This document shows positions 1 to 64,000 of a DNA stretch of 64,000 bases, piece by piece. Every line of letters begins with the position of its first letter. Within the stretch, counting starts at the first letter, position 1. The stretch spans positions 10,035-74,034 of the forward strand of contig JAFVQU010000011.1 in the NCBI GenBank assembly GCA_017504625.1. The letters are read 5' to 3'. Under the pieces are notes generated by a model. The model made no database searches. It had not been told where the DNA came from and worked only from the letters and a program-made list of their open reading frames with translations. The position numbers were made by a program, and so were the translations under genes. The DNA comes from Clostridia bacterium. Lineage in GTDB: Bacteria; Bacillota; Clostridia; Oscillospirales; CAG-272.

Positions 1-2778
1 CTCTTAATAACTGCCAGATGTTGCGGACAGGACGTAACGGATAATACCTATGAGGAAGTTTCGGTCATTTCGGGCAACGCGGTAATTGAGTGCATTAATG
101 GTATTTATACGATCAAGGCAACGTCAAGCGGTGAAGTGACTATCAGAGTTAAATCCTTCTATGTAAATCAAACCTATACCGCTGAAGGAACCTTTTACTT
201 TGAGAACCTTAGCTTGGCGATCACAGCTGATAAGACCGAGGGATATGTTGGTGCAGATGTAAATCTCAGTGCGAGCTCCGAGTTGTATAATATCGACCCA
301 TCTCGTCTGGTCTATACCGTAGTTTCGGGTAACGCTACTATATCCGGTTCAATATTGCGTGCGAACTCTCCCGGCAAGGTAGTGGTTTCGGCTACGTATG
401 AGGATAACGGAGAGATATATAAAAGCAACGAGCTTAACTTGAATTTTGTGTATGACGGAAACGTGATTACAAACGCAGACGGATTGCTTGCCCTGAATAA
501 CAGCTCAGCGATCTACTTCCTTGAATCTGACATCGATCTTTCAAGCATTGAAGAGTGGACTCCCATTGAAAACTTCACGGGAACTCTTTACGGCGGAGGA
601 TATACGATCAAGGGCCTCAATATCGTTGCAAGATCTATGGAAGAGAACAAGGGCCTGTTTGCAACGCTTGGCGGTACGGTAGAAGATCTCAAGCTTGAGG
701 GTAAGCTTACCTGCCGCGGAGAAGCATCAAGGCTCGGACTTCTTTGCGGAACTAATAACGGCACGATCAAGAACGTAAGTGTAAGCGGAAGCATTGACAC
801 ACAGTATTGCGATTACGTCGGCGGTATCGCGGGATATTCGGATAACTCTTATATAACGGGTTGCACGACAAACGTCAGTATTACGGCGAGAAATTACGTT
901 GGCGGTCACGTGGGATATATGGTGGCTGTCCGCTCGGCTGACGTGGTTATCGAAAAGAACACAAACAACGGAGATATTATCGGATCTTCCTACGTCGGCG
1001 GTATTTACGGAGATCTCCACATCAGCGGATCGGGAAGAAACAACGATATAATAACAGTTATCAATAACGTAAATAACGGTAGCATAACAGGATCTGAGCA
1101 GTACATCGGCGGTCTTATCGGATTTGCCGAGGGTGAGCGCCACTCGGAGCGCCCCGATATATTCGGAGATTGGTATGATTATACGGGATGGATACATATA
1201 ACCGAGAGTGAGAATACTGAGGATATAATCGGATCTGACTATGTCGGCGGTATCCTCGGAAACGGAAACAATTACGTAAAAGAGATATCCTTTACGACTA
1301 ATAGCGGAAGCGTAAGCGGAAACAATTACGTCGGCGGATATGCGGGCAGGGCAAACGGCACTCATTTGCGCAATCTCACCAACAACGTTACCGTAACGGG
1401 TAAATCCTACGTCGGCGGTGTTGCGGGATACGCGGGTAAGATCGACGGATGTGTAAATAACGGCGAGATCAACGTCGTTGGCTACTCGCTTGAGGGTAAC
1501 AATCACGCAGTATCCTACGTTGGCGGCGTTGCAGGCTACGCGAGCGGTGCGGTCAGCTGCGTGAACAATTCTAACATTGACGCTACGGGCGGCGGTGACT
1601 ATATCGGCGGTATCGCGGGCTATGTTTTTGCAATTCGATCTGCGGATAACGTAATACAGAAGAATAAGAATCACGGCGCGATCATGGGTCAGGGATACGT
1701 CGGTGGCGTATTCGGTTACCTCGGTGTAGAGGGATCGCCCAACAACGAAGATGACATAACCGTAGTCGCTAACGAAAACGACGGCGAGATCGCGGGATAT
1801 CAGAACTATGTCGGCGGTATCATTGGATACGCTGTCGGTGAAATTCATAGCGTAGCAGGTACGTACGGCGGATCAACCGCTTACCTTTCCGAGATAAAGA
1901 TAATGGAATGTGTAAACGAGGCAAACGTTACGGGCGTTGACTACGTCGGCGGAATTCTTGGAAACGGTGAGAATTACGTCGCGGAGATCTCCTTTGCGAC
2001 CAATGAAGGTAACGTATCGGGTAATTGCTATGTCGGCGGCTACGCGGGCAGAGCAAACGGCACTGAGATGAGAACTCTTATCAATAACAGCACGATATCG
2101 GGTAAATCCTACGTCGGCGGTATCGCGGGCTATGCGGGCAAGTGTATTTCCTGCCAGAACAACGGAGATATATCAAATCAGGGATACAGTATAACAAGCG
2201 ATAATCAGGCGATCTCCTATATCGGAGGCATCGCGGGTTATCTGACCGGTGCAGAGAACTGTACCAATAACTCCAATATCAATGCGTCTACGGGCGGCGA
2301 CTATGTCGGCGGTATCGCGGGATACCTTCTTGCTGACAGAAGCGTTGACAACGAGATAAAGGGAAATAAGAACCACGGTACGATAAACGGCACCGCATAC
2401 GTTGGCGGTATATTTGGCTATGTCGGTATCGCGGGCTCTCCCAACAATAGCGACACAATAACCGTAAAGAGCAATATAAACGACGGTGACGTTACGGGCT
2501 CCAAGGATTACGTAGGCGGTATTATCGGCTACGCGGTCGGTGAAAGCCACAACGTAAGGCAGACACTCGGCGGATATTACACGTATACCTCGTACTTAAA
2601 GGTAATGGAGTGTAAGAACGAAGCAAACGTCAATGGCGTTGACTACGTCGGCGGTATCGTGGGAAGCTGTCATCAGTACGTAATGCCCGACGAGGTGATC
2701 TGGAATACAAATATGATCGACGGAAACGTTACTGCCGAGGGCGATAACGCAGGTGTGACGTTCGGATACATGGGTTAA
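1..2778 (+). CDS. GLUG-repeat (beta-helix type) surface protein, 5' end outside the window; Big_2-like Ig domain(s) followed by YVGG(I/V)xG(Y/F) repeats
   Basis: Frame 1 is open from nt 1, with no stop before the GTG at 136 used by the ORF track. The upstream residues (VISGNAVIECINGIYTIKATSSGEVTIRV) already look like an Ig/Big_2 strand pattern. Dozens of YVGGIAGY-type units follow. Paralog of the next two genes. Confidence 0.85.
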   Translation, partial: LLITARCCGQDVTDNTYEEVSVISGNAVIECINGIYTIKATSSGEVTIRVKSFYVNQTYTAEGTFYFENLSLAITADKTEGYVGADVNLSASSELYNIDPSRLVYTVVSGNATISGSILRANSPGKVVVSATYEDNGEIYKSNELNLNFVYDGNVITNADGLLALNNSSAIYFLESDIDLSSIEEWTPIENFTGTLYGGGYTIKGLNIVARSMEENKGLFATLGGTVEDLKLEGKLTCRGEASRLGLLCGTNNGTIKNVSVSGSIDTQYCDYVGGIAGYSDNSYITGCTTNVSITARNYVGGHVGYMVAVRSADVVIEKNTNNGDIIGSSYVGGIYGDLHISGSGRNNDIITVINNVNNGSITGSEQYIGGLIGFAEGERHSERPDIFGDWYDYTGWIHITESENTEDIIGSDYVGGILGNGNNYVKEISFTTNSGSVSGNNYVGGYAGRANGTHLRNLTNNVTVTGKSYVGGVAGYAGKIDGCVNNGEINVVGYSLEGNNHAVSYVGGVAGYASGAVSCVNNSNIDATGGGDYIGGIAGYVFAIRSADNVIQKNKNHGAIMGQGYVGGVFGYLGVEGSPNNEDDITVVANENDGEIAGYQNYVGGIIGYAVGEIHSVAGTYGGSTAYLSEIKIMECVNEANVTGVDYVGGILGNGENYVAEISFATNEGNVSGNCYVGGYAGRANGTEMRTLINNSTISGKSYVGGIAGYAGKCISCQNNGDISNQGYSITSDNQAISYIGGIAGYLTGAENCTNNSNINASTGGDYVGGIAGYLLADRSVDNEIKGNKNHGTINGTAYVGGIFGYVGIAGSPNNSDTITVKSNINDGDVTGSKDYVGGIIGYAVGESHNVRQTLGGYYTYTSYLKVMECKNEANVNGVDYVGGIVGSCHQYVMPDEVIWNTNMIDGNVTAEGDNAGVTFGYMG

Positions 2779-2793
2779 CATTTGGAGGATATG

Positions 2794-5700
2794 ATGAAGA
2801 TCAAAAGACTAATTTATTTATTGCTTATTCTGTCGTTGATAGTCGTAGGACTTGTTGCATGTGAAGAATCTAAGTACAACTTTATTGTTCTTACGCCGAA
2901 ATTTCAAATTTATACCGATGATAGCGTGACGATCCCCAACGTTTCTTACGAATTATCATTGGAGGATGTAAATACGGGCGTATACGTAGATCAGTCAAGG
3001 GTTACGTATTCGCTCTACGGCGACAACGACGTTAACGCGACGCTGAACGGAAACCGCATCAGCGCGACGGGCATCGGTGAGGTAGTGGTCAAAGCAACCT
3101 ATACCCACGAGGGAACCGAGTACACGACGTACACGGACGTCAAGTTTGTAGAGCTTGTTCCCAAGTTTTCTGTCGTCGGAGAGCTGAGCGTAGGAACTCC
3201 CGTTGAGTTTTACGTGATGTCTGAATGCGGACAGTATACCGTGCCGCTTGACTTTTCGAATATATCTATAGTATCGGGAAATGCCACGGTAGAGCAGGCG
3301 CAGGATAGCTACGGTAACGTATATTACGTTATTACGGCGCGTAGCGCGGGGGAAGTAACCGTGAGCGCCGATATTACGTATAAGGGACTTGATTTTACCT
3401 GCGAAGAAACCTTCAGCTTCACTAAAAAGCCATTCACTCTTTCAACTGAATCAAATGAGTTTTTCGTAGGATACGATCTGAAGCTTGTACCGACGCTTGA
3501 CCTTGAGGGCTTTGATCCTTCGCGCGTGGTTTACACGGTAAAATCGGGTAACGCAACTATAAACGGTGCAAATCTTCGCTCCACGATGGCGGGAGACGTT
3601 GTCGTTTACGCAACCTATGAGGATAACGGCGAGGTATATCAGAGTGACGATTGCGTCATAAGCTTCGACTACAGAGAAGGAACGATAATGGACGCCGAGA
3701 GCCTGCTTGCGATAGCAAATAACTCAGGCGAGTTCTACATCGGCTCTGATATAGACCTTTCGGGCATTGAGAGCTGGACTCCTATCGAAAACTTCACGGG
3801 AACTCTTTACGGTAACGGATTTACTATCAAAGGCTTGAATATCAAGGCAAGATCCTTAGAAGAGAACAAGGGACTTTTTGCAACTCTCGGCGGAACGGTA
3901 GAAAATCTTAAAATTGAGGGAACGCTCACCTGCCGCGGAGAAGCGCAGAAGCTCGGACTTCTTTGCGGAACGAATAACGGTACGATAAGAAACGTCACGG
4001 TAAGCGGAAGTGTTGAAGCTCCATATTCTGATTACGTCGGTGGTATCGCGGGATATTCAAACAACTCGAACATAACGGGATGCACGACGAACGTGACCGT
4101 AAACGCGAGAGAATACGTCGGCGGTAACTCGGGCTTTGTGATGGCGACGCGAAACGGAAGCATCGTAATTGCCGATAACGTAAACCACGGCGCTATCATA
4201 GGTAAATCGCGAGTAGGCGGCTTGTATGGTATGTTAGACATACTGGATGGCGAAAATACCGAAACGATTATAGTAATCTCAAATAAAAACTACGGTGAAG
4301 TCACAGGCTCGAAGAATTACGTAGGTGGTATAGTCGGTTTTGCTGAAGGCACGAAGTATACGTGGAATGCAGGCTATAGGTCAGCCACCGCATATCTGAA
4401 GATCACGGATTGCACCAATGAAGCTAACGTCGCAGGCGTTGATTACATTGGTGGAATTGTAGGAAATGCAGAAGCGTACGTGTCCGAAATATCCTTCTGT
4501 ACAAATACGGGCGACGTCAGCGGTAACAGCTACGTAGGAGGATACGCCGGCAGAGCTGTCGGAACTACTATGCAGGTATTGACAAACAATATCACGGTTA
4601 CCGGTAAATCTTACGTTGGCGGAATTGCAGGATTTGCAGGTTTGATCGACACGTGTACTAACAACGGAGACGTTAAAATCAGCGGATTTATCGTACAAGG
4701 CGGAGAAGAAAAAATATCTTACGCGGGCGGTATTGCAGGATATGTAACGGGTGCTACGAATTGTATAAACAATTCTGATATTGACGCATCGGCAGGCGGT
4801 GATTATATAGGCGGTATCGCGGGCTTCATTATGGCGACAAGATCGTCGTCAAACATAATAGAGAACAACCAGAACCACGGCAATATCATCGGTACGGGAT
4901 ACGTTGGAGGATTGATAGGAAAGTTTGATATAGATAGTGGGGAAAATAACGAAACTCTTATACTGACGTTAAACGTTAACGATGGACAAATTACAGGCTC
5001 TAAAAACTACGTCGGTGGTCTGATCGGTTACGTTGATGGCACAAGGTATACGTGGAACGCAGGATATAGCTCTGCCACCGCATACGTCAAAATTCTCGAC
5101 TGTACCAACGAAGCAGACGTTATCGGAGCAGATTACGTCGGCGGAATTCTCGGAGGCTCAGGATTATATTTGAGTGAAATCTCATATTGCTCAAGCATAG
5201 GAGATATCAGCGGCAATAATTACGTTGGCGGATACGCAGGAGAGGCAGACGGAACGACTATAAATGAGTTGATCAATAATAACACGATCACGGGTAGATC
5301 TTACGTCGGAGGTATAGCAGGATATGCGGGAAAATGCTATTCCTGTGAAAATAACGGAACTATCGTTAACAAGTCTTATGCGATCGTAAACAACACGCAG
5401 GCTATATCTTATATAGGCGGTATAGCGGGTTATGCAACCGCTGCGGAGGAATGTGTAAATAACGTTAATATTGACGTAAGCACAGGCGGTGACTACGTCG
5501 GCGGTATAGTAGGATTTTTGATGGCAGAAAGATCTTCTGCAAACGTGGTACGGAATAACAAAAATCACGGTAATATCATCGGTGCGGGATACGTTGGCGG
5601 ACTGATTGGAATGTTTGATATAAAAGAGGGACAGAATAACGAGACTCTTGAGATAGCGTCAAACACTAATGACGGAGACGTTACCGGTTCGAAGAATTAC

Positions 5701-5958
5701 GTCGGCGGTCTTATCGGCTTTGCTGAAGGTACAAAGTGTACGTGGAATGCAGGATATAGCTCTGCCGTCGCATCAATTAAAATCATCGAATGTACAAACG
5801 AGGCAAACGTGACGGGCGCTGACTTTGTTGGCGGTTTGGTCGGTAGCTGTGGCTTGTATGTTATGAGTGAAGAGGTCATCTGGGGCACCAACACGAACTA
5901 CGGCAATGTAACAGGCACGGGCGAGCATTGCGGTGAACGCTACGGCTCAATGGGCTGA
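2794..5958 (+). CDS. GLUG-repeat surface lipoprotein (several Big_2-like domains + three ~230-aa super-repeats)
   Basis: GGAGG at 2784-2788 and ATG at 2791/2794. Signal peptide with lipobox (LSLIVVGLVAC). Big_2-like segments. Conserved entry module PIENFTGTLYGNGFTIKGLNI. YVGGIAGY repeats. Tail YGSMG-stop. Confidence 0.9.
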   Translation: MKIKRLIYLLLILSLIVVGLVACEESKYNFIVLTPKFQIYTDDSVTIPNVSYELSLEDVNTGVYVDQSRVTYSLYGDNDVNATLNGNRISATGIGEVVVKATYTHEGTEYTTYTDVKFVELVPKFSVVGELSVGTPVEFYVMSECGQYTVPLDFSNISIVSGNATVEQAQDSYGNVYYVITARSAGEVTVSADITYKGLDFTCEETFSFTKKPFTLSTESNEFFVGYDLKLVPTLDLEGFDPSRVVYTVKSGNATINGANLRSTMAGDVVVYATYEDNGEVYQSDDCVISFDYREGTIMDAESLLAIANNSGEFYIGSDIDLSGIESWTPIENFTGTLYGNGFTIKGLNIKARSLEENKGLFATLGGTVENLKIEGTLTCRGEAQKLGLLCGTNNGTIRNVTVSGSVEAPYSDYVGGIAGYSNNSNITGCTTNVTVNAREYVGGNSGFVMATRNGSIVIADNVNHGAIIGKSRVGGLYGMLDILDGENTETIIVISNKNYGEVTGSKNYVGGIVGFAEGTKYTWNAGYRSATAYLKITDCTNEANVAGVDYIGGIVGNAEAYVSEISFCTNTGDVSGNSYVGGYAGRAVGTTMQVLTNNITVTGKSYVGGIAGFAGLIDTCTNNGDVKISGFIVQGGEEKISYAGGIAGYVTGATNCINNSDIDASAGGDYIGGIAGFIMATRSSSNIIENNQNHGNIIGTGYVGGLIGKFDIDSGENNETLILTLNVNDGQITGSKNYVGGLIGYVDGTRYTWNAGYSSATAYVKILDCTNEADVIGADYVGGILGGSGLYLSEISYCSSIGDISGNNYVGGYAGEADGTTINELINNNTITGRSYVGGIAGYAGKCYSCENNGTIVNKSYAIVNNTQAISYIGGIAGYATAAEECVNNVNIDVSTGGDYVGGIVGFLMAERSSANVVRNNKNHGNIIGAGYVGGLIGMFDIKEGQNNETLEIASNTNDGDVTGSKNYVGGLIGFAEGTKCTWNAGYSSAVASIKIIECTNEANVTGADFVGGLVGSCGLYVMSEEVIWGTNTNYGNVTGTGEHCGERYGSMG

Positions 5959-5972
5959 TCTCGGAGGACGTT

Positions 5973-8639
5973 ATGTATTATAACAATCAAAAAAAGGCGA
6001 CGAGAGTCAAGGAGCTGCTTTGTGTTTTGCTCGCGTTGGCGGTTCTTGCCGCGGCGTTGATTCTCGTCACGGGATGCGGCGGCGCATCTCCCGATAATTA
6101 CGGCGGGGAAATGCGGCTTCACCTTTCAACCGAGCCTTTACGCGACGAATCCTTGGGTGATTATGCGGACGTCGGTTATTACGTCAATTCCGAGGTAATG
6201 CTTACTCCAAGACTTGAAATTGAGGGATTTGATCCCTCAAGGGTAGCTTATACCGTCAAGTCGGGGAACGCCACTATTGAAAATTCAAAGCTTAAAGCAA
6301 GCGCGCTCGGTGAGGTCGTGATATATGCGACCTACGAGCAGGACGGCAAGATCTATCAGAGTGATGATGTGACCTTGTATTTCAGCGAGAGAAGGGGAAT
6401 TATCATTGATGCCGAGGGACTTCTCCAAATGGCAAACAGCAGTGATACCTTCTTCCTCGCGGCAGATATTGACCTTTCATCGTATGAAAGCTGGATTCCG
6501 ATTGAAAACTTCACGGGAACTCTTTACGGTAACGGATTTACGATAAAGGGAATCAATATTGTTGCAAGGTCAATGGATGAAAACAAAGGACTTTTCGCAA
6601 TTCTTGGCGGAACAGTCGATAATCTCAAGATTGAGGGAAAGATCTCCTGCAGCGGTGAGGCTTCAGGTCTTGGACTTCTTTGCGGAAGGAGCAAGGGCAA
6701 GATAACCAACGTGTCCGCAAGCGGCACGGTTGACGCGCCTTATTCCAATTACGTCGGGGGTATCGTGGGATATGCGGACGGCTCGCACACCTCGGGCTGC
6801 ACCTCGGACGTGAGCGTCACCGGAAGAGAATACGTCGGTGGTCAGGTCGGATATATGGCGTCCACGCGCAAGGGCGACGTTGCTTTCGCCGACAATATCA
6901 ACTACGGTAGAGTGGTAGGTGAATCCTACGTCGGCGGCGTGTACGGATGCTTCACCTTTGCACAGACCAGCGAGGAAAACAACGCGACTATCGTTGCAAA
7001 CAAAAATTTCGGCGAGGTATTTGGCACGAAGAGCTACGTCGGCGGAATAGTCGGATCGTTGTCAGGCGGTTCGTACGAGGTAAGATTATCCTCAAGATAT
7101 CAGTATTATTACTCGAGAGTAAGCCTTATCGAGTGTAGCAACGAGGCAAACGTAACAGGCGACGGCTACGTCGGCGGCGTTATCGGTAAGATAGGTAATT
7201 ACGTTACCGAGGTGTTGATATCGACAAACTCCGGTGAGATATCGGGAAACGATAATATAGGCGGAGTTGTCGGACACGCAAGCGTTTCAACGATAAAAGA
7301 CCTTACGAATAACGGTAAGGTTCTTGGCAAGGCTTACGTCGGCGGCATCGCGGGCAATTCCGGCTCGAAGCTTGACAAGTGTACTAACAACGGTGAGATA
7401 AACGTTATCGGCTTCAAGCTCACCGAGGATAACATGAAGGTGTCCTACGCGGGCGGTATCGTCGGTTACGCTATCGAGATAGAGAACTGCGTAAATAACG
7501 CGAATATCGAAGCGGGTGCGGCAGGCGACTTTGTAGGCGGCATCGCGGGATACGTAATGGCTCCTTTATCGAATAACGCTTCGATAAAGGATAACAAGAA
7601 TCACGGTGCGGTTATCGGAACGAGATACGTTGGAGGAGCATTTGGTTTTGTTGATATCACGTCAAATCTTGATAATGCGACGGTTTTGGTCGTATCCAAT
7701 GTAAACGACGGTGAGGTTACGGGCTCAGATAACTACGTCGGCGGAGTCATAGGATATGCAAAGGGCACAGACGCCTATGACCGGAAAGCAGGAAGCTTTA
7801 CGTCATATCTGAAGATAATGGAGTGTGAAAATGAAGCGGACGTTATCGGAACCGATTACGTCGGCGGTATTGTCGGATATGCGGATCAATACGTGGCAGA
7901 GATTTCATTCTGCAAGAATTCAAGCGACGTTATGGGTAACGAATACGTCGGCGGTTACGCAGGATATACCTCGAATGCGACAAGCATTAAAAATCTCACC
8001 AACAGCAATACCGTAACGGGTAAGGCATACGTCGGTGGAATAGCGGGCAGGGGCGGCTTGGCGCAGTCCTGTACGAATAACGGAAGCGTCAATCTCGTCG
8101 GATATATTCTGAGTGCCGATAATCAGCTTCTCTCCTACGCGGGAGGAATTGCGGGTTATCTTTACGGTGCAGTAGATTGTATCAATAACTCCAATATTGA
8201 TGCAAGCGAGGCAGGGGATTTCGTTGGCGGTATTGCGGGATATATCAGTATCTCAAGCGATGTGTCGGGCAACAAGAACCACGGCGAGATCAAGGGCTGC
8301 TCCTTTGTTGGCGGTCTGTTTGGATATTGCACTGCTACGGGAAATAATACCGTGCAGTTCAGTAAAAATATCAACGACGGCGCAGTCATAGGCGCGAACG
8401 ATTACGTCGGCGGTGTCGTTGGATGCTTTGGTAGTGCGTCAAGCAAATTAGGAATTATCAGAGTTACCGAATGTAAGACCGAGGCGAACGTTACAGGTGC
8501 TGACTTTGTCGGCGGAATCGCTGGAAAATGCGATAGCATTGTTGATGAAACTAAGGTCGTATGGTCTACGAATATTTGTGACGGCACGGTAAAGGCTACG
8601 GGTGAGCATTACGGCAAGCTTTACGGATCAATGAATTGA
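5973..8639 (+). CDS. GLUG-repeat surface lipoprotein, third paralog
   Basis: GGAGG at 5963-5967 lies 5 nt before the ATG. Lipobox LILVTGCGG. Same entry module and repeats as the two upstream genes. Tail YGSMN-stop. Confidence 0.9.
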   Translation: MYYNNQKKATRVKELLCVLLALAVLAAALILVTGCGGASPDNYGGEMRLHLSTEPLRDESLGDYADVGYYVNSEVMLTPRLEIEGFDPSRVAYTVKSGNATIENSKLKASALGEVVIYATYEQDGKIYQSDDVTLYFSERRGIIIDAEGLLQMANSSDTFFLAADIDLSSYESWIPIENFTGTLYGNGFTIKGINIVARSMDENKGLFAILGGTVDNLKIEGKISCSGEASGLGLLCGRSKGKITNVSASGTVDAPYSNYVGGIVGYADGSHTSGCTSDVSVTGREYVGGQVGYMASTRKGDVAFADNINYGRVVGESYVGGVYGCFTFAQTSEENNATIVANKNFGEVFGTKSYVGGIVGSLSGGSYEVRLSSRYQYYYSRVSLIECSNEANVTGDGYVGGVIGKIGNYVTEVLISTNSGEISGNDNIGGVVGHASVSTIKDLTNNGKVLGKAYVGGIAGNSGSKLDKCTNNGEINVIGFKLTEDNMKVSYAGGIVGYAIEIENCVNNANIEAGAAGDFVGGIAGYVMAPLSNNASIKDNKNHGAVIGTRYVGGAFGFVDITSNLDNATVLVVSNVNDGEVTGSDNYVGGVIGYAKGTDAYDRKAGSFTSYLKIMECENEADVIGTDYVGGIVGYADQYVAEISFCKNSSDVMGNEYVGGYAGYTSNATSIKNLTNSNTVTGKAYVGGIAGRGGLAQSCTNNGSVNLVGYILSADNQLLSYAGGIAGYLYGAVDCINNSNIDASEAGDFVGGIAGYISISSDVSGNKNHGEIKGCSFVGGLFGYCTATGNNTVQFSKNINDGAVIGANDYVGGVVGCFGSASSKLGIIRVTECKTEANVTGADFVGGIAGKCDSIVDETKVVWSTNICDGTVKATGEHYGKLYGSMN

Positions 8640-8768
8640 TAAAATAAGACTTCAACGGGATTTTTCCGTTGAAGTCCAAGAAAAAAGAAGAAATAAGGCC
8701 CAAAAGGGCTTTAATTCTATAAATCTACAAAAAATTTAATGCCTTAAACGGCAGAAAGGAAAAATATT

Positions 8769-9491
8769 ATGTTTTTCAAGAAGAAAAAGAGCGGCGCAGT
8801 AGAGATCAGACTTGATGAAAATCAGTTCTGCTCGGTTGTTGAGGAAATGTCAAGCGAGGTAACCAACAAGTACTGCATCATTGCAAACAGCGACAACTAC
8901 AACCTCCTTTACCGTGACGGACGCTTCATGGGTATGCCTTGCCCCTTCGGCGGTCCTATCTACCCCTTCTCGATCGATCCCAGAGAGCAGGGAACGAACG
9001 GTCAGAAAAAGCAGTTCCGTTCCGCAAAGGTCGTTTGCTTGTCCAAGGACTTCAACCTCAAGGTGTTCTGGGGAACCGAAACTCCCTTTATGCTTGAGGA
9101 CATTCACACCCACAAGCCCTACGAGGTAGGCGCGCGCGGCGTATTCTACGTAAACATCGATCCTACCGACGCGGCACGTAAGGCTGACCAGTTCTATAGC
9201 AAGTGCCTCTCTCAGAGAAACGCGGCTCTCTTTGACACCGAAGCGCTCAGAGACTTCCTCAGAGAAGCCTTCATCATGCAGATCGGCGCAAAGATCCAGC
9301 AGTATATTGAGGAAAAGAACGCGTCACTTGCAAACTACGTTGGACTCCAGCCCTCCGAGATCCTAAAGATCAGCGAAGAGCTTTGCCCCAAGCTTAAGGA
9401 CGTTTTCGGCGCATACGGCTTGACCATCGTTCCCGAGGCAAGCGCAAATTCGATCCTTCAGGGCCTTCAGGTCAAGGAAATCGTACGCTAA
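8769..9491 (+). CDS. SPFH/band-7-like soluble protein (YdjI / COG4260-like), tentative
   Basis: 240 aa with no TM segment. The layout (N-terminal beta region ...NLLYRDGRFMG..., FWGTETPFMLED..., C-terminal helical LRDFLREAFIMQIGAKIQQYIEE) resembles the SPFH family as I remember it. Not verified by search. Confidence 0.45.
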   Translation: MFFKKKKSGAVEIRLDENQFCSVVEEMSSEVTNKYCIIANSDNYNLLYRDGRFMGMPCPFGGPIYPFSIDPREQGTNGQKKQFRSAKVVCLSKDFNLKVFWGTETPFMLEDIHTHKPYEVGARGVFYVNIDPTDAARKADQFYSKCLSQRNAALFDTEALRDFLREAFIMQIGAKIQQYIEEKNASLANYVGLQPSEILKISEELCPKLKDVFGAYGLTIVPEASANSILQGLQVKEIVR

Positions 9492-9517
9492 TTAATTATT
9501 AAGATAGGAGAATTAAT

Positions 9518-9841
9518 ATGGGACTTTTCAAGAAGAGATACTCAAAGAACATAGCTCGTGATAACGAGTTTCTTAAGGAATACGCTATCAAGTGTAACGG
9601 ACTTCTTTTCTACGTTGAAGGAAAAGAGCAGGTAAAGAAGGAGCTTATTCAGCTCAAGGACGATTTCCAGTACACCGTTGGCTCTACCGATGCAGCGGCA
9701 AAGCCTCTTGAGAGAAAGATCGAAAAGGATTACAACACTCTTACCAAGCTCCTTCAGCAGCTTGAATGGGATGAGGGTGAGGCGCTTTTGCTCATCCGCG
9801 GAATCCGCAGATACATAGTTGAGATCTCCTCTCTCAGATAA
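9518..9841 (+). CDS. hypothetical small helical protein (107 aa)
   Basis: ORF with AGGAG-type RBS (taggagaattaatATG), tightly spaced between its two neighbours. Charged, helical-looking sequence. Confidence 0.6.
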   Translation: MGLFKKRYSKNIARDNEFLKEYAIKCNGLLFYVEGKEQVKKELIQLKDDFQYTVGSTDAAAKPLERKIEKDYNTLTKLLQQLEWDEGEALLLIRGIRRYIVEISSLR

Positions 9842-9863
9842 TTACCGGAGAAAGAGGTAATAT

Positions 9864-10436
9864 ATGAACAACAATGATCGCCGTTGCTCGCGTTGCGGCT
9901 CCGTTATGGTGCAGACGGGATCGGAGCATCAGAAGGTGGCTTATAGCTGCAAATGTTGCGGATATAAGGAATACGTTACGATGGCGAGCGACGATAATTC
10001 TGCGTATTGGGAGAAGAGAAGCGAGCTTTTGGGCAGAGTAAGAAAGGGAGTAATTGACTGGAAGGTAACGCAGTGGCAGTATCTTCGCGACGATATTCTC
10101 AAGTTTACGGCAAGCTATGAGGCGGCGCGTAAGGATATCTACTTCATGATGGGAATTATCGCTTGTCTGACTAAGGGATTTCACGATATGAACTCCGATG
10201 AGTACAAGGAGTGTAAGCGTATTTTCAAGATCACCGAGAAGGTGTATAAGAAATATCGCAAGGATCCCTTGGCATCCGAGCATTTCGCAAGTGAGACCGG
10301 CTCTTCGGGAATCGTGGAATACGAGGATTACCGCAAGCTTTATAAGGCCTGTCGCAACGAGTACAGAAATACCAAGCTTGCATGGAAGGCAGTATTCTTT
10401 GTTGCAAAGAAGCTCGTTCCTATGCCCAAGCTTTGA
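9864..10436 (+). CDS. zinc-ribbon protein with helical C-terminal domain (190 aa), function unknown
   Basis: N-terminal CxxC-N18-CxxC (CSRCGS...CKCCG). RBS gagaaagaggtaatatATG. 22-nt gap from the upstream gene. Confidence 0.65.
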   Translation: MNNNDRRCSRCGSVMVQTGSEHQKVAYSCKCCGYKEYVTMASDDNSAYWEKRSELLGRVRKGVIDWKVTQWQYLRDDILKFTASYEAARKDIYFMMGIIACLTKGFHDMNSDEYKECKRIFKITEKVYKKYRKDPLASEHFASETGSSGIVEYEDYRKLYKACRNEYRNTKLAWKAVFFVAKKLVPMPKL

Positions 10437-10505
10437 TTTTGCTTGAAATTCGGGCTTCGAAGACGAATTTCCAAAATCAATAAGCATTAACGAATAATAC
10501 AAATG

Positions 10506-10547
10506 CTGAGCCAAATTACAGCTTAATGTGATTTGGCTCAGTTTTTT
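10506..10547 (+). terminator. intrinsic terminator after the zinc-ribbon gene
   Basis: 11-bp stem ctgagccaaat / atttggctcag followed by tttttt. Confidence 0.8.
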
Positions 10548-10617
10548 ATATATAATGTAGATAAATATCAATTATCAACGAATTTTGTGAATAATTTATT
10601 AATTTCGCAAAAAAGTA

Positions 10618-10646
10618 TTGACATTGCCTTGGAATTGTGATATAAT
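10618..10646 (+). promoter_or_regulatory. SigA-type promoter for tRNA-Lys
   Basis: TTGACA (10618-10623), 17-nt spacer, TATAAT (10641-10646). Confidence 0.75.
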
Positions 10647-10670
10647 CTATCCGTTGTCGTTAAGACACAT

Positions 10671-10746
10671 GCACCTTTAGCTCAGTTGGTAGAGCAACTG
10701 ACTCTTAATCAGTGGGTCCCGGGTTCGAGTCCCTGAAGGTGCACCA
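10671..10746 (+). tRNA. tRNA-Lys (anticodon CUU), CCA encoded
   Basis: 76 nt. Acceptor gcacctt/aaggtgc, D arm gctc/gagc, anticodon stem actga/tcagt with loop cTCTTAa (anticodon CTT). T arm ccggg-ttcgagt-ccctg has one C50:U64 mismatch. Confidence 0.9.
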
Positions 10747-10750
10747 AAAA

Positions 10751-10789
10751 TAAATAAAGGGTAGCATAGGCTACCCTTTATTTATTTTT
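10751..10789 (+). terminator. intrinsic terminator after tRNA-Lys
   Basis: Long stem taaataaagggtagc / gctaccctttattta with loop atag, then ttttt. Confidence 0.85.
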
Positions 10790-10799
10790 AGTCCATGTT

Positions 10800-11220
10800 T
10801 TATGACCGAACCCGCGCCAATCGCTTGCGATTGGTTTCCACGTGCGCTAAATGTTTTTCGATTTTAATTTGATGTTGGCGCACGTGAGGGTTCTGAGTCC
10901 CCGAAGTCCCACTGAATTATGCCTAGACCGCTAGGCAAGGCAACGCCTTGCCTATTCGATGCGCGCATAAAACCCTGTGCTTCACATATACTTCAGCGCG
11001 CATAAGGGTTCAGAGCTCCCTGAAGAACCTATTTAATGCTCCAAACCCGCCACCCTGCGAAGCAGCGGTGTCCGACGTGCGCTAAATGTTTTTCGATTTT
11101 AATTTGATGTTGGCGCACGTGAGGGTTCTGAGTCCCTGAAGCTACCACTAATTATTTCTAACCCGAGCCAACCGCAAGGGATTAACTTCGACGTGCGTTA
11201 AAAACAACTTGCTTTTTTGA
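10800..11220. repeat. tandem array of ~117-bp structured units (3 full + 1 truncated), each ending in a tRNA T-arm-like module
   Basis: 10839-10906 and 11075-11141 are near-identical (period 235). The intervening unit 10958-11025 keeps the same architecture with a different 8-9 bp stem (atgcgcgc/gcgcgcat versus cacgtgcgc/gcgcacgtg). All full units end with AGGGTTC(T/A)GAG(T/CT)CCC(C/T)GAAG. Confidence 0.8.
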
Positions 11221-11242
11221 TATTTATTTTAAATATTATACA

Positions 11243-11271
11243 TTGACACCAAAAAAATCCTATGCTATAAT
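11243..11271 (+). promoter_or_regulatory. SigA-type promoter
   Basis: TTGACA, 17-nt spacer, TATAAT; 30 nt upstream of the glycoside hydrolase start. Confidence 0.7.
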
Positions 11272-11300
11272 TAGAAAAACTAATTTTATTGGAGGTTATT

Positions 11301-12590
11301 ATGAAAATAAATCTTCCAAGAATAAGCCAAGAAGATTTTGATTACGCGATAGAATGTCTTGAGGTCTGCAAAAAGCTCGATGCAAAAAATTACGGCTTTA
11401 ACTACCCTTACTTTGCGCCGGGCGGAATGTACGGCTCGCAGTGGTGGCAGCTCGATTCCTCGCTTGCACTTTGCGGATATAAATGGGTCGACAAGGACAT
11501 GGTTGAAGCCTCGCTCCTTAATTTTGTCGAGGTTCAAAAGGAGGACGGGCGCATCTGCCTTTACGGAGCAGACGTTTTACCAAATCAGGTCGCGGGCGGT
11601 AATTTCCCCCTGCAAAACGAGGGCGTTTCGTCGCTTCCAAAGCTTTTTGATTCAGCGTATCAGGTGATAAAGGGAAGTTCTGACCAAGAGCTTAAGGAAA
11701 AGGTCTATATTCTACTCAAAAGATACCTTGATTGGTGGTTTTCGGCGCGTCAGGATGAGAAAACAGGACTTATAACCGCAGTTTTTGAGGAAGCCTTTAT
11801 TCCTTATCTTCGCTATGCGGGCGAGTATGCTGCTGTCGACACCAACGTTGAGGTTGCGGTCGGATGTCACGTAGTCGAGCTTTTGGCAAGAGAGCTTGGA
11901 TATGAGGACGACGCAAAGCTTGCGGCAGAGAGATTTGAAGGTTTGAAGGAAGCGATAAATAACTACCTTTGGAACGACGAGGTCTGCGCATATTTTGCGT
12001 ATTTCGTCAAGGAGGGAAGACAGGACGACAGGCTTATGGCATCAACCTTTTACCCGTTGCGCCTGAAAATCGCGCCTTTTGAGCGACAGAGGAGGCTTAT
12101 TTCGCTTATGACAGACGACGAGCACTTTAACTGGGATACGATACCGCTTACCTCGCTCTCAAAGCTTGACGAGAGATTTATCACGACACGCGGCGGATAT
12201 AAGGGCAACGCGAGCTGGAGTGGAAACGTCTGGACGCTTTGTAACGAGATGGTCATACGCGGACTTATTGATTGCGGTGAGGACGCGCTTGCAGCATCTC
12301 TTGCGCTCAAAACGGTGCGCGCCTTCAACCATAACTGCGCCGAGTTTATAAATCCCTTTGACGGTAGTGGTCACGGCGTAATACAGTACGCGTGGACAGC
12401 GTCGCAGTATCTTGAGCTTTTGATCGACGTGATTTTCGGCGTGAAATATACACTTGACGGCGAGCTGACAGTCACGCCTCACCTTGCAGACGAGCTTTTG
12501 TGTGAAAAGCTTTCGCTTGAGGATATAAAGTTGCCCGATGGCTCGAAAAGAAGCATATATATTGATCACGGAGAGGTCAGCTTCCAATAA
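11301..12590 (+). CDS. (alpha/alpha)6-barrel glycoside hydrolase, GH63/GH37 (MGH1/trehalase)-like
   Basis: GGAGG at 11291-11295, then ATG at 11301 (the track TTG at 11289 is unlikely). Motifs QWWQLDSS, YLDWWF, NASWSGNVWTLCNEMVIRGL are typical of that fold as I remember it. Confidence 0.6.
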   Translation: MKINLPRISQEDFDYAIECLEVCKKLDAKNYGFNYPYFAPGGMYGSQWWQLDSSLALCGYKWVDKDMVEASLLNFVEVQKEDGRICLYGADVLPNQVAGGNFPLQNEGVSSLPKLFDSAYQVIKGSSDQELKEKVYILLKRYLDWWFSARQDEKTGLITAVFEEAFIPYLRYAGEYAAVDTNVEVAVGCHVVELLARELGYEDDAKLAAERFEGLKEAINNYLWNDEVCAYFAYFVKEGRQDDRLMASTFYPLRLKIAPFERQRRLISLMTDDEHFNWDTIPLTSLSKLDERFITTRGGYKGNASWSGNVWTLCNEMVIRGLIDCGEDALAASLALKTVRAFNHNCAEFINPFDGSGHGVIQYAWTASQYLELLIDVIFGVKYTLDGELTVTPHLADELLCEKLSLEDIKLPDGSKRSIYIDHGEVSFQ

Positions 12591-12597
12591 TTGTGCT

Positions 12598-12626
12598 TTG
12601 ACTGCCTCTTCCAAATATGTTATACT
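12598..12626 (+). promoter_or_regulatory. SigA-type promoter
   Basis: TTGACT, 17-nt spacer, TATACT. Confidence 0.6.
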
Positions 12627-12684
12627 GTATATGATAATGATAGGCTTTGTCATTATTAGCAGTTAAATATAAGGAGGAGAAAAA

Positions 12685-13293
12685 ATGAAAAAACTGTTAT
12701 TGTTTGCATCATTCTTAGTGTTGACTGCTTCGTTATTTATGGTAGGAGCGTCTGCCGCTACTACGCACACCGTAGTGCGCGGTGACAGTATGTGGAGGAT
12801 CGCAGTAAAATACGAGGTCGGACTTTCCGAGATCAAGAGCGCAAATCCGCATATAAAAAACCCCGACCTTATATATCCCGGTCAGATACTTAATATTCCA
12901 ACGGTCGATAGCTCGGTCACAAACTTTGAAAAGGAAGTTGTGCGCCTCGTCAACGTAGAGAGAAGTAAAAGAGGACTTAGCGCGCTTACACACGATTGGG
13001 AGCTATCTCGCGTGGCAAGAATAAAGTCGCAGGATATGCACGATAGCCGCTATTTTTCACATACAAGTCCCACCTACGGCTCGCCCTTTGATATGATGAA
13101 GAGCTTTGGTATAAAATACAGAAGCGCAGGTGAGAATATCGCACGAGGTCAGGCAACGCCCGCGGCGGTCGTCAGCGCGTGGATGAATTCTTCGGGACAC
13201 CGAGCGAATATATTAAATTCTTCCTTTACGCATATCGGCGTGGGCTACGTTGCCGACGGAAAATACTGGACGCAGATGTTTATAGGTAGATAA
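12685..13293 (+). CDS. secreted LysM + CAP/SCP (YkwD-like) domain protein
   Basis: Signal peptide. LysM (HTVVRGDSMWRIAVKYEVGLSEIKSANP...GQILNIP). CAP domain (LVNVERSKRGL..., FSHTSPTYGSPFDM, AGENIARG, WMNSSGHRANIL). Confidence 0.9.
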   Translation: MKKLLLFASFLVLTASLFMVGASAATTHTVVRGDSMWRIAVKYEVGLSEIKSANPHIKNPDLIYPGQILNIPTVDSSVTNFEKEVVRLVNVERSKRGLSALTHDWELSRVARIKSQDMHDSRYFSHTSPTYGSPFDMMKSFGIKYRSAGENIARGQATPAAVVSAWMNSSGHRANILNSSFTHIGVGYVADGKYWTQMFIGR

Positions 13294-13300
13294 ATAAAAA

Positions 13301-13355
13301 AATCCAATGTAAATTTAGAAAATTTGTTCTATTTCTATTTACATTGGATTTTTTA
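13301..13355 (+). terminator. long-loop hairpin / terminator after the LysM-CAP gene
   Basis: 14-bp stem aatccaatgtaaat / atttacattggatt with a 22-nt loop and a T-run. The 3' arm overlaps the -35 of the next promoter. Confidence 0.55.
13317..13330. promoter_or_regulatory. weak LexA/DinR-like box (AGAAAATTTGTTCT)
   Basis: 10 of 14 matches to CGAACATATGTTCG. The right half GTTC is intact; the left half is GAAA. It sits 8 nt upstream of the -35 of the Y-family polymerase promoter. Confidence 0.25.
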
Positions 13356-13366
13356 TGTGGTATAAT
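13338..13366 (+). promoter_or_regulatory. SigA-type promoter of the polymerase/YolD pair
   Basis: TTTACA, 17-nt spacer, TGgTATAAT (extended -10). Confidence 0.65.
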
Positions 13367-13398
13367 AGTAGTAATAAAGGCTGAAAGGGGGAGAAGAT

Positions 13399-14910
13399 AT
13401 GGAAAAGACCTATATTGCGATAGATTTAAAGTCGTTTTACGCGTCGGTCGAGTGTATCGAGCGCGGACTTGATCCGATGACGACCAATCTCGTCGTTGCG
13501 GATATCGGCAGAACAGAGAAAACTATCGGTCTTGCGGTTTCTCCCTCGCTCAAATCCTTTGGTATTCCCGGACGTCCGCGACTTTTTGAGGTTGTTGAGA
13601 AAATAAAGAACGTCAATGCCGAAAGAAAGTACAGATCGCCGCAAAGGAGGCTTATTGGCTCGTCTTACAATATAAACGAGATAAACGCCAACCCAAACCT
13701 TGCCGTCGATTACATCGTCGCGCCGCCGCGGATGGCGTACTATATGGATTACAGCACGCGCATATACGACGTTTATCTCAAATACATCGCGCACGAGGAT
13801 ATCCATCCGTATTCTATAGACGAGGTCTTTATCGACGCGACGCAGTACTTGAAGCTTTATAATATGACGGCGCGAGAGCTTACCATGAAGATAATTCTTG
13901 ACGTGCTTAAGACCACGGGCATAACCGCGACGGCGGGCATCGGAACAAATCTTTACCTTTGCAAGATCGCTATGGATATCGTGGCAAAGCACATTCCCGC
14001 CGACGAAAACGGCGTGCGCATCGCAGAGCTCGACGAGATGAGCTACCGCGAAAGGCTATGGGATCACCGCCCGTTGACAGATTTCTGGCGCGTGGGACAG
14101 GGGTATGCCAAAAAGCTTGAGGCGATCGGCATACACACGATGGGAGATATCGCGCGATGCTCGATAGGCGGCGAGCGCGAGTTTTATAACGAGGAAAGGC
14201 TTTATAAAATGTTCGGTGTCAACGCCGAGCTGCTTATAGATCACGCGTGGGGATACGAGCCTTGCACGATGGCGGACATCAAGGCGTATAAGCCTGAAAC
14301 CAACAGTATTTCGTCAGGTCAGGTGCTTCACGTTCCGTATACGGCGGAAAAGGCAAAGCTCATCGTCCGTGAAATGACCGACGCGCTTGTGCTTGACCTC
14401 GTGGAAAAGCATCTTGTGACAGATCAGATCGTCCTGACGGTCGGCTACGACATAGACAACCTCAAGGGAGAGCGCAGAGCCGATTACAAGGGCGAGATAA
14501 AGGTAGACCGCTATGGGCGAGAGATCCCCAAGCACGCGCACGGCACGGGAAATATCGGAAAATACACCTCGTCAACAAAAGAGATAATGAATACGGTCTG
14601 CGAGCTTTACGACCGCATTGTAGACAAAAAACTGCTTGTCCGTCGCATAAACGTGACCGCGTGCCGAGTGCTTACCGAAAAGGATGCAAAAGAGGCTCAA
14701 GGCGCAGAGCAGCTTGATATTTTCTCGATCCTCGATGCGAAAAAGGAGCAGGAGAGCGAGCAAGAGCTGAAAAAGGAAAAGAAAATTCAGGAAACTCTCA
14801 TTGATATAAAGAGAAAATTTGGCAAGAACGCTATCCTCAAGGGAATGAACCTTGAGGAAGGCGCGACGGCAAAGGATAGGAATTCACAAATAGGAGGGCA
14901 TAAGGCGTGA
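13399..14910 (+). CDS. Y-family DNA polymerase (UmuC/ImpB/UvrX-like)
   Basis: IAIDLKSFYASVECIERGLDP..., SIDEVFIDAT, GIGTNLYLCKIAMD: the canonical Y-family palm/finger motifs. Confidence 0.9.
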   Translation: MEKTYIAIDLKSFYASVECIERGLDPMTTNLVVADIGRTEKTIGLAVSPSLKSFGIPGRPRLFEVVEKIKNVNAERKYRSPQRRLIGSSYNINEINANPNLAVDYIVAPPRMAYYMDYSTRIYDVYLKYIAHEDIHPYSIDEVFIDATQYLKLYNMTARELTMKIILDVLKTTGITATAGIGTNLYLCKIAMDIVAKHIPADENGVRIAELDEMSYRERLWDHRPLTDFWRVGQGYAKKLEAIGIHTMGDIARCSIGGEREFYNEERLYKMFGVNAELLIDHAWGYEPCTMADIKAYKPETNSISSGQVLHVPYTAEKAKLIVREMTDALVLDLVEKHLVTDQIVLTVGYDIDNLKGERRADYKGEIKVDRYGREIPKHAHGTGNIGKYTSSTKEIMNTVCELYDRIVDKKLLVRRINVTACRVLTEKDAKEAQGAEQLDIFSILDAKKEQESEQELKKEKKIQETLIDIKRKFGKNAILKGMNLEEGATAKDRNSQIGGHKA

Positions 14911-15323
14911 GTGATGTTGGAAAATACGACGATATAATAAATCTCAGCCACCCGACCTCGAAAAAGCATCCAAGAATGCCGATCCGCGACCGTGCGGCTC
15001 AGTTTGCGCCCTTTGCCGCGCTTGTTGGCTACGACGATGCGGTTGAGGAAACCGCGAGAGTGACCGACGAGATGGTGGAGCAGAGCGAGGAGATGAAGGC
15101 GGTCATAGACGAAAAATTGAGATATTTGTCAGAGCGCATTGGCGAGATGCCAACGATTCTTGTGACCTATTTTTTGCCCGACGAAAAGAAAAGCGGCGGA
15201 GAATACAAGATTTTTGAAGGGCGCATCAAAAGGCTCGACGATTACGACGCTATGATGATATTCGAGTGCGGAAAGAAAATTCTGTACGACAAGATTTACT
15301 CGGTCGAGATCAAGGAAAAATGA
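14907..15323 (+). CDS. YolD-like protein (Y-family polymerase accessory)
   Basis: GTG start overlaps the polymerase stop by 4 nt. RMPIRDRAAQFAPFAALVGYDDAV and a C-terminal beta region are typical of the YolD family. The position downstream of the polymerase matches the B. subtilis uvrX-yolD and yqjW-yqzH arrangement. Confidence 0.8.
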   Translation: MSDVGKYDDIINLSHPTSKKHPRMPIRDRAAQFAPFAALVGYDDAVEETARVTDEMVEQSEEMKAVIDEKLRYLSERIGEMPTILVTYFLPDEKKSGGEYKIFEGRIKRLDDYDAMMIFECGKKILYDKIYSVEIKEK

Positions 15324-15356
15324 GATGAATTTACGATATAATGTTTTAAAAATACA

Positions 15357-15385
15357 TTGACATGGATATTCAAGTATGATAAAAT
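15357..15385 (+). promoter_or_regulatory. SigA-type promoter
   Basis: TTGACA, 17-nt spacer, TAAAAT. Confidence 0.6.
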
Positions 15386-15422
15386 AACAGCGTAAAATTC
15401 TATCTTTATGGAGGGTATGAAT

Positions 15423-16472
15423 ATGAGCACCGATAAAAACACCGTGAAGATTGCTTTTTTTTCAGATCTGCACTATAAAAAGGGAATGTACGCCTCGACT
15501 GTTGAGGACCTTGATAAAATAATCGAGCGTGCGCACGATAATGACGTAGATTTTATTATGCACGGCGGAGATTTTTGTAACGATTACAGCGATGCGCCCG
15601 AAATGGTTAATAGGCTTGTCAACAACAAGTACGGATATAAATTCTACGGCGTTTACGGTAACCACGAGCTCGAGGGTCCGAACTCTATGCAGGACGTCAC
15701 GCCTCTTATCACTAACGACAAAGGCGTTATCTGGGGCACTGACGACGGCAGATTTGATCCCTACACGGCGTATTATTATTTTGAATGCAAGGGTATAAGA
15801 TTTGTCTGCCTTGACACGAACTATTCCTTCAACCCCACTCTTAACGAATATGAGCACAACCGTGCGTGTAGCTACGGCCCTCCCGCAGGCAACAGCGGCA
15901 CGAACAGCCTCGGTCCCCGTCAGCTTGAATGGCTTGAAAAGGTACTTGTCGATGCGGCAGAGAAGGGTATCAAGTGCGTAGTGCTCAGCCACGCGGGATT
16001 TTCGTATAAGTTCGAGGCGCTTTGCTGTGAGCTTGAAAAGGTAAGAGCGCTTTTCGACAAGGTCAATTCGATAAGAAAAGGCACCGTTGTCGCATCGCTC
16101 AACGGCCATTGGCACGCAAACTGTCACGAATTTTCAAACGATATTCTTTTCTTTAACTTCAACACGGTGAGAAACATATGTTGGCTTCCCGCACAAAATC
16201 CACACTACGTTGAGGGACATAATTTCAAATACACCGAGTACGATAAAGATGGTAATGCGACCGAAAGCTATATCCGTCCGCTATCTGACCTTTGGATGTC
16301 GCCGAATACCTGGTATTCTGAGGATCCGCTTAATGCGATCGTCACTATCGATACCGACGGAGGTATTGAGATAGAAGGCTGTGAGAGTAAATGGCTATAC
16401 GGCATTACTCCACCCGATAACGTAAATTCCTGCCGTGAGCCTAAGATTACAAGCGGTAAATGGAAGGTATAA
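15423..16472 (+). CDS. calcineurin-like metallophosphoesterase
   Basis: GGAGGG at 15410-15415, then ATG at 15423. Motifs FFSDLHY, HGGDFCND, GNHE, LSHAG, GHWH. Confidence 0.85.
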   Translation: MSTDKNTVKIAFFSDLHYKKGMYASTVEDLDKIIERAHDNDVDFIMHGGDFCNDYSDAPEMVNRLVNNKYGYKFYGVYGNHELEGPNSMQDVTPLITNDKGVIWGTDDGRFDPYTAYYYFECKGIRFVCLDTNYSFNPTLNEYEHNRACSYGPPAGNSGTNSLGPRQLEWLEKVLVDAAEKGIKCVVLSHAGFSYKFEALCCELEKVRALFDKVNSIRKGTVVASLNGHWHANCHEFSNDILFFNFNTVRNICWLPAQNPHYVEGHNFKYTEYDKDGNATESYIRPLSDLWMSPNTWYSEDPLNAIVTIDTDGGIEIEGCESKWLYGITPPDNVNSCREPKITSGKWKV

Positions 16473-16499
16473 AATAAATCATTACATAAGGAGAAAAAT

Positions 16500-16754
16500 A
16501 TGAAAAAATTAATTGCGCTAATAATGATCGCTTGTCTTTTGTCGGCGCTTGTCGGATGCGGAAACAAGGACATATTTGATACGGTCTATACCTTCGATTA
16601 CGCGATAATGTCGCTTCCTAACGGCGAGGTCAAGACAGTTGAAATCGAAAAATGGACAGATTACGACGAGGGCGATCAGATACAGATAATCGCTAAGGAC
16701 GGAACCGTCTACCTTGTGCACGCCACCGATTGCGTGCTTGTAAAGAAGCCTTAA
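16500..16754 (+). CDS. small lipoprotein, unknown function
   Basis: Lipobox LSALVGCGN. RBS aaggagaaaaatATG. Confidence 0.7.
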   Translation: MKKLIALIMIACLLSALVGCGNKDIFDTVYTFDYAIMSLPNGEVKTVEIEKWTDYDEGDQIQIIAKDGTVYLVHATDCVLVKKP

Positions 16755-16756
16755 AC

Positions 16757-16792
16757 AAAAAAATGCTTGTGCGAAAGCACAAGCATTTTTTT
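16757..16792. terminator. bidirectional intrinsic terminator between convergent genes
   Basis: aaaaaaatgcttgtgc-gaaa-gcacaagcattttttt. Confidence 0.85.
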
Positions 16793-16793
16793 A

Positions 16794-18233
16794 TCAACAC
16801 TGCTTCATAAGTCTGATATAGAACTCAACGGCGCGGTTGGCGCAGTCGATTCTGATACGCTCGTTGTTGCCGTGGATTGTTGCGCGCTCCTCGCTCGTCA
16901 GATCCATAGCAGAGAAGCGGTAAACGCGGTCGGAAATTCTCCCCCAGTGGCACGAATCCGAGCATTGAACCATGAGGTAGGGAGATACGAGCGCGCCCTT
17001 CCAGGTCGATGCCACCGACTTGCTGATCTTATCCCAACCCTCGCTCTCGGTGGTCGAGATGCGGCTCGGATTAGCTCCGTAAATGAGCGAAAGCTCAACC
17101 TTGTCGTCACCGATCGTCTTTTTGAGATACTCAAGAGCCGAGTCAATATCGTCATCGGGATTGAGTCGCATATTCGATACCATGCTTGCCTCGGGGGGAA
17201 TTACGTTTGGCGCCGACGAGCCCTGCATCTGAGTAAAGGCAACGGTCGTGCGCAAAAGCGCGTTCATATCGCCGCCACTCTTTCTGCTAAGCATATCAAG
17301 CACGGGAAGAAATATCTTTATGTTTGCAAAAATTACTCTGTAAAGGAAGCTTGAGTGACGACCGAGCGTGTCGAACATCTCGGCAACGGGAGGCGTGATA
17401 TGTACCTTAAAGGGATGCTCGATAAGCTTGATGCAGGCTCTTGAAAGACGGTCAACAGGCGCACCCGGCTTGGGAGCAGATGCGTGACCTCCGCCTGACC
17501 TGACGGTGTATTGCACGTCCATCATGCCCTTTTCAGCGATACCGATAAGACCGCAGGGAGCTTTGACACCGGGGAACACGTTTTCAACCACCGCGCCGCC
17601 CTCGTCGATAACAAAGGAGGGAGTGATATTGTTTTCCTCAAAATAGTCAACGATATTCGACGCGCCCTGTCCGTGTATCTCCTCACCGCCCGAGAAGGCA
17701 AAATAAATGTCATGCTCAGGGGTAAAGCCTTCACCGATAAGGTGATCCGCCGCCGAAAGAACGCCGTTGAAGGTGACCTTCGTATCAAGCGTTCCGCGTC
17801 CCCAGACGCAACCGTCCTTGACGATCGCCTCAAACGCGGGCACGTCCCACGCGTCCTCATTTACGGGAACGACGTCGTAGTGAGCCATCATAACGGCGAC
17901 CTCACCCTCGCTCTTGCCTTTCCAACGGAAGAGAAGCGCGCGGTCGGGAAGCTGAGTAAACTCGCATTTGGCGAACACGTTGGGATAAAGCGACGGAAGT
18001 GACGCGATGAGTCCCTCAAACTCGTCGTTATCCTCAAGAGAGCTATCTCTGTGCGAGATAGTCTTGAATTTTATAAGCGCACGGAGATTTTCAATAGATT
18101 TTTCCTTGTCAAAGACTTCCTCACCCGGAAGAACCTCGGGCTGAGCCTTTGGCTTGAACGCGGCACCGCGAATGAGAATAACCGCGATAAAAACAACTAA
18201 AGCTGCGGGAAAAATAAGCCAGCACATACTCAA
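16794..18233 (-). CDS. M20/M25/M40 family metallopeptidase with N-terminal membrane anchor
   Basis: N-terminal TM helix. Motifs MAHYDVVPV, RGTLDTK, GGEEI, VIDEGG, GGHAS. Start is TTG at 18233 or ATG at 18227. Confidence 0.85.
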   Translation of the reverse strand: MSMCWLIFPAALVVFIAVILIRGAAFKPKAQPEVLPGEEVFDKEKSIENLRALIKFKTISHRDSSLEDNDEFEGLIASLPSLYPNVFAKCEFTQLPDRALLFRWKGKSEGEVAVMMAHYDVVPVNEDAWDVPAFEAIVKDGCVWGRGTLDTKVTFNGVLSAADHLIGEGFTPEHDIYFAFSGGEEIHGQGASNIVDYFEENNITPSFVIDEGGAVVENVFPGVKAPCGLIGIAEKGMMDVQYTVRSGGGHASAPKPGAPVDRLSRACIKLIEHPFKVHITPPVAEMFDTLGRHSSFLYRVIFANIKIFLPVLDMLSRKSGGDMNALLRTTVAFTQMQGSSAPNVIPPEASMVSNMRLNPDDDIDSALEYLKKTIGDDKVELSLIYGANPSRISTTESEGWDKISKSVASTWKGALVSPYLMVQCSDSCHWGRISDRVYRFSAMDLTSEERATIHGNNERIRIDCANRAVEFYIRLMKQC

Positions 18234-18901
18234 ATTACTCCTTTTTTATAAAGAATTCTTGCGACCGCAATAGTAAAGAGTACGCCGACGGGCACCATAA
18301 TGCCGACGGTGGACTGATCAAGCGCGGGAACGAAGATAAAGAGCACGAGCATAAGAAGAATGGGAGCAATCGAAAGCTTTGCGTTCTTTGAAATAAATAC
18401 TACTCCAAGACCGCCGAAGAGCGCGGGAAGTATCTGATCGAATGCGGGCTTAAGCACGGGAGAATCAAGCACGGGCGTGAGCGGCACGATAAGTATTACG
18501 CCCACGATAACAATAAATATTGTCACGATACTCGAAACGGCGATAGAGATCGTCGAGATGACCTCACCCTCCTCGCTTGAAGCCTTTACGTTTGCTCTTT
18601 CCATCGCGTCAAGAGCGCAGGGAAGCTTAAGGTTTGAAATGTTACCTGTGATAAACGCGAGATAAGTTCCGCCCGCGCCAAGCATAGGCGTGAATGTAAA
18701 TATCTCAACGATACCGACCGCCCAGTACATAGGCGCAGTTGCGATAAGTCCCTTGATAAGAACCTCACCGTTAGGCATAGCATTAAAGATTATAGAAAGC
18801 ACTGCGGGGAAAAGCAGAAAGGCAAGACCGACAACGATGCCCCAGTTACGTCCGTCGCGGTATACGCTTTCCATATACGTAAGATTTTTCTTGTTCTTCA
18901 T
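18230..18901 (-). CDS. multi-pass membrane protein, unknown function
   Basis: I prefer the ATG at 18901 (MKNKKNLTYMES...) over the longer track ORF, which would overlap the upstream gene. About 6 hydrophobic segments. Its stop overlaps the M20 start. Confidence 0.7.
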   Translation of the reverse strand: MKNKKNLTYMESVYRDGRNWGIVVGLAFLLFPAVLSIIFNAMPNGEVLIKGLIATAPMYWAVGIVEIFTFTPMLGAGGTYLAFITGNISNLKLPCALDAMERANVKASSEEGEVISTISIAVSSIVTIFIVIVGVILIVPLTPVLDSPVLKPAFDQILPALFGGLGVVFISKNAKLSIAPILLMLVLFIFVPALDQSTVGIMVPVGVLFTIAVARILYKKGVI

Positions 18902-18902
18902 A

Positions 18903-19643
18903 TCAGTTACCTCCAAGCCAAGCGGTAAAGGGAATTGCAGAAGCCATACCGATGATAAGGCTGACGGGGAGCGCGTAATCGGTAAGCCAACGGATCTTCG
19001 ACTTTGTCGCAATAGTTCCGCAGACCGCCATAACTATAGCGGATGTCGCCATAACGCAGACGGGAATAAAGCCCGATGCATCACCCTTAACGATATTTCC
19101 AACGTCACAGAAAACGTAGCCGAGGAATGCCGAGATCATACCAAGGAACATTGCATTGTTGAGGATCTCGCCCCATTTTTTGTCCTTCATACCGATCTTT
19201 GCCACGCCGCTATGTACCTTTTTTGTAAGGAAAGGAACGAGCACAACACCCGCCGCAATACCGATCGTCATAACCCACGCGACCGAAATAAATATGGAAG
19301 GATCGGCGATAGTGTTTCCAAGCTCTTGACCGACTGCCTCAAGCGCGTTACCCGCGGCAACGGTTTCGTAGGAGAGCGATCCAATGATCGAAAGACGAAG
19401 CCATGGGAGAGCAAGACCAAGGCTCTTGGAGAGCGCGATAACGCCTATAAGTATTGCAACCGCGGGCGCTATAGTGAAAATTGCCGCAGATGCGATGGTT
19501 TTTTTGATAGTCGAGCCTGCAATGCCGAGCTGCTTGGCTCTTTTTACTGCTTTTACGAGAAAGAAAACCGACTGCGCAAGCACGAGCGCGATTATCGCGC
19601 CCACGATTACGAACAAAATCGGACTGTTTACACTAAATTCCAT
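18903..19643 (-). CDS. multi-pass membrane protein (resembles the DUF5058 family from memory)
   Basis: ATG at 19643 (MEFSVNSPILFVIVG...) overlaps the PAP2 stop as ATGA. Hydrophobic throughout. Confidence 0.7.
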   Translation of the reverse strand: MEFSVNSPILFVIVGAIIALVLAQSVFFLVKAVKRAKQLGIAGSTIKKTIASAAIFTIAPAVAILIGVIALSKSLGLALPWLRLSIIGSLSYETVAAGNALEAVGQELGNTIADPSIFISVAWVMTIGIAAGVVLVPFLTKKVHSGVAKIGMKDKKWGEILNNAMFLGMISAFLGYVFCDVGNIVKGDASGFIPVCVMATSAIVMAVCGTIATKSKIRWLTDYALPVSLIIGMASAIPFTAWLGGN

Positions 19644-20572
19644 CAGATATTTCCTTTGTCCTGTCCTAATTTTGCAAACCACTTAAAAGTCATAGGCCAG
19701 AGCGCGCCGCCAGCAACTACCATAAGGAAGTAGCGAATGCATCTTGCCACGGTATTTTCGTCAAATATCGCGCCCAGCGGAGCCTTAAGACCCTCCTTAA
19801 CGAGAAGAACGATAAGCAGTCCGCCGCCAGCCTTGATAAGCTGTGCCCACCATACCGCCTTGGTGTCAAATTTTGTCCACTTGAGGTCAACGGTATATAC
19901 CACAAGAAAGCCGAACGCGCAACCGAGCAAGGTGTATCCGTTCTTTATTGCGGATTCAAGATTGTGAGGATCAGCGTCAGCAGGGAACTGCCAGAGATTG
20001 ATAAAGATGGTATACGCGATCATGATCGCCGTCATTGAAAATAGGAAGGCGTACATAACCTTAGGCGACTTTTCCGCGCGCTTGAATACGGGGTGGAGCG
20101 CAAAAATGAGTATTGCGGCAACTACGATTGAAACACCGACGTCAGCGGGTGTGTGAACGCCGAGATACATTCTCGACAGGGGTACAAGCACGCAAAGAAC
20201 GATTCCGATGATGCGCATGATATTATTTTTATTCCATCTTGCGATACCGCCGAAAAGACCTACGGAGGTCTGAGTGTGACCGCTTGGGAAGGAATATCCC
20301 GTAGCAGCCTCACGCGCCGACTCGACGATAGTGAAGTTAGGATCTTTTACCCACGGACGAGGTATTCTGAAGCACATTTTAAGGAATTGGTTTATCATAG
20401 TACCGACAAAACCGGTTGAGAGAAGATAATATCCCTCGTATTTGTTGACGCACCAGAAGAAGACCATTCCGATCACCATAAAGAGCGTTTCCTCGCCGAA
20501 AAGCGTAATAAACGAGAAAACCGCGTCAAGCACGGGGTTTCTTAGTCCCTCAAGAAAATAAAGAAATGACAT
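19643..20572 (-). CDS. PAP2-family lipid phosphatase with extra C-terminal TM segments
   Basis: Three PAP2 signature motifs: KMCFRIPRP, SFPSGHT, SRMYLGVHTPADV. About 110 additional hydrophobic residues follow the catalytic core. Confidence 0.88.
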   Translation of the reverse strand: MSFLYFLEGLRNPVLDAVFSFITLFGEETLFMVIGMVFFWCVNKYEGYYLLSTGFVGTMINQFLKMCFRIPRPWVKDPNFTIVESAREAATGYSFPSGHTQTSVGLFGGIARWNKNNIMRIIGIVLCVLVPLSRMYLGVHTPADVGVSIVVAAILIFALHPVFKRAEKSPKVMYAFLFSMTAIMIAYTIFINLWQFPADADPHNLESAIKNGYTLLGCAFGFLVVYTVDLKWTKFDTKAVWWAQLIKAGGGLLIVLLVKEGLKAPLGAIFDENTVARCIRYFLMVVAGGALWPMTFKWFAKLGQDKGNI

Positions 20573-20603
20573 TTTTTACCTCCATATAAATATAGATAAA
20601 CCA

Positions 20604-20632
20604 ATTATATCATAGATTTCAGCGATTTTCAA
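20604..20632 (-). promoter_or_regulatory. SigA-type promoter of the PAP2...M20 operon
   Basis: On the minus strand: TTGAAA, 17-nt spacer, TATAAT. Confidence 0.65.
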
Positions 20633-20702
20633 TGAAAATTATGCCAATAGTAAAAATTCTGTCGCTTATTTTTTTAAAAATGCTATCTTTTTTAGCGATT
20701 TA

Positions 20703-20731
20703 TTGACATAAAACGACAAATGTGATAAAAT
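20703..20731 (+). promoter_or_regulatory. SigA-type promoter (extended -10)
   Basis: TTGACA, 17-nt spacer, TGaTAAAAT. Confidence 0.6.
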
Positions 20732-20764
20732 AAAATCAACTTATGATTATATTTCGAGGTTCTT

Positions 20765-21586
20765 ATGGGATTTGTTGATATGATAAGTAATTTTATGCAA
20801 ATGACGTCATGGGGAATGGAAAAGCCGAAGGCGTATGGCCTTTTCCACCTTAGCTTTATGCTTATCGGCTTTGCGCTCTGCGGATTTTTGGCATGGAGAT
20901 TGCGCCGTGTGAACGAGAAGGCAAACCGTGCGATATTGCTTACCTCGGGTATTTTTTTGCTTATATGCGAGCTTTACAAGCAGCTTTTCTATACCTTTGT
21001 CGTAAACCCCGGTGAGGGATATACCTGGTGGATATTCCCGTTCCAGCTTTGCAGTATTCCTATGTATTTCTGTATAATAATCCCTTTGCTCAGAAAGGGA
21101 AAGCTTCGCCGCTCGCTCGCCAATTTCGTCGTGGCGTATAATCTGCTTGGCGGCGCGATAGCTTTTCTTGAGCCGTCGGGACTTTTCCACGAATATTGGA
21201 CGCTTACGCTTCACGCGCTTGTCTGGCATATGATGCTTGTTTTCGTTGGACTTTACGTAGGCTTTTCGGGACAGGGATGCTCGGAAAAGCGCGACTATAA
21301 GTCTGCGACTCTTACCTTCCTATCACTCTGCTGCGTTGCCTTTGCGATAAACTGCATTTTTATGAAGGCATCGGAAAACACTATTAATATGTTTTTTATC
21401 GGCCCCCGCGTATCCTCGCTTATCATCGTCAAGCAGATAGGAGAGGCTTTCGGTTGGTACGTCGGCACTCTGTGCTATATTCCCGCGGTCTGCCTTGGCG
21501 CGTTTGTCGTATATAAGATATTCTACCGCATCAATAATAAAAAGAAGGCACAAGCACCCGTGATCCGCGAAAAACAGCTTGTATAA
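20765..21586 (+). CDS. YwaF/TIGR02206 (TMEM164-like) membrane protein
   Basis: Multi-pass protein with GLFHLSFML..., FPFQLCSIPMY. A paralog-like gene lies at 55067-55774. Start codon uncertain. Confidence 0.6.
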   Translation: MGFVDMISNFMQMTSWGMEKPKAYGLFHLSFMLIGFALCGFLAWRLRRVNEKANRAILLTSGIFLLICELYKQLFYTFVVNPGEGYTWWIFPFQLCSIPMYFCIIIPLLRKGKLRRSLANFVVAYNLLGGAIAFLEPSGLFHEYWTLTLHALVWHMMLVFVGLYVGFSGQGCSEKRDYKSATLTFLSLCCVAFAINCIFMKASENTINMFFIGPRVSSLIIVKQIGEAFGWYVGTLCYIPAVCLGAFVVYKIFYRINNKKKAQAPVIREKQLV

Positions 21587-21600
21587 ATACAGATAATCTA

Positions 21601-21629
21601 TTGACTTTGCGCGTGTAAAGTGCTATACT
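21601..21629 (+). promoter_or_regulatory. SigA-type promoter upstream of the phosphonate operon leader
   Basis: TTGACT, 17-nt spacer, TATACT. Confidence 0.65.
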
Positions 21630-21635
21630 TAAACT

Positions 21636-21788
21636 GTTCAAAGAGCTTTTTGCAAAAGCACAATCTACGTGCTATGACGAGCCGTTAGGTTGACAGAGCG
21701 CCAAAAAGCGACACTGTAGAGCGGATGTATGTCCACTCTATCAAGGAATAAATTTCAAAAGCCGAGAGCAACCCCTCGGCTTTATTTT
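21636..21788 (+). promoter_or_regulatory. ~150-nt structured leader or small RNA ending in an intrinsic terminator (candidate riboswitch/attenuator)
   Basis: Hairpins gctttt-tgc-aaaagc and tagagcgga-tgtatg-tccactcta. Terminator aaagccgag-agcaaccc-ctcggcttt + atttt at 21758-21788, 20 nt before the operon start codon. Confidence 0.5.
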
Positions 21789-21808
21789 AAACGTAAGAGG
21801 AAAAACAA

Positions 21809-23818
21809 ATGAAGGCACTTATACTCAATTCGGGACTTGGACACAGAATGGGAGTTCTCACAAGCGAGCATCCCAAGTGTATGACCGAAATAACGAATAA
21901 AGATACGATACTTTCGCGTCAGCTCCGTTTAATTGCGGAGGCAGGCATTAGTGAGGTCGTAATGACCACGGGATATTATAACGAGATTCTCGTAAATTAT
22001 TGCCGCTCGCTCGGTCTTCCGTTGCATTTCACGTTTGTAAATAATCCCTTGTACGACAAGACGAACTATATTTATTCGATCTACTGCGCAAGGGAATATC
22101 TTTACGGCGACGATATCGTGCTTATGCACGGTGACCTCGTTTTCGAGGAGCAGGTATTTGAGCGCGTTATCAAGAGCGGGGAAAGCTGTATGACGGTAAG
22201 CTCCACTCTGTCGTTGCCCGAAAAGGATTTCAAGGCGGTGATACACGGCGGCAGAATAGAGAAGGTTGGAATTGAATTCTTTACCGACGCTATGGCGGCA
22301 CAGCCTCTCTATAAAATAAATGCCGATGATTTCAAGGTATGGCTTGACGAGATCGTGGCTTTTTGCGAGAGCGACAACAGAAAATGTTATGCCGAGAACG
22401 CCTTTAATAAGGTTTCGGATAAATGCAAGATATTTCCTCTTGATTTTGCCGACTCGCTTTGCGCCGAGATAGACACGCCTGAGGATCTTGCTGTTGTATC
22501 CGAAAAAGTGCGTGAGCTTGAGTCAAGAACCGTATATATGTGTTTCTCGACCGATATGCTTCATAGCGGACATATCGCTATCATCAAAAAGGCGGCAAAG
22601 CTTGGTAAGCTTACCATAGGCGTACTGTCCGACGAGGCGATCGCAAGCTATAAGCGTTTCCCACTTATGCCTTACGAGGAAAGAAGATCGCTTTTTGAGA
22701 ATATAAACGGCGTCGCAGGGGTAGTTGAGCAAAAGGAGCTTAGCTACGCGGCGAATATCCGCAAGCTTCGTCCTACCTTTGTTGTTCACGGCGACGATTG
22801 GCGCGAGGGCTTCCAGAAGCCTATTCGCGACGAGGTGGTTGAGGTTCTTGCCGAATACGGCGGAAAGCTTGTTGAATATCCTTATTCCAACGATGAAAAA
22901 TACAAGGAGCTTGAAAAAGCCTCGCGTGCGCAGATGTCGACACCCGATTTCCGCCGTTCAAGACTTTCAAAGCTTATCGCGATGAAGGGCTGCGTTTCGG
23001 CACTTGAGGCGCACAGCGGCATTACCGGACTTATAGCAGAGAACACAAAGGTGCTTCGTGACGGCAAGACCTACCAGTTTGACGCTATGTGGATATCCAG
23101 CCTTTGCGACTCTACCGCAAAGGGTAAGCCTGATATAGAGCTTGTTGATATGACCTCGCGCTTCCGTACTATCGACGATATTATGGAGGTCACGACCAAG
23201 CCGATAATTTTTGACGGCGACACGGGCGGACTTACCGAGCATTTCGTTTACACCGTCAGAAGCCTTGAAAGAATGGGCGTTTCGATGGTTATAATTGAAG
23301 ATAAGACGGGACTTAAGAAAAATTCGCTCTTCGGTACCGAGGTCGCTCAGACTCAGGATAGCATTGAAAACTTCTGCGCGAAGATCGCGGCAGGTAAAGC
23401 GGCGCAGAAAACGCGAGAGTTTATGATCTGCGCGCGTATTGAGAGCCTTATACTTGAGGCGGGAATGACCGATGCGCTCACACGCGCCTTTGCGTACGTA
23501 AAAGCGGGCGCGGATGCGATAATGATACACAGCAGAAAGAAGGATCCCGCGGAGATATTTGAGTTCGTAGAGAAATTCAGAACAGAGGACAAGACTACAC
23601 CTATCGTAGTAGTTCCCACGTCCTTCAACTCTGTAACCGAGGACGAATTCAAGGAGAGAGGCGTAAACGTAGTAATATACGCAAATCAACTCACGCGCAG
23701 CGGATTTCCCGCAATGCAGAAGGTAGCGACGACGATCCTTGAAAACCGTCGCGCCAAGGAAGCAGACGATATGTGTATGTCAATTAAGGAGATAATCACA
23801 CTCATTCCGGAGGAATAA
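21809..23818 (+). CDS. pepM: tri-domain fusion: LicC/PntC-like NTP-transferase + TagD/Fom1-type cytidylyltransferase (HxGH) + phosphoenolpyruvate mutase
   Basis: aa 1-235: MKALILNSGLGHRMG (G-rich NTP-transferase loop). aa ~243-375: CFSTDMLHSGHIAIIKKA...VVHGDDW. aa ~385-669: EAHSGITGLIAE, FDGDTGG, IIEDKTGLKKNS (PepM EDKxxxxxNS motif). Confidence 0.85.
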   Translation: MKALILNSGLGHRMGVLTSEHPKCMTEITNKDTILSRQLRLIAEAGISEVVMTTGYYNEILVNYCRSLGLPLHFTFVNNPLYDKTNYIYSIYCAREYLYGDDIVLMHGDLVFEEQVFERVIKSGESCMTVSSTLSLPEKDFKAVIHGGRIEKVGIEFFTDAMAAQPLYKINADDFKVWLDEIVAFCESDNRKCYAENAFNKVSDKCKIFPLDFADSLCAEIDTPEDLAVVSEKVRELESRTVYMCFSTDMLHSGHIAIIKKAAKLGKLTIGVLSDEAIASYKRFPLMPYEERRSLFENINGVAGVVEQKELSYAANIRKLRPTFVVHGDDWREGFQKPIRDEVVEVLAEYGGKLVEYPYSNDEKYKELEKASRAQMSTPDFRRSRLSKLIAMKGCVSALEAHSGITGLIAENTKVLRDGKTYQFDAMWISSLCDSTAKGKPDIELVDMTSRFRTIDDIMEVTTKPIIFDGDTGGLTEHFVYTVRSLERMGVSMVIIEDKTGLKKNSLFGTEVAQTQDSIENFCAKIAAGKAAQKTREFMICARIESLILEAGMTDALTRAFAYVKAGADAIMIHSRKKDPAEIFEFVEKFRTEDKTTPIVVVPTSFNSVTEDEFKERGVNVVIYANQLTRSGFPAMQKVATTILENRRAKEADDMCMSIKEIITLIPEE

Positions 23819-23820
23819 CA

Positions 23821-24936
23821 GTGAGTCAGAGAATAGTAAACGGCGTTAAGTCGTACGATGAAATAGGCAAGATAATAAGGGAATACGGAGCGGAGAAATT
23901 TATGCTCGTATGCGGCGGCTCGCTTTCGCGCCTTGAGATTGGTAAATACCTTATGGGGCTTGATATCGAGCATATCGTGTTCAGCGATTTTTCGCCCAAC
24001 CCGAATTATGAGGATATCGTTCCTGCGGTTGAGCTTTTTAAACGCGAGGGCTGTGACCTTATAGTCGCGGCAGGCGGCGGAAGCGCGATTGACGTAGCCA
24101 AGTGCATAAAGCTTTACGCGCCGCTTGATCCTACGAAGAACTATCTTGAGCAAGAGGCAAATGCAAGCGACATCCCGCTTGTAGCAATTCCTACGACTGC
24201 CGGAACGGGAAGTGAATCGACGAGATATTCGGTCATCTATTACAAGGGCGAAAAGCAGTCGGTGCATCACGCATCAATAGTTCCCGACGTGGCAATACTT
24301 TTGCCCGAGGTACTCGCGACTCTGCCGATATATCAGAAAAAATGCACTGTGCTTGACGCGCTTTGCCAGGCGATCGAGTCTTATTGGTCGGTATTCTCGA
24401 CCGATGAGTCGAAAAAGCTTGCCGATGAGGCAATAAGACTTATCTGGGCGAATATAGAGGATTATATTTTCGATCCCGCGCCCTCGCACGAAACACTTGA
24501 GAAAATAATGCTCGGCTCGTGCCTTGCGGGTCAGGCGATAAATATTACCGCAACTACTGCGCCCCACGCGATGAGCTACAAGCTCACGACAACCTACGGC
24601 TTGCCGCACGGTCACTCGGTCGGCATTTCCTTACTGAGAGTTTGGAGATATATGCTCTCGCACGGTGAAAAATGCACCGATAAGCGCGGATACGACTATC
24701 TTTTGTCTGTTTTCGGCAATATTGCCGCCGCTATGTCTTGCGAAAGCGTGGAAACCGCCCTCGCGGCATACGAAAATCTCCTTTGCAAAATGGAGATTTC
24801 CGGCCCGATACCCGAAAACAAGGAAGCTGAGGTCGCGCTTTTGGCGGGAGCGGTCAACGTCGAGCGACTCGGAAACAATCCCGTCGCGCTTGACACCGCC
24901 GCGCTCGAACAACTTTACGGAGAAATATTAAGATAA
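23821..24936 (+). CDS. iron-containing (group III) alcohol dehydrogenase; by context a phosphonoacetaldehyde reductase (PhpC/FomC-like)
   Basis: GGAGG 7 nt before the GTG. GGGSAIDVAKCI, PTTAGTGSE and His-rich metal site (HAMSY..., HGHSV). It sits between pepM and ppd. Confidence 0.75.
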   Translation: MSQRIVNGVKSYDEIGKIIREYGAEKFMLVCGGSLSRLEIGKYLMGLDIEHIVFSDFSPNPNYEDIVPAVELFKREGCDLIVAAGGGSAIDVAKCIKLYAPLDPTKNYLEQEANASDIPLVAIPTTAGTGSESTRYSVIYYKGEKQSVHHASIVPDVAILLPEVLATLPIYQKKCTVLDALCQAIESYWSVFSTDESKKLADEAIRLIWANIEDYIFDPAPSHETLEKIMLGSCLAGQAINITATTAPHAMSYKLTTTYGLPHGHSVGISLLRVWRYMLSHGEKCTDKRGYDYLLSVFGNIAAAMSCESVETALAAYENLLCKMEISGPIPENKEAEVALLAGAVNVERLGNNPVALDTAALEQLYGEILR

Positions 24937-26042
24937 TGAAGCTTGATTTTTTAGATAAATACGAATATTTTACGGGCGTGCCCGACTCGCTCCTCTCACC
25001 GCTTTGCAATTATCTTTTTGATAAGTACGGCATAGGTGACAGACATATCATTGCGGCAAACGAGGGCAACGCGGTCGGACTTGCGGCAGGATATCACCTT
25101 GCAACCGGCAAAACTCCCGTCGTTTACCTGCAGAATAGCGGACTTGGAAACATAATCAATCCCGTGGCGTCGCTTCTTAACGATAAGGTCTACGGCATAC
25201 CCTGTCTATTTATAGTTGGTTGGCGCGGCGAGCCGGGCATACACGACGAGCCCCAGCATATCTATCAGGGCGAGGTCACACTCAAGCTCCTTGAGGATAT
25301 GGATATAGAGGTGTTCGTTCTTTCAAAAGACACTACCGAGGACGAGCTTTCTGTTGCGCTCACGCGCTTTGAGGATCGCTTCAAGATCGGCAAGCAGGCG
25401 GCGATAGTCGTCAAGAAGGGCGCGCTTGAGTTTGATGAAAAGATAAAGTTCACAAATGATCATGTAATGACACGCGAAAGCATAATCGAGCGCGTTACTC
25501 GCGTCACGGGCGACGATATCATCGTTTCAACCACGGGTAAGGCGTCGCGTGAGCTTTTTGAGATACGCGAGGGAGTTGACGGCGACCACAGCCGTGATTT
25601 TCTTACGGTAGGCTCGATGGGACACAGCTCGTCTATCGCGCTTGGAATTGCGCAGAGAAAGCCTGAGCGCAAAATATGGGTGCTTGACGGCGACGGCGCG
25701 GCTCTTATGCACCTCGGCGCAATGGCCACTCTTGGAGCAAATTCGCCTCGAAACGTGGTACATGTCGTGATAAATAATGCCTCGCACGAAACAGTGGGCG
25801 GACTTCCCACGGTCGCAGGTAAGATCGACCTTGTCAAAATAGCCGAGGGCTGCGGATATAGCCGTGCGGTTAGTGTTGACACTCCCGACGCGCTTGATAA
25901 AGCTCTCGCGGAGGCTAAAGTAGCAGATGAGCTTTGCTTTATCGAGGTCAAGTCCTCAATTGGCGCACGCGCCGACCTCGGCAGACCGACAACTACCGCA
26001 AAAGAGAACAAAGAGAAATTTATGGAATTTCTCGCAAAATAA
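24936..26042 (+). CDS. ppd: phosphonopyruvate decarboxylase (ThDP-dependent)
   Basis: TAATG overlap with the ADH gene. YFTGVPDSLLSPLCNY, NEGNAVGLAAGY, GDGAALMHLGAMATLG (ThDP motif), NNASHETVGG. Confidence 0.88.
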   Translation: MKLDFLDKYEYFTGVPDSLLSPLCNYLFDKYGIGDRHIIAANEGNAVGLAAGYHLATGKTPVVYLQNSGLGNIINPVASLLNDKVYGIPCLFIVGWRGEPGIHDEPQHIYQGEVTLKLLEDMDIEVFVLSKDTTEDELSVALTRFEDRFKIGKQAAIVVKKGALEFDEKIKFTNDHVMTRESIIERVTRVTGDDIIVSTTGKASRELFEIREGVDGDHSRDFLTVGSMGHSSSIALGIAQRKPERKIWVLDGDGAALMHLGAMATLGANSPRNVVHVVINNASHETVGGLPTVAGKIDLVKIAEGCGYSRAVSVDTPDALDKALAEAKVADELCFIEVKSSIGARADLGRPTTTAKENKEKFMEFLAK

Positions 26043-26080
26043 AGAAATCGGTTGGCATAATGCCAACCGATTTCTTTTTT
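26043..26080. terminator. bidirectional terminator
   Basis: agaaatcggttggca-taa-tgccaaccgatttct flanked by A/T runs. Confidence 0.85.
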
Positions 26081-26975
26081 AAAGATTAAGAAGCACCACC
26101 GAAGCCGTACCTATTGCATATCCTACGTACTGAAGTCTTGAAAGCCGTTCCTTGTAGACAAAGATAGCCAACAGGAAGCCAAGCACTATGCCTCCGCCTG
26201 AAATAGATGGGAAAAGGATAGAGGCATCGATCTTGCCCGGTGAGGAAAGCACCATAACGAGAAGATTGACTATACCGTTTGAAATACCCGCCAGCGCGGC
26301 GAGTCCTATGCAGGGAACCGTACCCACGCGGATATCCTCTTTGTTGATAAGGGCGCAAATTACAAGCACAATAAACGCGCCCGCAAGCGCAATTATCATA
26401 AATTCGTTTTTGTAAAGTGAGGTATTGCTCGCTTCGTCATAAAAAGCAACTGCCTGTATCTTTTGCACGACTGAGCACATACCGTTTCCGATAAATCCAA
26501 GAATAAGCGCAACCATCCATTTGACCGAAAACTTCTTTTCGTTGCTCCTGTCCCCTTTTTTTCTTTCAAGCACCGTTGAAATCAGGAGGAGAGATGCCGC
26601 AAGAAGTGCAAGACCTATTATTTTTGTAGTATTTAAAGGATCTCCAAGCACTATCATGCCGTAAAATGCGGGAATAATGAGCGAATATGAGGTTACAAGG
26701 AGAGTCAGTGCGAGGGGTCCCCACTTTATCGCAAGAAATACAGATATAAGAGCCGTTCCGTATGTGGCGGCGAAGGAAAGCGAGTAGGGAATGATCTCAG
26801 GCGTAAAATTGAGCTTAAATCCTGAGCTTGCAATGAAGAAAAGCATCGCGAAAAGAGCCACGATCGCTGAGAAAATAAAACCGTTGGACTTTTCAATTTT
26901 AAGATTATACTGCTTCTTTGCAATATCCTGTACGATAATGAAAATAACGATCAAAACAAGAAACAAATAATTCAT
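26079..26975 (-). CDS. DMT-superfamily (EamA-like) 10-TM transporter
   Basis: Two similar 5-TM halves; hydrophobic throughout. Confidence 0.55.
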   Translation of the reverse strand: MNYLFLVLIVIFIIVQDIAKKQYNLKIEKSNGFIFSAIVALFAMLFFIASSGFKLNFTPEIIPYSLSFAATYGTALISVFLAIKWGPLALTLLVTSYSLIIPAFYGMIVLGDPLNTTKIIGLALLAASLLLISTVLERKKGDRSNEKKFSVKWMVALILGFIGNGMCSVVQKIQAVAFYDEASNTSLYKNEFMIIALAGAFIVLVICALINKEDIRVGTVPCIGLAALAGISNGIVNLLVMVLSSPGKIDASILFPSISGGGIVLGFLLAIFVYKERLSRLQYVGYAIGTASVVLLNL

Positions 26976-27072
26976 TTTTGCCTCCGTCAGTAAAATAAAT
27001 ACAAGGGAGATTATACCACATAAGACGGAATAAGTTAACGAATATATTGATTTTTATAAGTATAATCTTAAT

Positions 27073-27936
27073 TTAACTTTTTCCTTTTATAATATGAGTT
27101 ATAACGTATATCAGAATATCCACCGCGGCGACGGTTGCGCCTACGGGAGTTTCAAGAATAATGGACAAAAGGACACCGAGAAGCGCGCCGATTGCCGCAA
27201 TTATCGGGGAGAGGAGAAGTGAGAGCTTAAAGCTCTTGCACAAGCGCATAGCCGACATAGCGGGGAATATGATGAGTGAGGAAATAAGCAGTGCGCCCGC
27301 AAGCTTCATTCCGATAACGATAACAGTGGCGGTTACGACTGCGATTGCTAAATTGTAAAGCCCCGTTTTCGTGCCCGTCGCCCTTGCGACTCTCTCATCA
27401 AGTGTCAGTGAGAAAAGCTTGTGTCTGAATATGACGGTGAGAACGATAAGTAGCGCCGTTATCGTGGCGATTATCACGATGTCGGTCGTATCAGACGCGA
27501 GAATTTCCTGTGAGCCGAAAAGCGCGGTGCATACGTCGCCGCCAAGGTTGGCTTCACCGCCGCCAACCTTCATTATAGTGTAGCCTACCGCAAGCGCACC
27601 CGCAGAAATGATAGCCACAGCCGCGTCGCCCATTATCTTCTTTCCCGAAAGTGTGAGAAGTATGACGGCCGCCAAAATCGTGACGGGGAGGGTGATCATT
27701 TCAAGATCAAGTATGCCAAGCGTTGCCGCGATCGCCGCCGCGCCAAACGCAACGTGAGAAAGTCCGTCACCAAGCAAGGAATAACGCTTCAGGACCAATA
27801 CGACACCCAGTAAAGCGGCTGAAACAGAAACCAGAACCGTTACTATAAGCGCGTTTCTGATAAATCCGTAGGATAAATACTCGCCAAGTCGCGATATAGC
27901 TTGCGCAAAATTCAAGGTTAAAATATTCAACGTCAT
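27073..27936 (-). CDS. metal (Zn/Mn) ABC transporter permease, ABC-3 family
   Basis: ZnuB/MntB-like sequence: ALLGVVLVLKRYSLLGDGLSHVAFGAAA and about 8 TM segments. Confidence 0.8.
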   Translation of the reverse strand: MTLNILTLNFAQAISRLGEYLSYGFIRNALIVTVLVSVSAALLGVVLVLKRYSLLGDGLSHVAFGAAAIAATLGILDLEMITLPVTILAAVILLTLSGKKIMGDAAVAIISAGALAVGYTIMKVGGGEANLGGDVCTALFGSQEILASDTTDIVIIATITALLIVLTVIFRHKLFSLTLDERVARATGTKTGLYNLAIAVVTATVIVIGMKLAGALLISSLIIFPAMSAMRLCKSFKLSLLLSPIIAAIGALLGVLLSIILETPVGATVAAVDILIYVITHIIKGKS

Positions 27937-28703
27937 TTTGCACCGCCCATATATCTGAATCCGCCCTCACCGAAGGGGATGTCGTCGCCGTTTTGCTTGT
28001 GGTCTGCATCAACGTATGCCTTTGCTTCGTCGAGCCTCAGATATTCGTCTACCGTACCGAAAAAGACTGAATCCTTGTTTATTCTAAGGATTTTAGTTCC
28101 GTTCTTGAGTGCGGCATCAATATCGTGAGTTACCGTCACAACCGTCATTTTGTGTCGGCGGTTGAGGTCGTGTATAAGTGAATATATATCGTACGTTGTT
28201 TTGGCGTCAAGGCTCGTTACGGGCTCGTCAAGGATAAGCATTTTTTCCGCGGCAGAGAGCGCTCTTGCAAGCGCGACTCTTTGACGCTGACCGCCCGAAA
28301 GATCGCGGTAGGGGTGACGAGCTATCGAGGTCACGCCAAGTCTTTCCATATTCTCAAAAGCTGTTTTTTTAGCGCTTTTATTAATAAAGAGACCGTTTTT
28401 AGCGCGGTTCAGACATCCCGACTCAACTACCTCGCACACAAGTGCGGGAAAATCCTTTGATACGGGATTTTGTTGCGTAAGAACACCTATCTCGCGCCTT
28501 TTGATGCCGCAAAGCTCGATCTTGCCAAGAGTCGGTCGCTTAAGGCCTAAAATGGCGTTGAGAAGAGTTGATTTTCCCGAGCCGTTTTCACCGATAATGC
28601 ACAGATAGTCGCCCTCGCATATATCAAACGAAAGGTTTTCGATTACATTTACACCGTCGTATGAAAGAGTGATACTATTTACCCTGATAAGTGTCTTTGA
28701 CAA
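27933..28703 (-). CDS. metal ABC transporter ATP-binding protein
   Basis: Walker A GENGSGKST, signature LSGGQRQR, Walker B MLILDEP. The TTG start is uncertain (see findings). Confidence 0.85.
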   Translation of the reverse strand: MSKTLIRVNSITLSYDGVNVIENLSFDICEGDYLCIIGENGSGKSTLLNAILGLKRPTLGKIELCGIKRREIGVLTQQNPVSKDFPALVCEVVESGCLNRAKNGLFINKSAKKTAFENMERLGVTSIARHPYRDLSGGQRQRVALARALSAAEKMLILDEPVTSLDAKTTYDIYSLIHDLNRRHKMTVVTVTHDIDAALKNGTKILRINKDSVFFGTVDEYLRLDEAKAYVDADHKQNGDDIPFGEGGFRYMGGAK

Positions 28704-28868
28704 AGAGTTATTATTGACGCGAGGCTCCTTCGTACCTTGCTTTTTGTCGTAATGCCTCCATGCCGATGCGGGAGGTATCTTCTTCTCGGTTATTCTTTTG
28801 TGTTTTGGCTTGTGAATTATGAATGACAGAAAGATCCCTCCTTTTTATAATAGTAGAGCATTAAAAGC

Positions 28869-28883
28869 CGTAATTATTATAAC
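28869..28883. promoter_or_regulatory. Zur-box-like operator (CGTAATTATTATAAC)
   Basis: 11 of 13 defined positions of CGTAATnATTACGA. Overlaps the -10 region of the minus-strand promoter of the metal ABC genes. Confidence 0.35.
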
Positions 28884-28904
28884 ACTTTGCCGGCAGTTTG
28901 TCAA
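28876..28904 (-). promoter_or_regulatory. SigA-type promoter of the metal ABC operon
   Basis: On the minus strand: TTGACA, 17-nt spacer, TATAAT. Confidence 0.65.
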
Positions 28905-28906
28905 TT

Positions 28907-28946
28907 GAAAAAGAAAACTCCGTTGCACTCATGCAGCGGAGTTTTT
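28907..28946 (-). terminator. intrinsic terminator ending the rnf-containing operon
   Basis: Minus strand: aaaactccgctgca-tgag-tgcaacggagtttt, then cttttt. Confidence 0.75.
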
Positions 28947-28948
28947 TA

Positions 28949-29449
28949 TTAAAATTTTAGTTTGTCGAGTTTTTTTACAAGAATGCCTGATACATAACCG
29001 ATAATCGCGCCCGCAATCGTTCCGCTGATGAGCAGCAAGGGCAGCTCTAAAGCAAGTCCGGCGGTCTGATACCAAATGCACACCGCAATTATCTGTCCGA
29101 TGTTATGCAGAACTCCGCCGACGACACTGACGGCAATACAGGAGAACAAGTTTGTCCTTTTCAACAAAATTATTCCCAGAAGGCTCAGCACCGCTCCTGC
29201 GAGGCTTAAAACCAAACCCGTTATATCGCGTGTAAATCCACAAAAAAACATCAGGAAAATGCGAAGTATACTTACAAGAACTGTTTCCTTCCAACCGATC
29301 TTGTAAAGCACGACCATCATTACGAGATTAGGAAATCCAACCTTAAAGCCGTTATTAGCGGCGAATATGGGGATTTGACTTTCCAAGTAGGAGAGAACCA
29401 TTGCAAGAGCAATACTGACACCTATAAAAGCAACCTTTTTTGTCTTCAT
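28949..29449 (-). CDS. Gx transporter family protein (Hpre_diP_synt_I / ECF-S-like membrane protein)
   Basis: 166 aa with 5-6 TM segments. LSYLESQIPIF..., GFPNLVMMVVLY, GGVLHNIGQI are typical of this family. Confidence 0.75.
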   Translation of the reverse strand: MKTKKVAFIGVSIALAMVLSYLESQIPIFAANNGFKVGFPNLVMMVVLYKIGWKETVLVSILRIFLMFFCGFTRDITGLVLSLAGAVLSLLGIILLKRTNLFSCIAVSVVGGVLHNIGQIIAVCIWYQTAGLALELPLLLISGTIAGAIIGYVSGILVKKLDKLKF

Positions 29450-29489
29450 TTGATTCTCTCCTTCCTTGAAATTTCATCGTTTATAATGA

Positions 29490-29873
29490 CTAACCAAGAA
29501 CTATATCAGGATTGTTTTCACCCATGTCATCACCATATACAGTAACGACAAGATTATTAGGTAAGCAAGCAATAGATTCATTGACTCTGCTTATTTTTGA
29601 GTGCTTGGTACAGCTTTGCGGATCGTTTTGAGGACAATTGGCTTCTATCATCCATGCCTTCCCGCCTTCGATCTTCAAGACGTTAGTTCCGCCATTCAGC
29701 GAATATTCTCCGTCTTTAGAAAGACTATATCGGGCAATTTCGTGTCGATTTTCGCCCTCACCGAGGGTTACGATAACGTAGGAGCCGTCCTGTTTGAAAA
29801 GCTCGACGAGAACAAATGACGAAACCGCTATCGCTAAAACAACGCCTATGAGAATAATATCTCTTATCTTCAT
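29490..29873 (-). CDS. NusG domain II-containing (DUF1312) membrane-anchored protein
   Basis: N-terminal TM helix, then ...NVLKIEGGKAWMIEANCPQNDPQSCTKHSKISRVNESIACLPNNLVVTV, the characteristic Cys-containing C-terminus. Confidence 0.75.
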   Translation of the reverse strand: MKIRDIILIGVVLAIAVSSFVLVELFKQDGSYVIVTLGEGENRHEIARYSLSKDGEYSLNGGTNVLKIEGGKAWMIEANCPQNDPQSCTKHSKISRVNESIACLPNNLVVTVYGDDMGENNPDIVLG

Positions 29874-30445
29874 TAAATGTTGAAGTTAAGCGCGAGAAGT
29901 GCAAGAACGATCATTCCCGCGGTGAGAAGTGAGATGGGAAGTCCGCGGAAGGAAGCGGGAACAGCGTCCTCATCAACCGAAACGTACTTGATCTTGGAGT
30001 AGAGAGTCATAGTAAGTGTAAAGCCGAGACCAACTGCGAACGCGGTCACGAGAGCCTTGCCAAGAGTGTCGATATGGGTGTTGTGGATACAAAGACCGAG
30101 AACGGCACCGTTTATTGCAAACTTAACGAAATGTGCGTGGCAGTAATTATCAAGAAGCTTCCTGCCGATAAGGTGCATAGCTTCAACAATTACGAGTATT
30201 ACCAATACGAATACTATGGTCTGGAGATACTCAAGCTCGTACTTTGCGAGAACGAACTTGTTGATGGGCCAGGTGATAAGCGTGGTAAGAAGCATTACAA
30301 CGGTAGTGCCCGCGCCAAGAGCAAGAGATCTCTTTACAGAACGCTCGTTTTCAAGAACAGCACCGGTACCGAGACACTCGATAAGTGCGTAGTTGTTAGA
30401 GAGAATACCTGCGAGAATTATTCCGAGAATTATCTTAAAATCCAT
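29873..30445 (-). CDS. rnfA: Rnf complex subunit A
   Basis: ILSNNYALIECLGTGAVLEN..., 6 TM segments, 190 aa. Confidence 0.9.
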   Translation of the reverse strand: MDFKIILGIILAGILSNNYALIECLGTGAVLENERSVKRSLALGAGTTVVMLLTTLITWPINKFVLAKYELEYLQTIVFVLVILVIVEAMHLIGRKLLDNYCHAHFVKFAINGAVLGLCIHNTHIDTLGKALVTAFAVGLGFTLTMTLYSKIKYVSVDEDAVPASFRGLPISLLTAGMIVLALLALNFNI

Positions 30446-30447
30446 TA

Positions 30448-31056
30448 TCAGTTATCCTCCTTTTCGTCATGATGATGAAGACCGGTTACCTTGTTGATAA
30501 CTGCAAGCACGATAGCAAGCACAAGGTATCCGCCGAATGCGCTTACAAGCCCCGAGATCTTGTAATCCTGAAGGAATGCGATTTCCTTGCCCCAGATAGT
30601 AGCGTTGCCGAGAACTTCTCTGATAAGCGAGCAAACTACCATAATTACGGTGAAGAACACGCCGGTAACGAGTGCAACCTCAATAGATTTGACTTCGCCA
30701 TTGTGATCTGCAACCTCTTCAGCGTCACGGTAAACTACCGCGCTTACCGCAAGAGCGGCAAGGTGAACGCCGAGCATGTCAACAACCTCGGGAACGAATG
30801 CCTGCATAAGCATTGAGATAAGAGTTACGAATCCCGTAATGATAAGAACGTATACGGGAAGCTTTGCATAGTTAGGAATGATCTTGTGGATAGCGGAAAC
30901 CACGATAGAGGAGAGGAGCATCGAAAGAAGCACCGCAACACCCATACCGATAGCCGCACGGATATCCTTACTCGACGCCATAACGAATCCTGCGCCGAGA
31001 ACGAGAAGAATTGAGGGCGTACCTCTGAGGAGATACGATGTTTTAGTCTTTTTCAT
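30448..31056 (-). CDS. rnfE: Rnf complex subunit E
   Basis: RnfE/NqrD-like 6-TM protein of 202 aa, adjacent to rnfA and rnfG. Confidence 0.88.
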   Translation of the reverse strand: MKKTKTSYLLRGTPSILLVLGAGFVMASSKDIRAAIGMGVAVLLSMLLSSIVVSAIHKIIPNYAKLPVYVLIITGFVTLISMLMQAFVPEVVDMLGVHLAALAVSAVVYRDAEEVADHNGEVKSIEVALVTGVFFTVIMVVCSLIREVLGNATIWGKEIAFLQDYKISGLVSAFGGYLVLAIVLAVINKVTGLHHHDEKEDN

Positions 31057-32297
31057 TACTGTTCTCCTCCCATGATAGAATTAAATGAGGCAAATGCATC
31101 TTCGACAGACTGCTTCATAGCATTAGAAGTCATAGTAGCGGTTGCGATAACTGCCTCTTCACCCGTAAAGGTATCAGAGGTGATTCCAACGAAGCCCGCC
31201 TTGTATTCAGCATCGTTCATACCGCCGAATGCCATGAAATATTCCTTTTCAAAGATGAATGCCTTAGCATCGACCTTTGCGATCGCGCCGGTTTCATCAA
31301 TGATGATATAAACGTCCATCTGATGGAAGCCGATGCTTCTTGAATAGAATGCATAGTAGGTTGCATCGCCAACCTTAAGGCTAACCGCGTCAACAACTGT
31401 GTTGAAGGTGTCAAGCTCAATAGAAGTGATCTCGGTCGCACCCTCCATCATTCTCTCAACCTTGGTGATGAATGCGTCGGTGTAGGACTTCTGATTAGCG
31501 GTTGCGTGAGCCTTTGCCTCGGTAACGAGTGCCTCGTGAGCATCAGTTACGTCATTTGCCTCTACGTCGTAGATCTTGCATACGCCGGTAGCGTTTACAA
31601 GTGCGAGGTAGGATGCGTCACCCTCGGTCATAATATAAGCAAAGCCTGTGTCGTTTTCAGCCTTAAGAGCCTTCTGGATGTTGCCGGAAGCGGTAGCGTC
31701 GGAAAGCTTGGTGTAACCGGGAGCAACGGTAGGAATAAGCTCCTCAAGTATCTGCGCGTCAGACTTAACGCCTGCGGCGATAAGATTATTAGAGATAAGC
31801 ACGCCCATAGCCTCGGTAACCGCATTCTTGAACGCGGTAGAGGAGAAGGTGCTTCCCGCATAAAGTCCAACGTCTGCAAGAGCGGAGTCCTTACCGATAT
31901 AGGTGGAGGGGTAATCCGCGCCGAAAATAAGAGATTCGGAGTGACCTGCAAGCTCAATGCCGCAGATTTTACCGGTTGCATCAACACCAATAACGATATC
32001 CATAGGAGTTGATCCGGTATACTGAGAGGTAGCCTGAGCCTCGATAACGTAACCAAGACCGTTTGTTTCCTTGTTGACCTTGACTACGCTTGCGGGAACG
32101 TCGCTGAGAGTTGCGGTGATATCCTCGTAAGCAGATCCGCCGGGCATTACTGCGTTAAGACGGTCGTTTGCCGCGCCTGCATTTTTAGCCGCGATAATAG
32201 GACCTGTGTAGAGGTTGAGAGCGAATGCCGCCGCACCGAATACTGCTGAAACGGCGAGGAGAATCGCAATAGTGATAACAAAATACTTAATTTTCAT
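31056..32297 (-). CDS. rnfG: Rnf complex subunit G, double-length with two FMN_bind-like domains
   Basis: N-terminal TM. First FMN-binding module ends LYAGSTFSSTAFKNAVTEA; the second ends VIATATMTSNAMKQSVEDA. 413 aa, against about 180-210 aa for typical RnfG. Confidence 0.8.
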   Translation of the reverse strand: MKIKYFVITIAILLAVSAVFGAAAFALNLYTGPIIAAKNAGAANDRLNAVMPGGSAYEDITATLSDVPASVVKVNKETNGLGYVIEAQATSQYTGSTPMDIVIGVDATGKICGIELAGHSESLIFGADYPSTYIGKDSALADVGLYAGSTFSSTAFKNAVTEAMGVLISNNLIAAGVKSDAQILEELIPTVAPGYTKLSDATASGNIQKALKAENDTGFAYIMTEGDASYLALVNATGVCKIYDVEANDVTDAHEALVTEAKAHATANQKSYTDAFITKVERMMEGATEITSIELDTFNTVVDAVSLKVGDATYYAFYSRSIGFHQMDVYIIIDETGAIAKVDAKAFIFEKEYFMAFGGMNDAEYKAGFVGITSDTFTGEEAVIATATMTSNAMKQSVEDAFASFNSIMGGEQ

Positions 32298-33238
32298 TAT
32301 TTAACACCTCCCAAGGTTTTCTTTTTCGTCCAATCGGAGATGAAGGGAGTGAGAAGGTTCATAGTAAGTATAGCTATCGAAACACCCTCGGGGTAGCCGC
32401 CAAACTGTCTGATCGCGAAGGTAAGAAGACCTGCGCCGATGCAGAACACAACGCGTCCCTTGCCCGTGATGGGAGTGGTAACGTAGTCGGTTGCCATGAA
32501 GATAGCGCCGAGAAGGAGACCGCCCGCAAGAACGTGCTGGAGAGCGAAGGTAGCGTTAAATCCGCCGAAGAGGAAGTAGCATACGAATACGGTAGCGGCA
32601 AAGGAAGTGGGAACGTACCACTTGATAACCTTGCGAGCTACGAGATAAGCAAAGCCGATGAGAAGCGCGATAGCGCAGGTCTCACCGATTGCGCCGGAGT
32701 GGTTACCGATAAAGAGGTCGAGAACCTTGATAGAAGCTGCAGCCTCTGCGCCCTGATTAAGAGTTACAAGGGGAGTTGCGGAAGCCTCGATCTCGGGCTT
32801 TATGGGGTTTGCGCCGCCCGCAACAGTGCTTGCGAAGGTAAGTAGCATGAACACACGAGCCGCAATAGCGGGATTTACGATGTTCTTACCGATACCGCCG
32901 AAGAAGCACTTTACGACAACGATTGCGAAAACGCTTCCGATAACACACTGCCAAAGGGGTATGTCAGCTCTCAGATTGAGAGCGAGAAGAAGACCGGTAA
33001 CAACTGCGGAGAAGTCACCAACAGTCTGCTTTTTATGAATGCAAAGATTAAAGAGGAACTCTGCAAGTACGGCACTTGCAACGCAGGTGAGGATCACCCA
33101 AAGAGCCTGAATACCGAAGATGATGATACCTGCAACTGCCGCAGGAAGCATTGCGATAACAACGTCAAGCATAACTTTGCTTGTCGATGCACCCTTCTGA
33201 TGAATATGAGGGGTAGAGGAGATGTGGAGCTTAGCCAT
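32297..33238 (-). CDS. rnfD: Rnf complex subunit D
   Basis: SSTPHIH....ASTSKVMLDVVIAMLPA and a polytopic NqrB/RnfD-like sequence. Confidence 0.9.
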   Translation of the reverse strand: MAKLHISSTPHIHQKGASTSKVMLDVVIAMLPAAVAGIIIFGIQALWVILTCVASAVLAEFLFNLCIHKKQTVGDFSAVVTGLLLALNLRADIPLWQCVIGSVFAIVVVKCFFGGIGKNIVNPAIAARVFMLLTFASTVAGGANPIKPEIEASATPLVTLNQGAEAAASIKVLDLFIGNHSGAIGETCAIALLIGFAYLVARKVIKWYVPTSFAATVFVCYFLFGGFNATFALQHVLAGGLLLGAIFMATDYVTTPITGKGRVVFCIGAGLLTFAIRQFGGYPEGVSIAILTMNLLTPFISDWTKKKTLGGVK

Positions 33239-34598
33239 TATTTGTTACCTCCTGTCTTTCTTTCTGTGCTGCCGCGTACTTCTTGAGGAATGCCTTTGCA
33301 TCCCAGTTCTTCTGGAGAAGAGGACGGTTAGCAGGACAAACGTAAGAGCAGCAAGCGCAGTCAACACACTGGCGAACGCCGGTATCGATAAGAGCCTTTG
33401 CTCTCTTATCCTCGTCCTTGATCTTCATGACACGGTCAACCTCAGCAACGCTAATGCCGACGGGGCACCTTTCTATACAGCGACCGCAGTTGATACAAGC
33501 GGAAGCCTCGGGAAGAACTGCGCTCTTCTCATCAAAGATAAGAACCGCGTTGGAAACCTTAACGATAGGATCGTCGATAGAGCAGATAGCAGTACCGTTC
33601 ATAGGACCGCCGACAACAACCTTGCCGGGCTCGCACTTAAGACCGGTTACCTTAACAAGCTCGCTGATGCGGGTACCGATAGGAGCGATAAGGTTCATGG
33701 GCTTGTCCACAGCGGGACCGTCAACGGTAACGATACGTTCAACAAGGGGCATACCGGTGTTGAGGTATTCTGCCATCTTTGCGATGGAAGAAACGTTGAT
33801 GATAAGCGCGCCGAAGGAGGGAAAACGTCTGCCTGCAACGGCAACTCTGCCGGTCGCGTTGTAGAGCATTACCTGCTTTGCACCCTGGGGATAGATAGCG
33901 TTAAGCTCGTGGATAACAACGTAATCCTTGCCCTCGAAGGTCTTTTTGAGAACCTCGATTGCATCGGGCTTGTTCTTCTCTATACAGATCATGAACTTAG
34001 CATCGCCAAGATACTCGTTCATGTACTTGCGGAGATACTCGATACCGTCTGCGATGAGATCGGGATGAAGGAGCATCATCTGGTGGTCGCTGGTGATATA
34101 GGGCTCACACTCTGCCGCGTTGATAAGCACGGTGTCGACCTTGTATTCGGGGTTCTTAGCCTCGTTGAACTTTGCCCAGGTGGGGAAAGCCGCGCCGCCA
34201 AGACCTACGATACCGCCGTCGCGAACTGCCTGAAGAAAGCTGTCGCAGTCGGTGAATTCGGGAGCCTTCATGTTGGGGTCTGCCTGCATAAGTCCGTCGC
34301 TCTCGATCTTGATTGCGAGCGTGCCCTTGCCGTCAGCGGTTTCCATGGGAGCGATCTCTGTGACCGTACCCGAAACGGTTGCGTGAACGGGGGAAGAGAA
34401 TCTGCCCTCCTCGCGAGCGATGAGCTGACCTACGTATACATGGTCGCCAACGGAAACGATAGGCTCCGCGTCGTGACCGGAATGCATATTCATAGGCAGA
34501 ATTACTTCTTTGGGTGTTTCAATTTTCACGGGAACACATCCGGCCGTGTGCTTATTGTGCGGCACGTGCAAGGACGAAATGTCTTTTTTGAAAATCAT
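33231..34598 (-). CDS. rnfC: Rnf complex subunit C
   Basis: GGAGG 7 nt before the ATG at 34598. GLGGAAFPT, two 4Fe-4S motifs CINCGRCIERCP and CVDCACCSYVCP. Confidence 0.92.
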   Translation of the reverse strand: MIFKKDISSLHVPHNKHTAGCVPVKIETPKEVILPMNMHSGHDAEPIVSVGDHVYVGQLIAREEGRFSSPVHATVSGTVTEIAPMETADGKGTLAIKIESDGLMQADPNMKAPEFTDCDSFLQAVRDGGIVGLGGAAFPTWAKFNEAKNPEYKVDTVLINAAECEPYITSDHQMMLLHPDLIADGIEYLRKYMNEYLGDAKFMICIEKNKPDAIEVLKKTFEGKDYVVIHELNAIYPQGAKQVMLYNATGRVAVAGRRFPSFGALIINVSSIAKMAEYLNTGMPLVERIVTVDGPAVDKPMNLIAPIGTRISELVKVTGLKCEPGKVVVGGPMNGTAICSIDDPIVKVSNAVLIFDEKSAVLPEASACINCGRCIERCPVGISVAEVDRVMKIKDEDKRAKALIDTGVRQCVDCACCSYVCPANRPLLQKNWDAKAFLKKYAAAQKERQEVTNNG

Positions 34599-34629
34599 TA
34601 GCACTCCTCCTAAATTTATTTATAATATT

Positions 34630-35706
34630 TTATTTTTTGTCATTTACAAGAGCGTGTAATCCATCGCTCATTTTCATTTCTCCGTCAGAGTATATCCAAA
34701 GGACTTCAACTCCGTCAAGAGAGTTCACGATTTCAGATCCGTCCTCGTAGCTCATACAGAAAAGAGCAGTTGAGAGCGCATCTGCAAGACCGCTGTCCTC
34801 GCAAATTACCGTAAGAGAGGTAAAATACTCGGAGGGCATAAGCGTATCCTTGTCGATTATATGGTGATATCTTACGCCGTCCACGGTGAAAAATCTTTCG
34901 TAGACGCCCGAGGTGACGCAAGAGGTATTTGCAAGATTAAGGTAGGTTGCATATTTGCTGGTATCCTGAGGGTCTTTTATGCCCGTAAGCCAGGTCGATC
35001 CGTCAACCTTTGTGCCTATAATGCGGATATTTCCGCCTATATTGAGAACGTACGAGGTCACACCAAGCTCTTTGAGGCGCTTTGCCGCCATTTCGGCAGC
35101 ATAGCCCTTACCAAGCGCTCCAACGTCGATAGACGCCTTGGGATCGCTGATTCGTACCGTATTATTTTCATCGTCAATTTCAAGAAGGGATATATCTGTG
35201 TGCGCGCTTGCCGAGAGAAGCTCCTCTTCGGTTGGGATTCGCGCGTTTACGGGATCGTTACTCGCCGCGCTTCTTGAGTCGTGCCAAGGGCGGAGAACTG
35301 CTCCCATCATAATATTCATCTCACCGCCGGTGAGAGTATAAAGCTCCTTTGCATAAAGGAGAAAATCGATAAGCCTCTGATCCACGCTTACGGCGTCGCC
35401 GCCTGCGTTAAGGTTTATCGTCTTAAGGTTATTTATTCCCGAATATTCGTAGTATATATCAAAAAGGTGATGGTAATCCTCAAGGATCTGCGCTACCTCA
35501 CCGCAGTTTTTTTCGAAGTCTGCCTGGGTATCTCCCGCGTAGCTGTAAACGTAGGAAACGGTATCAAAGTAGGTAAAATATACCATACCTTGAGGCTCGA
35601 TCTTCGCGTTCTGATCTGCCTTATGCGCAGTTTCAGGGCAGCCCGTCAAAAAAACGAGCAGCCCCAAAACCAAACATAGACAGGGAAGGGTTTTGAGTAA
35701 TTTCAA
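34630..35706 (-). CDS. apbE: FAD:protein FMN transferase (ApbE family) lipoprotein
   Basis: Lipobox LVFLTGCPE. MGAVLRPW, IDVGALGKGYAAE, NIGGNIRIIG, TSGVYERFF...YHHIIDKDT. Confidence 0.9.
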   Translation of the reverse strand: MKLLKTLPCLCLVLGLLVFLTGCPETAHKADQNAKIEPQGMVYFTYFDTVSYVYSYAGDTQADFEKNCGEVAQILEDYHHLFDIYYEYSGINNLKTINLNAGGDAVSVDQRLIDFLLYAKELYTLTGGEMNIMMGAVLRPWHDSRSAASNDPVNARIPTEEELLSASAHTDISLLEIDDENNTVRISDPKASIDVGALGKGYAAEMAAKRLKELGVTSYVLNIGGNIRIIGTKVDGSTWLTGIKDPQDTSKYATYLNLANTSCVTSGVYERFFTVDGVRYHHIIDKDTLMPSEYFTSLTVICEDSGLADALSTALFCMSYEDGSEIVNSLDGVEVLWIYSDGEMKMSDGLHALVNDKK

Positions 35707-35731
35707 AATTCCTAACTCCTGAAATATTTAA

Positions 35732-36802
35732 TTATCTTGCGTTGTTAGCAGACTTAGCAACAACGTCGCAGATACCGGTGATCTGCATAGTGCATCCTGC
35801 GGAGAGAAGTCCCTCTTCAACAGAGATGTAGTGGTTGTTAACAAGCTTGGTCTCCATGTTGTCGATCTCGGTAGCAGTCTTGCCAAGAACGTAGTTGGAG
35901 AATGCAGCGGACTGAACGTACCACTCAAGAACGGTACCACCCTCTACGTTGGGAGCGCCGAACTTAGCCATGTTGTAGCCTTCCTTGAGCTCTCTCTTGG
36001 TGCCCTTGAAGGAGGTCTCAACGATCTCACCAGCTGCGCTGATAGTGATCTTGGGCTGAATAGCATCGTTAAGAGTAGCGATAACCTTGCCGTCAGCAAC
36101 AACTGCGCAAGCCATATCGGAGTACATAGCAACGGTACCGTCAGCCTCTGCGGTAGCAGCAACGGTAGCAGCGTCAACGGTAGTGTTAGCAGCAACGCCG
36201 AGAGTGAAGGTTGCATTGGTCTTGAAGCTCATACCCTGCTCGTCCTTGCAAGCCTTAGCAACTGCAGTGATGAAGTCGGTGATTTGGATGGTGCATCCTG
36301 CGGTGAGAAGAGCCTCATCAGCAGCGATAACGTAGCCTGCACCCTCAACAACCTGGGTCTGGATAGCCTCAACCTCAGCTACGGTCTTACCAACAACGTA
36401 AGCCTCGAAAGCCTTAGCCTGATCGTACCACTCCTTAACAACACCGTCGCCGTTCCAGTCCATGCTCTGACCGTACTTAGCCATGTTGTAGTTGTCGCCG
36501 AGCTCCATCTTGGTCTGGAAGGTCTTAGCGGTGTCAACTGCACCACCGGTAACGTCCATCTTGTTCTGAGCAACGTCGATGCGGCAAGCAACGATCTTAC
36601 CGTCAGCGTCGGTAACAACAGCAGCAACAGTAGCGTCAACCTGTGCGTTACCGGTAGCGGAGCTGTTCATGTCAACAACTACGCCCATACCGAGCTTGTA
36701 CTCAGCCTCGGTTGCAGGAGTTTCGGTGTTGTTTGCGTTTCCGCAAGCAACGATTGCAAGTGCCATAACGAGGCACAATGCGATTGCGAGAATTCTTTTC
36801 AT
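35732..36802 (-). CDS. tandem-duplicated secreted lipoprotein, first gene of the apbE-rnf operon; possible flavinylation substrate
   Basis: Lipobox LAIVACGN. Two homologous halves: KMELGDNYNMAKYG...EWYDQAKAFEAYVVGKT...LLTAGCTIQIT and KRELKEGYNMAKFG...EWYVQSAAFSNYVLGKT...LLSAGCTMQIT. The function is inferred from context only. Confidence 0.8.
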   Translation of the reverse strand: MKRILAIALCLVMALAIVACGNANNTETPATEAEYKLGMGVVVDMNSSATGNAQVDATVAAVVTDADGKIVACRIDVAQNKMDVTGGAVDTAKTFQTKMELGDNYNMAKYGQSMDWNGDGVVKEWYDQAKAFEAYVVGKTVAEVEAIQTQVVEGAGYVIAADEALLTAGCTIQITDFITAVAKACKDEQGMSFKTNATFTLGVAANTTVDAATVAATAEADGTVAMYSDMACAVVADGKVIATLNDAIQPKITISAAGEIVETSFKGTKRELKEGYNMAKFGAPNVEGGTVLEWYVQSAAFSNYVLGKTATEIDNMETKLVNNHYISVEEGLLSAGCTMQITGICDVVAKSANNAR

Positions 36803-37201
36803 AGTCTTTCCCCTTTATGAAAAAATATTTTATATTTACGGAGAACGTCTCGCGCTTAACGACGGGTTTATATAATAATGAAGGATTTGCCAAAAACATA
36901 AACCAATCGTCAAACGCGAGAAGCTACCCGCATTCTCAATTATTATATCACATACAAGTAGAAAAAGTCAACGATTTTTTATCTTATTTTATTGAAAATT
37001 GTAGATTTTTTAACAATGCCTAAATTTAACAAAAAAATATTAGTTTCTTTGTTAAAAATAACCAAAAAATTGTAAGACTTCTTACAAAAAAGTACGGTAT
37101 AAATGCGTATATTTGAATATTTATTCAAGTATAAATTGTGTAAAAATCCCCTTGAAAAATATGAATTTTGTTCATATCATCCAAGGGGGGATTTCTATAT
37201 T

Positions 37202-38047
37202 TTATTTTGACTTTTCTTTAAGCGCCAGATACCAATCGTAAGGTATCCTTAAATTTCCTTTTCCAACGCCAAGCTCTATGTCAGGCTTGCGTGTTCCGTG
37301 AAAATCGCTTCCTCCGCTGTATAAAAGACCGAATTCATCGGCTATGCGAAGTGAATCAGCCGTCTGCTTTTCGTCGTTGCTGGAATAATAGCATTCCATG
37401 CCGACAAGTCCGTGCTCCTTTGCCTTAGGCAAGAATTTTACAAGTCCTTCTTCATCAAGCTGGAGAAAGGGATGTGCCAGAACCGAAACTGCACCGATAG
37501 ATTGGATATAATCAATCGTTTCCCAAACGGCAAGTCGCTTTGGCTCTTTGTAAAATCCCGCAGAGGGCTTCAGATAGCGCGAGAATGCCTCCTTGACCGA
37601 GCCGACGTAGCCGTTTTCAAGCATGGCAGATGCGATGTGGGCACGGTTGACCTTGCCGCTCGGAGTTGCGCCCTTTATCTTATCGTAATCGAGAATTATG
37701 CCTGCCTTTGTAAGCGACTCTACAAGGTCAATATTGCTTTTTTCCTTGCGCGCCATAACGTCGTTCATCATATCCGTAATTTGCGGAAAATACTTGGGAT
37801 CAATAAAAAGTCCAAGCATATGAAGCTCTTTTTCCTCGTAATCTACCGAGAATTCGCAACCGAGAACGGCTTCAATATCCTTGCCCGCCGCGGCGTCAAT
37901 AAAGTGAGGTAAGCCCTCGACCGTGTTGTGATCGGTCAGGGCAAGCGCGGAAATTCCCGCGTTGATCGCGCCGTCTATCAGCTCAGACGGAGTCCACGTA
38001 CCGTCCGAAAATATAGAATGCGTGTGCAGATCGCATATTTTTTCCAT
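37202..38047 (-). CDS. PHP-domain phosphoesterase (TrpH/YciV-like)
   Basis: GGAGG 9 nt before the ATG at 38047. CDLHTHSIFSDG, LALTDHNTVEG, GGSDFHG. Confidence 0.85.
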   Translation of the reverse strand: MEKICDLHTHSIFSDGTWTPSELIDGAINAGISALALTDHNTVEGLPHFIDAAAGKDIEAVLGCEFSVDYEEKELHMLGLFIDPKYFPQITDMMNDVMARKEKSNIDLVESLTKAGIILDYDKIKGATPSGKVNRAHIASAMLENGYVGSVKEAFSRYLKPSAGFYKEPKRLAVWETIDYIQSIGAVSVLAHPFLQLDEEGLVKFLPKAKEHGLVGMECYYSSNDEKQTADSLRIADEFGLLYSGGSDFHGTRKPDIELGVGKGNLRIPYDWYLALKEKSK

Positions 38048-38162
38048 AAGCCTTGCCTCCGGGGTGATTTCTGGATTGTACCGCAATTATTATAACACAT
38101 AAAAGTGAAAAACGCAACTTTTTTAGTGGATATAAAAGCCACTCGGTGAAGTCGGGCTTTTT

Positions 38163-38232
38163 GACGAGAGAGGGATTCTGAACCTTTACCTGACCTATGG
38201 TCAGGCGTGAGCTTTCTCTTTACCGTCACTTT
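38163..38232 (-). repeat. tRNA-Ser 3'-end-like fragment plus hairpin, downstream of tRNA-Ser
   Basis: In the minus sense, ggttcAgaatccctctctc matches the tRNA T-loop/acceptor (ggttcgaatccctctctc) with a 1-nt insertion. It is preceded by the hairpin cctgacc-atag-ggtcagg. Confidence 0.7.
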
Positions 38233-38238
38233 TCGAGA

Positions 38239-38276
38239 TAAAAACAACGAGTGGTAAAAACCGCTCGTTGTTTTTA
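38239..38276 (-). terminator. intrinsic terminator after tRNA-Ser
   Basis: Minus strand: aaaaacaacgag-cggtttttacca-ctcgttgttttt. Confidence 0.8.
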
Positions 38277-38365
38277 TGGCGGAGAGAGAGGGATTCGAAC
38301 CCTCGTGTGCTTGCGCACAAACTGATTTCGAGTCAGCCCCGTTATGACCACTTCGATATCTCTCC
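38277..38365 (-). tRNA. tRNA-Ser (anticodon CGA), class II with long variable arm, CCA encoded
   Basis: Reverse complement: GGAGAGA acceptor, anticodon stem GCTGA/TCAGT with loop CTCGAAA, variable arm TGTGC-GCAA-GCACA, T arm GAGGG-TTCGAAT-CCCTC, then TCTCTCC-G-CCA. Confidence 0.9.
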
Positions 38366-38607
38366 GTAAATATGATGCAACAGCGTACATCGAAGGCGAC
38401 TTTTCTCTCCCTTATGCAGACTGTACATATTTGATTTTGCTCGCCGTACTGCGCTATCGCAGCTCGACCCGAATATTATATCATACTTTTTGTCAAAAAG
38501 CAATAGCTATTTTCAAAAAATTAAAAATATTTTTAGAGAGGAAAAGAGAAGTAACGGCGGCGACCGTGTAATTTGCGAGGCCGCCGTCAATTTGACTTTT
38601 GTTTATT

Positions 38608-41355
38608 TTACTTTTCAAGCAAAATATCTCTGATTGCTTGAATTTCCTCCGCGGTTATGCCGATTTCAAGCAGGAATGCCTCGGTATGCTCGGCAAGCGT
38701 AGCATCTGAATCGCCGTATGCTTTAAGGCCGTTTATAAAGCTCTTGATGTTGTTGACCATCGTTGATCCCGGAACTCCGTCGGAGTTACCCGATACAGAG
38801 TTAAAGGAAAGCAAATATTCTCGGATCAACATCTCCTCTTCAACGCCGAGGAGCGCGAGTATCGTTGTCGTAACAGTACCCGTTCTGTCGCGTCCGATCG
38901 CGCAGTGGTAAAGCATAGGATAATTGTCCCTGATCGCAAACTGCGATATAGCATTGCGGAAGGATCCGTGATTTTCGTTTTCAAAAACTCCCGTGTACCA
39001 CTGAATGCTGATCGGAATTACTCTGATGTCACTGCCAAGAGGAGAAACGGTGCTTTGACCGCGCAGGTCAAGATCTGTTTTAATTCCGAGAAGCATTTTT
39101 ATGGTTTGCTTATCGTTTTCGCTGGCTGCCTCAAGCTGCGCGGAACGGTAGGCGATCCCTTGCTTTACGCGGTAGCCGTCAAGCGTGACGTAGCCCCCGA
39201 TATCACGGAAATTCGATATCTTTTCCGTGAAAATAAATCTTGGGTAATCCGCGGTGGTGAAGCAAGCCATATTAGATATCTGATCGCCCGCTTTGACCTG
39301 CCAGTAGTACGTCGTACTTGCCTTGAGATTATTGACCTTAATGCGCATGTAAAAGCTGTCTTCAGATCTCTTTGCAGTATAGGTGATCGGATTTGACATA
39401 TCTATTGACTCGGATATTATAAGGGTGTAGTCCTCAGCCTCTCCTCTGATCCACTCGAATGTGATTGCTTCAGGCAGACAAGCCTCAGTTTTGGTGAACG
39501 GATAAGCTGCTGAGGTAAGGTAGCTGAGATCGGCGTTCATATGATCGACGGTAGCCTTAGATGCAATGACCACGTCACGCGCTCCGTCCTCGGGTGCGGT
39601 GAGAGCAATCGACGAATCAGTGAGGTTGAAGCGTGCTACGCTGCCAATTGTTAAATGCTCACCGTTGTAGTCATAGAGCTTGTCGGAGGGACGCTGGGGA
39701 AATCTGTCAGTAGGAATATCACCGACATACCTCAGCTTGATATCAAACGTAGCTTGTGAAATTCCCATCGTGCGCTCTTCGATAGTCACGATTACGCCGC
39801 TCTCGGCTATCTCGGACGTGACCTTTTCCTTTAGCTTATCTGCAAGATTTTCACTGTCGTCAAAGGTGTATATAAGGCCTTGGAAAGTCCATGACAGGTT
39901 ACTCAGTCTTTCCTCAAGCTCGTAGTCGAGTGACTCGTAGGTGAAGGGAATATCGAGGTGGAGTACGTAGTTATCACTGTTTGTTATCGCGCGTACAACG
40001 AAGCAGTAATCCTTGCCCGTCATAAATCCACCGTAGTCAAGGAACGCGTTTGCGTAAAGCGAGAACGTGTTTCCGTCAATATTGAGAATTTGAGGCGCAA
40101 ACCATCTGACATTGTTACCCGTAACGTCGTCGTCAGCCGAAATTACGGCGTATTCAACCGTTTTGAGATTTTCAATGCCGTCAAAGCTGTTGTTTTCAAG
40201 GTAAATAAGACCGCCGCGGTCAAATCTCGTTTTCCACTGTTCCTTTGAGTCGGTCAAAGCGCCGTAGGGCGAGTCTGCTCGCTCAAGCCAGGTGTTTCTT
40301 ATGGGAGATATCGTCGCGCTGATATTTTTGACGACTACCTCGCTTCTGTCCGGCAGAGAAAGCATTGCATTGTAGGTGAGCTTGCCCGATTTTGCGGTCG
40401 TATTCTGCGTATATCCCGTTGCTTTGACCGTTATCTCGGCACTGATACCGAGGGTGGAAAGTCTGCTTGCGATCTCGGATGATACAAAATCTATTGCGCC
40501 GCCTCGGTAGAAGCAATTTTCGTTTATCGCCGTGACCTTGCAAAGCTCGTCGTATGAGATAACGAATTCAATACTTTTGATGTAAATATCGGTGTTGTCC
40601 TTGTTTCTGAAATAGAGCTTAAAGGAGCTTATCATTCCGTCAGCATCGGTAAGCTTGGCAATGTCCTTTGCTTCAAGTCCCGCATCACAAGTCATGAAGT
40701 CGCCAACCGCTCCCGAAAGAGAAGGACATTCGTTTATAAAGCTATCGTTTCTGTTGCCGTTAAAGGGAATTATGCGTATCTGACTTCCGTTTTTTACGTC
40801 ATAACCCGTAATAAACGTCACTGTCATACCCGAAATAGCGTTTGCGGGGATCGGAGTGTCAAGCGTAAGCGTGAATCCGCCTTGGTTATTTGTATTTTTG
40901 CAAATGTAATAAGCAGGCGAGCCGTTTATCTCTCTGTATCCGCACTCGGTACATTCTGCCGTGTTATGTATGCCTGATATATTGAGATTTGAGATCGTGA
41001 AGCTTCCAAAGCCGTCAAAATTGAGTGACGTGGTAACCTTTTCATTACCATTGGAGCTTACAGTGACGTAGCTCTTCTTGTCAGGTTCGATAACCGGAGA
41101 GGTAAGTGAGGAAATATCGGTGTATTCCTCGATTTCGGAAGCTGATTCCTCGGTAAGATCTTCAGTAAAATCTTCGGTTGTCGCCTCAGTTACTTTTTCG
41201 GTGGGGGCAGCCATGGTTTCCTCTGTTATCTCGGTGGACTCTTTAATTCTTTCGGAATTTGGAGCAGTACTTTCATCTGTATTCGCACCGCCGCAGGCGG
41301 TAAGTATTACGGTGAGTGCCGCGGCACATATATAAAGAAGAAGTGATTTTTTCAT
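38608..41355 (-). CDS. 915-aa lipoprotein with C-terminal Cys-based (tyrosine/dual-specificity type, Y_phosphatase3-like) phosphatase domain
   Basis: Lipobox LTVILTACGG. Acidic linker. About 600 aa that I cannot assign. FN3-like segment (TTYYWQVKA). FRDIGGY and the CX5R P-loop YHCAIGRDRTG. Confidence 0.8.
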   Translation of the reverse strand: MKKSLLLYICAAALTVILTACGGANTDESTAPNSERIKESTEITEETMAAPTEKVTEATTEDFTEDLTEESASEIEEYTDISSLTSPVIEPDKKSYVTVSSNGNEKVTTSLNFDGFGSFTISNLNISGIHNTAECTECGYREINGSPAYYICKNTNNQGGFTLTLDTPIPANAISGMTVTFITGYDVKNGSQIRIIPFNGNRNDSFINECPSLSGAVGDFMTCDAGLEAKDIAKLTDADGMISSFKLYFRNKDNTDIYIKSIEFVISYDELCKVTAINENCFYRGGAIDFVSSEIASRLSTLGISAEITVKATGYTQNTTAKSGKLTYNAMLSLPDRSEVVVKNISATISPIRNTWLERADSPYGALTDSKEQWKTRFDRGGLIYLENNSFDGIENLKTVEYAVISADDDVTGNNVRWFAPQILNIDGNTFSLYANAFLDYGGFMTGKDYCFVVRAITNSDNYVLHLDIPFTYESLDYELEERLSNLSWTFQGLIYTFDDSENLADKLKEKVTSEIAESGVIVTIEERTMGISQATFDIKLRYVGDIPTDRFPQRPSDKLYDYNGEHLTIGSVARFNLTDSSIALTAPEDGARDVVIASKATVDHMNADLSYLTSAAYPFTKTEACLPEAITFEWIRGEAEDYTLIISESIDMSNPITYTAKRSEDSFYMRIKVNNLKASTTYYWQVKAGDQISNMACFTTADYPRFIFTEKISNFRDIGGYVTLDGYRVKQGIAYRSAQLEAASENDKQTIKMLLGIKTDLDLRGQSTVSPLGSDIRVIPISIQWYTGVFENENHGSFRNAISQFAIRDNYPMLYHCAIGRDRTGTVTTTILALLGVEEEMLIREYLLSFNSVSGNSDGVPGSTMVNNIKSFINGLKAYGDSDATLAEHTEAFLLEIGITAEEIQAIRDILLEK

Positions 41356-41449
41356 AAAATTCCTCCTTGAATCAGTTTAATTCTAAAAAGATTATACCAT
41401 ACGTGTGTTCGGGTGTCAAACAAAAATCTGTGAAAACTGAAATTTTATG

Positions 41450-41478
41450 TTGAAATGTAATGGAAAATATGTTATAAT
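41450..41478 (+). promoter_or_regulatory. SigA-type promoter of ddh
   Basis: TTGAAA, 17-nt spacer, TATAAT. Confidence 0.65.
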
Positions 41479-41519
41479 CGTTTCATTGAATACAGATACA
41501 CAAAAAGAGGTAGTTGGGT

Positions 41520-42503
41520 ATGATCAGAATAGGTATATACGGTTACGGAAATCTCGGCCGCGGAATTGAAAGCGCGATAAGACAAAATCCCGATATGGAG
41601 CTTGTTGCGGTCTTTACAAGACGCGATCCCGCAAGTCTTAAGATAAATACAGATGGAGCAGAGGTAGTATCTGTTGCCGATGTTGACAAATACGCCGATA
41701 AAATAGACGTTATGATGATATGCGGCGGAAGCGCGACCGATCTTCCCGTGCAGACTCCCACTCTTGCCGAGAAATTCTCGGTAGTTGACAGCTTCGATAC
41801 GCACGCCAAGATTCCCGAGCATTTTGCAAGGGTTGACAGCGCGGCAAGGAAGGGCAATAACATCGCTATGATCTCGGTCGGCTGGGATCCCGGCATGTTC
41901 TCGCTTAACCGACTCTATGCGAGCGCGATCTTGCCCGACGGCAAGGACTATACCTTCTGGGGCAAGGGAGTAAGCCAGGGACACTCCGACGCGATCCGCA
42001 GAATTGAGGGAGTACTTGACGCAAAGCAGTACACTATCCCCGTTGACGCGGCGCTTGAATCGGTACGACGCGGTGATGCTCCGACACTTACAACGAGAGA
42101 AAAGCACACGCGCGAGTGCTTCGTAGTTGCCGCAGAGGGCGCGGATAAGGCAAGAATTGAGAAAGAGATCAAGGAAATGCCGAACTATTTTGCCGATTAC
42201 GACACGACCGTGCATTTTATAAGCAAAGAGGAGCTTGTTCGTGACCACGGCGGAATCCCTCACGGCGGCTTCGTTATCAGAAGCGGCAAGACGGGATTTG
42301 ACGGCGAGCATAACCACATAATCGAATACAGCCTCAAGCTTGATTCCAATCCCGAGTTTACCGCATCGGTGCTTGTGGCATATGCCCGCGCCGCATACAG
42401 ACTTAAGAGCGAGGGAGTAAGCGGATGCAAGACGGTTTTTGACGTTCCGCCCGCGTACCTTTCGCCCAAATCTCACGACGAGATAATTGCGACGATGCTT
42501 TAA
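41520..42503 (+). CDS. ddh: meso-diaminopimelate D-dehydrogenase
   Basis: MIRIGIYGYGNLGRG (Rossmann), GWDPGMFS, FWGKGVSQGHSDA. Confidence 0.9.
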   Translation: MIRIGIYGYGNLGRGIESAIRQNPDMELVAVFTRRDPASLKINTDGAEVVSVADVDKYADKIDVMMICGGSATDLPVQTPTLAEKFSVVDSFDTHAKIPEHFARVDSAARKGNNIAMISVGWDPGMFSLNRLYASAILPDGKDYTFWGKGVSQGHSDAIRRIEGVLDAKQYTIPVDAALESVRRGDAPTLTTREKHTRECFVVAAEGADKARIEKEIKEMPNYFADYDTTVHFISKEELVRDHGGIPHGGFVIRSGKTGFDGEHNHIIEYSLKLDSNPEFTASVLVAYARAAYRLKSEGVSGCKTVFDVPPAYLSPKSHDEIIATML

Positions 42504-42505
42504 AA

Positions 42506-42543
42506 AATAACGCCCTGACGGAAGAATCGGGGCGTTATTTTAT
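42506..42543 (+). terminator. intrinsic terminator after ddh
   Basis: aataacgccc-loop-gggcgttatt, then tt. Confidence 0.75.
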
Positions 42544-42563
42544 TGAAAAAAGTTTATTTGGTG

Positions 42564-42592
42564 TTGCAATCCTGACTTGCCTATGATATAAT
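42564..42592 (+). promoter_or_regulatory. SigA-type promoter
   Basis: TTGCAA, 17-nt spacer, TATAAT. Confidence 0.6.
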
Positions 42593-42648
42593 TATATCAC
42601 AAATATTAAAAAAAGATGTAAAATTATATCAAAAAACGGAGATTGTTT

Positions 42649-43494
42649 ATGGAAAGCAGATTCCAAAGTAAGTCGAGCGTTCATTTCAGAGAGCCGTATA
42701 TGAGGATAAGCGCATTCAGCTACAAAAATTACTCTATCGAGCCTCACACTCATGACTTTTACGAAATGAATATAGTACTTGGCGGCTCGGGCACCCATAT
42801 AATTGAAAATTCGTCCTTCAAGGTTCAGACGGGTGATGTTTTCGTCATTCCACCACTTACCGTTCATGCATACGTTGATACCGACGAGCTTGAGGTCTAT
42901 CACATCCTCATACACAAGAAATTTATTGAGGAAAATCGCGACGAGGCGTATGCCGTGCGCGGATTTACACAGTTTTTTGAGATAGAGCCGTTTTTGAGAA
43001 GTCAGGGCGCGGAGGCAATGTTTTTGCACCTTTCCTCAAGCGATCTGGTAAGATTTCACTGGGAGCTTCGTTTTATTGAGGACAACGGCTTTTGCGATGG
43101 GGAAACAATGGCACCGCTTAAGCATCACACGGTCTGGAAGCTCATTTATTGGTTTTCAAGTCTGCTTTGCGAGCAGACAAACGGCAAGGATACGCGCGTT
43201 AGATCAAGGCACGACAAGATAGTCGTTAACACACTTGAATATATACACGCGCACTACGGAGAAAAGATTTATACCGACCTGCTTTGCGAAAGAGTGTTTT
43301 TGTCGCGCTCGACCTTTTTGCGAGGCTTCAATGCGATATGTGGCTGCTCACCGATGCAGTATCTGAACGCTTATAGATGTAGAAAGGCTCTTGAGCTTAT
43401 TGAGGCTGGCGAGATGTCAAAAACCGATATAGCGCACTCCTGCGGCTTTTACGACCTTTCGCATATGGAAAAGGCGATACGGGGTGCGAAATAA
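42649..43494 (+). CDS. AraC-family transcriptional regulator (cupin + HTH)
   Basis: N-terminal cupin (HTHDFYEMNIVLGG...GDVFVIPP). C-terminal double HTH (LSRSTFLRGF..., GFYDLSHM). Confidence 0.85.
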   Translation: MESRFQSKSSVHFREPYMRISAFSYKNYSIEPHTHDFYEMNIVLGGSGTHIIENSSFKVQTGDVFVIPPLTVHAYVDTDELEVYHILIHKKFIEENRDEAYAVRGFTQFFEIEPFLRSQGAEAMFLHLSSSDLVRFHWELRFIEDNGFCDGETMAPLKHHTVWKLIYWFSSLLCEQTNGKDTRVRSRHDKIVVNTLEYIHAHYGEKIYTDLLCERVFLSRSTFLRGFNAICGCSPMQYLNAYRCRKALELIEAGEMSKTDIAHSCGFYDLSHMEKAIRGAK

Positions 43495-43520
43495 AAAAAC
43501 GGCTTGTAAAGCCGTTTTTT
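43493..43520. terminator. bidirectional terminator
   Basis: aaaaaacggctt-gta-aagccgtttttt. Confidence 0.85.
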
Positions 43521-43521
43521 A

Positions 43522-44697
43522 TCAGAATATCATTACCACAGCGGTAAGTATAGCGAGGAACGCAAAGTTGAACGCCGAGAAAAGTCCAATGTAATAAAGA
43601 GTTTTACCCTTTACGTGACTTGTGTATTCGCGGAAGGTAATAAGACTTGCAAGTGATGAGATAAGCGTGCCCGCACCGCCGATATTGACGCCAAGAAGAA
43701 GCTCGCGGTAATTTTCTGTGAACTCCGAGAGGAGAATCGCGCTCGGCACGTTACTTATAAACTGGCAGGAGAATATCGCCGTCAAAAGAGTGTTCTTTTC
43801 AAGCAACGAGGAGAAGAAGGAGCTTACTGCGCCGATCCTCGATACGTTACCTGCGAGCAGGAAGAACGCCACGAAGGTGAGGAGCAAGGAATAATCAACC
43901 TTTTTAAGAGCATCTCTATCCTCCAAGAATACTGCAAGGAAAATAACAGGCAGACAAACGTAATAAGGGATAAGTCTGAACACCATTACGATAGTAAACG
44001 CAAAAAGCACGAGGTTGAACGCGGTTCTTTTCTTTGGTAGAATTGATACCTCCTTGCTCTCAAGCTGCATCTCTTCCTTGGGGAAGAAGATCAGACAGCA
44101 GAGGGTGAAAAGCACGATAGAAAGCGCGAAGGAAAGGAGCATAATGCTCATAAACTCGCCCGTAGGGATGCCGAACTTGGTGTAAAGATAAAGGTTCTGA
44201 GGATTTCCGAAGGGTGTAAGCATGCCTCCGAGATTTGCCGCAATGTTCTGTAGAATGAAGATAGGCGCCATGTATTTCTCCTTGCCCGTCGACGAGAGCG
44301 CGACGTAGCCAAGAGGAAGAAACGTAAGTAAAGCCATATCGTTCGCAATGAACATTGAGCCGATAAAGGTTATGTAAACGAGGGTAAGCGAGAGCGTTCT
44401 GATATTGCCTGCAGTGCATACGATCTTTCTTGCAACGATGGTGAAGAATTTGATGTTCTTGAGCGCGCAGATCACCGCAAGAGTGCAGAAAAGGCAGGAA
44501 AGTGTTTTAAAATCAAAATATCCAAGATATTGCGCGTCGGGCTTTACGATAAAGCAGGATGCGATAGCAAGAGTCCACGCGATAACGAGAACGATATTCG
44601 CCGATGCGAATTCCTTCGTTGCGTTGACAATAGCGAACGCGTGCGAGCGGAGGTCTATCCGCTTTCTTGGATTTCTCGGTGCTGTTAAAATGTTCAT
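43522..44697 (-). CDS. ArsB/NhaD-superfamily (citrate-transporter-like / SLC13-like) permease
   Basis: 391-aa polytopic protein. The family assignment is from overall resemblance only. Confidence 0.5.
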   Translation of the reverse strand: MNILTAPRNPRKRIDLRSHAFAIVNATKEFASANIVLVIAWTLAIASCFIVKPDAQYLGYFDFKTLSCLFCTLAVICALKNIKFFTIVARKIVCTAGNIRTLSLTLVYITFIGSMFIANDMALLTFLPLGYVALSSTGKEKYMAPIFILQNIAANLGGMLTPFGNPQNLYLYTKFGIPTGEFMSIMLLSFALSIVLFTLCCLIFFPKEEMQLESKEVSILPKKRTAFNLVLFAFTIVMVFRLIPYYVCLPVIFLAVFLEDRDALKKVDYSLLLTFVAFFLLAGNVSRIGAVSSFFSSLLEKNTLLTAIFSCQFISNVPSAILLSEFTENYRELLLGVNIGGAGTLISSLASLITFREYTSHVKGKTLYYIGLFSAFNFAFLAILTAVVMIF

Positions 44698-44835
44698 AAA
44701 AGAATATACCCTTCGTTAAATTCGTCTAAATTACCAAACAGAGAGTATATCATTAAATACAAGACTTGTCAATCAACAAAAATACGAATATATATGTCTT
44801 ATACATATATTTTTTGTCTATTTTAATATACCGAA

Positions 44836-44863
44836 GAAAAAACGCCTCCGAGGAGGCGTTTTT
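44836..44863. terminator. intrinsic terminator (bidirectional shape)
   Basis: aaaaaacgcctcc-gag-ggaggcgttttt. Confidence 0.8.
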
Positions 44864-44867
44864 GTCA

Positions 44868-45533
44868 TCATTTTTTACCGTATTTTCTGCGTCTTTTAAC
44901 GACCGAATATATCATTGCGGCAGAGCCGAGAGCAATAATACCAACTCCAATAAGTATTGCGCAGTTGCGGAAGAATTCCTCGGGAAGCACCATTATTATC
45001 TCGTCTGTCCAAGGGTCAAACGTCCAGTTGTCTTTGCCGGGAAAGAAGATCTTGTGGAAGATCACAAACGCGCGGCTGAAATCGGTCGCTATGAGCAGAC
45101 CGAGGCAGGACGGAATAAGTATCGCACCAAGCCCCGAATAAAAAAGCGGATGGTAGGTGCCAAGCTCACAAAGCTCAACCTTTTTGTGCCTTTTGAGAAT
45201 AAATATAGCTATTACGATTACTGCCGAGATAAGAAGAACCGTTGCGTTGAGGTCAAAAAGTGCTTTACAATCAACGAAATGATCCTTGCCCGATTCGGAA
45301 TAAAGCATCGCGCCCGCACCGAATTCACGTCCCGGCAATGTGAGATAGTCAAGCACCTCGTTGTATGCCTCAATTATCTCGGCTTTGGTGTATCCGCTCA
45401 TAAGATCAAGATCCATCGCGGGAATGTGAGCGTAATAAAAGGGACGGAAATATATCGGCAGTCCTATTGATATCGTGATGATGAGCAGTAGAGCCGCGAC
45501 CGAAAAGAGAATTGAAATAAGCTTTTGTTTCAT
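44868..45533 (-). CDS. TIGR01906/DUF1461 membrane protein (Lit, lipoprotein intramolecular transacylase-like)
   Basis: N-terminal TM, then IYFRPFYYAHI...YTKAEIIEAYNEVLDYL...GKDHFVDCKALF, and 3 C-terminal TM segments. Confidence 0.7.
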   Translation of the reverse strand: MKQKLISILFSVAALLLIITISIGLPIYFRPFYYAHIPAMDLDLMSGYTKAEIIEAYNEVLDYLTLPGREFGAGAMLYSESGKDHFVDCKALFDLNATVLLISAVIVIAIFILKRHKKVELCELGTYHPLFYSGLGAILIPSCLGLLIATDFSRAFVIFHKIFFPGKDNWTFDPWTDEIIMVLPEEFFRNCAILIGVGIIALGSAAMIYSVVKRRRKYGKK

Positions 45534-45544
45534 TCCATCTCACC

Positions 45545-46369
45545 TCAGTCAAGATTCTCAAATATCGGATGCTCCGAAAGAGCGTGAGCCCTGTCGTATT
45601 CCTCGCGCGACCTTGCCGTCCAGATGAATTTCTCGGCATTGTAAAGCTTTGTAGTAAGCCATACGGGGAAAGAGCTTCTGTCCTCAATGTTGTAAGCGAT
45701 GAAATCGGGACGGGCAAGGAAATTGAAGCCCATCAACGTGAGAATAATATTGAGCGCGCTCTTTTTCTTTTTGTCACGAACAACGTTGGTGTAAAGCTGA
45801 CCGTAAAATACGTCGGGCATAAGCTTTCTCATGTTTTTGATAAGCAATGGGTTGAAGGATTCAATACAATAATCACCCTCATAGCTCTTGAGTATCTCCG
45901 CAACCTTCGGACAAAGCGATGAGTCAAAGCTTTCACCCTTAAGCTCTATAAGGAGCGGCACTCTGCCGTTAACAAGAGAAAGAACCTCGGCAAAGGAGGG
46001 TATTTTTTGCTCGGTATTTGCAAGTGAGAGCTTTTGAAGCTCTGCCGCGTCGTATTCGGCTACCTTGCCGTCCTTACCCGTCATACGAATAAGCGTGTAG
46101 TCGTGGAAAACCATTACAACACCGTCGCGAGAGAGCTGAACGTCAAGCTCGATTCCGTAGCCCGCTTGACAAGCCTTCTCAAACGCCGAGAGGGAGTTTT
46201 CGGGTGTGTCGCCCGTGTTGCCGTCGTGCAGACCGCGGTGTGCATAACCGCAAAGCAGAGAAGTGCTCTGCGGCTTTCCCGCTCTCGGTCTTACGAAAAT
46301 AAGAGCGTAGAGCAGGAAAATCAAAGCCACGAGGGAAATAACTGATGCCAAAATATAAACGAATATCAT
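45545..46369 (-). CDS. membrane-anchored glycerophosphodiester phosphodiesterase
   Basis: YAHRGLH, ENSLSAFEKA, GIELDVQLSRDGVVMVFHD. Confidence 0.88.
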   Translation of the reverse strand: MIFVYILASVISLVALIFLLYALIFVRPRAGKPQSTSLLCGYAHRGLHDGNTGDTPENSLSAFEKACQAGYGIELDVQLSRDGVVMVFHDYTLIRMTGKDGKVAEYDAAELQKLSLANTEQKIPSFAEVLSLVNGRVPLLIELKGESFDSSLCPKVAEILKSYEGDYCIESFNPLLIKNMRKLMPDVFYGQLYTNVVRDKKKKSALNIILTLMGFNFLARPDFIAYNIEDRSSFPVWLTTKLYNAEKFIWTARSREEYDRAHALSEHPIFENLD

Positions 46370-46370
46370 A

Positions 46371-47870
46371 TCAATCGTCTACGTCAAGGCTCTCAAGAGC
46401 GCTTTTTTTCTGCAAGGGCTTGGAATCTCCGTGCTTAACGAAGAACATTGTTACGAACGAAAGAGCAACGAAGAGTGTACCGAATGCGAAGAACATGATT
46501 CTCATGCCGAAAATGTCGTAGAGGAATCCCGAGAGAATAGGAGCAACTATCTGCGCCGCCATTGACGCGGTGTAGTAATAGCCTGTATACTTACCGACGT
46601 CGCCGCCGCGTGCAAGCTCAACTACCATCGGGAATGAGTTTACGTTGATGGTAGCCCAGCCCATTCCCGCAAGAATGAACACGGGGTACATTATAAGCTC
46701 GGGAGAGCTTGAGGTTATAAAATTACCGATAAAGAACGCCGACGTAAGCATGATTATACCCGCAAGAATAGTCTTTCTTCTGCCGACCTTCGACGCGATT
46801 ATACCTACGGGAATGTAGGAAACGATAGCAGCCGCCTGAGCGACGATGAGCGTTATATTGAAGTCAAATCCGAGAATGTTTGTTGCGTATACCGAATATT
46901 TGCTCGTTATCGAGTTGTAGCCGATATACCAAAGCGCAACCGATGCGAGAATGAGGATGAGCGAGGAGAATTCACCCCTTGAAAGCTTACGGTCGTCTGC
47001 CCCTTCTCCCGTAACGGAAGATCCTTCAAGACCTAGCCTTACCGAATCCTCTTCCATTTCTGCCGCCCACTTCTTTTCCTTGACCGTGATCATAAATATG
47101 ATAAGACCCGTGAGCATAATGGCAACTACTGCGAATACGTATCCGATGTATTGCATACTAAGCTTGCTTGTCTGGAAAGCCTTACCAAGCACCAGAACGA
47201 GAATACCGCCTGCGGTTCCCATAAGGTTGATGATGGCGTTACCCTTTGAACGCAAGGGCTTTACCGTAACGTCAGGCATAAGTGCAACCGCGGGAGAGCG
47301 GAAGGTCGCCATAGAAACAAGAACGAGAAGAAGAACGCCGATAAATGAAACGAGAGGCCAGATGTTCTGGAGTGTCATTTCAATAACGTCGGCTCTTATT
47401 GCATCGACCTGAGCGTTAACAGCCTCAATAGTCTTGTTGGCAATCTCCATAGCAACGTTATCTCCGGCTGCCTTTGCAGCCTTAAGAGCGTCCTTTGCAT
47501 TGTCAAGCAGAGCTTGCGCGGCTGAGTATCTGTCGTGAATTCCCGCATCAATCAGAGCGTTGAACTGAATTGTATCAACGAATGCAAGGAAAATGAATGA
47601 TGCAACTGCAGCAATCGTACCAATGAGGATGAAGGGAGTTCTGCGTCCGAGCCTCTTGGCACATAATTTGTCGGAAATTGCGCCGAAAATCGGTAGCATA
47701 AATACGGCAAGTACGTTATCAATAGACATTACCGCGCCCGACGCGGTCTGGGGAAGACCAAAATGGTTTGTGAGGATAAGCGGAACTATCGCGTCATACG
47801 CCTGCCAGAAGGCAGAGATGAGAAAGAACGCAAATCCCACGAGAATCGTGCGTTTGTAGTTGAGTTTCAT
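46371..47870 (-). CDS. MFS transporter with a long central helical loop
   Basis: 12-TM-type sequence. The ATG at 47870 is preferred over the TTG at 47885. About 90-aa hydrophilic insert (DAGIHDRYSAAQALLDNAKDALKAAKAAGD...). Confidence 0.75.
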   Translation of the reverse strand: MKLNYKRTILVGFAFFLISAFWQAYDAIVPLILTNHFGLPQTASGAVMSIDNVLAVFMLPIFGAISDKLCAKRLGRRTPFILIGTIAAVASFIFLAFVDTIQFNALIDAGIHDRYSAAQALLDNAKDALKAAKAAGDNVAMEIANKTIEAVNAQVDAIRADVIEMTLQNIWPLVSFIGVLLLVLVSMATFRSPAVALMPDVTVKPLRSKGNAIINLMGTAGGILVLVLGKAFQTSKLSMQYIGYVFAVVAIMLTGLIIFMITVKEKKWAAEMEEDSVRLGLEGSSVTGEGADDRKLSRGEFSSLILILASVALWYIGYNSITSKYSVYATNILGFDFNITLIVAQAAAIVSYIPVGIIASKVGRRKTILAGIIMLTSAFFIGNFITSSSPELIMYPVFILAGMGWATINVNSFPMVVELARGGDVGKYTGYYYTASMAAQIVAPILSGFLYDIFGMRIMFFAFGTLFVALSFVTMFFVKHGDSKPLQKKSALESLDVDD

Positions 47871-48137
47871 AGTTTTACCTTTCAATCACATTTATAGACG
47901 TATCGTTGACGCGTTACCGTCAATTAATACTGTCAAATATTAGTATAACACATATTGTAAGGAAAATCAAGCGAAAAAAGTCTTAAAAAATATTATTATG
48001 GAAGCAGTTAACAATTAAACGCCTATAATCTTATTGGGCTTAAATCAAAAAAACGTTAATTTTAATGCCGGTAAAAATATAGGCGTCAACTAAAGACCTC
48101 GAAAAATATTAAAAATCTAAAAAAAACCAAAAAAGTA

Positions 48138-48166
48138 TTGACTGGAACGGTTTTTAGGTGTATAAT
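48138..48166 (+). promoter_or_regulatory. SigA-type promoter
   Basis: TTGACT, 17-nt spacer, TATAAT. Confidence 0.7.
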
Positions 48167-48201
48167 ATATCCAACAAAATATTCCGAAAAGGAGAAGAAC
48201 A

Positions 48202-48915
48202 ATGAAAAAGATTGTTATTTTAGTTTTGGCGGCAGTTCTCATGCTCGGTTTGGTTGCTTGCACACAGCCCGCAAATACAAATGATCCCGATGCAGAGCTC
48301 AACAAGAAGTCTGAGGGTGTTATGACCTATGCTGAGTACATGGCAGCGGCAGTTGATGCTGAGGTAGTTATCGAGGCGTACGTTCAGGGCAATCAGTCCT
48401 GGTGGGATAATAAGATCACTCTCTATCTTCAGGACCTTGACGGTGGCTACTTCGCATACGAGGTTGCTTGCTCCGAGACAGATGCAGCAAAGCTTACCAA
48501 GGGAACCAAGGTAAAGATCAGCGGCGTTAAGGGCGACTGGAAGGGCGAGATTGAGGTAATGAACGGTACGATCGAGATCCTTGAGGGTACTTGGGTAGCA
48601 GAGGCGACCGATGTGACCGCATATCTCGGCACCGACGAGCTTATCAAGCACCAGAACAAGTTTGTTACAATAAAGGACTTGACCATCGCAGCTATCACCT
48701 ACAAGAACGGTGAGCCCGGCGATGATATTTACGTTGATTTCACTAAGGACGGCAAGACCTACAGCTTCTGCGTAGAGAGATACCTTACCGGGCCCGAGAC
48801 CGACGTTTACAAGGCGTTCGCAACCCTTCAGGTTGGTGACGTTGTTGATATCGAAGGCTTCCTTTACTGGTATGATGCTGCGAACACTCACATCACCGCA
48901 GTTGTAAAGAAGTAA
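48202..48915 (+). CDS. lipoprotein, unknown function
   Basis: RBS aaaggagaagaacaATG. Lipobox MLGLVACTQ. Confidence 0.8.
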   Translation: MKKIVILVLAAVLMLGLVACTQPANTNDPDAELNKKSEGVMTYAEYMAAAVDAEVVIEAYVQGNQSWWDNKITLYLQDLDGGYFAYEVACSETDAAKLTKGTKVKISGVKGDWKGEIEVMNGTIEILEGTWVAEATDVTAYLGTDELIKHQNKFVTIKDLTIAAITYKNGEPGDDIYVDFTKDGKTYSFCVERYLTGPETDVYKAFATLQVGDVVDIEGFLYWYDAANTHITAVVKK

Positions 48916-48931
48916 TCAATCGCTTTATTAT

Positions 48932-48960
48932 AAAACCCCGACGGCAAGTCGGGGTTTTTT
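48932..48960 (+). terminator. intrinsic terminator
   Basis: aaaaccccgac-ggcaa-gtcggggtttttt. Confidence 0.85.
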
Positions 48961-48985
48961 GATGCTTAAAATTTGGCAAATTCTA

Positions 48986-49014
48986 TTGAATATAGGAATA
49001 ATTTGTGATATAAT
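48986..49014 (+). promoter_or_regulatory. SigA-type promoter of the ABC operon
   Basis: TTGAAT, 17-nt spacer, TGaTATAAT. Confidence 0.65.
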
Positions 49015-49050
49015 TAATTCGATACAAGAATTTTTCTGTGTGAGGATGCT

Positions 49051-49944
49051 ATGAAGAAAAATAACTTAAAGGCGTGGCTGTATCTTTTGCCGGCGATACT
49101 CTTTATCGGGGCGTTTATGATATACCCTTTGGTAGACGTTTTTATATATTCGGTTGAGGAGGGATATAATTCGGTTTCTCAGACCCATTTGGGCGTGGGC
49201 GGATATAATTATGCCTACGTTATGCGAGATCCCAATTTCTTGCAGGCGGTCAAAAACACGCTTATACTCGTGTTTATAACTGTTCCGATCTCAACTGCGA
49301 TATCGCTTGTTATTTCGGTCGCTTTAAGCTCAATAAAAAAGCTGCGTAAGCTCTTCCAAACCGTGTATTTTCTTCCGTATGTCACGAATACGCTTGCCGT
49401 AGGTATGGTGTTTATGATACTCTTCAAACAGACCCCGTACAGTCCCGGATTTGCGAACCTTATTCTTTCGTGGTTAGGACAAGCTCCGGTCGACTTCATT
49501 TCGGGTCCGTATTGGGCAAAGATGCTTGTGCTTTGCGTATATACCATTTGGGTAGTTATGCCTTTTAAGATACTTGTTCTTACAAGCGCGCTTGCATCGG
49601 TAAACGAAGAATATTACAACGCCGCGCGCATCGACGGCGCCACGAAAACAAGAGTTTTCTTCAAGATAACGCTTCCTATGATATCCCCGATGCTTTTCTA
49701 TCTCGTGATTACGGGATTTATAGGCGCGTTTAAGGCGTATAGCGACGCGGTTGCAATTTTTGGAACAAATCTAAACGCCGCCGAAATGAATACGATAGTA
49801 GGCTACGTTTACGATATGCTTTACGGAGAGGGCGGAGGATATCCATCATTCGCGTCCGCGGCGGCAATAATTCTTTTCTGCATCGTGCTTACTATCACAT
49901 GCATCAACCTTATGGTGCGTAAAAAGCACGTCTATAACGGGTAA
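49051..49944 (+). CDS. carbohydrate-type ABC transporter permease (MalF/UgpA-like)
   Basis: 6 TM segments and an EAA-type loop (EEYYNAARIDGATKTRVFFKITLP). Confidence 0.85.
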   Translation: MKKNNLKAWLYLLPAILFIGAFMIYPLVDVFIYSVEEGYNSVSQTHLGVGGYNYAYVMRDPNFLQAVKNTLILVFITVPISTAISLVISVALSSIKKLRKLFQTVYFLPYVTNTLAVGMVFMILFKQTPYSPGFANLILSWLGQAPVDFISGPYWAKMLVLCVYTIWVVMPFKILVLTSALASVNEEYYNAARIDGATKTRVFFKITLPMISPMLFYLVITGFIGAFKAYSDAVAIFGTNLNAAEMNTIVGYVYDMLYGEGGGYPSFASAAAIILFCIVLTITCINLMVRKKHVYNG

Positions 49945-49956
49945 AGGAGGGTAGAT

Positions 49957-50835
49957 ATGAACAACAACGCTACTGATTTCGACCGTATCGAAAAAAGCGC
50001 AAGAGCGCGCAAAGCGGTCACGAAAACGCTCGTTTTTATCTTCCTCGGAATCTGGGCACTCGTCGTGCTTTTCCCGTTCTATTGGATGATATTGACCTCC
50101 TTCAAGGGCTACGGAGAGTATAACTCCGAGTTTATTCCCAAGCTCTTCACCCTGACACCTACCTTTGAAAACTATATCAAGGCGTTTACCGCCGTTCCTC
50201 TTGCAAAGTATTTTCTCAATACGCTTATTTTTACCGTGGCAACCACCGCGATAATGCTTATCGTTATCATTCCTGCGGCGTTTGCCTTTGCAAGACTTGA
50301 ATTCAAGGGAAAGAATTTTCTCTTTACGCTCTTTCTTTCGCTTATGATGATACCCAACGAGCTTGTTATCATCACCAATTTCGTAACCGTAACCAATCTC
50401 GACCTTCGCAATACCTTTACAGGACTTATTTTGCCGTCGGTCACCTCTATATTCTATATCTATCTTCTTCGCGAGAATTTCGCGCAGATACCCGACGAGC
50501 TTTACCATGCCGCAAAGGTTGACGGTACGTCGGACATGAAATATCTTTTCAAGGTAATGATGCCTATCTGCCGCCCGACTATCGTTACAATTGCGATACT
50601 CAAGGCTATCGAGTGCTGGAACTCTTACGTCTGGCCTCGTCTTATCACCGACGAGCAGGCGTATTACCTCGTTTCAAACGGTATACAAGAAATACGAGAA
50701 AACGGCTTTGGCCGTGATAATATTCCCGCGATGATGGCGGCGGTTGTTGTAATCTCCTTGCCGCTTATAGTACTTTTCCTCTGCTTCAGAAACAAGATAA
50801 TGGAGGGTATTGCGAGAGGAGGCACGAAGGGATGA
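49957..50835 (+). CDS. carbohydrate-type ABC transporter permease (MalG/UgpE-like)
   Basis: EAA loop DELYHAAKVDGTSDMKYLFKVMMP. Confidence 0.85.
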   Translation: MNNNATDFDRIEKSARARKAVTKTLVFIFLGIWALVVLFPFYWMILTSFKGYGEYNSEFIPKLFTLTPTFENYIKAFTAVPLAKYFLNTLIFTVATTAIMLIVIIPAAFAFARLEFKGKNFLFTLFLSLMMIPNELVIITNFVTVTNLDLRNTFTGLILPSVTSIFYIYLLRENFAQIPDELYHAAKVDGTSDMKYLFKVMMPICRPTIVTIAILKAIECWNSYVWPRLITDEQAYYLVSNGIQEIRENGFGRDNIPAMMAAVVVISLPLIVLFLCFRNKIMEGIARGGTKG

Positions 50836-52427
50836 GAATCTTCAAACGTCTAATAACCATGTTGCTCGCAATTACGCTTTTATCCTTGACCTTCGTAGCT
50901 TGTCACGCCAAGCGCAAGATGGAGCCGTTCGTTATGCCCGAGGAGTTTGATACCTCGCGTGAATACGAGATATCGTTCTGGGCGAAGAACGATACCAATA
51001 TGACGCAAGTCGGCATCTATCAAAAGGCAATAAAAGATTTTGAGGCTATTTATCCAAACGTCAAGGTCAAGCTTGAGCTGTATACCAATTACGCGGATAT
51101 ATATAAGGACGTTATAAATAACGTGATGACAGGGACAACCCCCAATGTTTGCATCACGTATCCTGACCATATTGCAACATATATGATGGGCGATAACGTT
51201 GTTGTTCCGCTTGATGAGCTGCTTGTTGATCAAAAATACGGATTGGGCGGAGATCGAATAGAATTCGATTCGCCTGCCTTGTCTGAAATGGTGCCCGAAT
51301 TTATGGAGGAGTGTAAAATAGGGGAAACCTATTACGCAATTCCTTATATGCGCTCAACAGAGGCGTGCTATATCAATAAGACCTTCGTCGAAAAGCTTGG
51401 ATATACCGTTCCCGACGTGCTGACCTGGGACTTTATCTTTGAGGTTTCCGCGGCGGCAATGGAAAAGAATGAGGACGGAACCTTCAAGGTCAACGGACAG
51501 GACGTGCTTATTCCGTTCATCTATAAGTCTACCGACAATATGATGATACAAATGCTCAAGCAAAAGGGAATCGATTACTCGACCCAAAACGGCGATATAC
51601 TGATGTTTAACGACGATACAAAGAACGTGCTTTATACTATTGCGGAAAGCGCTTCTATTAAGGCATTCAACACGTTTGCAAGAATCAGTTACCCCGCGAA
51701 TTATCTGAACGCGGGACAGTGTATCTTTGCCATTGATTCAACGGCAGGCGCAACATGGATGGGAAGTAACGCGCCTTTGCTTGACATTAGTGAGGATCAA
51801 CTCGTTCAGTTTGAAACCGCGGTGAGAATCGCTCCTCAATATGATGTGGAAAGTCCTCAGATGATCTCTCAGGGCCCCTCGATATGCGTATTTAATAAGG
51901 AAGACGATCAAGAGGTGCTCGCGTCTTGGATATTCGCGCAGTTTATGCTAACTAACAGTGTTCAGATTTCCTATGCGCAGACCGAGGGATATGTCCCTGT
52001 AACACTAAAGGCACAAAATAGCGCGGAGTATCAGGATTATCTCTCGCGTGAGGGTGAGAACAACGATTTCTATTACGACATAAAGCTTAAAGCAACCAAG
52101 CTTTTGCTTGATAATACCGAAAACACATTCGTAACGCCCGTATTCAACGGTTCAATGTCGCTTCGTAACGCGGCGGGAGAGCTTGTTGAAAAGGTCAATC
52201 TTTATGCCCGTCAGGGTAAGAAGGTGGACGACGCTTATTTTGACAGCTTGTTTGAAAGTGTTATTATAAATAATAAGCTCGACCAAAGACTTGGAATGTC
52301 AAGTAAGCGAGATCTCGGTGCGCTTCCGACTACCTCGGTAGTTCTTATCGCGGTCGTCGGTGCGGCGTGGCTCGTGATAGGAAGCTGCTACGTAGTGGGA
52401 CTTATAAAAGAGAAAAAGAAGAAATAG
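50832..52427 (+). CDS. extracellular solute-binding protein with N-terminal signal/lipobox-like Cys and an additional C-terminal TM anchor
   Basis: LSLTFVACHA at the N-terminus. SBP_bac_1-like body. C-terminal LPTTSVVLIAVVGAAWLVIGSCYVVGLIKEKKKK. Confidence 0.8.
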   Translation: MRIFKRLITMLLAITLLSLTFVACHAKRKMEPFVMPEEFDTSREYEISFWAKNDTNMTQVGIYQKAIKDFEAIYPNVKVKLELYTNYADIYKDVINNVMTGTTPNVCITYPDHIATYMMGDNVVVPLDELLVDQKYGLGGDRIEFDSPALSEMVPEFMEECKIGETYYAIPYMRSTEACYINKTFVEKLGYTVPDVLTWDFIFEVSAAAMEKNEDGTFKVNGQDVLIPFIYKSTDNMMIQMLKQKGIDYSTQNGDILMFNDDTKNVLYTIAESASIKAFNTFARISYPANYLNAGQCIFAIDSTAGATWMGSNAPLLDISEDQLVQFETAVRIAPQYDVESPQMISQGPSICVFNKEDDQEVLASWIFAQFMLTNSVQISYAQTEGYVPVTLKAQNSAEYQDYLSREGENNDFYYDIKLKATKLLLDNTENTFVTPVFNGSMSLRNAAGELVEKVNLYARQGKKVDDAYFDSLFESVIINNKLDQRLGMSSKRDLGALPTTSVVLIAVVGAAWLVIGSCYVVGLIKEKKKK

Positions 52428-52460
52428 TCATTAATTTATTTGTTAAAGGAGGATATTATT

Positions 52461-53225
52461 ATGAATCGTTTGGAAGGTAAGGTTGCCATCATTACGGGTG
52501 GAAATTCGGGCGTCGGCGCGGCTACGGCACTCAAATTCTCATCTGAGGGCGCAAAGGTAGTAATTACAGCTCGCCGTGAGGCTCAACTTGAGGAGGTCGC
52601 TGCGATGATCCGAGAGGCGGGAGGCGAGGTTCTTCCCGTAGTCAGCGATATCTCGAAGCCCGAGGACGCAAAGAGAGTAGTTGCTGAAACACTCGCTAAA
52701 TTCGGCAAGGTCGACGTTCTTATCAACAACGCAGGCGTGCTTGATAAAGGACTTAAGGCGATTGATAGCGTGACCGACGAGGATATGGATAAGGTTATCG
52801 ATATCAACACAAAGGGAACTATGTGTATGACTCGCGAGGTTACCGTGGAAATGGCAAAGACGGGCTACGGCTCTATCGTCAACGTTGCATCGGTTGCAGG
52901 TGTAATGGGCTGCGGCGGTGCGGCTTACGTCGCATCCAAGGCGGCAATAATCGGTCTTACAAGACACACCGCGCTTCGTTTTGCGGGTACTAACGTACGT
53001 TGCAACTCGATCTGTCCCGGCACGATAGTAACCCCTATGGTTGCAGGTATGAATCCTGCTAATATGGATATGAACATTTTCGGTCAAATGATGAAGCATA
53101 ACGACCTCAAGGTTCAGCCTTGTATGCCCGACGACGTTGCGAATATGCTTTTGTTTTTCGCGTCGGACGAATCCCGAGCTATCACAGGTCAGTCGATAGT
53201 AACCGACTTTGGTTCAACGCTCTGA
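52461..53225 (+). CDS. SDR-family oxidoreductase
   Basis: AGGAGG, then ATG at 52461. TGGNSGVG, NNAG, YVASKAA. Confidence 0.88.
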   Translation: MNRLEGKVAIITGGNSGVGAATALKFSSEGAKVVITARREAQLEEVAAMIREAGGEVLPVVSDISKPEDAKRVVAETLAKFGKVDVLINNAGVLDKGLKAIDSVTDEDMDKVIDINTKGTMCMTREVTVEMAKTGYGSIVNVASVAGVMGCGGAAYVASKAAIIGLTRHTALRFAGTNVRCNSICPGTIVTPMVAGMNPANMDMNIFGQMMKHNDLKVQPCMPDDVANMLLFFASDESRAITGQSIVTDFGSTL

Positions 53226-53233
53226 AGCGTATA

Positions 53234-53272
53234 AAAAATCCCCCGATTCAATTTGGATCGGGGGATGCTTTT
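53234..53272 (+). terminator. intrinsic terminator
   Basis: atcccccgat-tcaatttgg-atcgggggat, then gctttt. Confidence 0.75.
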
Positions 53273-53337
53273 ACGTTTGTCAGATTATGAGAAAAAACGT
53301 ATTGAGAAAAAATATTTTGAAAAGTTTATAAAAGGGG

Positions 53338-53366
53338 TTGACAAAGGATAATAATTGTGGTATAAT
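53338..53366 (+). promoter_or_regulatory. SigA-type promoter of the tRNA-Leu/tRNA-fMet pair
   Basis: TTGACA, 17-nt spacer, TGgTATAAT. Confidence 0.75.
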
Positions 53367-53412
53367 AACTTTTGCGAGCCGATACGGGAGTCCATAACGG
53401 TCGTCCAAGAAT

Positions 53413-53501
53413 GCCGGTGTGGCGGAATTGGCAGACGCCCGGGACTTAAAATCCCGTGATACGAGAGTATCGTACCGGTTCGAGACCGGTCACCGGCACC
53501 A
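53413..53501 (+). tRNA. tRNA-Leu (anticodon UAA), class II, CCA encoded
   Basis: Acceptor gccggtg/caccggc, anticodon stem cggga/tcccg with loop CTTAAAA, variable arm gatac-gaga-gtatc, T arm accgg-ttcgaga-ccggt. Confidence 0.9.
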
Positions 53502-53523
53502 CAATTGTGGTAAAATTAAATAT

Positions 53524-53601
<78 letters not shown>

Positions 53602-53603
53602 AA

Positions 53604-53644
53604 AAAGAAGTAACTTTTGTCTACCAAAAGTTACTTCTTTTTTT
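53604..53644 (+). terminator. strong intrinsic terminator after the tRNA pair
   Basis: 16-bp stem aaagaagtaacttttg / caaaagttacttcttt, then tttt. Confidence 0.88.
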
Positions 53645-53646
53645 AT

Positions 53647-53834
53647 CCAAGCCGCAGGCTTGGTATATCATTGACGCACGAAGTGCGGCGTATATCATCA
53701 GCCCCTTTGGGGCTGTATCTCATCACGCACCAGCGTGCATCTCCCTGCGGCTTGATGATATACAACACTTCGTGTTGATGATATACCGCAACAAGTTGCG
53801 GATGATATACACGCCTTTGGCGTGATTGAGATGC
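53647..53834. repeat. tiled array of 7 different GC-rich mini-hairpins, each followed by a conserved AT-rich 10-mer, in two opposed blocks
   Basis: Left block: TATATCATTGA (53664), TATATCATCA (53691), TATCTCATCA (53716). Right block, reverse complement: TGATGATATAC (53753, 53776), GATGATATAC (53801), degenerate GATTGAGATG (53824). Hairpins at 53647-63, 53675-87, 53701-13, 53724-37, 53763-77, 53787-800, 53811-23. Confidence 0.85.
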
Positions 53835-53851
53835 GAGAACATGAAAATCTC

Positions 53852-53880
53852 TTGAATATGCCATTGAAATATGGTATAAT
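53852..53880 (+). promoter_or_regulatory. SigA-type promoter of the AT-rich two-gene islet
   Basis: TTGAAT, 17-nt spacer, TGgTATAAT. Confidence 0.65.
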
Positions 53881-53900
53881 ACACTCAAAGAGGTGATGTT

Positions 53901-54248
53901 ATGGCTAAAAATTATTTGCTGATATATTCAGAACAACTTGCAACGGAAATAGAATTACTTTGTCAAAATATAAAAGTACCGTCTAACACTCTTTTTCAAA
54001 TTCGTAAAAGCTCGAGTAGTGTTTATGCTAATATTCGTGAAGCCAATTACGGACAGAGTAAAGCGGATATGCTATCCAAATTCGAAATTGCTTTGAAGGA
54101 ATGTAGCGAAACCGAAGGTTGGTTGCAGTTGTTATTTAACACGAACGGCATTGATGAAGATACGTATAAAAATCACAGAAATCTTTGCGGACGTATTCGA
54201 AGAATATTAATCGCAAGTTGTAAAACGTTAAAGGAGATGCGAAAATGA
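53901..54248 (+). CDS. four-helix-bundle protein (23S rRNA IVS protein / Avd-like family, TIGR02436-type)
   Basis: 115 aa. IREANYGQSKADMLSKFEIALKECSETEGWLQLL is the family signature as I remember it. RBS agaggtgatgttATG. Confidence 0.7.
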   Translation: MAKNYLLIYSEQLATEIELLCQNIKVPSNTLFQIRKSSSSVYANIREANYGQSKADMLSKFEIALKECSETEGWLQLLFNTNGIDEDTYKNHRNLCGRIRRILIASCKTLKEMRK

Positions 54249-54919
54249 CCTGGGAAGACCATTTTATAATAGAAGATGATAATAAATATATCCGTTTTAA
54301 CCCCAGCGAACGAGATTTATGGGGAAATAATCATCGTGATAATATCGAGAATAATATTAATGTTTTGGAACTATCTTATAGACAAGAAGACAATGAAGGC
54401 TGGGGCGCCGGTGGTGGAGAATATATTACTACACAAGATATAGCGGAAATTTCCCATGGCATACAACGAGTTTTAAAAAAAGAAAGTAATCAATTCACAT
54501 ATAATTGTTTAGATGAAGTAATAAAAATAAGCATCAATGTAAAAACGAATGATTTGCTTGACTTTACATTCTCAATGATTGAAACTTTATGTCGAGAATA
54601 TTATATTACCATCACTATGAACAATTTAACCTTTGAGGAATTTACAGAGAAGACTAAAATTTTCATCGAGTGGGAAAAGCAGTTCCCTATATTAGAAAAG
54701 TCATGGTTATCACTGTATCATGCAACATATGACAAAATCTTTCAACACGATTGCGACCACGGCACACGATGCGAAGCTAATTTCAATATAAAGGTTGATG
54801 ATTTGTTAGAAAACAACCCTCATGGTTTGGGTGATTTTTTAATTCGACTATTGACCTATTTTGAAGAAAACTCAAACATCAACTCAAACACTCTAGCCAA
54901 TTATATAAGCAACCTCTGA
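54245..54919 (+). CDS. hypothetical protein (224 aa), no recognisable domain
   Basis: ATGA overlap with the upstream gene (GGAG in ...aaggagatgcgaaaATGA). AT-rich codons. No signal peptide or TM segment. Confidence 0.65.
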   Translation: MTWEDHFIIEDDNKYIRFNPSERDLWGNNHRDNIENNINVLELSYRQEDNEGWGAGGGEYITTQDIAEISHGIQRVLKKESNQFTYNCLDEVIKISINVKTNDLLDFTFSMIETLCREYYITITMNNLTFEEFTEKTKIFIEWEKQFPILEKSWLSLYHATYDKIFQHDCDHGTRCEANFNIKVDDLLENNPHGLGDFLIRLLTYFEENSNINSNTLANYISNL

Positions 54920-54970
54920 TAGATAAATATTACAAAAAGAATATTGAAAAACACGGATAATATTGGTGTA

Positions 54971-55017
54971 CTTTTAGTCGTTCTTACCCCACTTCGCGCA
55001 CCTTTTAGTCGCTCTTA
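54971..55017 (+). repeat. 16-nt imperfect direct repeat at the right edge of the AT-rich islet
   Basis: cttttagtcgttctta (54971-54986) and cttttagtcgctctta (55002-55017); 15/16 identical, period 31. Confidence 0.6.
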
Positions 55018-55020
55018 GGC

Positions 55021-55051
55021 AAAAAGAAAAGGCAGCACACCGTGCTGCCTT
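55021..55051 (-). terminator. intrinsic terminator of the YwaF-like gene
   Basis: Minus strand: aaggcagcac-ggt-gtgctgcctt, then ttctttttgcc. Confidence 0.8.
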
Positions 55052-55066
55052 GTCGTTTATCTATGT

Positions 55067-55774
55067 TTATTTATTTTTCAGCTTTCTCTCTCTGATAATA
55101 AACGGCAAATGGAAAAGCGTGATTATCACCGCGCCGAGCGTAACGATATGTAAAAAGTAAACGTACCAGCCGTAGTCGAGTGTCAGAAAGGGCAAATTTT
55201 TCATCGGAGGGCGCACGAGATACATAAAGTTCGTGTTGTACTGCGAAAGCGCGCTGTTGACGTATATCATTGCCCAGACGAGTGAGAGCAGGCATATCAT
55301 ATTTCTGCCGAGAGCCTTGATGCCGAGCTTTGCATGACCGCAAATGATGAGATAGAGCGAAAACCACAAAAGTCCGGCATGGTAAACGAAGCACTGATAC
55401 GCAAGTATTTTGGTAAAATCAGTTCCGTTTGTGGGTATGAGAAGCGCGCATATGCTTCCAAGCGTTCCCATAACTGCCATAAAGTCAATTACAGTCTGCT
55501 TAGCCTTGCCTTCTTTGCCAAATGTAATAAAGAGTACGGCAAATATCATCAAACTGCAAAGGTGAAAAGGCAGTGACGTAGGCTCAAGAAACATGCCGCC
55601 CTTTTCCGATTCAGTCATGTCGCTCATTATTTTGCTTATCTCACTTACCGCACAGATGCCGCACATAATATATCCCGCAAATTTGAGCGAAAAGCTCTTC
55701 TTGCTGATAAACGTCATAAGTGCCACAAATAACGCGCACAGACCTAACCATATAAAATGCTCCGTTGTGAACAT
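55067..55774 (-). CDS. YwaF/TIGR02206 (TMEM164-like) membrane protein, second copy in the window
   Basis: GGAGG before the ATG at 55774 (MFTTEHFIWLGL...). LPFHLCSLMIF matches FPFQLCSIPMY of the 20765 gene. Confidence 0.65.
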   Translation of the reverse strand: MFTTEHFIWLGLCALFVALMTFISKKSFSLKFAGYIMCGICAVSEISKIMSDMTESEKGGMFLEPTSLPFHLCSLMIFAVLFITFGKEGKAKQTVIDFMAVMGTLGSICALLIPTNGTDFTKILAYQCFVYHAGLLWFSLYLIICGHAKLGIKALGRNMICLLSLVWAMIYVNSALSQYNTNFMYLVRPPMKNLPFLTLDYGWYVYFLHIVTLGAVIITLFHLPFIIRERKLKNK

Positions 55775-55905
55775 AATAAATATTCCTCCGTAGTCTATAC
55801 AAATATAATACGCCAAATTATAACATTATTCGACACGTCGGTCAACATAAAAAAACTTAAAAATTCTTAAAAAAGGGGTTTTTTCAGATTTTATAGTGAT
55901 AGCTA

Positions 55906-55934
55906 TTGATTTTGCTCTGAAATGATGGTATAAT
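55906..55934 (+). promoter_or_regulatory. SigA-type promoter of mntP
   Basis: TTGATT, 17-nt spacer, TGgTATAAT. It leaves only a ~30-nt leader. Confidence 0.65.
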
Positions 55935-55967
55935 AGTGCGGTTGAAAATAAAATAAATGAGGAAAAT

Positions 55968-56552
55968 ATGACTTTTAATTTGATTATTACCGCGGTAGGC
56001 TTGGCGCTGAGTCTTGCTATGGACGCATTCTCTATTGCAATTGCCAACGGACTTAACGAGCCCAAAATGAAGCTGACACGCGCTTGTGGTATTGCCGCCA
56101 TATTCGGAGTTTTTCAGGGAATAATGCCCATGATAGGCTGGATACTCGTCACAACCGTGCTTCAGTATTTTAATATGCTTACCCCTTATATTCCTTACGT
56201 CGCGATGATCGTGTTATCATATCTCGGTATAAAAATGATAATTGACGGAATAAATCATAAGTGCGGCGACGAGGAGGTGTCCGGAAAGCTCACCTTCGGT
56301 ATGCTCTTGGTGCAGGGAGTGGCAACTTCAATAGACGCTCTGTCGTCAGGCTTGGCGATGGCGGATTATAATACGCTCGAGGCGATAATTACGGCGGTTA
56401 TAATTGCCGCACTCACTTTCATTATCTGCCTTATAGGTATCAAGATCGGAAATATCGTCGGTTGTCGATTTGCGGGCAAGGCGTCGATCTTTGGTGGCGC
56501 AATTCTGATAATTATCGGGCTTGAGATACTTATCACGTCGTTTTTTAAATAA
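55968..56552 (+). CDS. mntP: manganese efflux pump MntP
   Basis: LSLAMDAFSIAIANG and the second-half repeat SIDALSSGLAM (DUF204 x2), 6 TM segments. Confidence 0.85.
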   Translation: MTFNLIITAVGLALSLAMDAFSIAIANGLNEPKMKLTRACGIAAIFGVFQGIMPMIGWILVTTVLQYFNMLTPYIPYVAMIVLSYLGIKMIIDGINHKCGDEEVSGKLTFGMLLVQGVATSIDALSSGLAMADYNTLEAIITAVIIAALTFIICLIGIKIGNIVGCRFAGKASIFGGAILIIIGLEILITSFFK

Positions 56553-56556
56553 TATT

Positions 56557-56586
56557 AAAGCCGTTGCGACCGCAACGGCTTTTTTT
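56557..56586 (+). terminator. intrinsic terminator
   Basis: aaagccgttgcg-ac-cgcaacggcttt, then ttttt. Confidence 0.85.
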
Positions 56587-56597
56587 AATTAAAACTG

Positions 56598-56626
56598 TTG
56601 ATTTCAAACAAAAAATGTGGTATAAT
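56598..56626 (+). promoter_or_regulatory. SigA-type promoter of the deo operon
   Basis: TTGATT, 17-nt spacer, TGgTATAAT. Confidence 0.7.
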
Positions 56627-56668
56627 CATAATATAAATATGAAAAATACATAACTTAGGAGAAAAAAT

Positions 56669-57349
56669 ATGAACATTGATGCAAAAACTAAGAATATACT
56701 TGCAGCTTGCGACCATACCTTGCTTGGCGTGGCTTCAACGTGGGATGAGATCAAGGCAATCTGCGATGACGGAATAAACTTCGGCACGGCATCTGTCTGC
56801 ATTCCTCCCTCATTTGTTAAGAGAGCGAAGGAATATGTTGGCGACAAGCTTGCTATCTGCACCGTTATCGGTTTCCCGAACGGATATAATACCACCGCCG
56901 TTAAGGTTTTTGAAACATCCAACGCTATTGAAAACGGCGCAGACGAGATCGATATGGTAATCAATATCGGCGAGCTTAAGGCGGGTAACGAGCAGTATCT
57001 GCTTGACGAGATAAAGGCGATAAAGTCGGCTTGCGGCAAGAAGATACTCAAGGTAATAATTGAGACTTGCTTGCTCACCGAGGATGAGAAAAAGACCATG
57101 TGCCGCATCGTCAGCGAGGCAGGCGCAGACTACATCAAGACCTCAACAGGATTTTCAACCGCAGGAGCTACAAGAGAAGACGTTGCACTCATGAGAGCAA
57201 ATTCCGCACCCTCCGTCAAGGTTAAAGCGGCGGGTGGAATTTCAAGCCTTGAGGACGCGCAGGACTTCCTTGATCTTGGCGCGGACAGACTTGGCACAAG
57301 CCGCGTCGTAAAGGCGGTCAAGGGCCTTGCAAACGACGGAAAATATTAA
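56669..57349 (+). CDS. deoC: deoxyribose-phosphate aldolase
   Basis: [48 protein letters not shown]. Confidence 0.92.
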
Positions 57350-57426
57350 AAAGTCCGTTCGAAATACGACAAAATTCCACAATCGATTTAAAAACAAACA
57401 ATCAATTTACAAAAAAGGAGAAAAAT

Positions 57427-58140
57427 ATGCCAGTTCCAACCGCACATATAACCGCTAAAAAAGAGGATTTTGCAAAGACGATTCTTATGCCCGGAGATCC
57501 TCTCCGTTCAAAATATATAGCCGAAAACTTCCTTGAGGACGCAGTTCTCGTAAACAATATCAGAGGCGTTCAGGGCTACACGGGCTACTATAAGGGCAAG
57601 AGAGTAAGCGTTATGGCGTCGGGTATGGGTATGCCCTCGATCGGTATCTACTCGTACGAGCTTTTCAATTTTTATGACGTTTCAAGTATCATCCGCGTGG
57701 GCTCCTGCGGCGCGTTTTTGCCCGACCTCAAGCCCTGCGACATCGTGCTTGCTCAGGCTGCTTGCACAAATTCTAATTTTGCGGATCAGTACAATCTTCC
57801 CGGCAGCTTTGCACCCATCGCCGATTTCGGACTTCTTCGCAAGGCGGCAGACGAGTGTGAAAAGCTTGGCGTAAACTATCGCGTTGGAAATATGCTCTCG
57901 ACCGACGTTTTCTATAACGATTCCTTCTCTGATCTTGATTGGGCGAAGATGGGCGTGCTTGGCGTTGAGATGGAGGCGACCGCGCTTTACTGTAACGCGG
58001 CAAGAGCAGGCAAGAAGGCGCTTTGCATCTGTTCCGTAAGTGATTCCTTCGTAAATCCCGAGCTTAATATGTCGGCAGAGGACAGACAAACTGCGTTTAC
58101 CAAGATGATCGAGATCGCGCTTGAGGTCGCAGAGGCATAA
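57427..58140 (+). CDS. deoD: purine nucleoside phosphorylase (DeoD type)
   Basis: PTAHI, ILMPGDPLR, GMGMPS, RVGSCG, GVEMEA. Confidence 0.92.
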   Translation: MPVPTAHITAKKEDFAKTILMPGDPLRSKYIAENFLEDAVLVNNIRGVQGYTGYYKGKRVSVMASGMGMPSIGIYSYELFNFYDVSSIIRVGSCGAFLPDLKPCDIVLAQAACTNSNFADQYNLPGSFAPIADFGLLRKAADECEKLGVNYRVGNMLSTDVFYNDSFSDLDWAKMGVLGVEMEATALYCNAARAGKKALCICSVSDSFVNPELNMSAEDRQTAFTKMIEIALEVAEA

Positions 58141-58143
58141 GCT

Positions 58144-59334
58144 ATGAAAAATAACGAAAGAGTTTTCATAATCGTTCTTGACAGCTTTGGCGTGGGAGAG
58201 CTTCCCGACGCCGCGGATTTTTGTGACGAGGGAAGTAACACTCTCGCCGCGGTTTCGTCGCGCCCCGAGTTTGATTGCCCCAATCTGACCGCTCTCGGTC
58301 TTTTCAATATCGACGGATGCGAAAAATACGGAAATGCTGCTACCTACCCCTACGCAAGCTATGCGAAAATGTGTGAGGAATCTAAGGGAAAGGATACCAC
58401 CACGGGACATTGGGAGATTGCTGGACTCGTTTCCGAGAAGCCGCTTCCCACGTATCCCGACGGATTTCCCGATGAGCTTATCTCGAAATTTGAGGAGCTG
58501 ACGGGCAGAGGAGTGCTTTGTAACAAGCCCTATTCGGGAACCGAGGTCATCAAGGACTTTGGAAAAGAGCATCTTGAAAGCGGAAAGCTTATCGTATATA
58601 CCTCGGCGGACTCTGTTTTCCAGATTGCCGCGCACGAGGACATCGTTCCGCTTGAAAAGCTTTATGAATACTGTGAGATTGCCCGTTCCTTGCTTGTCGG
58701 CGAGCATGGTGTGGGCAGAGTTATCGCGCGCCCCTTTGGCGGAGAATATCCCTTTGTCAGAATTGCGGGCAGACACGATTACTCTATAAAACCGCACGGC
58801 AAGACTATGCTTGACGTACTGAAGGAAAACGGCTTTGATACGATCTCCGTAGGAAAGATCAGCGATATTTTTGCGGGTGTCGGCGTGTCCGAGTCATATC
58901 CTACGAAGAACAATGACGAGGGAATGGATCGCGCAATAGCTTTGCAGGATAAGGACTTCTGCGGATTGTGCTTTGTTAATCTCGTTGATTTTGATATGGT
59001 ATACGGTCATAGAAATAACGCGGCGGGATATGCTCAGGCACTTACCGAATTTGACCGCAAGCTTGGCGAATTTTTGCCGAGAATGAAGGAAAACGACGTT
59101 CTTATCATCACTGCCGATCACGGCTGTGATCCCGCCACTCCTTCGACCGACCATTCTCGCGAATATACCCCTATGCTTATTTGCGGAGCACAGGGAAGAA
59201 ATCTCATAAAAGAGGGAGTAAATCTCGGCACTCGCGCATCATTTGCCGATATCGGCGCGACTGTTCTCGACTATTTCGGCATTCCCACCACAGACATCAG
59301 CGGAGAGAGTATGCTTGGAAGAATTCTTTGTTAA
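58144..59334 (+). CDS. deoB: phosphopentomutase
   Basis: IIVLDSFGVGE, KDTTTGHWE, YTSADSVFQIAAHE, NLVDFDMVYGHRN, ITADHGCDP. Confidence 0.92.
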   Translation: MKNNERVFIIVLDSFGVGELPDAADFCDEGSNTLAAVSSRPEFDCPNLTALGLFNIDGCEKYGNAATYPYASYAKMCEESKGKDTTTGHWEIAGLVSEKPLPTYPDGFPDELISKFEELTGRGVLCNKPYSGTEVIKDFGKEHLESGKLIVYTSADSVFQIAAHEDIVPLEKLYEYCEIARSLLVGEHGVGRVIARPFGGEYPFVRIAGRHDYSIKPHGKTMLDVLKENGFDTISVGKISDIFAGVGVSESYPTKNNDEGMDRAIALQDKDFCGLCFVNLVDFDMVYGHRNNAAGYAQALTEFDRKLGEFLPRMKENDVLIITADHGCDPATPSTDHSREYTPMLICGAQGRNLIKEGVNLGTRASFADIGATVLDYFGIPTTDISGESMLGRILC

Positions 59335-59386
59335 CAAAAAATTTACAACTTTGTGCATAACACATATTTTTAACTCTTATTCTTTT

Positions 59387-59415
59387 GCGAGGGCGGTATT
59401 CGCCCTCGTTTTTTT
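59387..59415 (+). terminator. intrinsic terminator after deoB
   Basis: gcgagggcg-gtatt-cgccctcg, then ttttttt. Confidence 0.85.
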
Positions 59416-59454
59416 GTGTATTTTGACGAAATGCTTATTATATATATTATAATA

Positions 59455-59483
59455 TTGACATAAAAGAGAATAAATGATATAAT
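59455..59483 (+). promoter_or_regulatory. SigA-type promoter of the glycan locus
   Basis: TTGACA, 17-nt spacer, TATAAT. Confidence 0.7.
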
Positions 59484-59517
59484 TATTGTATGTATGAAAT
59501 TATTGAAAGGCTGAGCT

Positions 59518-60648
59518 ATGGAAAAGAGAATTCAACTTTCGACACCGACAATGCACGGTGAGGAGATCACCTTTGTGCAGGAAGCATTTGATAAAAACTG
59601 GATAGCACCCTTGGGCTTTAACTGTGACAATTTTGAATTTGAGATGAGCGATTATCTTTGTCGTGGGATAGGTTCGAGATACCATTCGCTTGCGCTATCG
59701 TCGGGCACGGCGGCACTTCATCTTGCGGTCAAATTGGCGGGAGTTAAGCGCGGAGATAAGGTTTTTTGCTCGGATATGACCTTTGCGGCAACCGTAAATC
59801 CTATCTCGTACGAGGGCGCTGAACAGGTCTTTATTGACTCCGAGGAAGAAACGTGGAATATGGATCCAGCGGCTCTTGAGCGCGCGTTTGAAAAGTATCC
59901 CGATGTAAAGGTCGTTATGCTTGCACATCTCTACGGCACTCCCGCAAAGATGGACGAGATAATTGAGATCTGCGACCGCCACGGCGCAATTCTTATCGAG
60001 GATGCGGCAGAGGCACTTTCAGCTACGTATAAAGGCCGTCAGTGCGGTACGTTTGGAAAGCTAAACGCGATAAGCTTCAACGGAAATAAAATAATCACGA
60101 CCTCAGGCGGCGGTATGCTTATAACCGAGGACGAAAAGGATAGGGCGCACGCCTTCAAGCTGGCAACTCAGGCAAGAGAGCCTGCCCCCTGGTATCAGCA
60201 CGAGGAGATCGGATATAACTACCGTATGTCAAACGTTGTTGCAGGTATCGGCAGAGGACAGCTCTTGCACCTTGAGGAGCATCGTGAGCTTAAAACCAAG
60301 ATATACGAGGTATATAAAGAAGGACTTGCAGGACTTCCGATGACGATGAATCCTTATCTTGATTGCTCAAAGCCTAATTTCTGGCTCTCGTGTATGCTTA
60401 TCGACGACGATTGCGCGGTTGATCCTATGACGGTTATGGAGCATCTTGCAAAGAAGAACATTGAGGCAAGACCTATATGGAAGCCGATGCATATGCAGCC
60501 CGTATTTAAAAATTGCGACTTTATAAGCGCAAATGATCATCCTGTGAATGAAAAAATATTCACGAAGGGCCTATGCTTGCCCTCGGATATAAAAATGACC
60601 GCAGAGGAGCAGGAGTACGTAATTGAAGCGATAAAGGAATGCTTTTGA
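59518..60648 (+). CDS. DegT/DnrJ/EryC1/StrS-family PLP aminotransferase (PglE/EpsN-like sugar 4-aminotransferase)
   Basis: LSTPTMHG.E, SSGTAALHLA, SFNGNKIITTSGGGML (PLP lysine region), GYNYRMSN. Confidence 0.88.
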   Translation: MEKRIQLSTPTMHGEEITFVQEAFDKNWIAPLGFNCDNFEFEMSDYLCRGIGSRYHSLALSSGTAALHLAVKLAGVKRGDKVFCSDMTFAATVNPISYEGAEQVFIDSEEETWNMDPAALERAFEKYPDVKVVMLAHLYGTPAKMDEIIEICDRHGAILIEDAAEALSATYKGRQCGTFGKLNAISFNGNKIITTSGGGMLITEDEKDRAHAFKLATQAREPAPWYQHEEIGYNYRMSNVVAGIGRGQLLHLEEHRELKTKIYEVYKEGLAGLPMTMNPYLDCSKPNFWLSCMLIDDDCAVDPMTVMEHLAKKNIEARPIWKPMHMQPVFKNCDFISANDHPVNEKIFTKGLCLPSDIKMTAEEQEYVIEAIKECF

Positions 60649-61385
60649 GTATGGAAGAAATGGTACATAGCCTTACATCAACGTGGTGGGGAATAACTGT
60701 TCTGAGCGTAGCCGCGCTTTGCTTGATTGTTATGCTTTCGGCGGTGCTTTACAGACAGTTCTTCAAGAGATTTTACGATGTTTTACTTAGCGGAATGGCA
60801 ATAATCGTGCTCTCACCGATTTTGCTGATACTTATAGTGCTCGGTGCGATCAAAATGAGGGGTAATCCCTTTTTCACACAGCTTCGTCCGGGTAAGAACG
60901 AGAAAATATTCAAGCTTATAAAATTCCGCACCATGACATGTGAGACCGATGCCGACGGCAAGCTTTTGCCCGACGAATTGCGCCTCACACGCTACGGCAG
61001 GATACTGCGCTCGACCTCGCTTGACGAGCTTCCCGAGCTTTTTAATATCTTTGCAGGACAAATGTCGATAGTGGGGCCGCGTCCCTTGCTTGTGAGCTAT
61101 CTGCCACTTTACAATGATGAGCAGAAGCATCGCCATGACGTTCGTCCCGGTCTTACCGGACTTGCGCAGGTCAACGGACGAAACGCTATGAACTGGGAGG
61201 ATAAATTTTCCTATGACGTTGAATACGCAAGTAGCATTTCGCTTTTCGGCGATATAAGTATCGTTTTTCGCACGGTTGCTTGTGTCCTCAAGCGCGAGGG
61301 AATAAGCGGAGAGGGAAGCGCAACGATGGAGCCATTCAAGGGTAGCGCGGTTACCGAAGAAATTGACGTGAAAGAGTTGAAGTGA
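60639..61385 (+). CDS. small (PglC/WbaP-C-type) phosphoglycosyl transferase (bacterial sugar transferase family)
   Basis: One re-entrant TM. PFFTQLRPGKNEKIFKLIKFRTM, DELPELFNIF.G.MSIVGPRP, GLTGLAQVNGRN. Start is 60639 or 60651. Confidence 0.88.
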   Translation: MLLSMEEMVHSLTSTWWGITVLSVAALCLIVMLSAVLYRQFFKRFYDVLLSGMAIIVLSPILLILIVLGAIKMRGNPFFTQLRPGKNEKIFKLIKFRTMTCETDADGKLLPDELRLTRYGRILRSTSLDELPELFNIFAGQMSIVGPRPLLVSYLPLYNDEQKHRHDVRPGLTGLAQVNGRNAMNWEDKFSYDVEYASSISLFGDISIVFRTVACVLKREGISGEGSATMEPFKGSAVTEEIDVKELK

Positions 61386-61386
61386 T

Positions 61387-62004
61387 ATGAACGAGAAAGT
61401 AATTATAATCGGCGCGGGCGGACACGCGAAGGTCGTTGCCGATACAGTTAGAAAAAACGGTGACGAGGTTATTGGATTTCTTGATGATAAGTGCGATAAA
61501 CGTGGCGAGGGCTTTTGCCACTCGACTATTCTCGGAGCTGTTTCTGAATATGGTAGATTTGCCGATGAGGCGTCGTTTATAGTCGCAGTGGGTGACGGTC
61601 TTGCGAGAAAGAGGATTTCCGAGACGGTAAATGCTAAATGGTATACGGCGATTCACCCCTCTGCAATAATTGCCGACGGAGTTAAGATTGGCGAGGGCTC
61701 GTTTGTGTCTGCGGGTGCAATTGTAAATCCCGATACTGAGGTAGGTAAACATACCATAATCAATACAGGCTCTATCGTTGAGCACGATTGCAAGATCGGT
61801 GATTTTACGCATATAGCACCCTCCGCAACTGTTTGCGGCGGTACATCGGTAGGTGAACTTTGTTGGATTGGAGCGGGCGCCACTGTGATCAACGGTATAA
61901 CCGTGTGCAACGGAGTAACTGTAGGCGCGGGTGCTACGGTTGTAAAAAACGTTACAGAGCGCGGAATCTACGTTGGAGTTCCCGCAGGAAAGCTTGAAAA
62001 GTAA
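61387..62004 (+). CDS. NeuD/PglD-family hexapeptide-repeat sugar N-acetyltransferase
   Basis: N-terminal Rossmann-like IIIGAGGHAKVV, then left-handed beta-helix repeats (IGEGSFVSAGAIV..., IGDFTHIAPSATV...). Confidence 0.85.
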   Translation: MNEKVIIIGAGGHAKVVADTVRKNGDEVIGFLDDKCDKRGEGFCHSTILGAVSEYGRFADEASFIVAVGDGLARKRISETVNAKWYTAIHPSAIIADGVKIGEGSFVSAGAIVNPDTEVGKHTIINTGSIVEHDCKIGDFTHIAPSATVCGGTSVGELCWIGAGATVINGITVCNGVTVGAGATVVKNVTERGIYVGVPAGKLEK

Positions 62005-62026
62005 GTTTTAATTTAGGAGATAAGAT

Positions 62027-62866
62027 ATGCCGATAACCCTGATGTATATAACCAATGACGTTCGACTTGCAAAAATAGCGCAAGAAGCGGGAGTCGACCG
62101 AGTTTGGATAGATATGGAATATAAGGGCAAGGAAGAAAGACAGGCGGGTATGAATACCGTCAAAAGCAATCATACGGTTGAGGACGTAAAAAAGCTTCGT
62201 CCAGTGGTCACCTCGTCTTCACTTCAGGTTCGAGTAAATCCGCTCGATGAATGTTCTAAAAAGGAAATAGATGAGGTCATCGCGGCTGGAGCGGACTATG
62301 TAATGCTCCCTATGTTCAAAACGAGAGATGACGTGGAAAAATTCATCTCGCTTGTCGGCGGACGAGCTAAAACGATACTTTTGCTTGAGACTCGCGAGGC
62401 GGCAGAGAATATCGAGGAGTATATCGACATGCCCGGAATTGATGAGATACATATAGGACTGAACGACCTTCATCTTGCGTACGGCAAAACCTTTATGTTT
62501 GAGCTTATCGTTGACGGAACGGTAGAGCGACTTGCTAAAATTTTGCGTGAGCATAACGTTCGATTTGGCTTTGGTGGAATGGCACGTATAGGCTACGGTA
62601 TGCTGCCCGCTGAGAAAATACTGACACAGCACTATGCGTGGGGCTCGCAGATGGCTATCCTTTCAAGAGGCTTTTGCGATGCAAACCTCGTTTCCGACCC
62701 TGAAACCGTGCGCGATGATTTCATTGTTGGCGTACAAAAAATAAGAGCAAAAGAAAAAGAGATAGAGAGATATACTGATGCCGATTTTGCGGCAAATTAT
62801 GCCGAGATAGGTCCGATCGTATCAAGTATAGTCGAAAATATAAAGGCAAAGCGAGCAGGCAAATGA
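62027..62866 (+). CDS. HpcH/HpaI aldolase / citrate-lyase-beta family TIM-barrel protein
   Basis: Family-like layout (DRVWIDMEY..., ADYVMLPMF, LLLETREA, IHIGLNDL). Assigned by resemblance only. Confidence 0.55.
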   Translation: MPITLMYITNDVRLAKIAQEAGVDRVWIDMEYKGKEERQAGMNTVKSNHTVEDVKKLRPVVTSSSLQVRVNPLDECSKKEIDEVIAAGADYVMLPMFKTRDDVEKFISLVGGRAKTILLLETREAAENIEEYIDMPGIDEIHIGLNDLHLAYGKTFMFELIVDGTVERLAKILREHNVRFGFGGMARIGYGMLPAEKILTQHYAWGSQMAILSRGFCDANLVSDPETVRDDFIVGVQKIRAKEKEIERYTDADFAANYAEIGPIVSSIVENIKAKRAGK

Positions 62867-64000
62867 AAAAAATTTGTTTTGTAACAACAGTTTCAATTAC
62901 AATGAAAAGCTTTGTGGTTGAGACCGCAAAGCATTTACATGAACAATGCGGCTATGACGTAACACTTATATGCAGTCCAGACGAAGCTTTTGAGAAATCT
63001 CTGCCCGAATATCTGCACTTTATTCCCGTAGATATGCCACGAGGAGCAGATCTTTCGGGTTTCAAGTCTGTAAAGGTATTCCGCAAAATAATCCGCGAGC
63101 AGAGGTTTGATATGGTGCAATATTCGACACCGAATGCATCTTGCTACGCGTCGATTGCAGCAAAGCTTGAAAAGGTACCGATCCGTCTTTATTGCCAATG
63201 GGGAATAAGATACGTTGGTCTTTCGGGTGTGACGAGAACGATATTCAAGTTCCTTGAAAAGCTTGTATGCAAAAATTCAACTCATATAAGAGCGGTAAGT
63301 CGCCTTAATAAAGATTTTGCCGTTGCGGAGGGATTATATAAGGCGGATAAAGCAGTCGTTGTCGGTAACGGTGGAACTATCGGAGTAGATACGACTGTTT
63401 ACGACCTTTCAAGAAAAGATGAGTGGCGAAAGTCTGTAAGCGAGGAATACGGTCTGTCCGACGAGGACTTCGTTTTCGGATTTGCGGGCAGAATTTCAAG
63501 AGATAAGGGTTGTGCCGAGCTTCTTGAGGCTTTCTTTAAGGTAAGTGAGCGAAACAAGAGCGCAAGACTGCTTATAGTCGGTCCATACGAGGAGAATTGC
63601 GGAATAGACGCAGAGCTTATAGAACGGGCGAAGCAGAGCGACAGGGTCATTTTTACGGGTAGGATAGATAATTCCGAAATGAAAAAATATTATTCTGCTA
63701 TGGACATTCTCGTTCATCCGACATATCGCGAGGGCTTTGGAATGGTAATTCAGGAGGCGGGCGCACTTGCCGTGCCGACTATTACGACAAAAATCCCCGG
63801 AGCGAGCGAGGTTATGGAGGACGGCGTTTCTTGCCTTTTGGTCGAGCCTAAGAATACCGCATCGCTTGCAGATGCGATGCGACAGGCTATTCACTCGCAA
63901 GAGCGTGTCAAATCGCTCGGTGCTGCGGCATATGAGCGTACCAAAAAGCTTTACGACCGACCCGTGATGCTTGAATTCCAAAGAAAAGACTACGAAAAAC
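62863..64000 (+). CDS. GT4-family glycosyltransferase, 3' end outside the window
   Basis: Not in the ORF track because it runs off the window. ATGA overlap with the upstream gene. The frame is open to nt 64000. GRISRDKG, HPTYREGFGMVIQEAGALAVPTITTKIPGASEVMEDG (E-x7-E). Confidence 0.88.
   Translation, partial: MKKICFVTTVSITMKSFVVETAKHLHEQCGYDVTLICSPDEAFEKSLPEYLHFIPVDMPRGADLSGFKSVKVFRKIIREQRFDMVQYSTPNASCYASIAAKLEKVPIRLYCQWGIRYVGLSGVTRTIFKFLEKLVCKNSTHIRAVSRLNKDFAVAEGLYKADKAVVVGNGGTIGVDTTVYDLSRKDEWRKSVSEEYGLSDEDFVFGFAGRISRDKGCAELLEAFFKVSERNKSARLLIVGPYEENCGIDAELIERAKQSDRVIFTGRIDNSEMKKYYSAMDILVHPTYREGFGMVIQEAGALAVPTITTKIPGASEVMEDGVSCLLVEPKNTASLADAMRQAIHSQERVKSLGAAAYERTKKLYDRPVMLEFQRKDYEK

Follow-up and report, generated by a model that had tools for sequence, protein, structure and literature searches.

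A second, rnfB-less Rnf-type operon of a Clostridia bacterium: probable one-way electron transfer from NADH to cell-surface flavin proteins

Introduction

In the canonical Rnf complex, an ion-translocating (Na+/H+) ferredoxin:NAD+ oxidoreductase for which the structures 7ZC6, 8AHX and 9ERI have been solved, the [2Fe-2S] cluster held by RnfA and RnfE is what RnfB reduces (reviewed in PMC12174285), and RnfB has no other electron target. For two-subunit 'NQR/RNF-like' systems, most of which occur in Actinobacteria and CPR (Meheust et al. 2021, PMC8238504), one-way transfer was proposed, in which electrons from cytosolic NAD(P)H cross the membrane through a protein of the RnfD/NqrB type and reach a flavinylated FMN_bind protein outside the cytosol (PMC8238504; Huang et al. 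2024, PMC11334425). The flavin-based extracellular electron transfer (EET) locus of Listeria monocytogenes comprises Ndh2, DmkA/B, EetA, EetB, FmnA, FmnB and PplA. The function of the PF07456/EetB family in FAD export was shown in Listeria, and ApbE and PF07456 together make up the kit published for flavinylation and FAD export; 3,328 genomes have eetA colocalised with eetB, and 572 genomes of Clostridia have eetB colocalised with Rnf (PMC9973259). Also, Rnf clusters of Clostridia with a doubled, multi-flavinylated RnfG and with eetB/ApbE next to rnf have been described (Meheust 2021, PMC8238504; Rivera-Lugo 2023, PMC9973259). In these surveys, a cluster had to contain RnfB to be classed as RNF (PMC8238504), so RnfB-less operons were not counted.

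Here, we analyzed an Rnf-type operon without rnfB in a window of 64,000 nt, the whole stretch of DNA under study, from a Clostridia bacterium of the gut (GCA_017504625.1, contig JAFVQU010000011.1). Compared with canonical Rnf, its RnfC, RnfD, RnfG, RnfE and RnfA are homologous and encoded in the same order, the NADH/FMN site and both [4Fe-4S] sites of RnfC, the RnfD threonine and the flavinylated-type FMN_bind of RnfG are kept, and the lineage branches inside the canonical Rnf of the same order. It differs in having neither RnfB nor the four [2Fe-2S] cysteines, in a doubled RnfG, and in a two-repeat lipoprotein and an ApbE protein as constant members of the operon, so that no coupling to ferredoxin is expected. 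The logic proposed for the NQR/RNF-like systems would be the same, but there NqrB/RnfD (PF03116) is fused to an NqrF-type PF00175 domain, and the RnfD flavinylation threonine, RnfC, RnfA and RnfE are missing, whereas the window RnfD consists of PF03116 only, RnfC is a separate protein and all these elements are present, with RnfA and RnfE predicted to be cofactor-less. Features in common with the Listeria locus are a transferase of the ApbE/FmnB type, an EetB-type subunit for FAD export (PF07456) and a NusG_II/DUF1312 partner, and a surface lipoprotein, for which two flavinylation sites are predicted, may take the place of PplA. In contrast to Listeria, the Ndh2/demethylmenaquinone (DmkA/DmkB) route, for which the operon contains no genes, is replaced by the Rnf-derived RnfC-D-G module, and Pfam FMN_bind gives no match to the lipoprotein. 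The layout with doubled RnfG and eetB/ApbE also occurs in canonical operons of relatives; for such clusters a bifurcated side path from a complete Rnf was proposed, whereas the operon studied here appears to have lost the main return path to ferredoxin. No paper describing this RnfB-less, cysteine-less Rnf variant was found in the literature.

Operon structure and boundaries

Nine co-oriented minus-strand genes at positions 28949-36802 form the operon, which runs 5′ to 3′ from the lipoprotein gene via ApbE, RnfC, RnfD, double-length RnfG, RnfE, RnfA and NusG_II to the PF07456 gene (Table 1). Checked ORF coordinates and family assignments thereby bore out the order and extent of the original prediction, as well as its statement that all junctions are overlapping or shorter than 45 nt. 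The lipoprotein/ApbE and ApbE/RnfC genes are each separated by 25 nt, RnfC/RnfD overlap by 8 nt, RnfD/RnfG, RnfG/RnfE and RnfA/NusG_II by 1 nt each, and RnfE/RnfA are 2 nt apart; the largest gap, 40 nt, lies between NusG_II and PF07456. For the transcript ends, which had been placed at about position 36900 and at a terminator behind the last gene, a promoter-like site and a hairpin with U-run were found at the corresponding positions.

Table 1. Features of the rnfB-less operon in transcriptional order (positions are those of the window)
Feature	Position	Strand	Basis and remarks
Promoter-like site	36942..36971	-	TTGACT-18-TATAAT with extended TG, 11/12 matches; consensus match only; 5′ of first gene
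Lipoprotein, 356 aa	35732..36802	-	Lipobox IVAC; no Pfam family; internal duplication
ApbE-type FAD:protein FMN transferase, lipoprotein	34630..35706	-	PF02424, E 3e-63; lipobox LTGC
RnfC	33231..34604	-	TIGR01945, 369 bits (cut-off 246)
RnfD, 313 aa	32297..33238	-	TIGR01946, 282 bits (cut-off 207); PF03116
RnfG-like, double-length, 413 aa	31056..32297	-	hhalign vs canonical RnfG; TIGR01947, 27 bits (cut-off 102)
RnfE homologue	30448..31056	-	Rnf-Nqr PF02508; NCBIfam 106 (cut-off 213)
RnfA homologue	29873..30445	-	Rnf-Nqr PF02508; NCBIfam 100 (cut-off 229)
Membrane-anchored NusG_II (DUF1312) protein	29490..29873	-	PF07009, E 4e-20
PF07456 (EetB-like) protein	28949..29449	-	PF07456, E 7e-29
Intrinsic terminator	28907..28946	-	Hairpin then U-run, dG -16.2 kcal/mol, z -3.0; directly after last stop codon

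Cofactor sites of the Rnf subunits

The subunits on the NADH side have kept their cofactor motifs. RnfC contains the NADH/FMN motif GLGGA at residue 134 and two [4Fe-4S] motifs CxxCxxCxxxCP at 370 and 413, both of which are retained in 44 of 45 orthologues. RnfD carries the flavinylation motif SATP with T155, and (A/S/T)(G/S)ATPL is present in all of the commonest variants listed among its orthologues. The double-length RnfG consists of a TM anchor, a first FMN_bind domain (AGST, T150), a conserved linker and a second FMN_bind domain (ATAT, T388); in hhalign comparisons with canonical RnfG (99.9% for the N-terminal half, 98.5% for the C-terminal part) both flavinylation threonines were aligned.

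In RnfE and RnfA, all four cysteines ligating the intramembrane [2Fe-2S] cluster are replaced. The cysteine positions were referenced to the structures 9ERI, 7ZC6 and 8AHX and to the canonical paralogues of the same genome: in RnfE they correspond to G23 and A106 (aligned to the canonical RnfE and the solved chains 9ERI_E and 7ZC6_E), in RnfA to G28 and G113 (aligned to the canonical RnfA and to 7ZC6_A and 9ERI_A). Window sequences included, the G/A state was found in 49/49 RnfE and the G/G state in 46/46 RnfA sequences. This loss, which the original prediction did not contain, is the decisive evidence for an altered electron route.

Proposed electron route

We consider it probable, at about 0.62, that the products of the operon form an electron conduit derived from Rnf but independent of ferredoxin and bring along the kit for loading it with flavin, and this second Rnf probably carries electrons in one direction, from NADH to flavin proteins at the cell surface. 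The PF07456/EetB-like protein would export FAD, acting together with NusG_II and with an ECF module from another locus (one ECF-T gene is located elsewhere in the genome), and the ApbE lipoprotein would use this FAD to attach FMN to T155 of RnfD, T150 and T388 of RnfG, and T171 and T338 of the lipoprotein. NADH would be oxidized at RnfC, and electrons may then pass from its FMN and Fe-S clusters to riboflavin and FMN of RnfD, on to FMN1 and FMN2 of RnfG, and finally to the two flavins of the lipoprotein; candidates for the last extracytoplasmic acceptor are free flavins, Fe(III), humics and oxygen. The canonical return path from RnfG via the RnfA/RnfE [2Fe-2S] cluster and RnfB to ferredoxin would be gone, with RnfA and RnfE kept as cofactor-less subunits that are structural or possibly ion-conducting. 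Such a natural 'half-Rnf', with RnfC-D-G active and RnfA/E clusterless, could show which half of Rnf/Nqr moves ions. No UbiA-family prenyltransferase was detected in the 97%-complete genome, while 14/14 control genomes gave a match, so a Listeria-type quinone route is unavailable.

Electrons could also flow in reverse, from reduced extracellular flavins or partners to NAD+, or the conduit could provide reducing power for repair outside the cytoplasm or for metal reduction in iron assimilation instead of serving bulk electron disposal. Flavin relays are reversible in principle, surveys tie flavinylation clusters to iron assimilation and to diverse extracytosolic reductases (PMC8238504), and neither a terminal acceptor nor a dedicated extracytoplasmic reductase was identified in the genome, in which the sole full FAD_binding_2 protein is cytoplasmic. 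However, reducing NAD+ from donors at flavin potential would be uphill without energy input, and the genes flanking the operon are not conserved with it, hence there is no linked iron transporter or reductase. We regard these alternatives as unlikely.

Two-repeat lipoprotein

The lipoprotein is composed of two homologous repeats of about 160 aa (hhalign of repeat 1 vs repeat 2: probability 100%, E 6e-47), each ending in ALL-x-AGC(T/S)-x-Q, and its AF2 model has a pLDDT of 88 and a pTM of 0.86. T171 and T338 are the predicted flavinylation residues. Its gene adjoins the ApbE gene wherever the contig extends that far. The protein might nevertheless be a flavin-binding or accessory component, such as a loading chaperone or receptor, instead of a redox carrier, in which case FMN domain 2 of RnfG would be the end of the electron path. 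This would be in line with the absence of any Pfam match, FMN_bind included, with a first hhalign run against canonical RnfG alone, which was not significant, and with a Foldseek search of the PDB that gave no convincing neighbour (best for one repeat was an IscU scaffold, TM 0.34/0.42, E 5e-3). Against it, the broader profile-profile comparison with RnfG FMN_bind domains reached a moderate probability of 81% (E 1.2e-5) and placed the T of AGCT on the flavinylated T of SGAT, and all 53 homologues have S or T at this site in both repeats, even though the preceding Cys is replaced by Val in distant ones. Together with a weak PDB sequence match to 2KZX, in which SGATIKV is aligned with aGCTIQI, and with a size and gene pairing that fit the published InterPro-less 'FMN-bind2' class, this makes a purely accessory role rather improbable.

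Flavinylation genes and selection on the operon

The window ApbE is the single ApbE match and the PF07456 gene the only copy in the genome; with one ApbE and one EetB, the kit of the operon must therefore also mature the canonical Rnf encoded elsewhere. By analogy, the NusG_II protein is probably the counterpart of Listeria EetA, as DUF1312 is carried by lmo2639 in the EET locus. The set of lipoprotein, ApbE, NusG_II and PF07456 genes also flanks canonical rnfB-containing operons in three relatives (G004, G010 and G169), and because of this the kit genes are not diagnostic of the RnfB-less state. The set of lipoprotein, ApbE and EetAB could serve maturation only.

These observations, together with the scores of RnfE, RnfA and RnfG far below the NCBIfam cut-offs, would also suit a scenario in which RnfCDGEA is a decaying duplicate and selection keeps only the flavinylation and FAD-export kit for the canonical Rnf. 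Yet about 50 species have all five Rnf genes intact, at a dN/dS of 0.09-0.24 (RnfE 0.09, RnfA 0.14; RnfC, D, E and A within 0.09-0.17), the cofactor motifs of RnfC, RnfD and RnfG are conserved, the cysteine replacements are fixed as G/A/G/G and not random, and several species have no Rnf-type locus besides this operon, all of which makes decay very unlikely. Purifying selection has preserved the operon arrangement: in 50 species-level MAGs, most of them from the hindgut of herbivores, gene order and cysteine replacements are identical, which answers the question raised by the original prediction whether relatives share the RnfB-less layout.

Occurrence of rnfB and distribution of the two operon types

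In agreement with the prediction that the window has no rnfB, no RnfB-like match was present anywhere on its contig. A genome-wide check for rnfB and for a second rnf locus found both together on contig C6, where the sole rnfB of the genome, full-length with 269 aa, occupies the sixth place in an rnfCDGEAB operon that is complete and distinct from the one in the window; RnfA and RnfE of this C6 operon have all four cysteines intact. Of the two explanations offered beforehand, rnfB being encoded elsewhere or electrons taking a different route, each is thus right in part, the second being the weightier one. That the arrangement is a trivial rearrangement, with rnfB co-varying with the operon and accessory genes mostly absent, is not borne out by the relatives, since accessory genes are found in every orthologous operon whose contig extends that far, and rnfB does not co-vary with the operon because six congeners carry the RnfB-less type alone.

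Among 39 genomes of the genus, both operon types occur together in 13, the RnfB-less type alone in six and the canonical type alone in 11; nine genomes have neither. The six with the RnfB-less type only (87-97% complete) have no canonical RnfE, and in the four of them that were searched neither RnfB, judged against the profile cut-off, nor a second RnfD was found; these absences are provisional because the genomes are mostly MAGs. An ordinary ferredoxin:NAD+ Rnf borrowing RnfB in trans from the C6 operon is hardly credible, even with a full-length RnfB in the genome and both types in a third of the congeners (13/39), given that the acceptor of RnfB, the RnfA/RnfE [2Fe-2S] cluster, has no ligands here, that the six congeners have no canonical RnfE and the four of them searched no RnfB, and that window RnfA and RnfE are only 31% and 40% identical to their canonical paralogues.

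In an RnfD tree, all RnfB-less rows cluster together (SH-aLRT 87), and their group lies within the canonical Rnf of the same order. In a deeper clade, the loss of cysteines is partial. Six distant loci, with RnfE about 40% identical, contain a lipoprotein-ApbE-RnfCDGEA core without RnfB and show a partial loss of the cysteines.

Gene content and signals of the RnfB-less operon

The window operon begins with a gene whose product has a lipobox and to which neither Pfam nor NCBIfam assigns a family. It is followed, according to calls from both databases, by genes for ApbE, RnfC, RnfD, a 413-aa FMN_bind protein (RnfG), two Rnf-Nqr membrane subunits (RnfE and RnfA), NusG_II and a PF07456 (EetB-like) protein. 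Successive junctions comprise spacers of 25 and 25 nt, an 8-nt overlap, two 1-nt overlaps, a 2-nt spacer, a 1-nt overlap and a 40-nt spacer. No RnfB-like sequence was present on the contig carrying the window. The original prediction of a nine-gene operon without rnfB was right throughout.

Features of the operon and of related loci
Feature	Location	Positions	Strand	Remarks
RnfB-less rnf operon	Window	36802 to 28949	minus	Nine closely packed genes
Promoter-like site	Window	36971-36942	minus	11/12 consensus matches
RnfG segment between FMN_bind domains	Window	31540-31740		Residues ~186-270
NusG_II protein	Window	29490-29873		
Terminator	Window	~28907-28946		Hairpin and U-run directly 3' of the last stop codon; dG -16.2 kcal/mol, z -3.0
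Perfect promoter TTGACA-17-TATAAT with extended TG	Window	28876-28904	minus	Straight after the operon terminator, facing the metal ABC transporter genes
Metal ABC transporter genes	Window	27073-28703		Downstream of the operon
Canonical rnfCDGEAB operon	Locus L011, contig C6 of the same genome (G000)	3683-8614		
RnfB-less operon with NfnAB-like pair	Locus L137	11188-13465		

No Rfam element, riboswitches included, was found near the operon, and its flanks (the metal ABC transporter downstream and a PHP protein upstream) are not kept beside it in relatives. The NusG_II protein contains three cysteines (C80, C88 and C103) in its extracytoplasmic part.

Loss of cluster ligands and retention of other cofactor motifs

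Window RnfE and RnfA were aligned with their canonical paralogues and with the RnfE and RnfA chains of 9ERI, 7ZC6 and 8AHX. None of the four cysteine ligands of the intramembrane [2Fe-2S] cluster is kept: in RnfE, canonical LGxCP reads LGAGF (G23) and NC reads SA (A106), while in RnfA, LGICP reads LGTGA (G28) and NC reads NG (G113). Cofactors of the Rnf/Nqr membrane core have been described as strictly conserved, and the cluster of RnfA/E is reduced by RnfB through its flexible ferredoxin domain and passes the electron to RnfG (2025 review, PMC12174285). With both RnfB and the cluster absent, the Rnf loop has lost its ferredoxin half. We consider this operon to be RnfB-independent and free of the [2Fe-2S] cluster with a probability of about 0.9.

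The remaining cofactor sites are retained. RnfC and RnfD score above their NCBIfam cut-offs, RnfC with GLGGA and two CxxCxxCxxxCP motifs and RnfD with the flavinylation motif SATP (T155). By hhalign, the N-terminal half of RnfG matches canonical RnfG (99.9% probability), its C-terminal part forms another FMN_bind domain (98.5%), and both flavinylation threonines, T150 and T388, are aligned. Between the two domains lies a segment with conserved GNI..KA.N..G.A and VNA.G that matches neither of them. Many operons of the same order with canonical-type RnfE/RnfA (loci L036-L051) also encode a double-length RnfG (370-390 aa), and rnfB is seen wherever the locus is long enough. Doubling of RnfG thus does not depend on loss of RnfB.

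A second Rnf operon and the distribution of both types

The genome (1.96 Mb, 97% complete) harbors another Rnf locus, located on contig C6, that encodes RnfC (453 aa), RnfD (321 aa), RnfG (171 aa), RnfE (234 aa), RnfA (197 aa) and RnfB (269 aa). The suggestion that rnfB might be encoded elsewhere thus holds as far as its presence on C6 is concerned, but there it is gene six of a separate, complete rnfCDGEAB operon. Window and canonical subunits are old paralogues, with identities of 42% for RnfC, 54% for RnfD, 29% for RnfG, 40% for RnfE and 31% for RnfA.

Among 39 genomes of the genus, 13 carry both Rnf types, 11 only the canonical type and 9 neither, while 6 (completeness 87-97%) carry the RnfB-less type only. 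In the four of these six that were searched, RnfB and a second RnfD were absent. The layout would have been a trivial rearrangement if a distant rnfB accompanied it in all relatives and most orthologous operons lacked the lipoprotein, ApbE, NusG_II and Gx transporter genes; since six congeners possess the RnfB-less type only, rnfB does not co-vary with the window operon. These genomes are metagenome-assembled (MAGs), which makes each single absence provisional, but incompleteness by itself would hardly produce the pattern seen across six of them. In an order-wide HMM search, scores failed to separate RnfB-less from canonical RnfE; inspection of 30 plus 18 loci yielded one further RnfB-less operon (genome G096) among ~300 genomes of the order.

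Conservation and origin

A pattern scan with one genome per species detected close RnfE in 50 MAGs, labeled Clostridia, Oscillospiraceae or Eubacteriales; records naming a host are mostly from goat, sheep, roe deer, yak, buffalo and cattle hindgut. Those RnfE-like proteins that are named in NCBI are listed as 'hypothetical protein'. On every contig that extends far enough, the genes run lipoprotein-ApbE-RnfC-D-G(405-646 aa)-E-A-NusG_II-PF07456, with no gene between rnfA and the NusG_II gene; relatives share the RnfB-less layout. Including the window, the G/A replacements occur in 49/49 RnfE and G/G in 46/46 RnfA; both Fe-S motifs are kept in 44 of 45 RnfC, and xGATPL is found in all of the commonest RnfD variants listed. 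Against nine relatives, dN/dS was 0.10 for RnfC, 0.17 for RnfD, 0.09 for RnfE and 0.14 for RnfA, rough figures with dS near saturation and still clearly far below 1. Under such strong constraint, the cofactor-less RnfA and RnfE may serve as scaffold or channel. The feature is real and conserved.

In a search of 1.8 billion representatives, the nearest ~45 RnfE clusters lacked the second cysteine and ~15 lacked both. Six genomic contexts from a more distant clade (RnfE ~40% identical) have the order lipoprotein-ApbE-RnfC-D-G(421-437 aa)-E-A and no RnfB; NusG_II and a PF07456-type gene follow in four of the six, Pfam-annotated in three and without a Pfam match in the fourth. Here RnfE retains only the first cysteine, and RnfA has always lost the second and mostly the first. 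A class-wide draw of 400 genomes contained no close relative of this clade. In the RnfB-less operon of locus L137, DHODB_Fe-S_bind and GltD/Pyr_redox_2 genes (an NfnAB-like pair) replace NusG_II and PF07456 after rnfA.

In the RnfD tree, all RnfB-less rows fall into a single group (SH-aLRT 87), nested in canonical Rnf from this order and sister to the canonical RnfD of this genome, with the fully Cys-less clade on a long derived branch. This fits a single origin in which duplication would have been followed by rnfB loss and then stepwise ligand loss. In genomes of family f20 (L067-L072), a second, complete Rnf operon encodes an RnfC of unusual length (624-626 aa) that shares ~40% identity with the canonical RnfC of the window's genome.

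The lipoprotein

The lipoprotein consists of two homologous ~160-aa repeats, each closing with ALL-x-AGC(T/S)-x-Q followed by a C-terminal helix. AlphaFold2 models were confident, with a pLDDT of 88 both for the whole protein (pTM 0.86) and for one repeat (pTM 0.84). With the full model, Foldseek returned nothing significant and no convincing PDB neighbor; the best match of a single repeat was IscU (TM 0.34/0.42, E 5e-3). An IscU-like Fe-S reading was dropped, as the motif cysteine is valine in distant homologues next to an invariant S/T, and the signal peptide lacks a twin-arginine motif.

When the repeats were first compared by hhalign with canonical RnfG only, no significant match resulted. 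The two-repeat profile matched the RnfG FMN_bind profile with 81% probability (E 1.2e-5), placing the T of AGCT on the flavinylated T of SGAT, and an HMM search of PDB sequences gave a weak match to 2KZX (E 0.17; SGATIKV versus aGCTIQI). In both repeats of 53 homologues, the hydroxyl position of AGC(T/S) is always S or T. At the level of sequence, this invariance and the Cys-to-Val exchange favor a flavin attached through a hydroxyl group over a metal site built on cysteine, and we regard the lipoprotein as likely to be a doubly flavinylated electron carrier. By description, it resembles the 'FMN-bind2' class (Huang et al. 2024, PMC11334425) in size, domain pairing and lack of an InterPro signature.

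Proposed electron route and its implications

In the proposed route, the EetB-like subunit would export FAD, and ApbE would attach FMN to RnfD, both RnfG domains and the lipoprotein. RnfC would oxidize NADH, and electrons would pass via RnfD, RnfG FMN1, RnfG FMN2 and the lipoprotein flavins to an external acceptor. We find such an outward NADH-to-surface flavin relay moderately likely. The genome contains no UbiA-family prenyltransferase, so that the Listeria-type Ndh2/demethylmenaquinone route is unavailable; the Rnf-derived module would substitute for it. When the genome was searched for a flavin reductase that could be the extracytoplasmic acceptor, only a cytoplasmic FAD_binding_2 protein turned up.

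RNF clusters have been defined by the presence of RnfB, and the 'NQR/RNF-like' class comprises two-subunit systems with an RnfD-NqrF fusion (Meheust et al. 2021, PMC8238504), modeled as a one-way exporter (Huang et al. 2024, PMC11334425). Surveys using this definition miss RnfB-less operons. NQR/RNF-like systems share the one-way logic with the window operon but differ in composition. Multi-flavinylated RnfG and eetB beside rnf are known already; in a literature search reaching a minority of subscription journals, no publication on a five-subunit Rnf without RnfB and without the cluster came to light.

With regard to cofactor conservation, a conserved lineage under selection has shed RnfB and the RnfA/E [2Fe-2S] cluster and kept the rest. 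If true, the relay would be a new membrane pathway by which quinone-less anaerobes in herbivore guts carry out extracellular or extracytoplasmic electron transfer, and would give these fermenters a means of NAD+ regeneration beyond fermentation products and hydrogen. Models of ion translocation assign it either to RnfA/E, driven by [2Fe-2S] reduction, or to RnfD/NqrB. The window complex would be a natural dissection of Rnf, with RnfD as sole redox-active membrane subunit, and thereby a direct test of pumping models.

Accessory genes

The lipoprotein, ApbE, NusG_II and PF07456 genes are not the unusual part of the system. PF07456 is the EetB family, shown in Listeria to be the ECF substrate-binding subunit through which FAD is exported for FmnB, an extracytoplasmic homologue of ApbE; eetB colocalizes with eetA (3,328 genomes) and, in Clostridia, with Rnf genes (572 genomes) (PMC9973259). 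As Listeria lmo2639 of the same EET locus carries DUF1312 (NusG_II), the window NusG_II gene is probably the EetA counterpart.

Beside the canonical operon on C6, ApbE, eetA/eetB and lipoprotein genes are all absent. Since the genome has one ApbE, one PF07456 and one ECF-T gene, canonical Rnf must depend on the ApbE and PF07456 proteins of the window operon, whose accessory genes must mature it too. In relatives, homologues of the four genes flank canonical rnfB-bearing operons: G004 and G010 show rnfEAB-NusG_II-PF07456-lipoprotein-ApbE, and in G169, ApbE and lipoprotein genes lie divergently upstream of rnfCDGEAB-NusG_II-PF07456. In a genome of another family (G026, locus L028), lipoprotein, ApbE and PF07456 genes form a stand-alone cluster with no rnf genes adjoining, so the accessory genes can travel apart from Rnf.

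Follow-up and report, generated by a model that had tools for sequence, protein, structure and literature searches.

A dyad-symmetric mini-hairpin array associated with the 3' CCA ends of tRNA and tmRNA genes in Oscillospirales

An array of seven GC-rich mini-hairpins alternating with copies of a 10-nt motif, located at 53647-53834 of the window (the whole 64-kb stretch of DNA that was analyzed), constitutes the head of a 1.42-kb module, 53602-55021, which is found present or absent between otherwise identical flanks, and array elements of this kind are abundant in gut Clostridia. The covariation of their stems shows that the hairpins are selected for pairing while stem sequence is free, and the composition of pairs and loops points to DNA hairpins or a cruciform rather than to RNA. 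The explanation we prefer, although tentatively, is that the array may be a structure-specific, dyad-symmetric DNA platform that serves the cassette and is probably bound by an Avd-like pentamer. The interpretation given in the original prediction held in part: a DNA-level role and a small element beside a tRNA gene are retained, while an iteron or parC region, integrase arm sites and an operator of the adjacent two-gene islet are not.

Anatomy of the array and of the module that it heads

The tiling of seven hairpins and 10-mers along 53647-53834, anticipated from the letters alone, is borne out by the coordinates of motifs and hairpins. Three copies of GTATATCATC are found in the left half, and three copies of its reverse complement, GATGATATAC, followed by a degenerate fourth, in the right half. 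In the left block (53663-53737, plus strand), motif M1 (53663-53672) reads GTATATCAT(T/C), M2 (53690-53699) GTATATCATC and M3 (53715-53724) GTATCTCATC, with a spacing of 27 and 25 nt, and they alternate with hairpins H2 (53675-53687), H3 (53701-53713) and H4 (53724-53737). The right block (53754-53833, plus strand) has GATGATATAC at 53754, 53777 and 53801 (spacing 23 and 24 nt), hairpins H5 (53764-53776), H6 (53787-53800) and H7 (53811-53823), and the degenerate copy GATTGAGATG at 53824-53833. The first hairpin, H1 (53647-53663; CCAAGCC-GCA-GGCTTGG), whose 5' half plus loop we call segment a, follows an invariant TATCC (53644-53663 including H1, plus strand), and TTTATCC is directly 5' of H1 in 36 of 39 canonical arrays. 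At the center (53737-53754, plus strand) there is another degenerate motif copy, GCATCTCC, and then segment a', CCTGCGGCTTG (53744-53754), whose expected complementarity to H1 proved exact, since it is the complement of CAAGCCGCAGG (53648-53658), that is, of the 5' half and loop of H1. When up to one mismatch was allowed, the 10-mer gave 15 matches in the window, six of them inside this 150 bp, with about 3.9 expected per 64 kb, and none of 100 shuffles reached 15. With DNA parameters, either strand of the array folds far better than shuffled sequences (dG around -50 kcal/mol, z around -7.6), and RNA folding is also strongly favored for either strand (z from -5.1 to -5.6). The predicted fold of either strand is a ladder of four-way junctions; the a-a' complementarity crosses this ladder.

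The order of elements in the module is terminator, array, promoter, PF05635 gene, variable second gene and two direct repeats. Upstream of it, tRNA-Leu(taa) (53413-53501) and tRNA-Met(cat) (53524-53601), both on the plus strand, were identified by ARAGORN and Rfam, and the comparison of empty and occupied sites places the insertion point at the CCA end of tRNA-Met (53599-53601). The left end of the module is a bidirectional terminator (53602-53643) made of an A-run, a hairpin with perfect 19-nt arms, a loop region TCTAC and a T-run, its arms spanning 53601-53643 as an inverted repeat. The same terminator hairpin follows tRNA-Met, tRNA-Leu(gag), tRNA-Val(cac), tRNA-Arg(acg), tRNA-Gly(gcc), tRNA-Ser(tga) and tmRNA, and it is missing at the empty site (L152), which indicates that it is carried by the element. 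Downstream of H7 there is a segment, GATTGRGAYGCGAGA, whose conservation is seen in loci with the four-helix-bundle gene, and then the cargo promoter (53852-53880, plus strand), with TTGAAT, 17 nt and a TG-extended TATAAT. Gene 1 (53901-54248, plus strand) codes for a 115-aa, Avd-like four-helix-bundle protein (PF05635/TIGR02436, "23S rRNA IVS protein") that matches PDB 2RLD with an E value of 1.3e-15; the 120 best of its 3394 homologues all reach an identity of 89% or more, in agreement with the invariance of the motif. Gene 2 (54245-54919, plus strand) codes for a 224-aa variable cargo protein with a weak WapI-like match, the N-terminal half of whose structural model appears to bear a weak resemblance to the PUR/Whirly fold, and this second gene differs between cassettes. 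Neither of the two proteins had a match in PADLOC.

The right end of the module consists of two direct repeats, CTTTTAGTCG(T/C)TCTTA (54971-54987 and 55002-55018, plus strand), and ends in GGCA at 55021; right ends of the same type are present on other cassettes (L003, L091, L124, L125 and L155). Beyond it lies the resident bidirectional terminator of the target site (55029-55051), common to a TMEM164-family gene, which in the empty allele is found directly after the tRNA CCA, so that the empty-site junction reads CCA followed by AAAAGACAAGGCAGC. A circle-type junction of the right and left ends would read GGCA followed by AAAAAAGAAGTAAC. The right-end sequence, ..CTCTTAGGCA, contains no copy of a tRNA 3' end, and the target-site duplication that was to be looked for at 53645 and 53835 does not exist: the mobile unit is larger (53602-55021), and an ambiguous A-run is the most that could count as a duplication at its own ends.

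Distribution of the array, target sites and selection on the hairpins

The comparative data were metagenome assemblies, analyzed as 8-kb loci together with the one 64-kb window, and arrays were searched for in species-representative genomes with the pattern GATGATATAC-N12-18-GATGATATAC. Further copies were found in this way on at least 120 contigs, nearly all of them from Oscillospirales. In 42 clusters exactly three minus-oriented copies precede three plus-oriented ones, and the opposite order was never seen. Homologous loci keep the spacing and the orientation of the 10-mer, the array does not belong to any more extended non-repetitive conserved sequence, and the 81-codon minus-strand open reading frame that covers it was rejected, being open in 14 of 39 arrays only. 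The complementarity between a and a' is kept in at least six sequence classes, with a mean run of 9.8 nt versus 6.4 ± 0.36 for permuted partners. A second long-range helix, between the stretch before a' and that after H7 (GCATCTC/GAGATGC in the window), is not general, with a mean score of 5.54 versus 5.28 ± 0.15 when partners are permuted, and is a plausible candidate for the four-helix-bundle subfamily alone. Motif variants are kept across genomes at specific positions (GTATcTCATC at M3, GATGATATgC at M'2) and are not complementary to their predicted partners; no covariation between left and right 10-mers was found, and pairing between the blocks is therefore without covariation support. The number of units varies (9 in L047, 12+4 in L079, 7 in L068), units recur among different arrays in the manner of a vocabulary, and the design also occurs with other variants of the linker. 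Some one-orientation arrays, such as that of L047, abut a ribosome-binding site and must be transcribed. The gene behind an array of a second type, AATGATG (L006), codes for a membrane protein without relationship to the four-helix-bundle protein and was discarded as a relative. A scan of viral contigs with the pattern gave seven matches, four of which were 12-13-nt coding tandem repeats, and of the other three only L140, located beside the 3' end of a tRNA, is a clear case of a genuine array.

A tRNA or tmRNA 3' CCA and a long terminator hairpin are directly 5' of the array in 30 of 36 canonical arrays; in these the A-run of the terminator starts at the CCA, and 23 anticodons are represented. 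The module can be followed between sites: an occupied locus (L002) and the empty one (L152) share both flanks, the sequence is 96.7-99.8% identical behind tRNA-Met and behind tRNA-Ser(gct), and two tandem cassettes were found behind one tmRNA gene. The empty site was reached through the downstream gene, as contigs break in the array when approached from the upstream SDR gene. Other small insertions, which duplicate the tRNA 3' end, accumulate at the same sites. No recombinase, transposase or reverse transcriptase is encoded in the module and none is recurrent among the downstream ORFs of arrays, no recombinase was noticed in the window as a whole, nor was a RAYT (Y1 HUH) gene recurrent beside arrays in the 8-kb loci and the 64-kb window. 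These data agree with the suggestion of a small element beside a tRNA, devoid of its own recombinase, and extend it to several tRNAs and tmRNA. Among 96 ORFs downstream of arrays, no family other than PF05635 (12 matches) was recurrent. All four-helix-bundle loci with enough upstream DNA carry the array, and around 80% of arrays have no adjacent four-helix-bundle gene, their hairpins and motifs being still perfect. The PF05635 protein linked to the array is present in gut metagenomes in thousands of nearly identical copies, for the most part on contigs below 2 kb, and among the contigs examined several stop within the array.

The 440 units analyzed contain 270 distinct spacers, whose stems covary freely, the 10-nt linker alone being invariant. 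Perfect stems that are anchored at the spacer ends and have 4 bp or more are present in 209 of the 270, compared with 10.3 ± 2.9 in shuffles. When the 59 spacers of 13 nt were aligned, 97.6% of cells were paired (65.3% after shuffling), double-sided changes amounted to 94 (21 after shuffling) and the covariation score was 0.88, versus 0.21 in shuffled and at most 0.19 in slid controls. The 1401 stem pairs include 10 G-T and 8 A-C combinations, loops are mostly of 2-3 nt, and 185 of 238 hairpins close with a C-G pair. Read on the top strand, the ratio of G(N)NA to T(N)NC loops is 14:1 in the left block and 0:26 in the right one, G(N)NA loops lying on the motif strand only. This location, along with the near absence of G-T wobble, argues for hairpins or a cruciform of DNA and not of RNA. 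Spacers range from 9 to 40 nt, which implies that helical phasing is not kept in the duplex. A scan of 52500-55500 against Rfam 15 (E ≤1) returned the two tRNAs, one low-scoring overlap on them and a sub-threshold match to the terminator, and no match to the array. The preference for a DNA-level over an RNA-level role expressed in the original prediction finds support in the few G-T pairs, the short loops, the loop polarity that flips with the motif and the absence of an Rfam match.

A possible platform for the cassette and competing explanations

As we picture it, the array would be the cis-acting, non-coding head of small Oscillospirales cassettes that have no recombinase of their own and would target tRNA and tmRNA genes at their 3' CCA. 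The GC mini-palindromes would extrude in vivo, giving a cruciform, or hairpins where the DNA is single-stranded, and since extrusion removes the variable-length spacers, the 10-nt motif copies would come to lie adjacent; in either strand, the three GTATATCATC could then pair with the three GATGATATAC, and the resulting ladder would have three four-way junctions, from which the hairpins project as side arms. We infer that the binder of the array is the four-helix-bundle protein: the platform would be recognized by a protein, most likely the pentameric Avd-like protein of autonomous cassettes, acting also in trans, which would cover the many arrays without cargo. The platform may serve integration, excision, copying or maintenance of the cassette and would presumably act in its mobility, while the left-end terminator would re-terminate the tRNA operon and insulate the cargo promoter. 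A bolder proposal, which we regard as rather improbable, is a new kind of mobile element that, encoding no recombinase, would home to the mature-type 3' end (CCA) of tRNA or tmRNA genes of any kind; the multi-hairpin array, folded as single-stranded DNA, would be the structure recognized by the Avd-like pentamer, in cooperation with an enzyme provided in trans. In its retro-homing version, the tRNA or tmRNA would lend its 3'-CCA-OH as primer for copying an antisense cassette RNA that ends at the bidirectional terminator, a scheme that would account for the invariant junction between CCA and the A-run hairpin, and the hybrid cDNA would then enter the tRNA gene by recombination. Looking for encoded CCA as a test for an RNA intermediate was uninformative, because it is encoded in all the tRNAs of the loci (99/99).

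One competing explanation is that of a host-level structural repeat similar to REP/BIME elements, functioning at the 3' ends of highly transcribed genes as a supercoil sink or gyrase site, as a termination aid or as an insulator, and spread passively or by an enzyme in trans, with cassettes that would do no more than carry it or adjoin it. It would account for an extragenic location always directly after a terminator, for the majority of copies without cargo, and for the satellite-like expansion and contraction of units in L047, L079 and L068, the shared units and the other linker variants, but in the empty allele comparison the array arrives with the four-helix-bundle module, the strong bias towards tRNA/tmRNA CCA (30/36) would not be expected of an accessory to terminators in general, the window's two other tRNA loci have no array, and REPs conserve the palindrome and vary the linkers, the reverse of what is seen here; we therefore consider it unlikely, if the strongest of these competitors. 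A structured RNA seems to us distinctly improbable; produced by read-through of the tRNA operon or in antisense, it would be a multi-hairpin molecule that serves the four-helix-bundle protein as sponge or scaffold or that affects processing or stability, in analogy to the 23S rRNA intervening sequences with PF05635 ORFs, which RNase III processes. Selected RNA helices usually contain several percent of G-U pairs and on one strand only, and Avd binds RNA-protein complexes in diversity-generating retroelements (DGRs). The latter fact is in favor of an RNA, together with the favorable RNA folding of either strand and the presence of some one-orientation arrays in 5' leaders (L047), and intervening sequences of the RNA level that have long terminal stems are known to harbor PF05635 ORFs (PMC4990558). 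Against it, G-T pairs are as rare in the stems as A-C mismatches, loops of 2-3 nt predominate, no Rfam family is matched, and the array sits between a terminator with perfect 19-bp arms and a promoter that points away from it; moreover, as the polarity of motif and loop flips between the halves, no single transcript would contain one consistent unit.

A relic attachment-site arm of a tRNA-integrated island, mobilized in trans by an integrase like a cis-mobilizable element, with CA/AAAA at the terminator foot as core (the slash marks the junction), the array as one arm and the right-end repeats as the other, has in our opinion only a small chance of being correct. Both module junctions do read CA/AAAA(G), the joined ends would, as read from the sequence, give three CTTTT(A)GTC sites 31-33 bp apart, tRNA and tmRNA 3' ends are classical integrase targets, and the other small insertions at the same sites duplicate the tRNA 3' end. 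However, the 23 tRNA species and tmRNA share nothing beyond CCA, the right end carries no duplicated tRNA 3' end, neither the module nor the downstream ORFs provide a recurrent integrase, and arm sites would leave the selection on hairpins and the strand-specific loops unexplained, and the classical arm sites initially suggested find no support. Least probable of all, and by our estimate very much so, is a complex operator or autoregulatory region through which one or both islet proteins would control the islet promoter at 53852-53880. The array does lie directly upstream of the -35 element, GATTGRGAYGCGAGA is conserved in four-helix-bundle loci, and in a Cloacimonetes MAG (L043) the same 10-mer flanks a promoter; yet about four fifths of arrays precede unrelated genes or a convergent terminator, with no islet behind them and with perfect hairpins and motifs, the 9-40-nt spacers destroy duplex phasing, and the second islet gene varies between cassettes.

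The array is an undescribed DNA element and represents a natural case of selection on the formation of DNA hairpins, and not on their sequence, in an unusual geometry, the predicted ladder of four-way junctions, and it provides the PF05635/S23p/Avd-like family with a defined cis partner and a link to stable-RNA genes. If the bolder proposal of homing to any CCA end were true, PF05635 proteins outside DGRs, including those of 23S rRNA intervening sequences, would be adaptors of selfish elements residing on stable-RNA genes. On the practical side, arrays fragment metagenome assemblies beside tRNA genes.

Relationship to known systems

We found no previous description of a conserved tRNA/tmRNA-linked array in the literature, where the 10-mer occurs incidentally in unrelated papers, and the papers on PF05635 offered no function outside DGRs. 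Several known classes were considered and rejected. A CRISPR array does not fit with a 10-nt repeat in two orientations, palindromic spacers common to several loci and no cas gene, and the RNA repeats of type III toxin-antitoxin systems were rejected outright. The plasmid or phage iteron or parC-like region put forward at the outset was discarded, as there are no rep or par genes and a distant blastn of the module gave no similarity among 72,556 plasmids and 50,697 phages. A MITE would not have a terminator and array on the left and two direct repeats on the right, ends that are unrelated and without duplication beyond the ambiguous A-run. An integron cassette with attC was dismissed on account of the junctions CCA/AAAA and GCA/AAAA, the multi-hairpin array and the absence of a visible intI. 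Neither is the module a tRNA-integrated island with one cognate target, as the array family follows 23 anticodon classes and tmRNA and the module itself is found behind tRNA-Met and tRNA-Ser, nor one with an integrase, as only the four-helix-bundle and 224-aa proteins are encoded. A 23S rRNA intervening sequence was set aside since the module follows the CCA of tRNA-Met and no rRNA is present in the 52500-55500 interval scanned, and a DGR proper because the window contains no candidate reverse transcriptase (YxDD motif screen of ORFs of at least 200 aa) and no TR/VR-like repeat of the module.

Partial similarities with these and other systems are nonetheless informative. Group IIC introns also use terminator stem-loops in single-stranded DNA as landmarks, recognized by structure, but the intron RNA domain and the encoded protein are absent from the module, which inserts at the 5' foot of the resident terminator, after CCA and not after the T-run. 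With integron attC sites the array has in common a recombination-site logic by which structure is kept while sequence is free and the folding of a single strand, with conserved mismatches, defines the site, although for the array such folding is a prediction; cassettes in tandem at one locus and arrays without a nearby integrase are found in both. It differs from them in the absence of the R''/L''-L'/R' boxes and the GTTRRRY core, in its multiple hairpins instead of one bulged hairpin, in cassettes that bring their own promoter and terminator, and in its target, the tRNA CCA end. The REP/BIME elements of enterobacteria and pseudomonads are likewise extragenic mosaics of short palindromes and linker motifs, found at the 3' ends of genes in opposed orientations and variable unit number, foldable as small hairpins or as one long hairpin, and most of their copies are distant from the enzyme gene. 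The array resembles them in being extragenic, located after a terminator and organized in opposed blocks, and lacks their conserved imperfect palindrome of around 20-40 nt: in REPs the palindrome with its GTAG head is conserved and linkers vary, whereas here the 10-nt linker is invariant and palindromes are free. REPs show no specificity for tRNA CCA, and REPINs are mobilized by RAYTs, while the partner of the array is PF05635.

The closest parallels involve proteins of this same family. The 23S rRNA intervening sequences with S23p (PF05635) ORFs of Coxiella and Leptospira are also selfish insertions attached to a stable-RNA gene, with a long perfect boundary stem and a variable number of short repeats upstream of the ORF (PMC4990558). 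They reside inside helix 25 or 45 and are removed at the RNA level by RNase III, while the module has its own terminator and promoter, is located after the CCA of tRNA or tmRNA genes and displays DNA-type signatures. DGRs, for their part, have a single hairpin beside a variable repeat, along with a reverse transcriptase and a template repeat, as opposed to the seven hairpins and AT-rich 10-mer of the array. Their target sites contain GC hairpins in which the stem sequence is free and the 5'-GRNA loop is specific to one strand, and the system requires Avd (PMC3240598; PMC10053308). The array shares with them the GC hairpin in which pairing is required and stem sequence free, with a G-R-N-A type loop specific to one strand (PMC3240598), which here takes the form of G(N)NA loops on the motif strand, the Avd-family four-helix-bundle protein (PF05635, TIGR02436), and the location at gene 3' ends, near terminator-like structures.

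Plan and distribution of the array

The array (window positions 53647-53834) is bounded on one side by the tRNA-Leu(taa) and tRNA-Met(cat) genes (53413-53601) and a terminator whose 19-nt arms pair perfectly (53601-53643), and on the other by a promoter of strong type, TTGAAT-17-TGgTATAAT (53852-53880). After TATCC come seven GC-rich mini-hairpins (H1 to H7) with a 10-mer between them, in versions GTATATCAT(T/C), GTATATCATC and GTATCTCATC in the left half (M1 to M3), and as three copies of GATGATATAC (M'1 to M'3) plus a degenerate GATTGAGATG in the right half. Near-matches to the 10-mer number 15 across the 64-kb window, where about 3.9 would be expected, and six of them fall within these 150 bp. 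The window sequence and a repeat analysis of the array thus agree with the original prediction of seven hairpins and a 10-mer in two opposed halves, and also with the proposed complementarity between the switch point and the first hairpin, the central CCTGCGGCTTG being the exact complement of CAAGCCGCAGG in H1.

Other genomes contain the 10-mer/hairpin unit with the same orientation plan. A scan for exact GATGATATAC-N12-18-GATGATATAC, with one genome per species, located the pattern in at least 120 contigs, nearly all of them from Oscillospirales MAGs of animal guts; among the matches listed, the carriers were Acutalibacteraceae, Oscillospiraceae, Faecousia and unclassified 'Clostridia'. These array counts are lower bounds, by contig rather than by copies per genome. 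Exactly three minus-oriented copies followed by three plus-oriented ones were present in at least 42 clusters among the matches listed, none of which had the reversed block order with this 10-mer. All the comparative loci are metagenome or MAG contigs, in which the number of units in a single assembly may be wrong, but the 3+3 plan is credible since it recurs in at least 42 independent contigs. Oriented copies have in common, on the left, [..CCA][A-run, long perfect hairpin, T-run] TATCC [H1] M [H2] M [H3] M [H4] and, after H4, G(C/T)AT.. [a'] M' [H5] M' [H6] M' [H7] GAT..., with two position-specific variants conserved across genomes, M3 GTATcTCATC (23 of 39 arrays) and M'2 GATGATATgC (18 of 39). 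The array had no match in Rfam, the element showed no similarity to plasmid and phage records, and no paper was found using the 10-mer in the sense of this element.

Variants of the design were also observed. One-orientation expansions, including duplicated blocks of two or three units, occur in contigs L047 (828-1031, 9 units), L079 (18-387, 12+4) and L068 (610-761, 7). Contig L006 (1440-1640) carries a same-design array in which four copies of AATGATG precede four of CATCAT(T/A), the block order being reversed; it too stands between a terminator and a promoter. In L075 (reverse strand, ~1180-1500) the linkers are of the TGATATCC type. These linker variants suggest a wider superfamily of hairpin-linker arrays. 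The 10-mer is present in a Cloacimonetes MAG (L043, 4017-4096) as tightly packed inverted copies around a TTGACA promoter and without GC hairpins, which may be an unrelated operator or chance.

A module at the 3' ends of tRNA and tmRNA genes

In 46 of the 120 arrays listed, covering 23 anticodons, a tRNA 3' end lies 50-65 nt from the first motif, and in 30 of 36 canonical arrays the A-run of the terminator begins directly at ..CCA. Seven further arrays lie 219-285 nt from a tRNA, with a different small insertion of ~170-230 nt in between; the last 17-25 nt of the tRNA are repeated where this insertion ends, so that these arrays are also behind a CCA end. In the few exceptions, the array comes after a stop codon or the right end of another cassette. 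The terminator belongs to the element, since the same sequence stands behind at least six different tRNA species and a tmRNA gene.

Comparison of alleles defined the limits of the module. In the empty allele (L152-L154) the tRNA-Met 3' end and a downstream TMEM164-family gene adjoin (..CCCCGCAACCA/AAAAGACAAGGCAGCAC..., the slash marking the junction), while the occupied allele, in L002 with the same two flanks and in the window, reads ..GCAACCA/AAAAAAGAAGTAAC ... AGTCGCTCTTAGGCA/AAAAGAAAAGGC.., which sets the bounds at 53602-55021, to within a few A residues. These ends had neither inverted sequences nor, beyond the A-run, the target-site duplication that had been proposed as a check. The module is 99.8% identical to the window in L002 and 96.7-98% in L003 and L005, where it is behind tRNA-Ser(gct); related cassettes are found behind tRNA-Ser(tga) and, as two tandem copies, behind the tmRNA gene. 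An identical 115-aa protein, the product of its first gene, appears in several genomic contexts, behind a tRNA 3' end, terminator and array wherever there is sufficient upstream DNA, and several of its contigs break inside the array, as fits a multi-copy sequence. Presence or absence between the same flanks, and occurrence behind different tRNAs, support a mobile element, one of the types to which the array had been likened, and on these sequence comparisons the array heads a mobile module. Its right end is a direct-repeat pair, CTTTTAGTCG(T/C)TCTTA, ending in (A/T)(G/C)GCA, which is common to other cassettes, and the terminator of the next cassette can directly adjoin it. In the window (54971-55021) the CTTTTAGTCG.. 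repeats are similar to ACTTTTGTCTACC, the arm and loop of the terminator at the left end; read from the sequence, joining right end to left end would place three CTTTTAGTCG/ACTTTTGTCTACC-like sites 31-33 bp apart.

Other elements were seen at tRNA ends. The small insertions form a second family (~170-230 nt) with their own terminator right after CCA (L005, 1462-1672; also L008, L152, L028, L040, L051, L053, L069, L108 and L128), and L005 and L008 have the insertion and the four-helix-bundle module in different orders. In one strain (L002, 394-2023), an element with small ORFs and a gene of the resolvase family is located directly before the module and upstream of a partial tRNA-Met 3' end, which indicates that several mobile elements use the same tRNA end. 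Elsewhere in the window (10740-11300), a terminator with arms of 26 nt comes after tRNA-Lys(ctt), and behind it lies a non-coding 235-bp tandem repeat (copies at 10840-10930 and 11075-11165, 87% identity; a partial third at 11189), rich in other hairpins and a different kind of tRNA-trailing repeat.

Selection on the hairpins and the level at which they act

Of the 270 distinct spacers between same-orientation motifs, 209 had a stem anchored at the spacer ends with 4 bp or more and no mismatch (shuffles, 10.3 ± 2.9). Aligned without gaps, the 59 distinct 13-nt spacers had 97.6% of their cells paired (65.3 ± 1.8 when shuffled), 94 cells changed on both sides (21 shuffled) and a covariation score of 0.88, as compared with 0.21 in shuffles and at most 0.19 in slid controls. 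The spacers are selected as structures, with pairing as the target of selection. Near-identical modules differ in whole compensated hairpin swaps (e.g. aacacTTCgtgtt vs aatgcTTCgcatt) and in gain or loss of units, and hairpin units are common to different arrays, so turnover looks like unit exchange and palindrome homogenisation, not slow point mutation. Between otherwise near-identical modules (L003 and L010 vs L006), the terminator loop is inverted (GGTAGAC vs GTCTACC) and the terminator stems differ by fully compensated changes.

The signature is of a DNA type, as had been considered more likely than an RNA role. Among 1401 stem pairs only 10 were G-T and 8 A-C, whereas selected RNA would have many G-U, on one strand only. 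Loops are mostly of 2-3 nt, with a C-G closing pair in 185 of 238 hairpins, and on the strand carrying GTATATCATC they are of the form G(N)NA (GAA, GCA, GTA, GCAA, GAAA); cGNAg and GCGAAGC-type loops are the textbook examples of mini-hairpins with very high stability in DNA. Counted on the top strand, G(N)NA and T(N)NC loops number 14 and 1 in the left half, and 0 and 26 in the right half. This polarity reverses together with motif orientation, giving the same pattern on both DNA strands and hence an element that is dyad-symmetric in design. Spacers range from 9 to 40 nt, by which helical phasing in duplex DNA is lost, something of no matter once they fold, as they presumably do.

Folding with DNA parameters predicted, for either strand, H1, three four-way junctions arranged as a ladder (M1:M'3, M2:M'2 and M3:M'1, with side arms H2/H6 and H3/H5 and H4 at the tip) and then H7, with a dG of -49 to -51 kcal/mol (z -7.6). 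Segment a (the 5' half and loop of H1) is complementary to a', which immediately precedes the first right-hand motif. At least six sequence classes show this complementarity (GCCGCAGG, GCCGACAG, TTGCGAAAGC, TTACGGAGT, GTCGCAGA, GCCGAAAGG), with a mean complementary run of 9.8 nt vs 6.4 ± 0.36 with permuted partners. This pairing crosses the ladder. The window also suggested a helix GCATCTC/GAGATGC, which was discarded as not general across arrays.

An RNA role could be argued from L047, where the array adjoins a ribosome-binding site and must therefore be transcribed, but the DNA-type stems and the flip in loop polarity speak against it. Alternatively, the array could serve as operator of the islet promoter, as the attachment-site arms of a trans-mobilised island, or as a host REP/BIME-like architectural repeat. 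Of these readings, the one with the most support is a DNA-level platform of structure plus motif, belonging to a cassette family that homes to tRNA and tmRNA 3' ends.

Associated genes and known systems

Among 96 ORFs downstream of oriented arrays, PF05635 was the only recurrent Pfam family (12 matches) and no recombinase was recurrent. The first gene of the module (53901-54248) encodes a four-helix-bundle protein that matches PF05635, TIGR02436 and PDB 2RLD (five chains). To this family belong also the S23p ORFs found in 23S rRNA intervening sequences, and it resembles Avd of diversity-generating retroelements (DGRs) (PMC4990558; PMC10053308). The protein has 3394 homologues, the best 120 of which are all at least 89% identical, most of them on contigs under 2 kb. 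The following gene varies between cassettes (unknown proteins, nucleotidyltransferase, MazG-like, TPR). In the window (54245-54919) it encodes a 224-aa protein with only 15 homologues and a weak WapI-like match, modelled (mean pLDDT 77) as an N-terminal (beta4-alpha)x2 half and a helical C-terminal half. The former weakly resembles the single-strand nucleic-acid binders PUR-alpha and MRP1/MRP2 (Foldseek E 0.016-0.08), so that a PUR/Whirly-like fold is a lead, not a finding. The G+C content of the islet is ~33%, vs ~45% in the flanks. An Avd-like pentamer would be the most likely binder of the platform, and the cassette would undergo excision.

The element differs from known systems in having no candidate reverse transcriptase or TR/VR pair in the window (DGRs), no intron (group IIC introns, which also read terminator hairpins in single-stranded DNA; PMC3240598), no integrase in the module (integrase islands), no RAYT recurring next to the arrays (REP/RAYT), no attC core (integrons) and no rRNA context (23S rRNA intervening sequences), and membership in any of these families was rejected on the absence of such hallmarks. 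In function, the nearest parallel is the target site of DGRs, where homing depends on a GC hairpin with a strand-specific GRNA loop and a stem free in sequence, and where the system needs Avd (PMC3240598).
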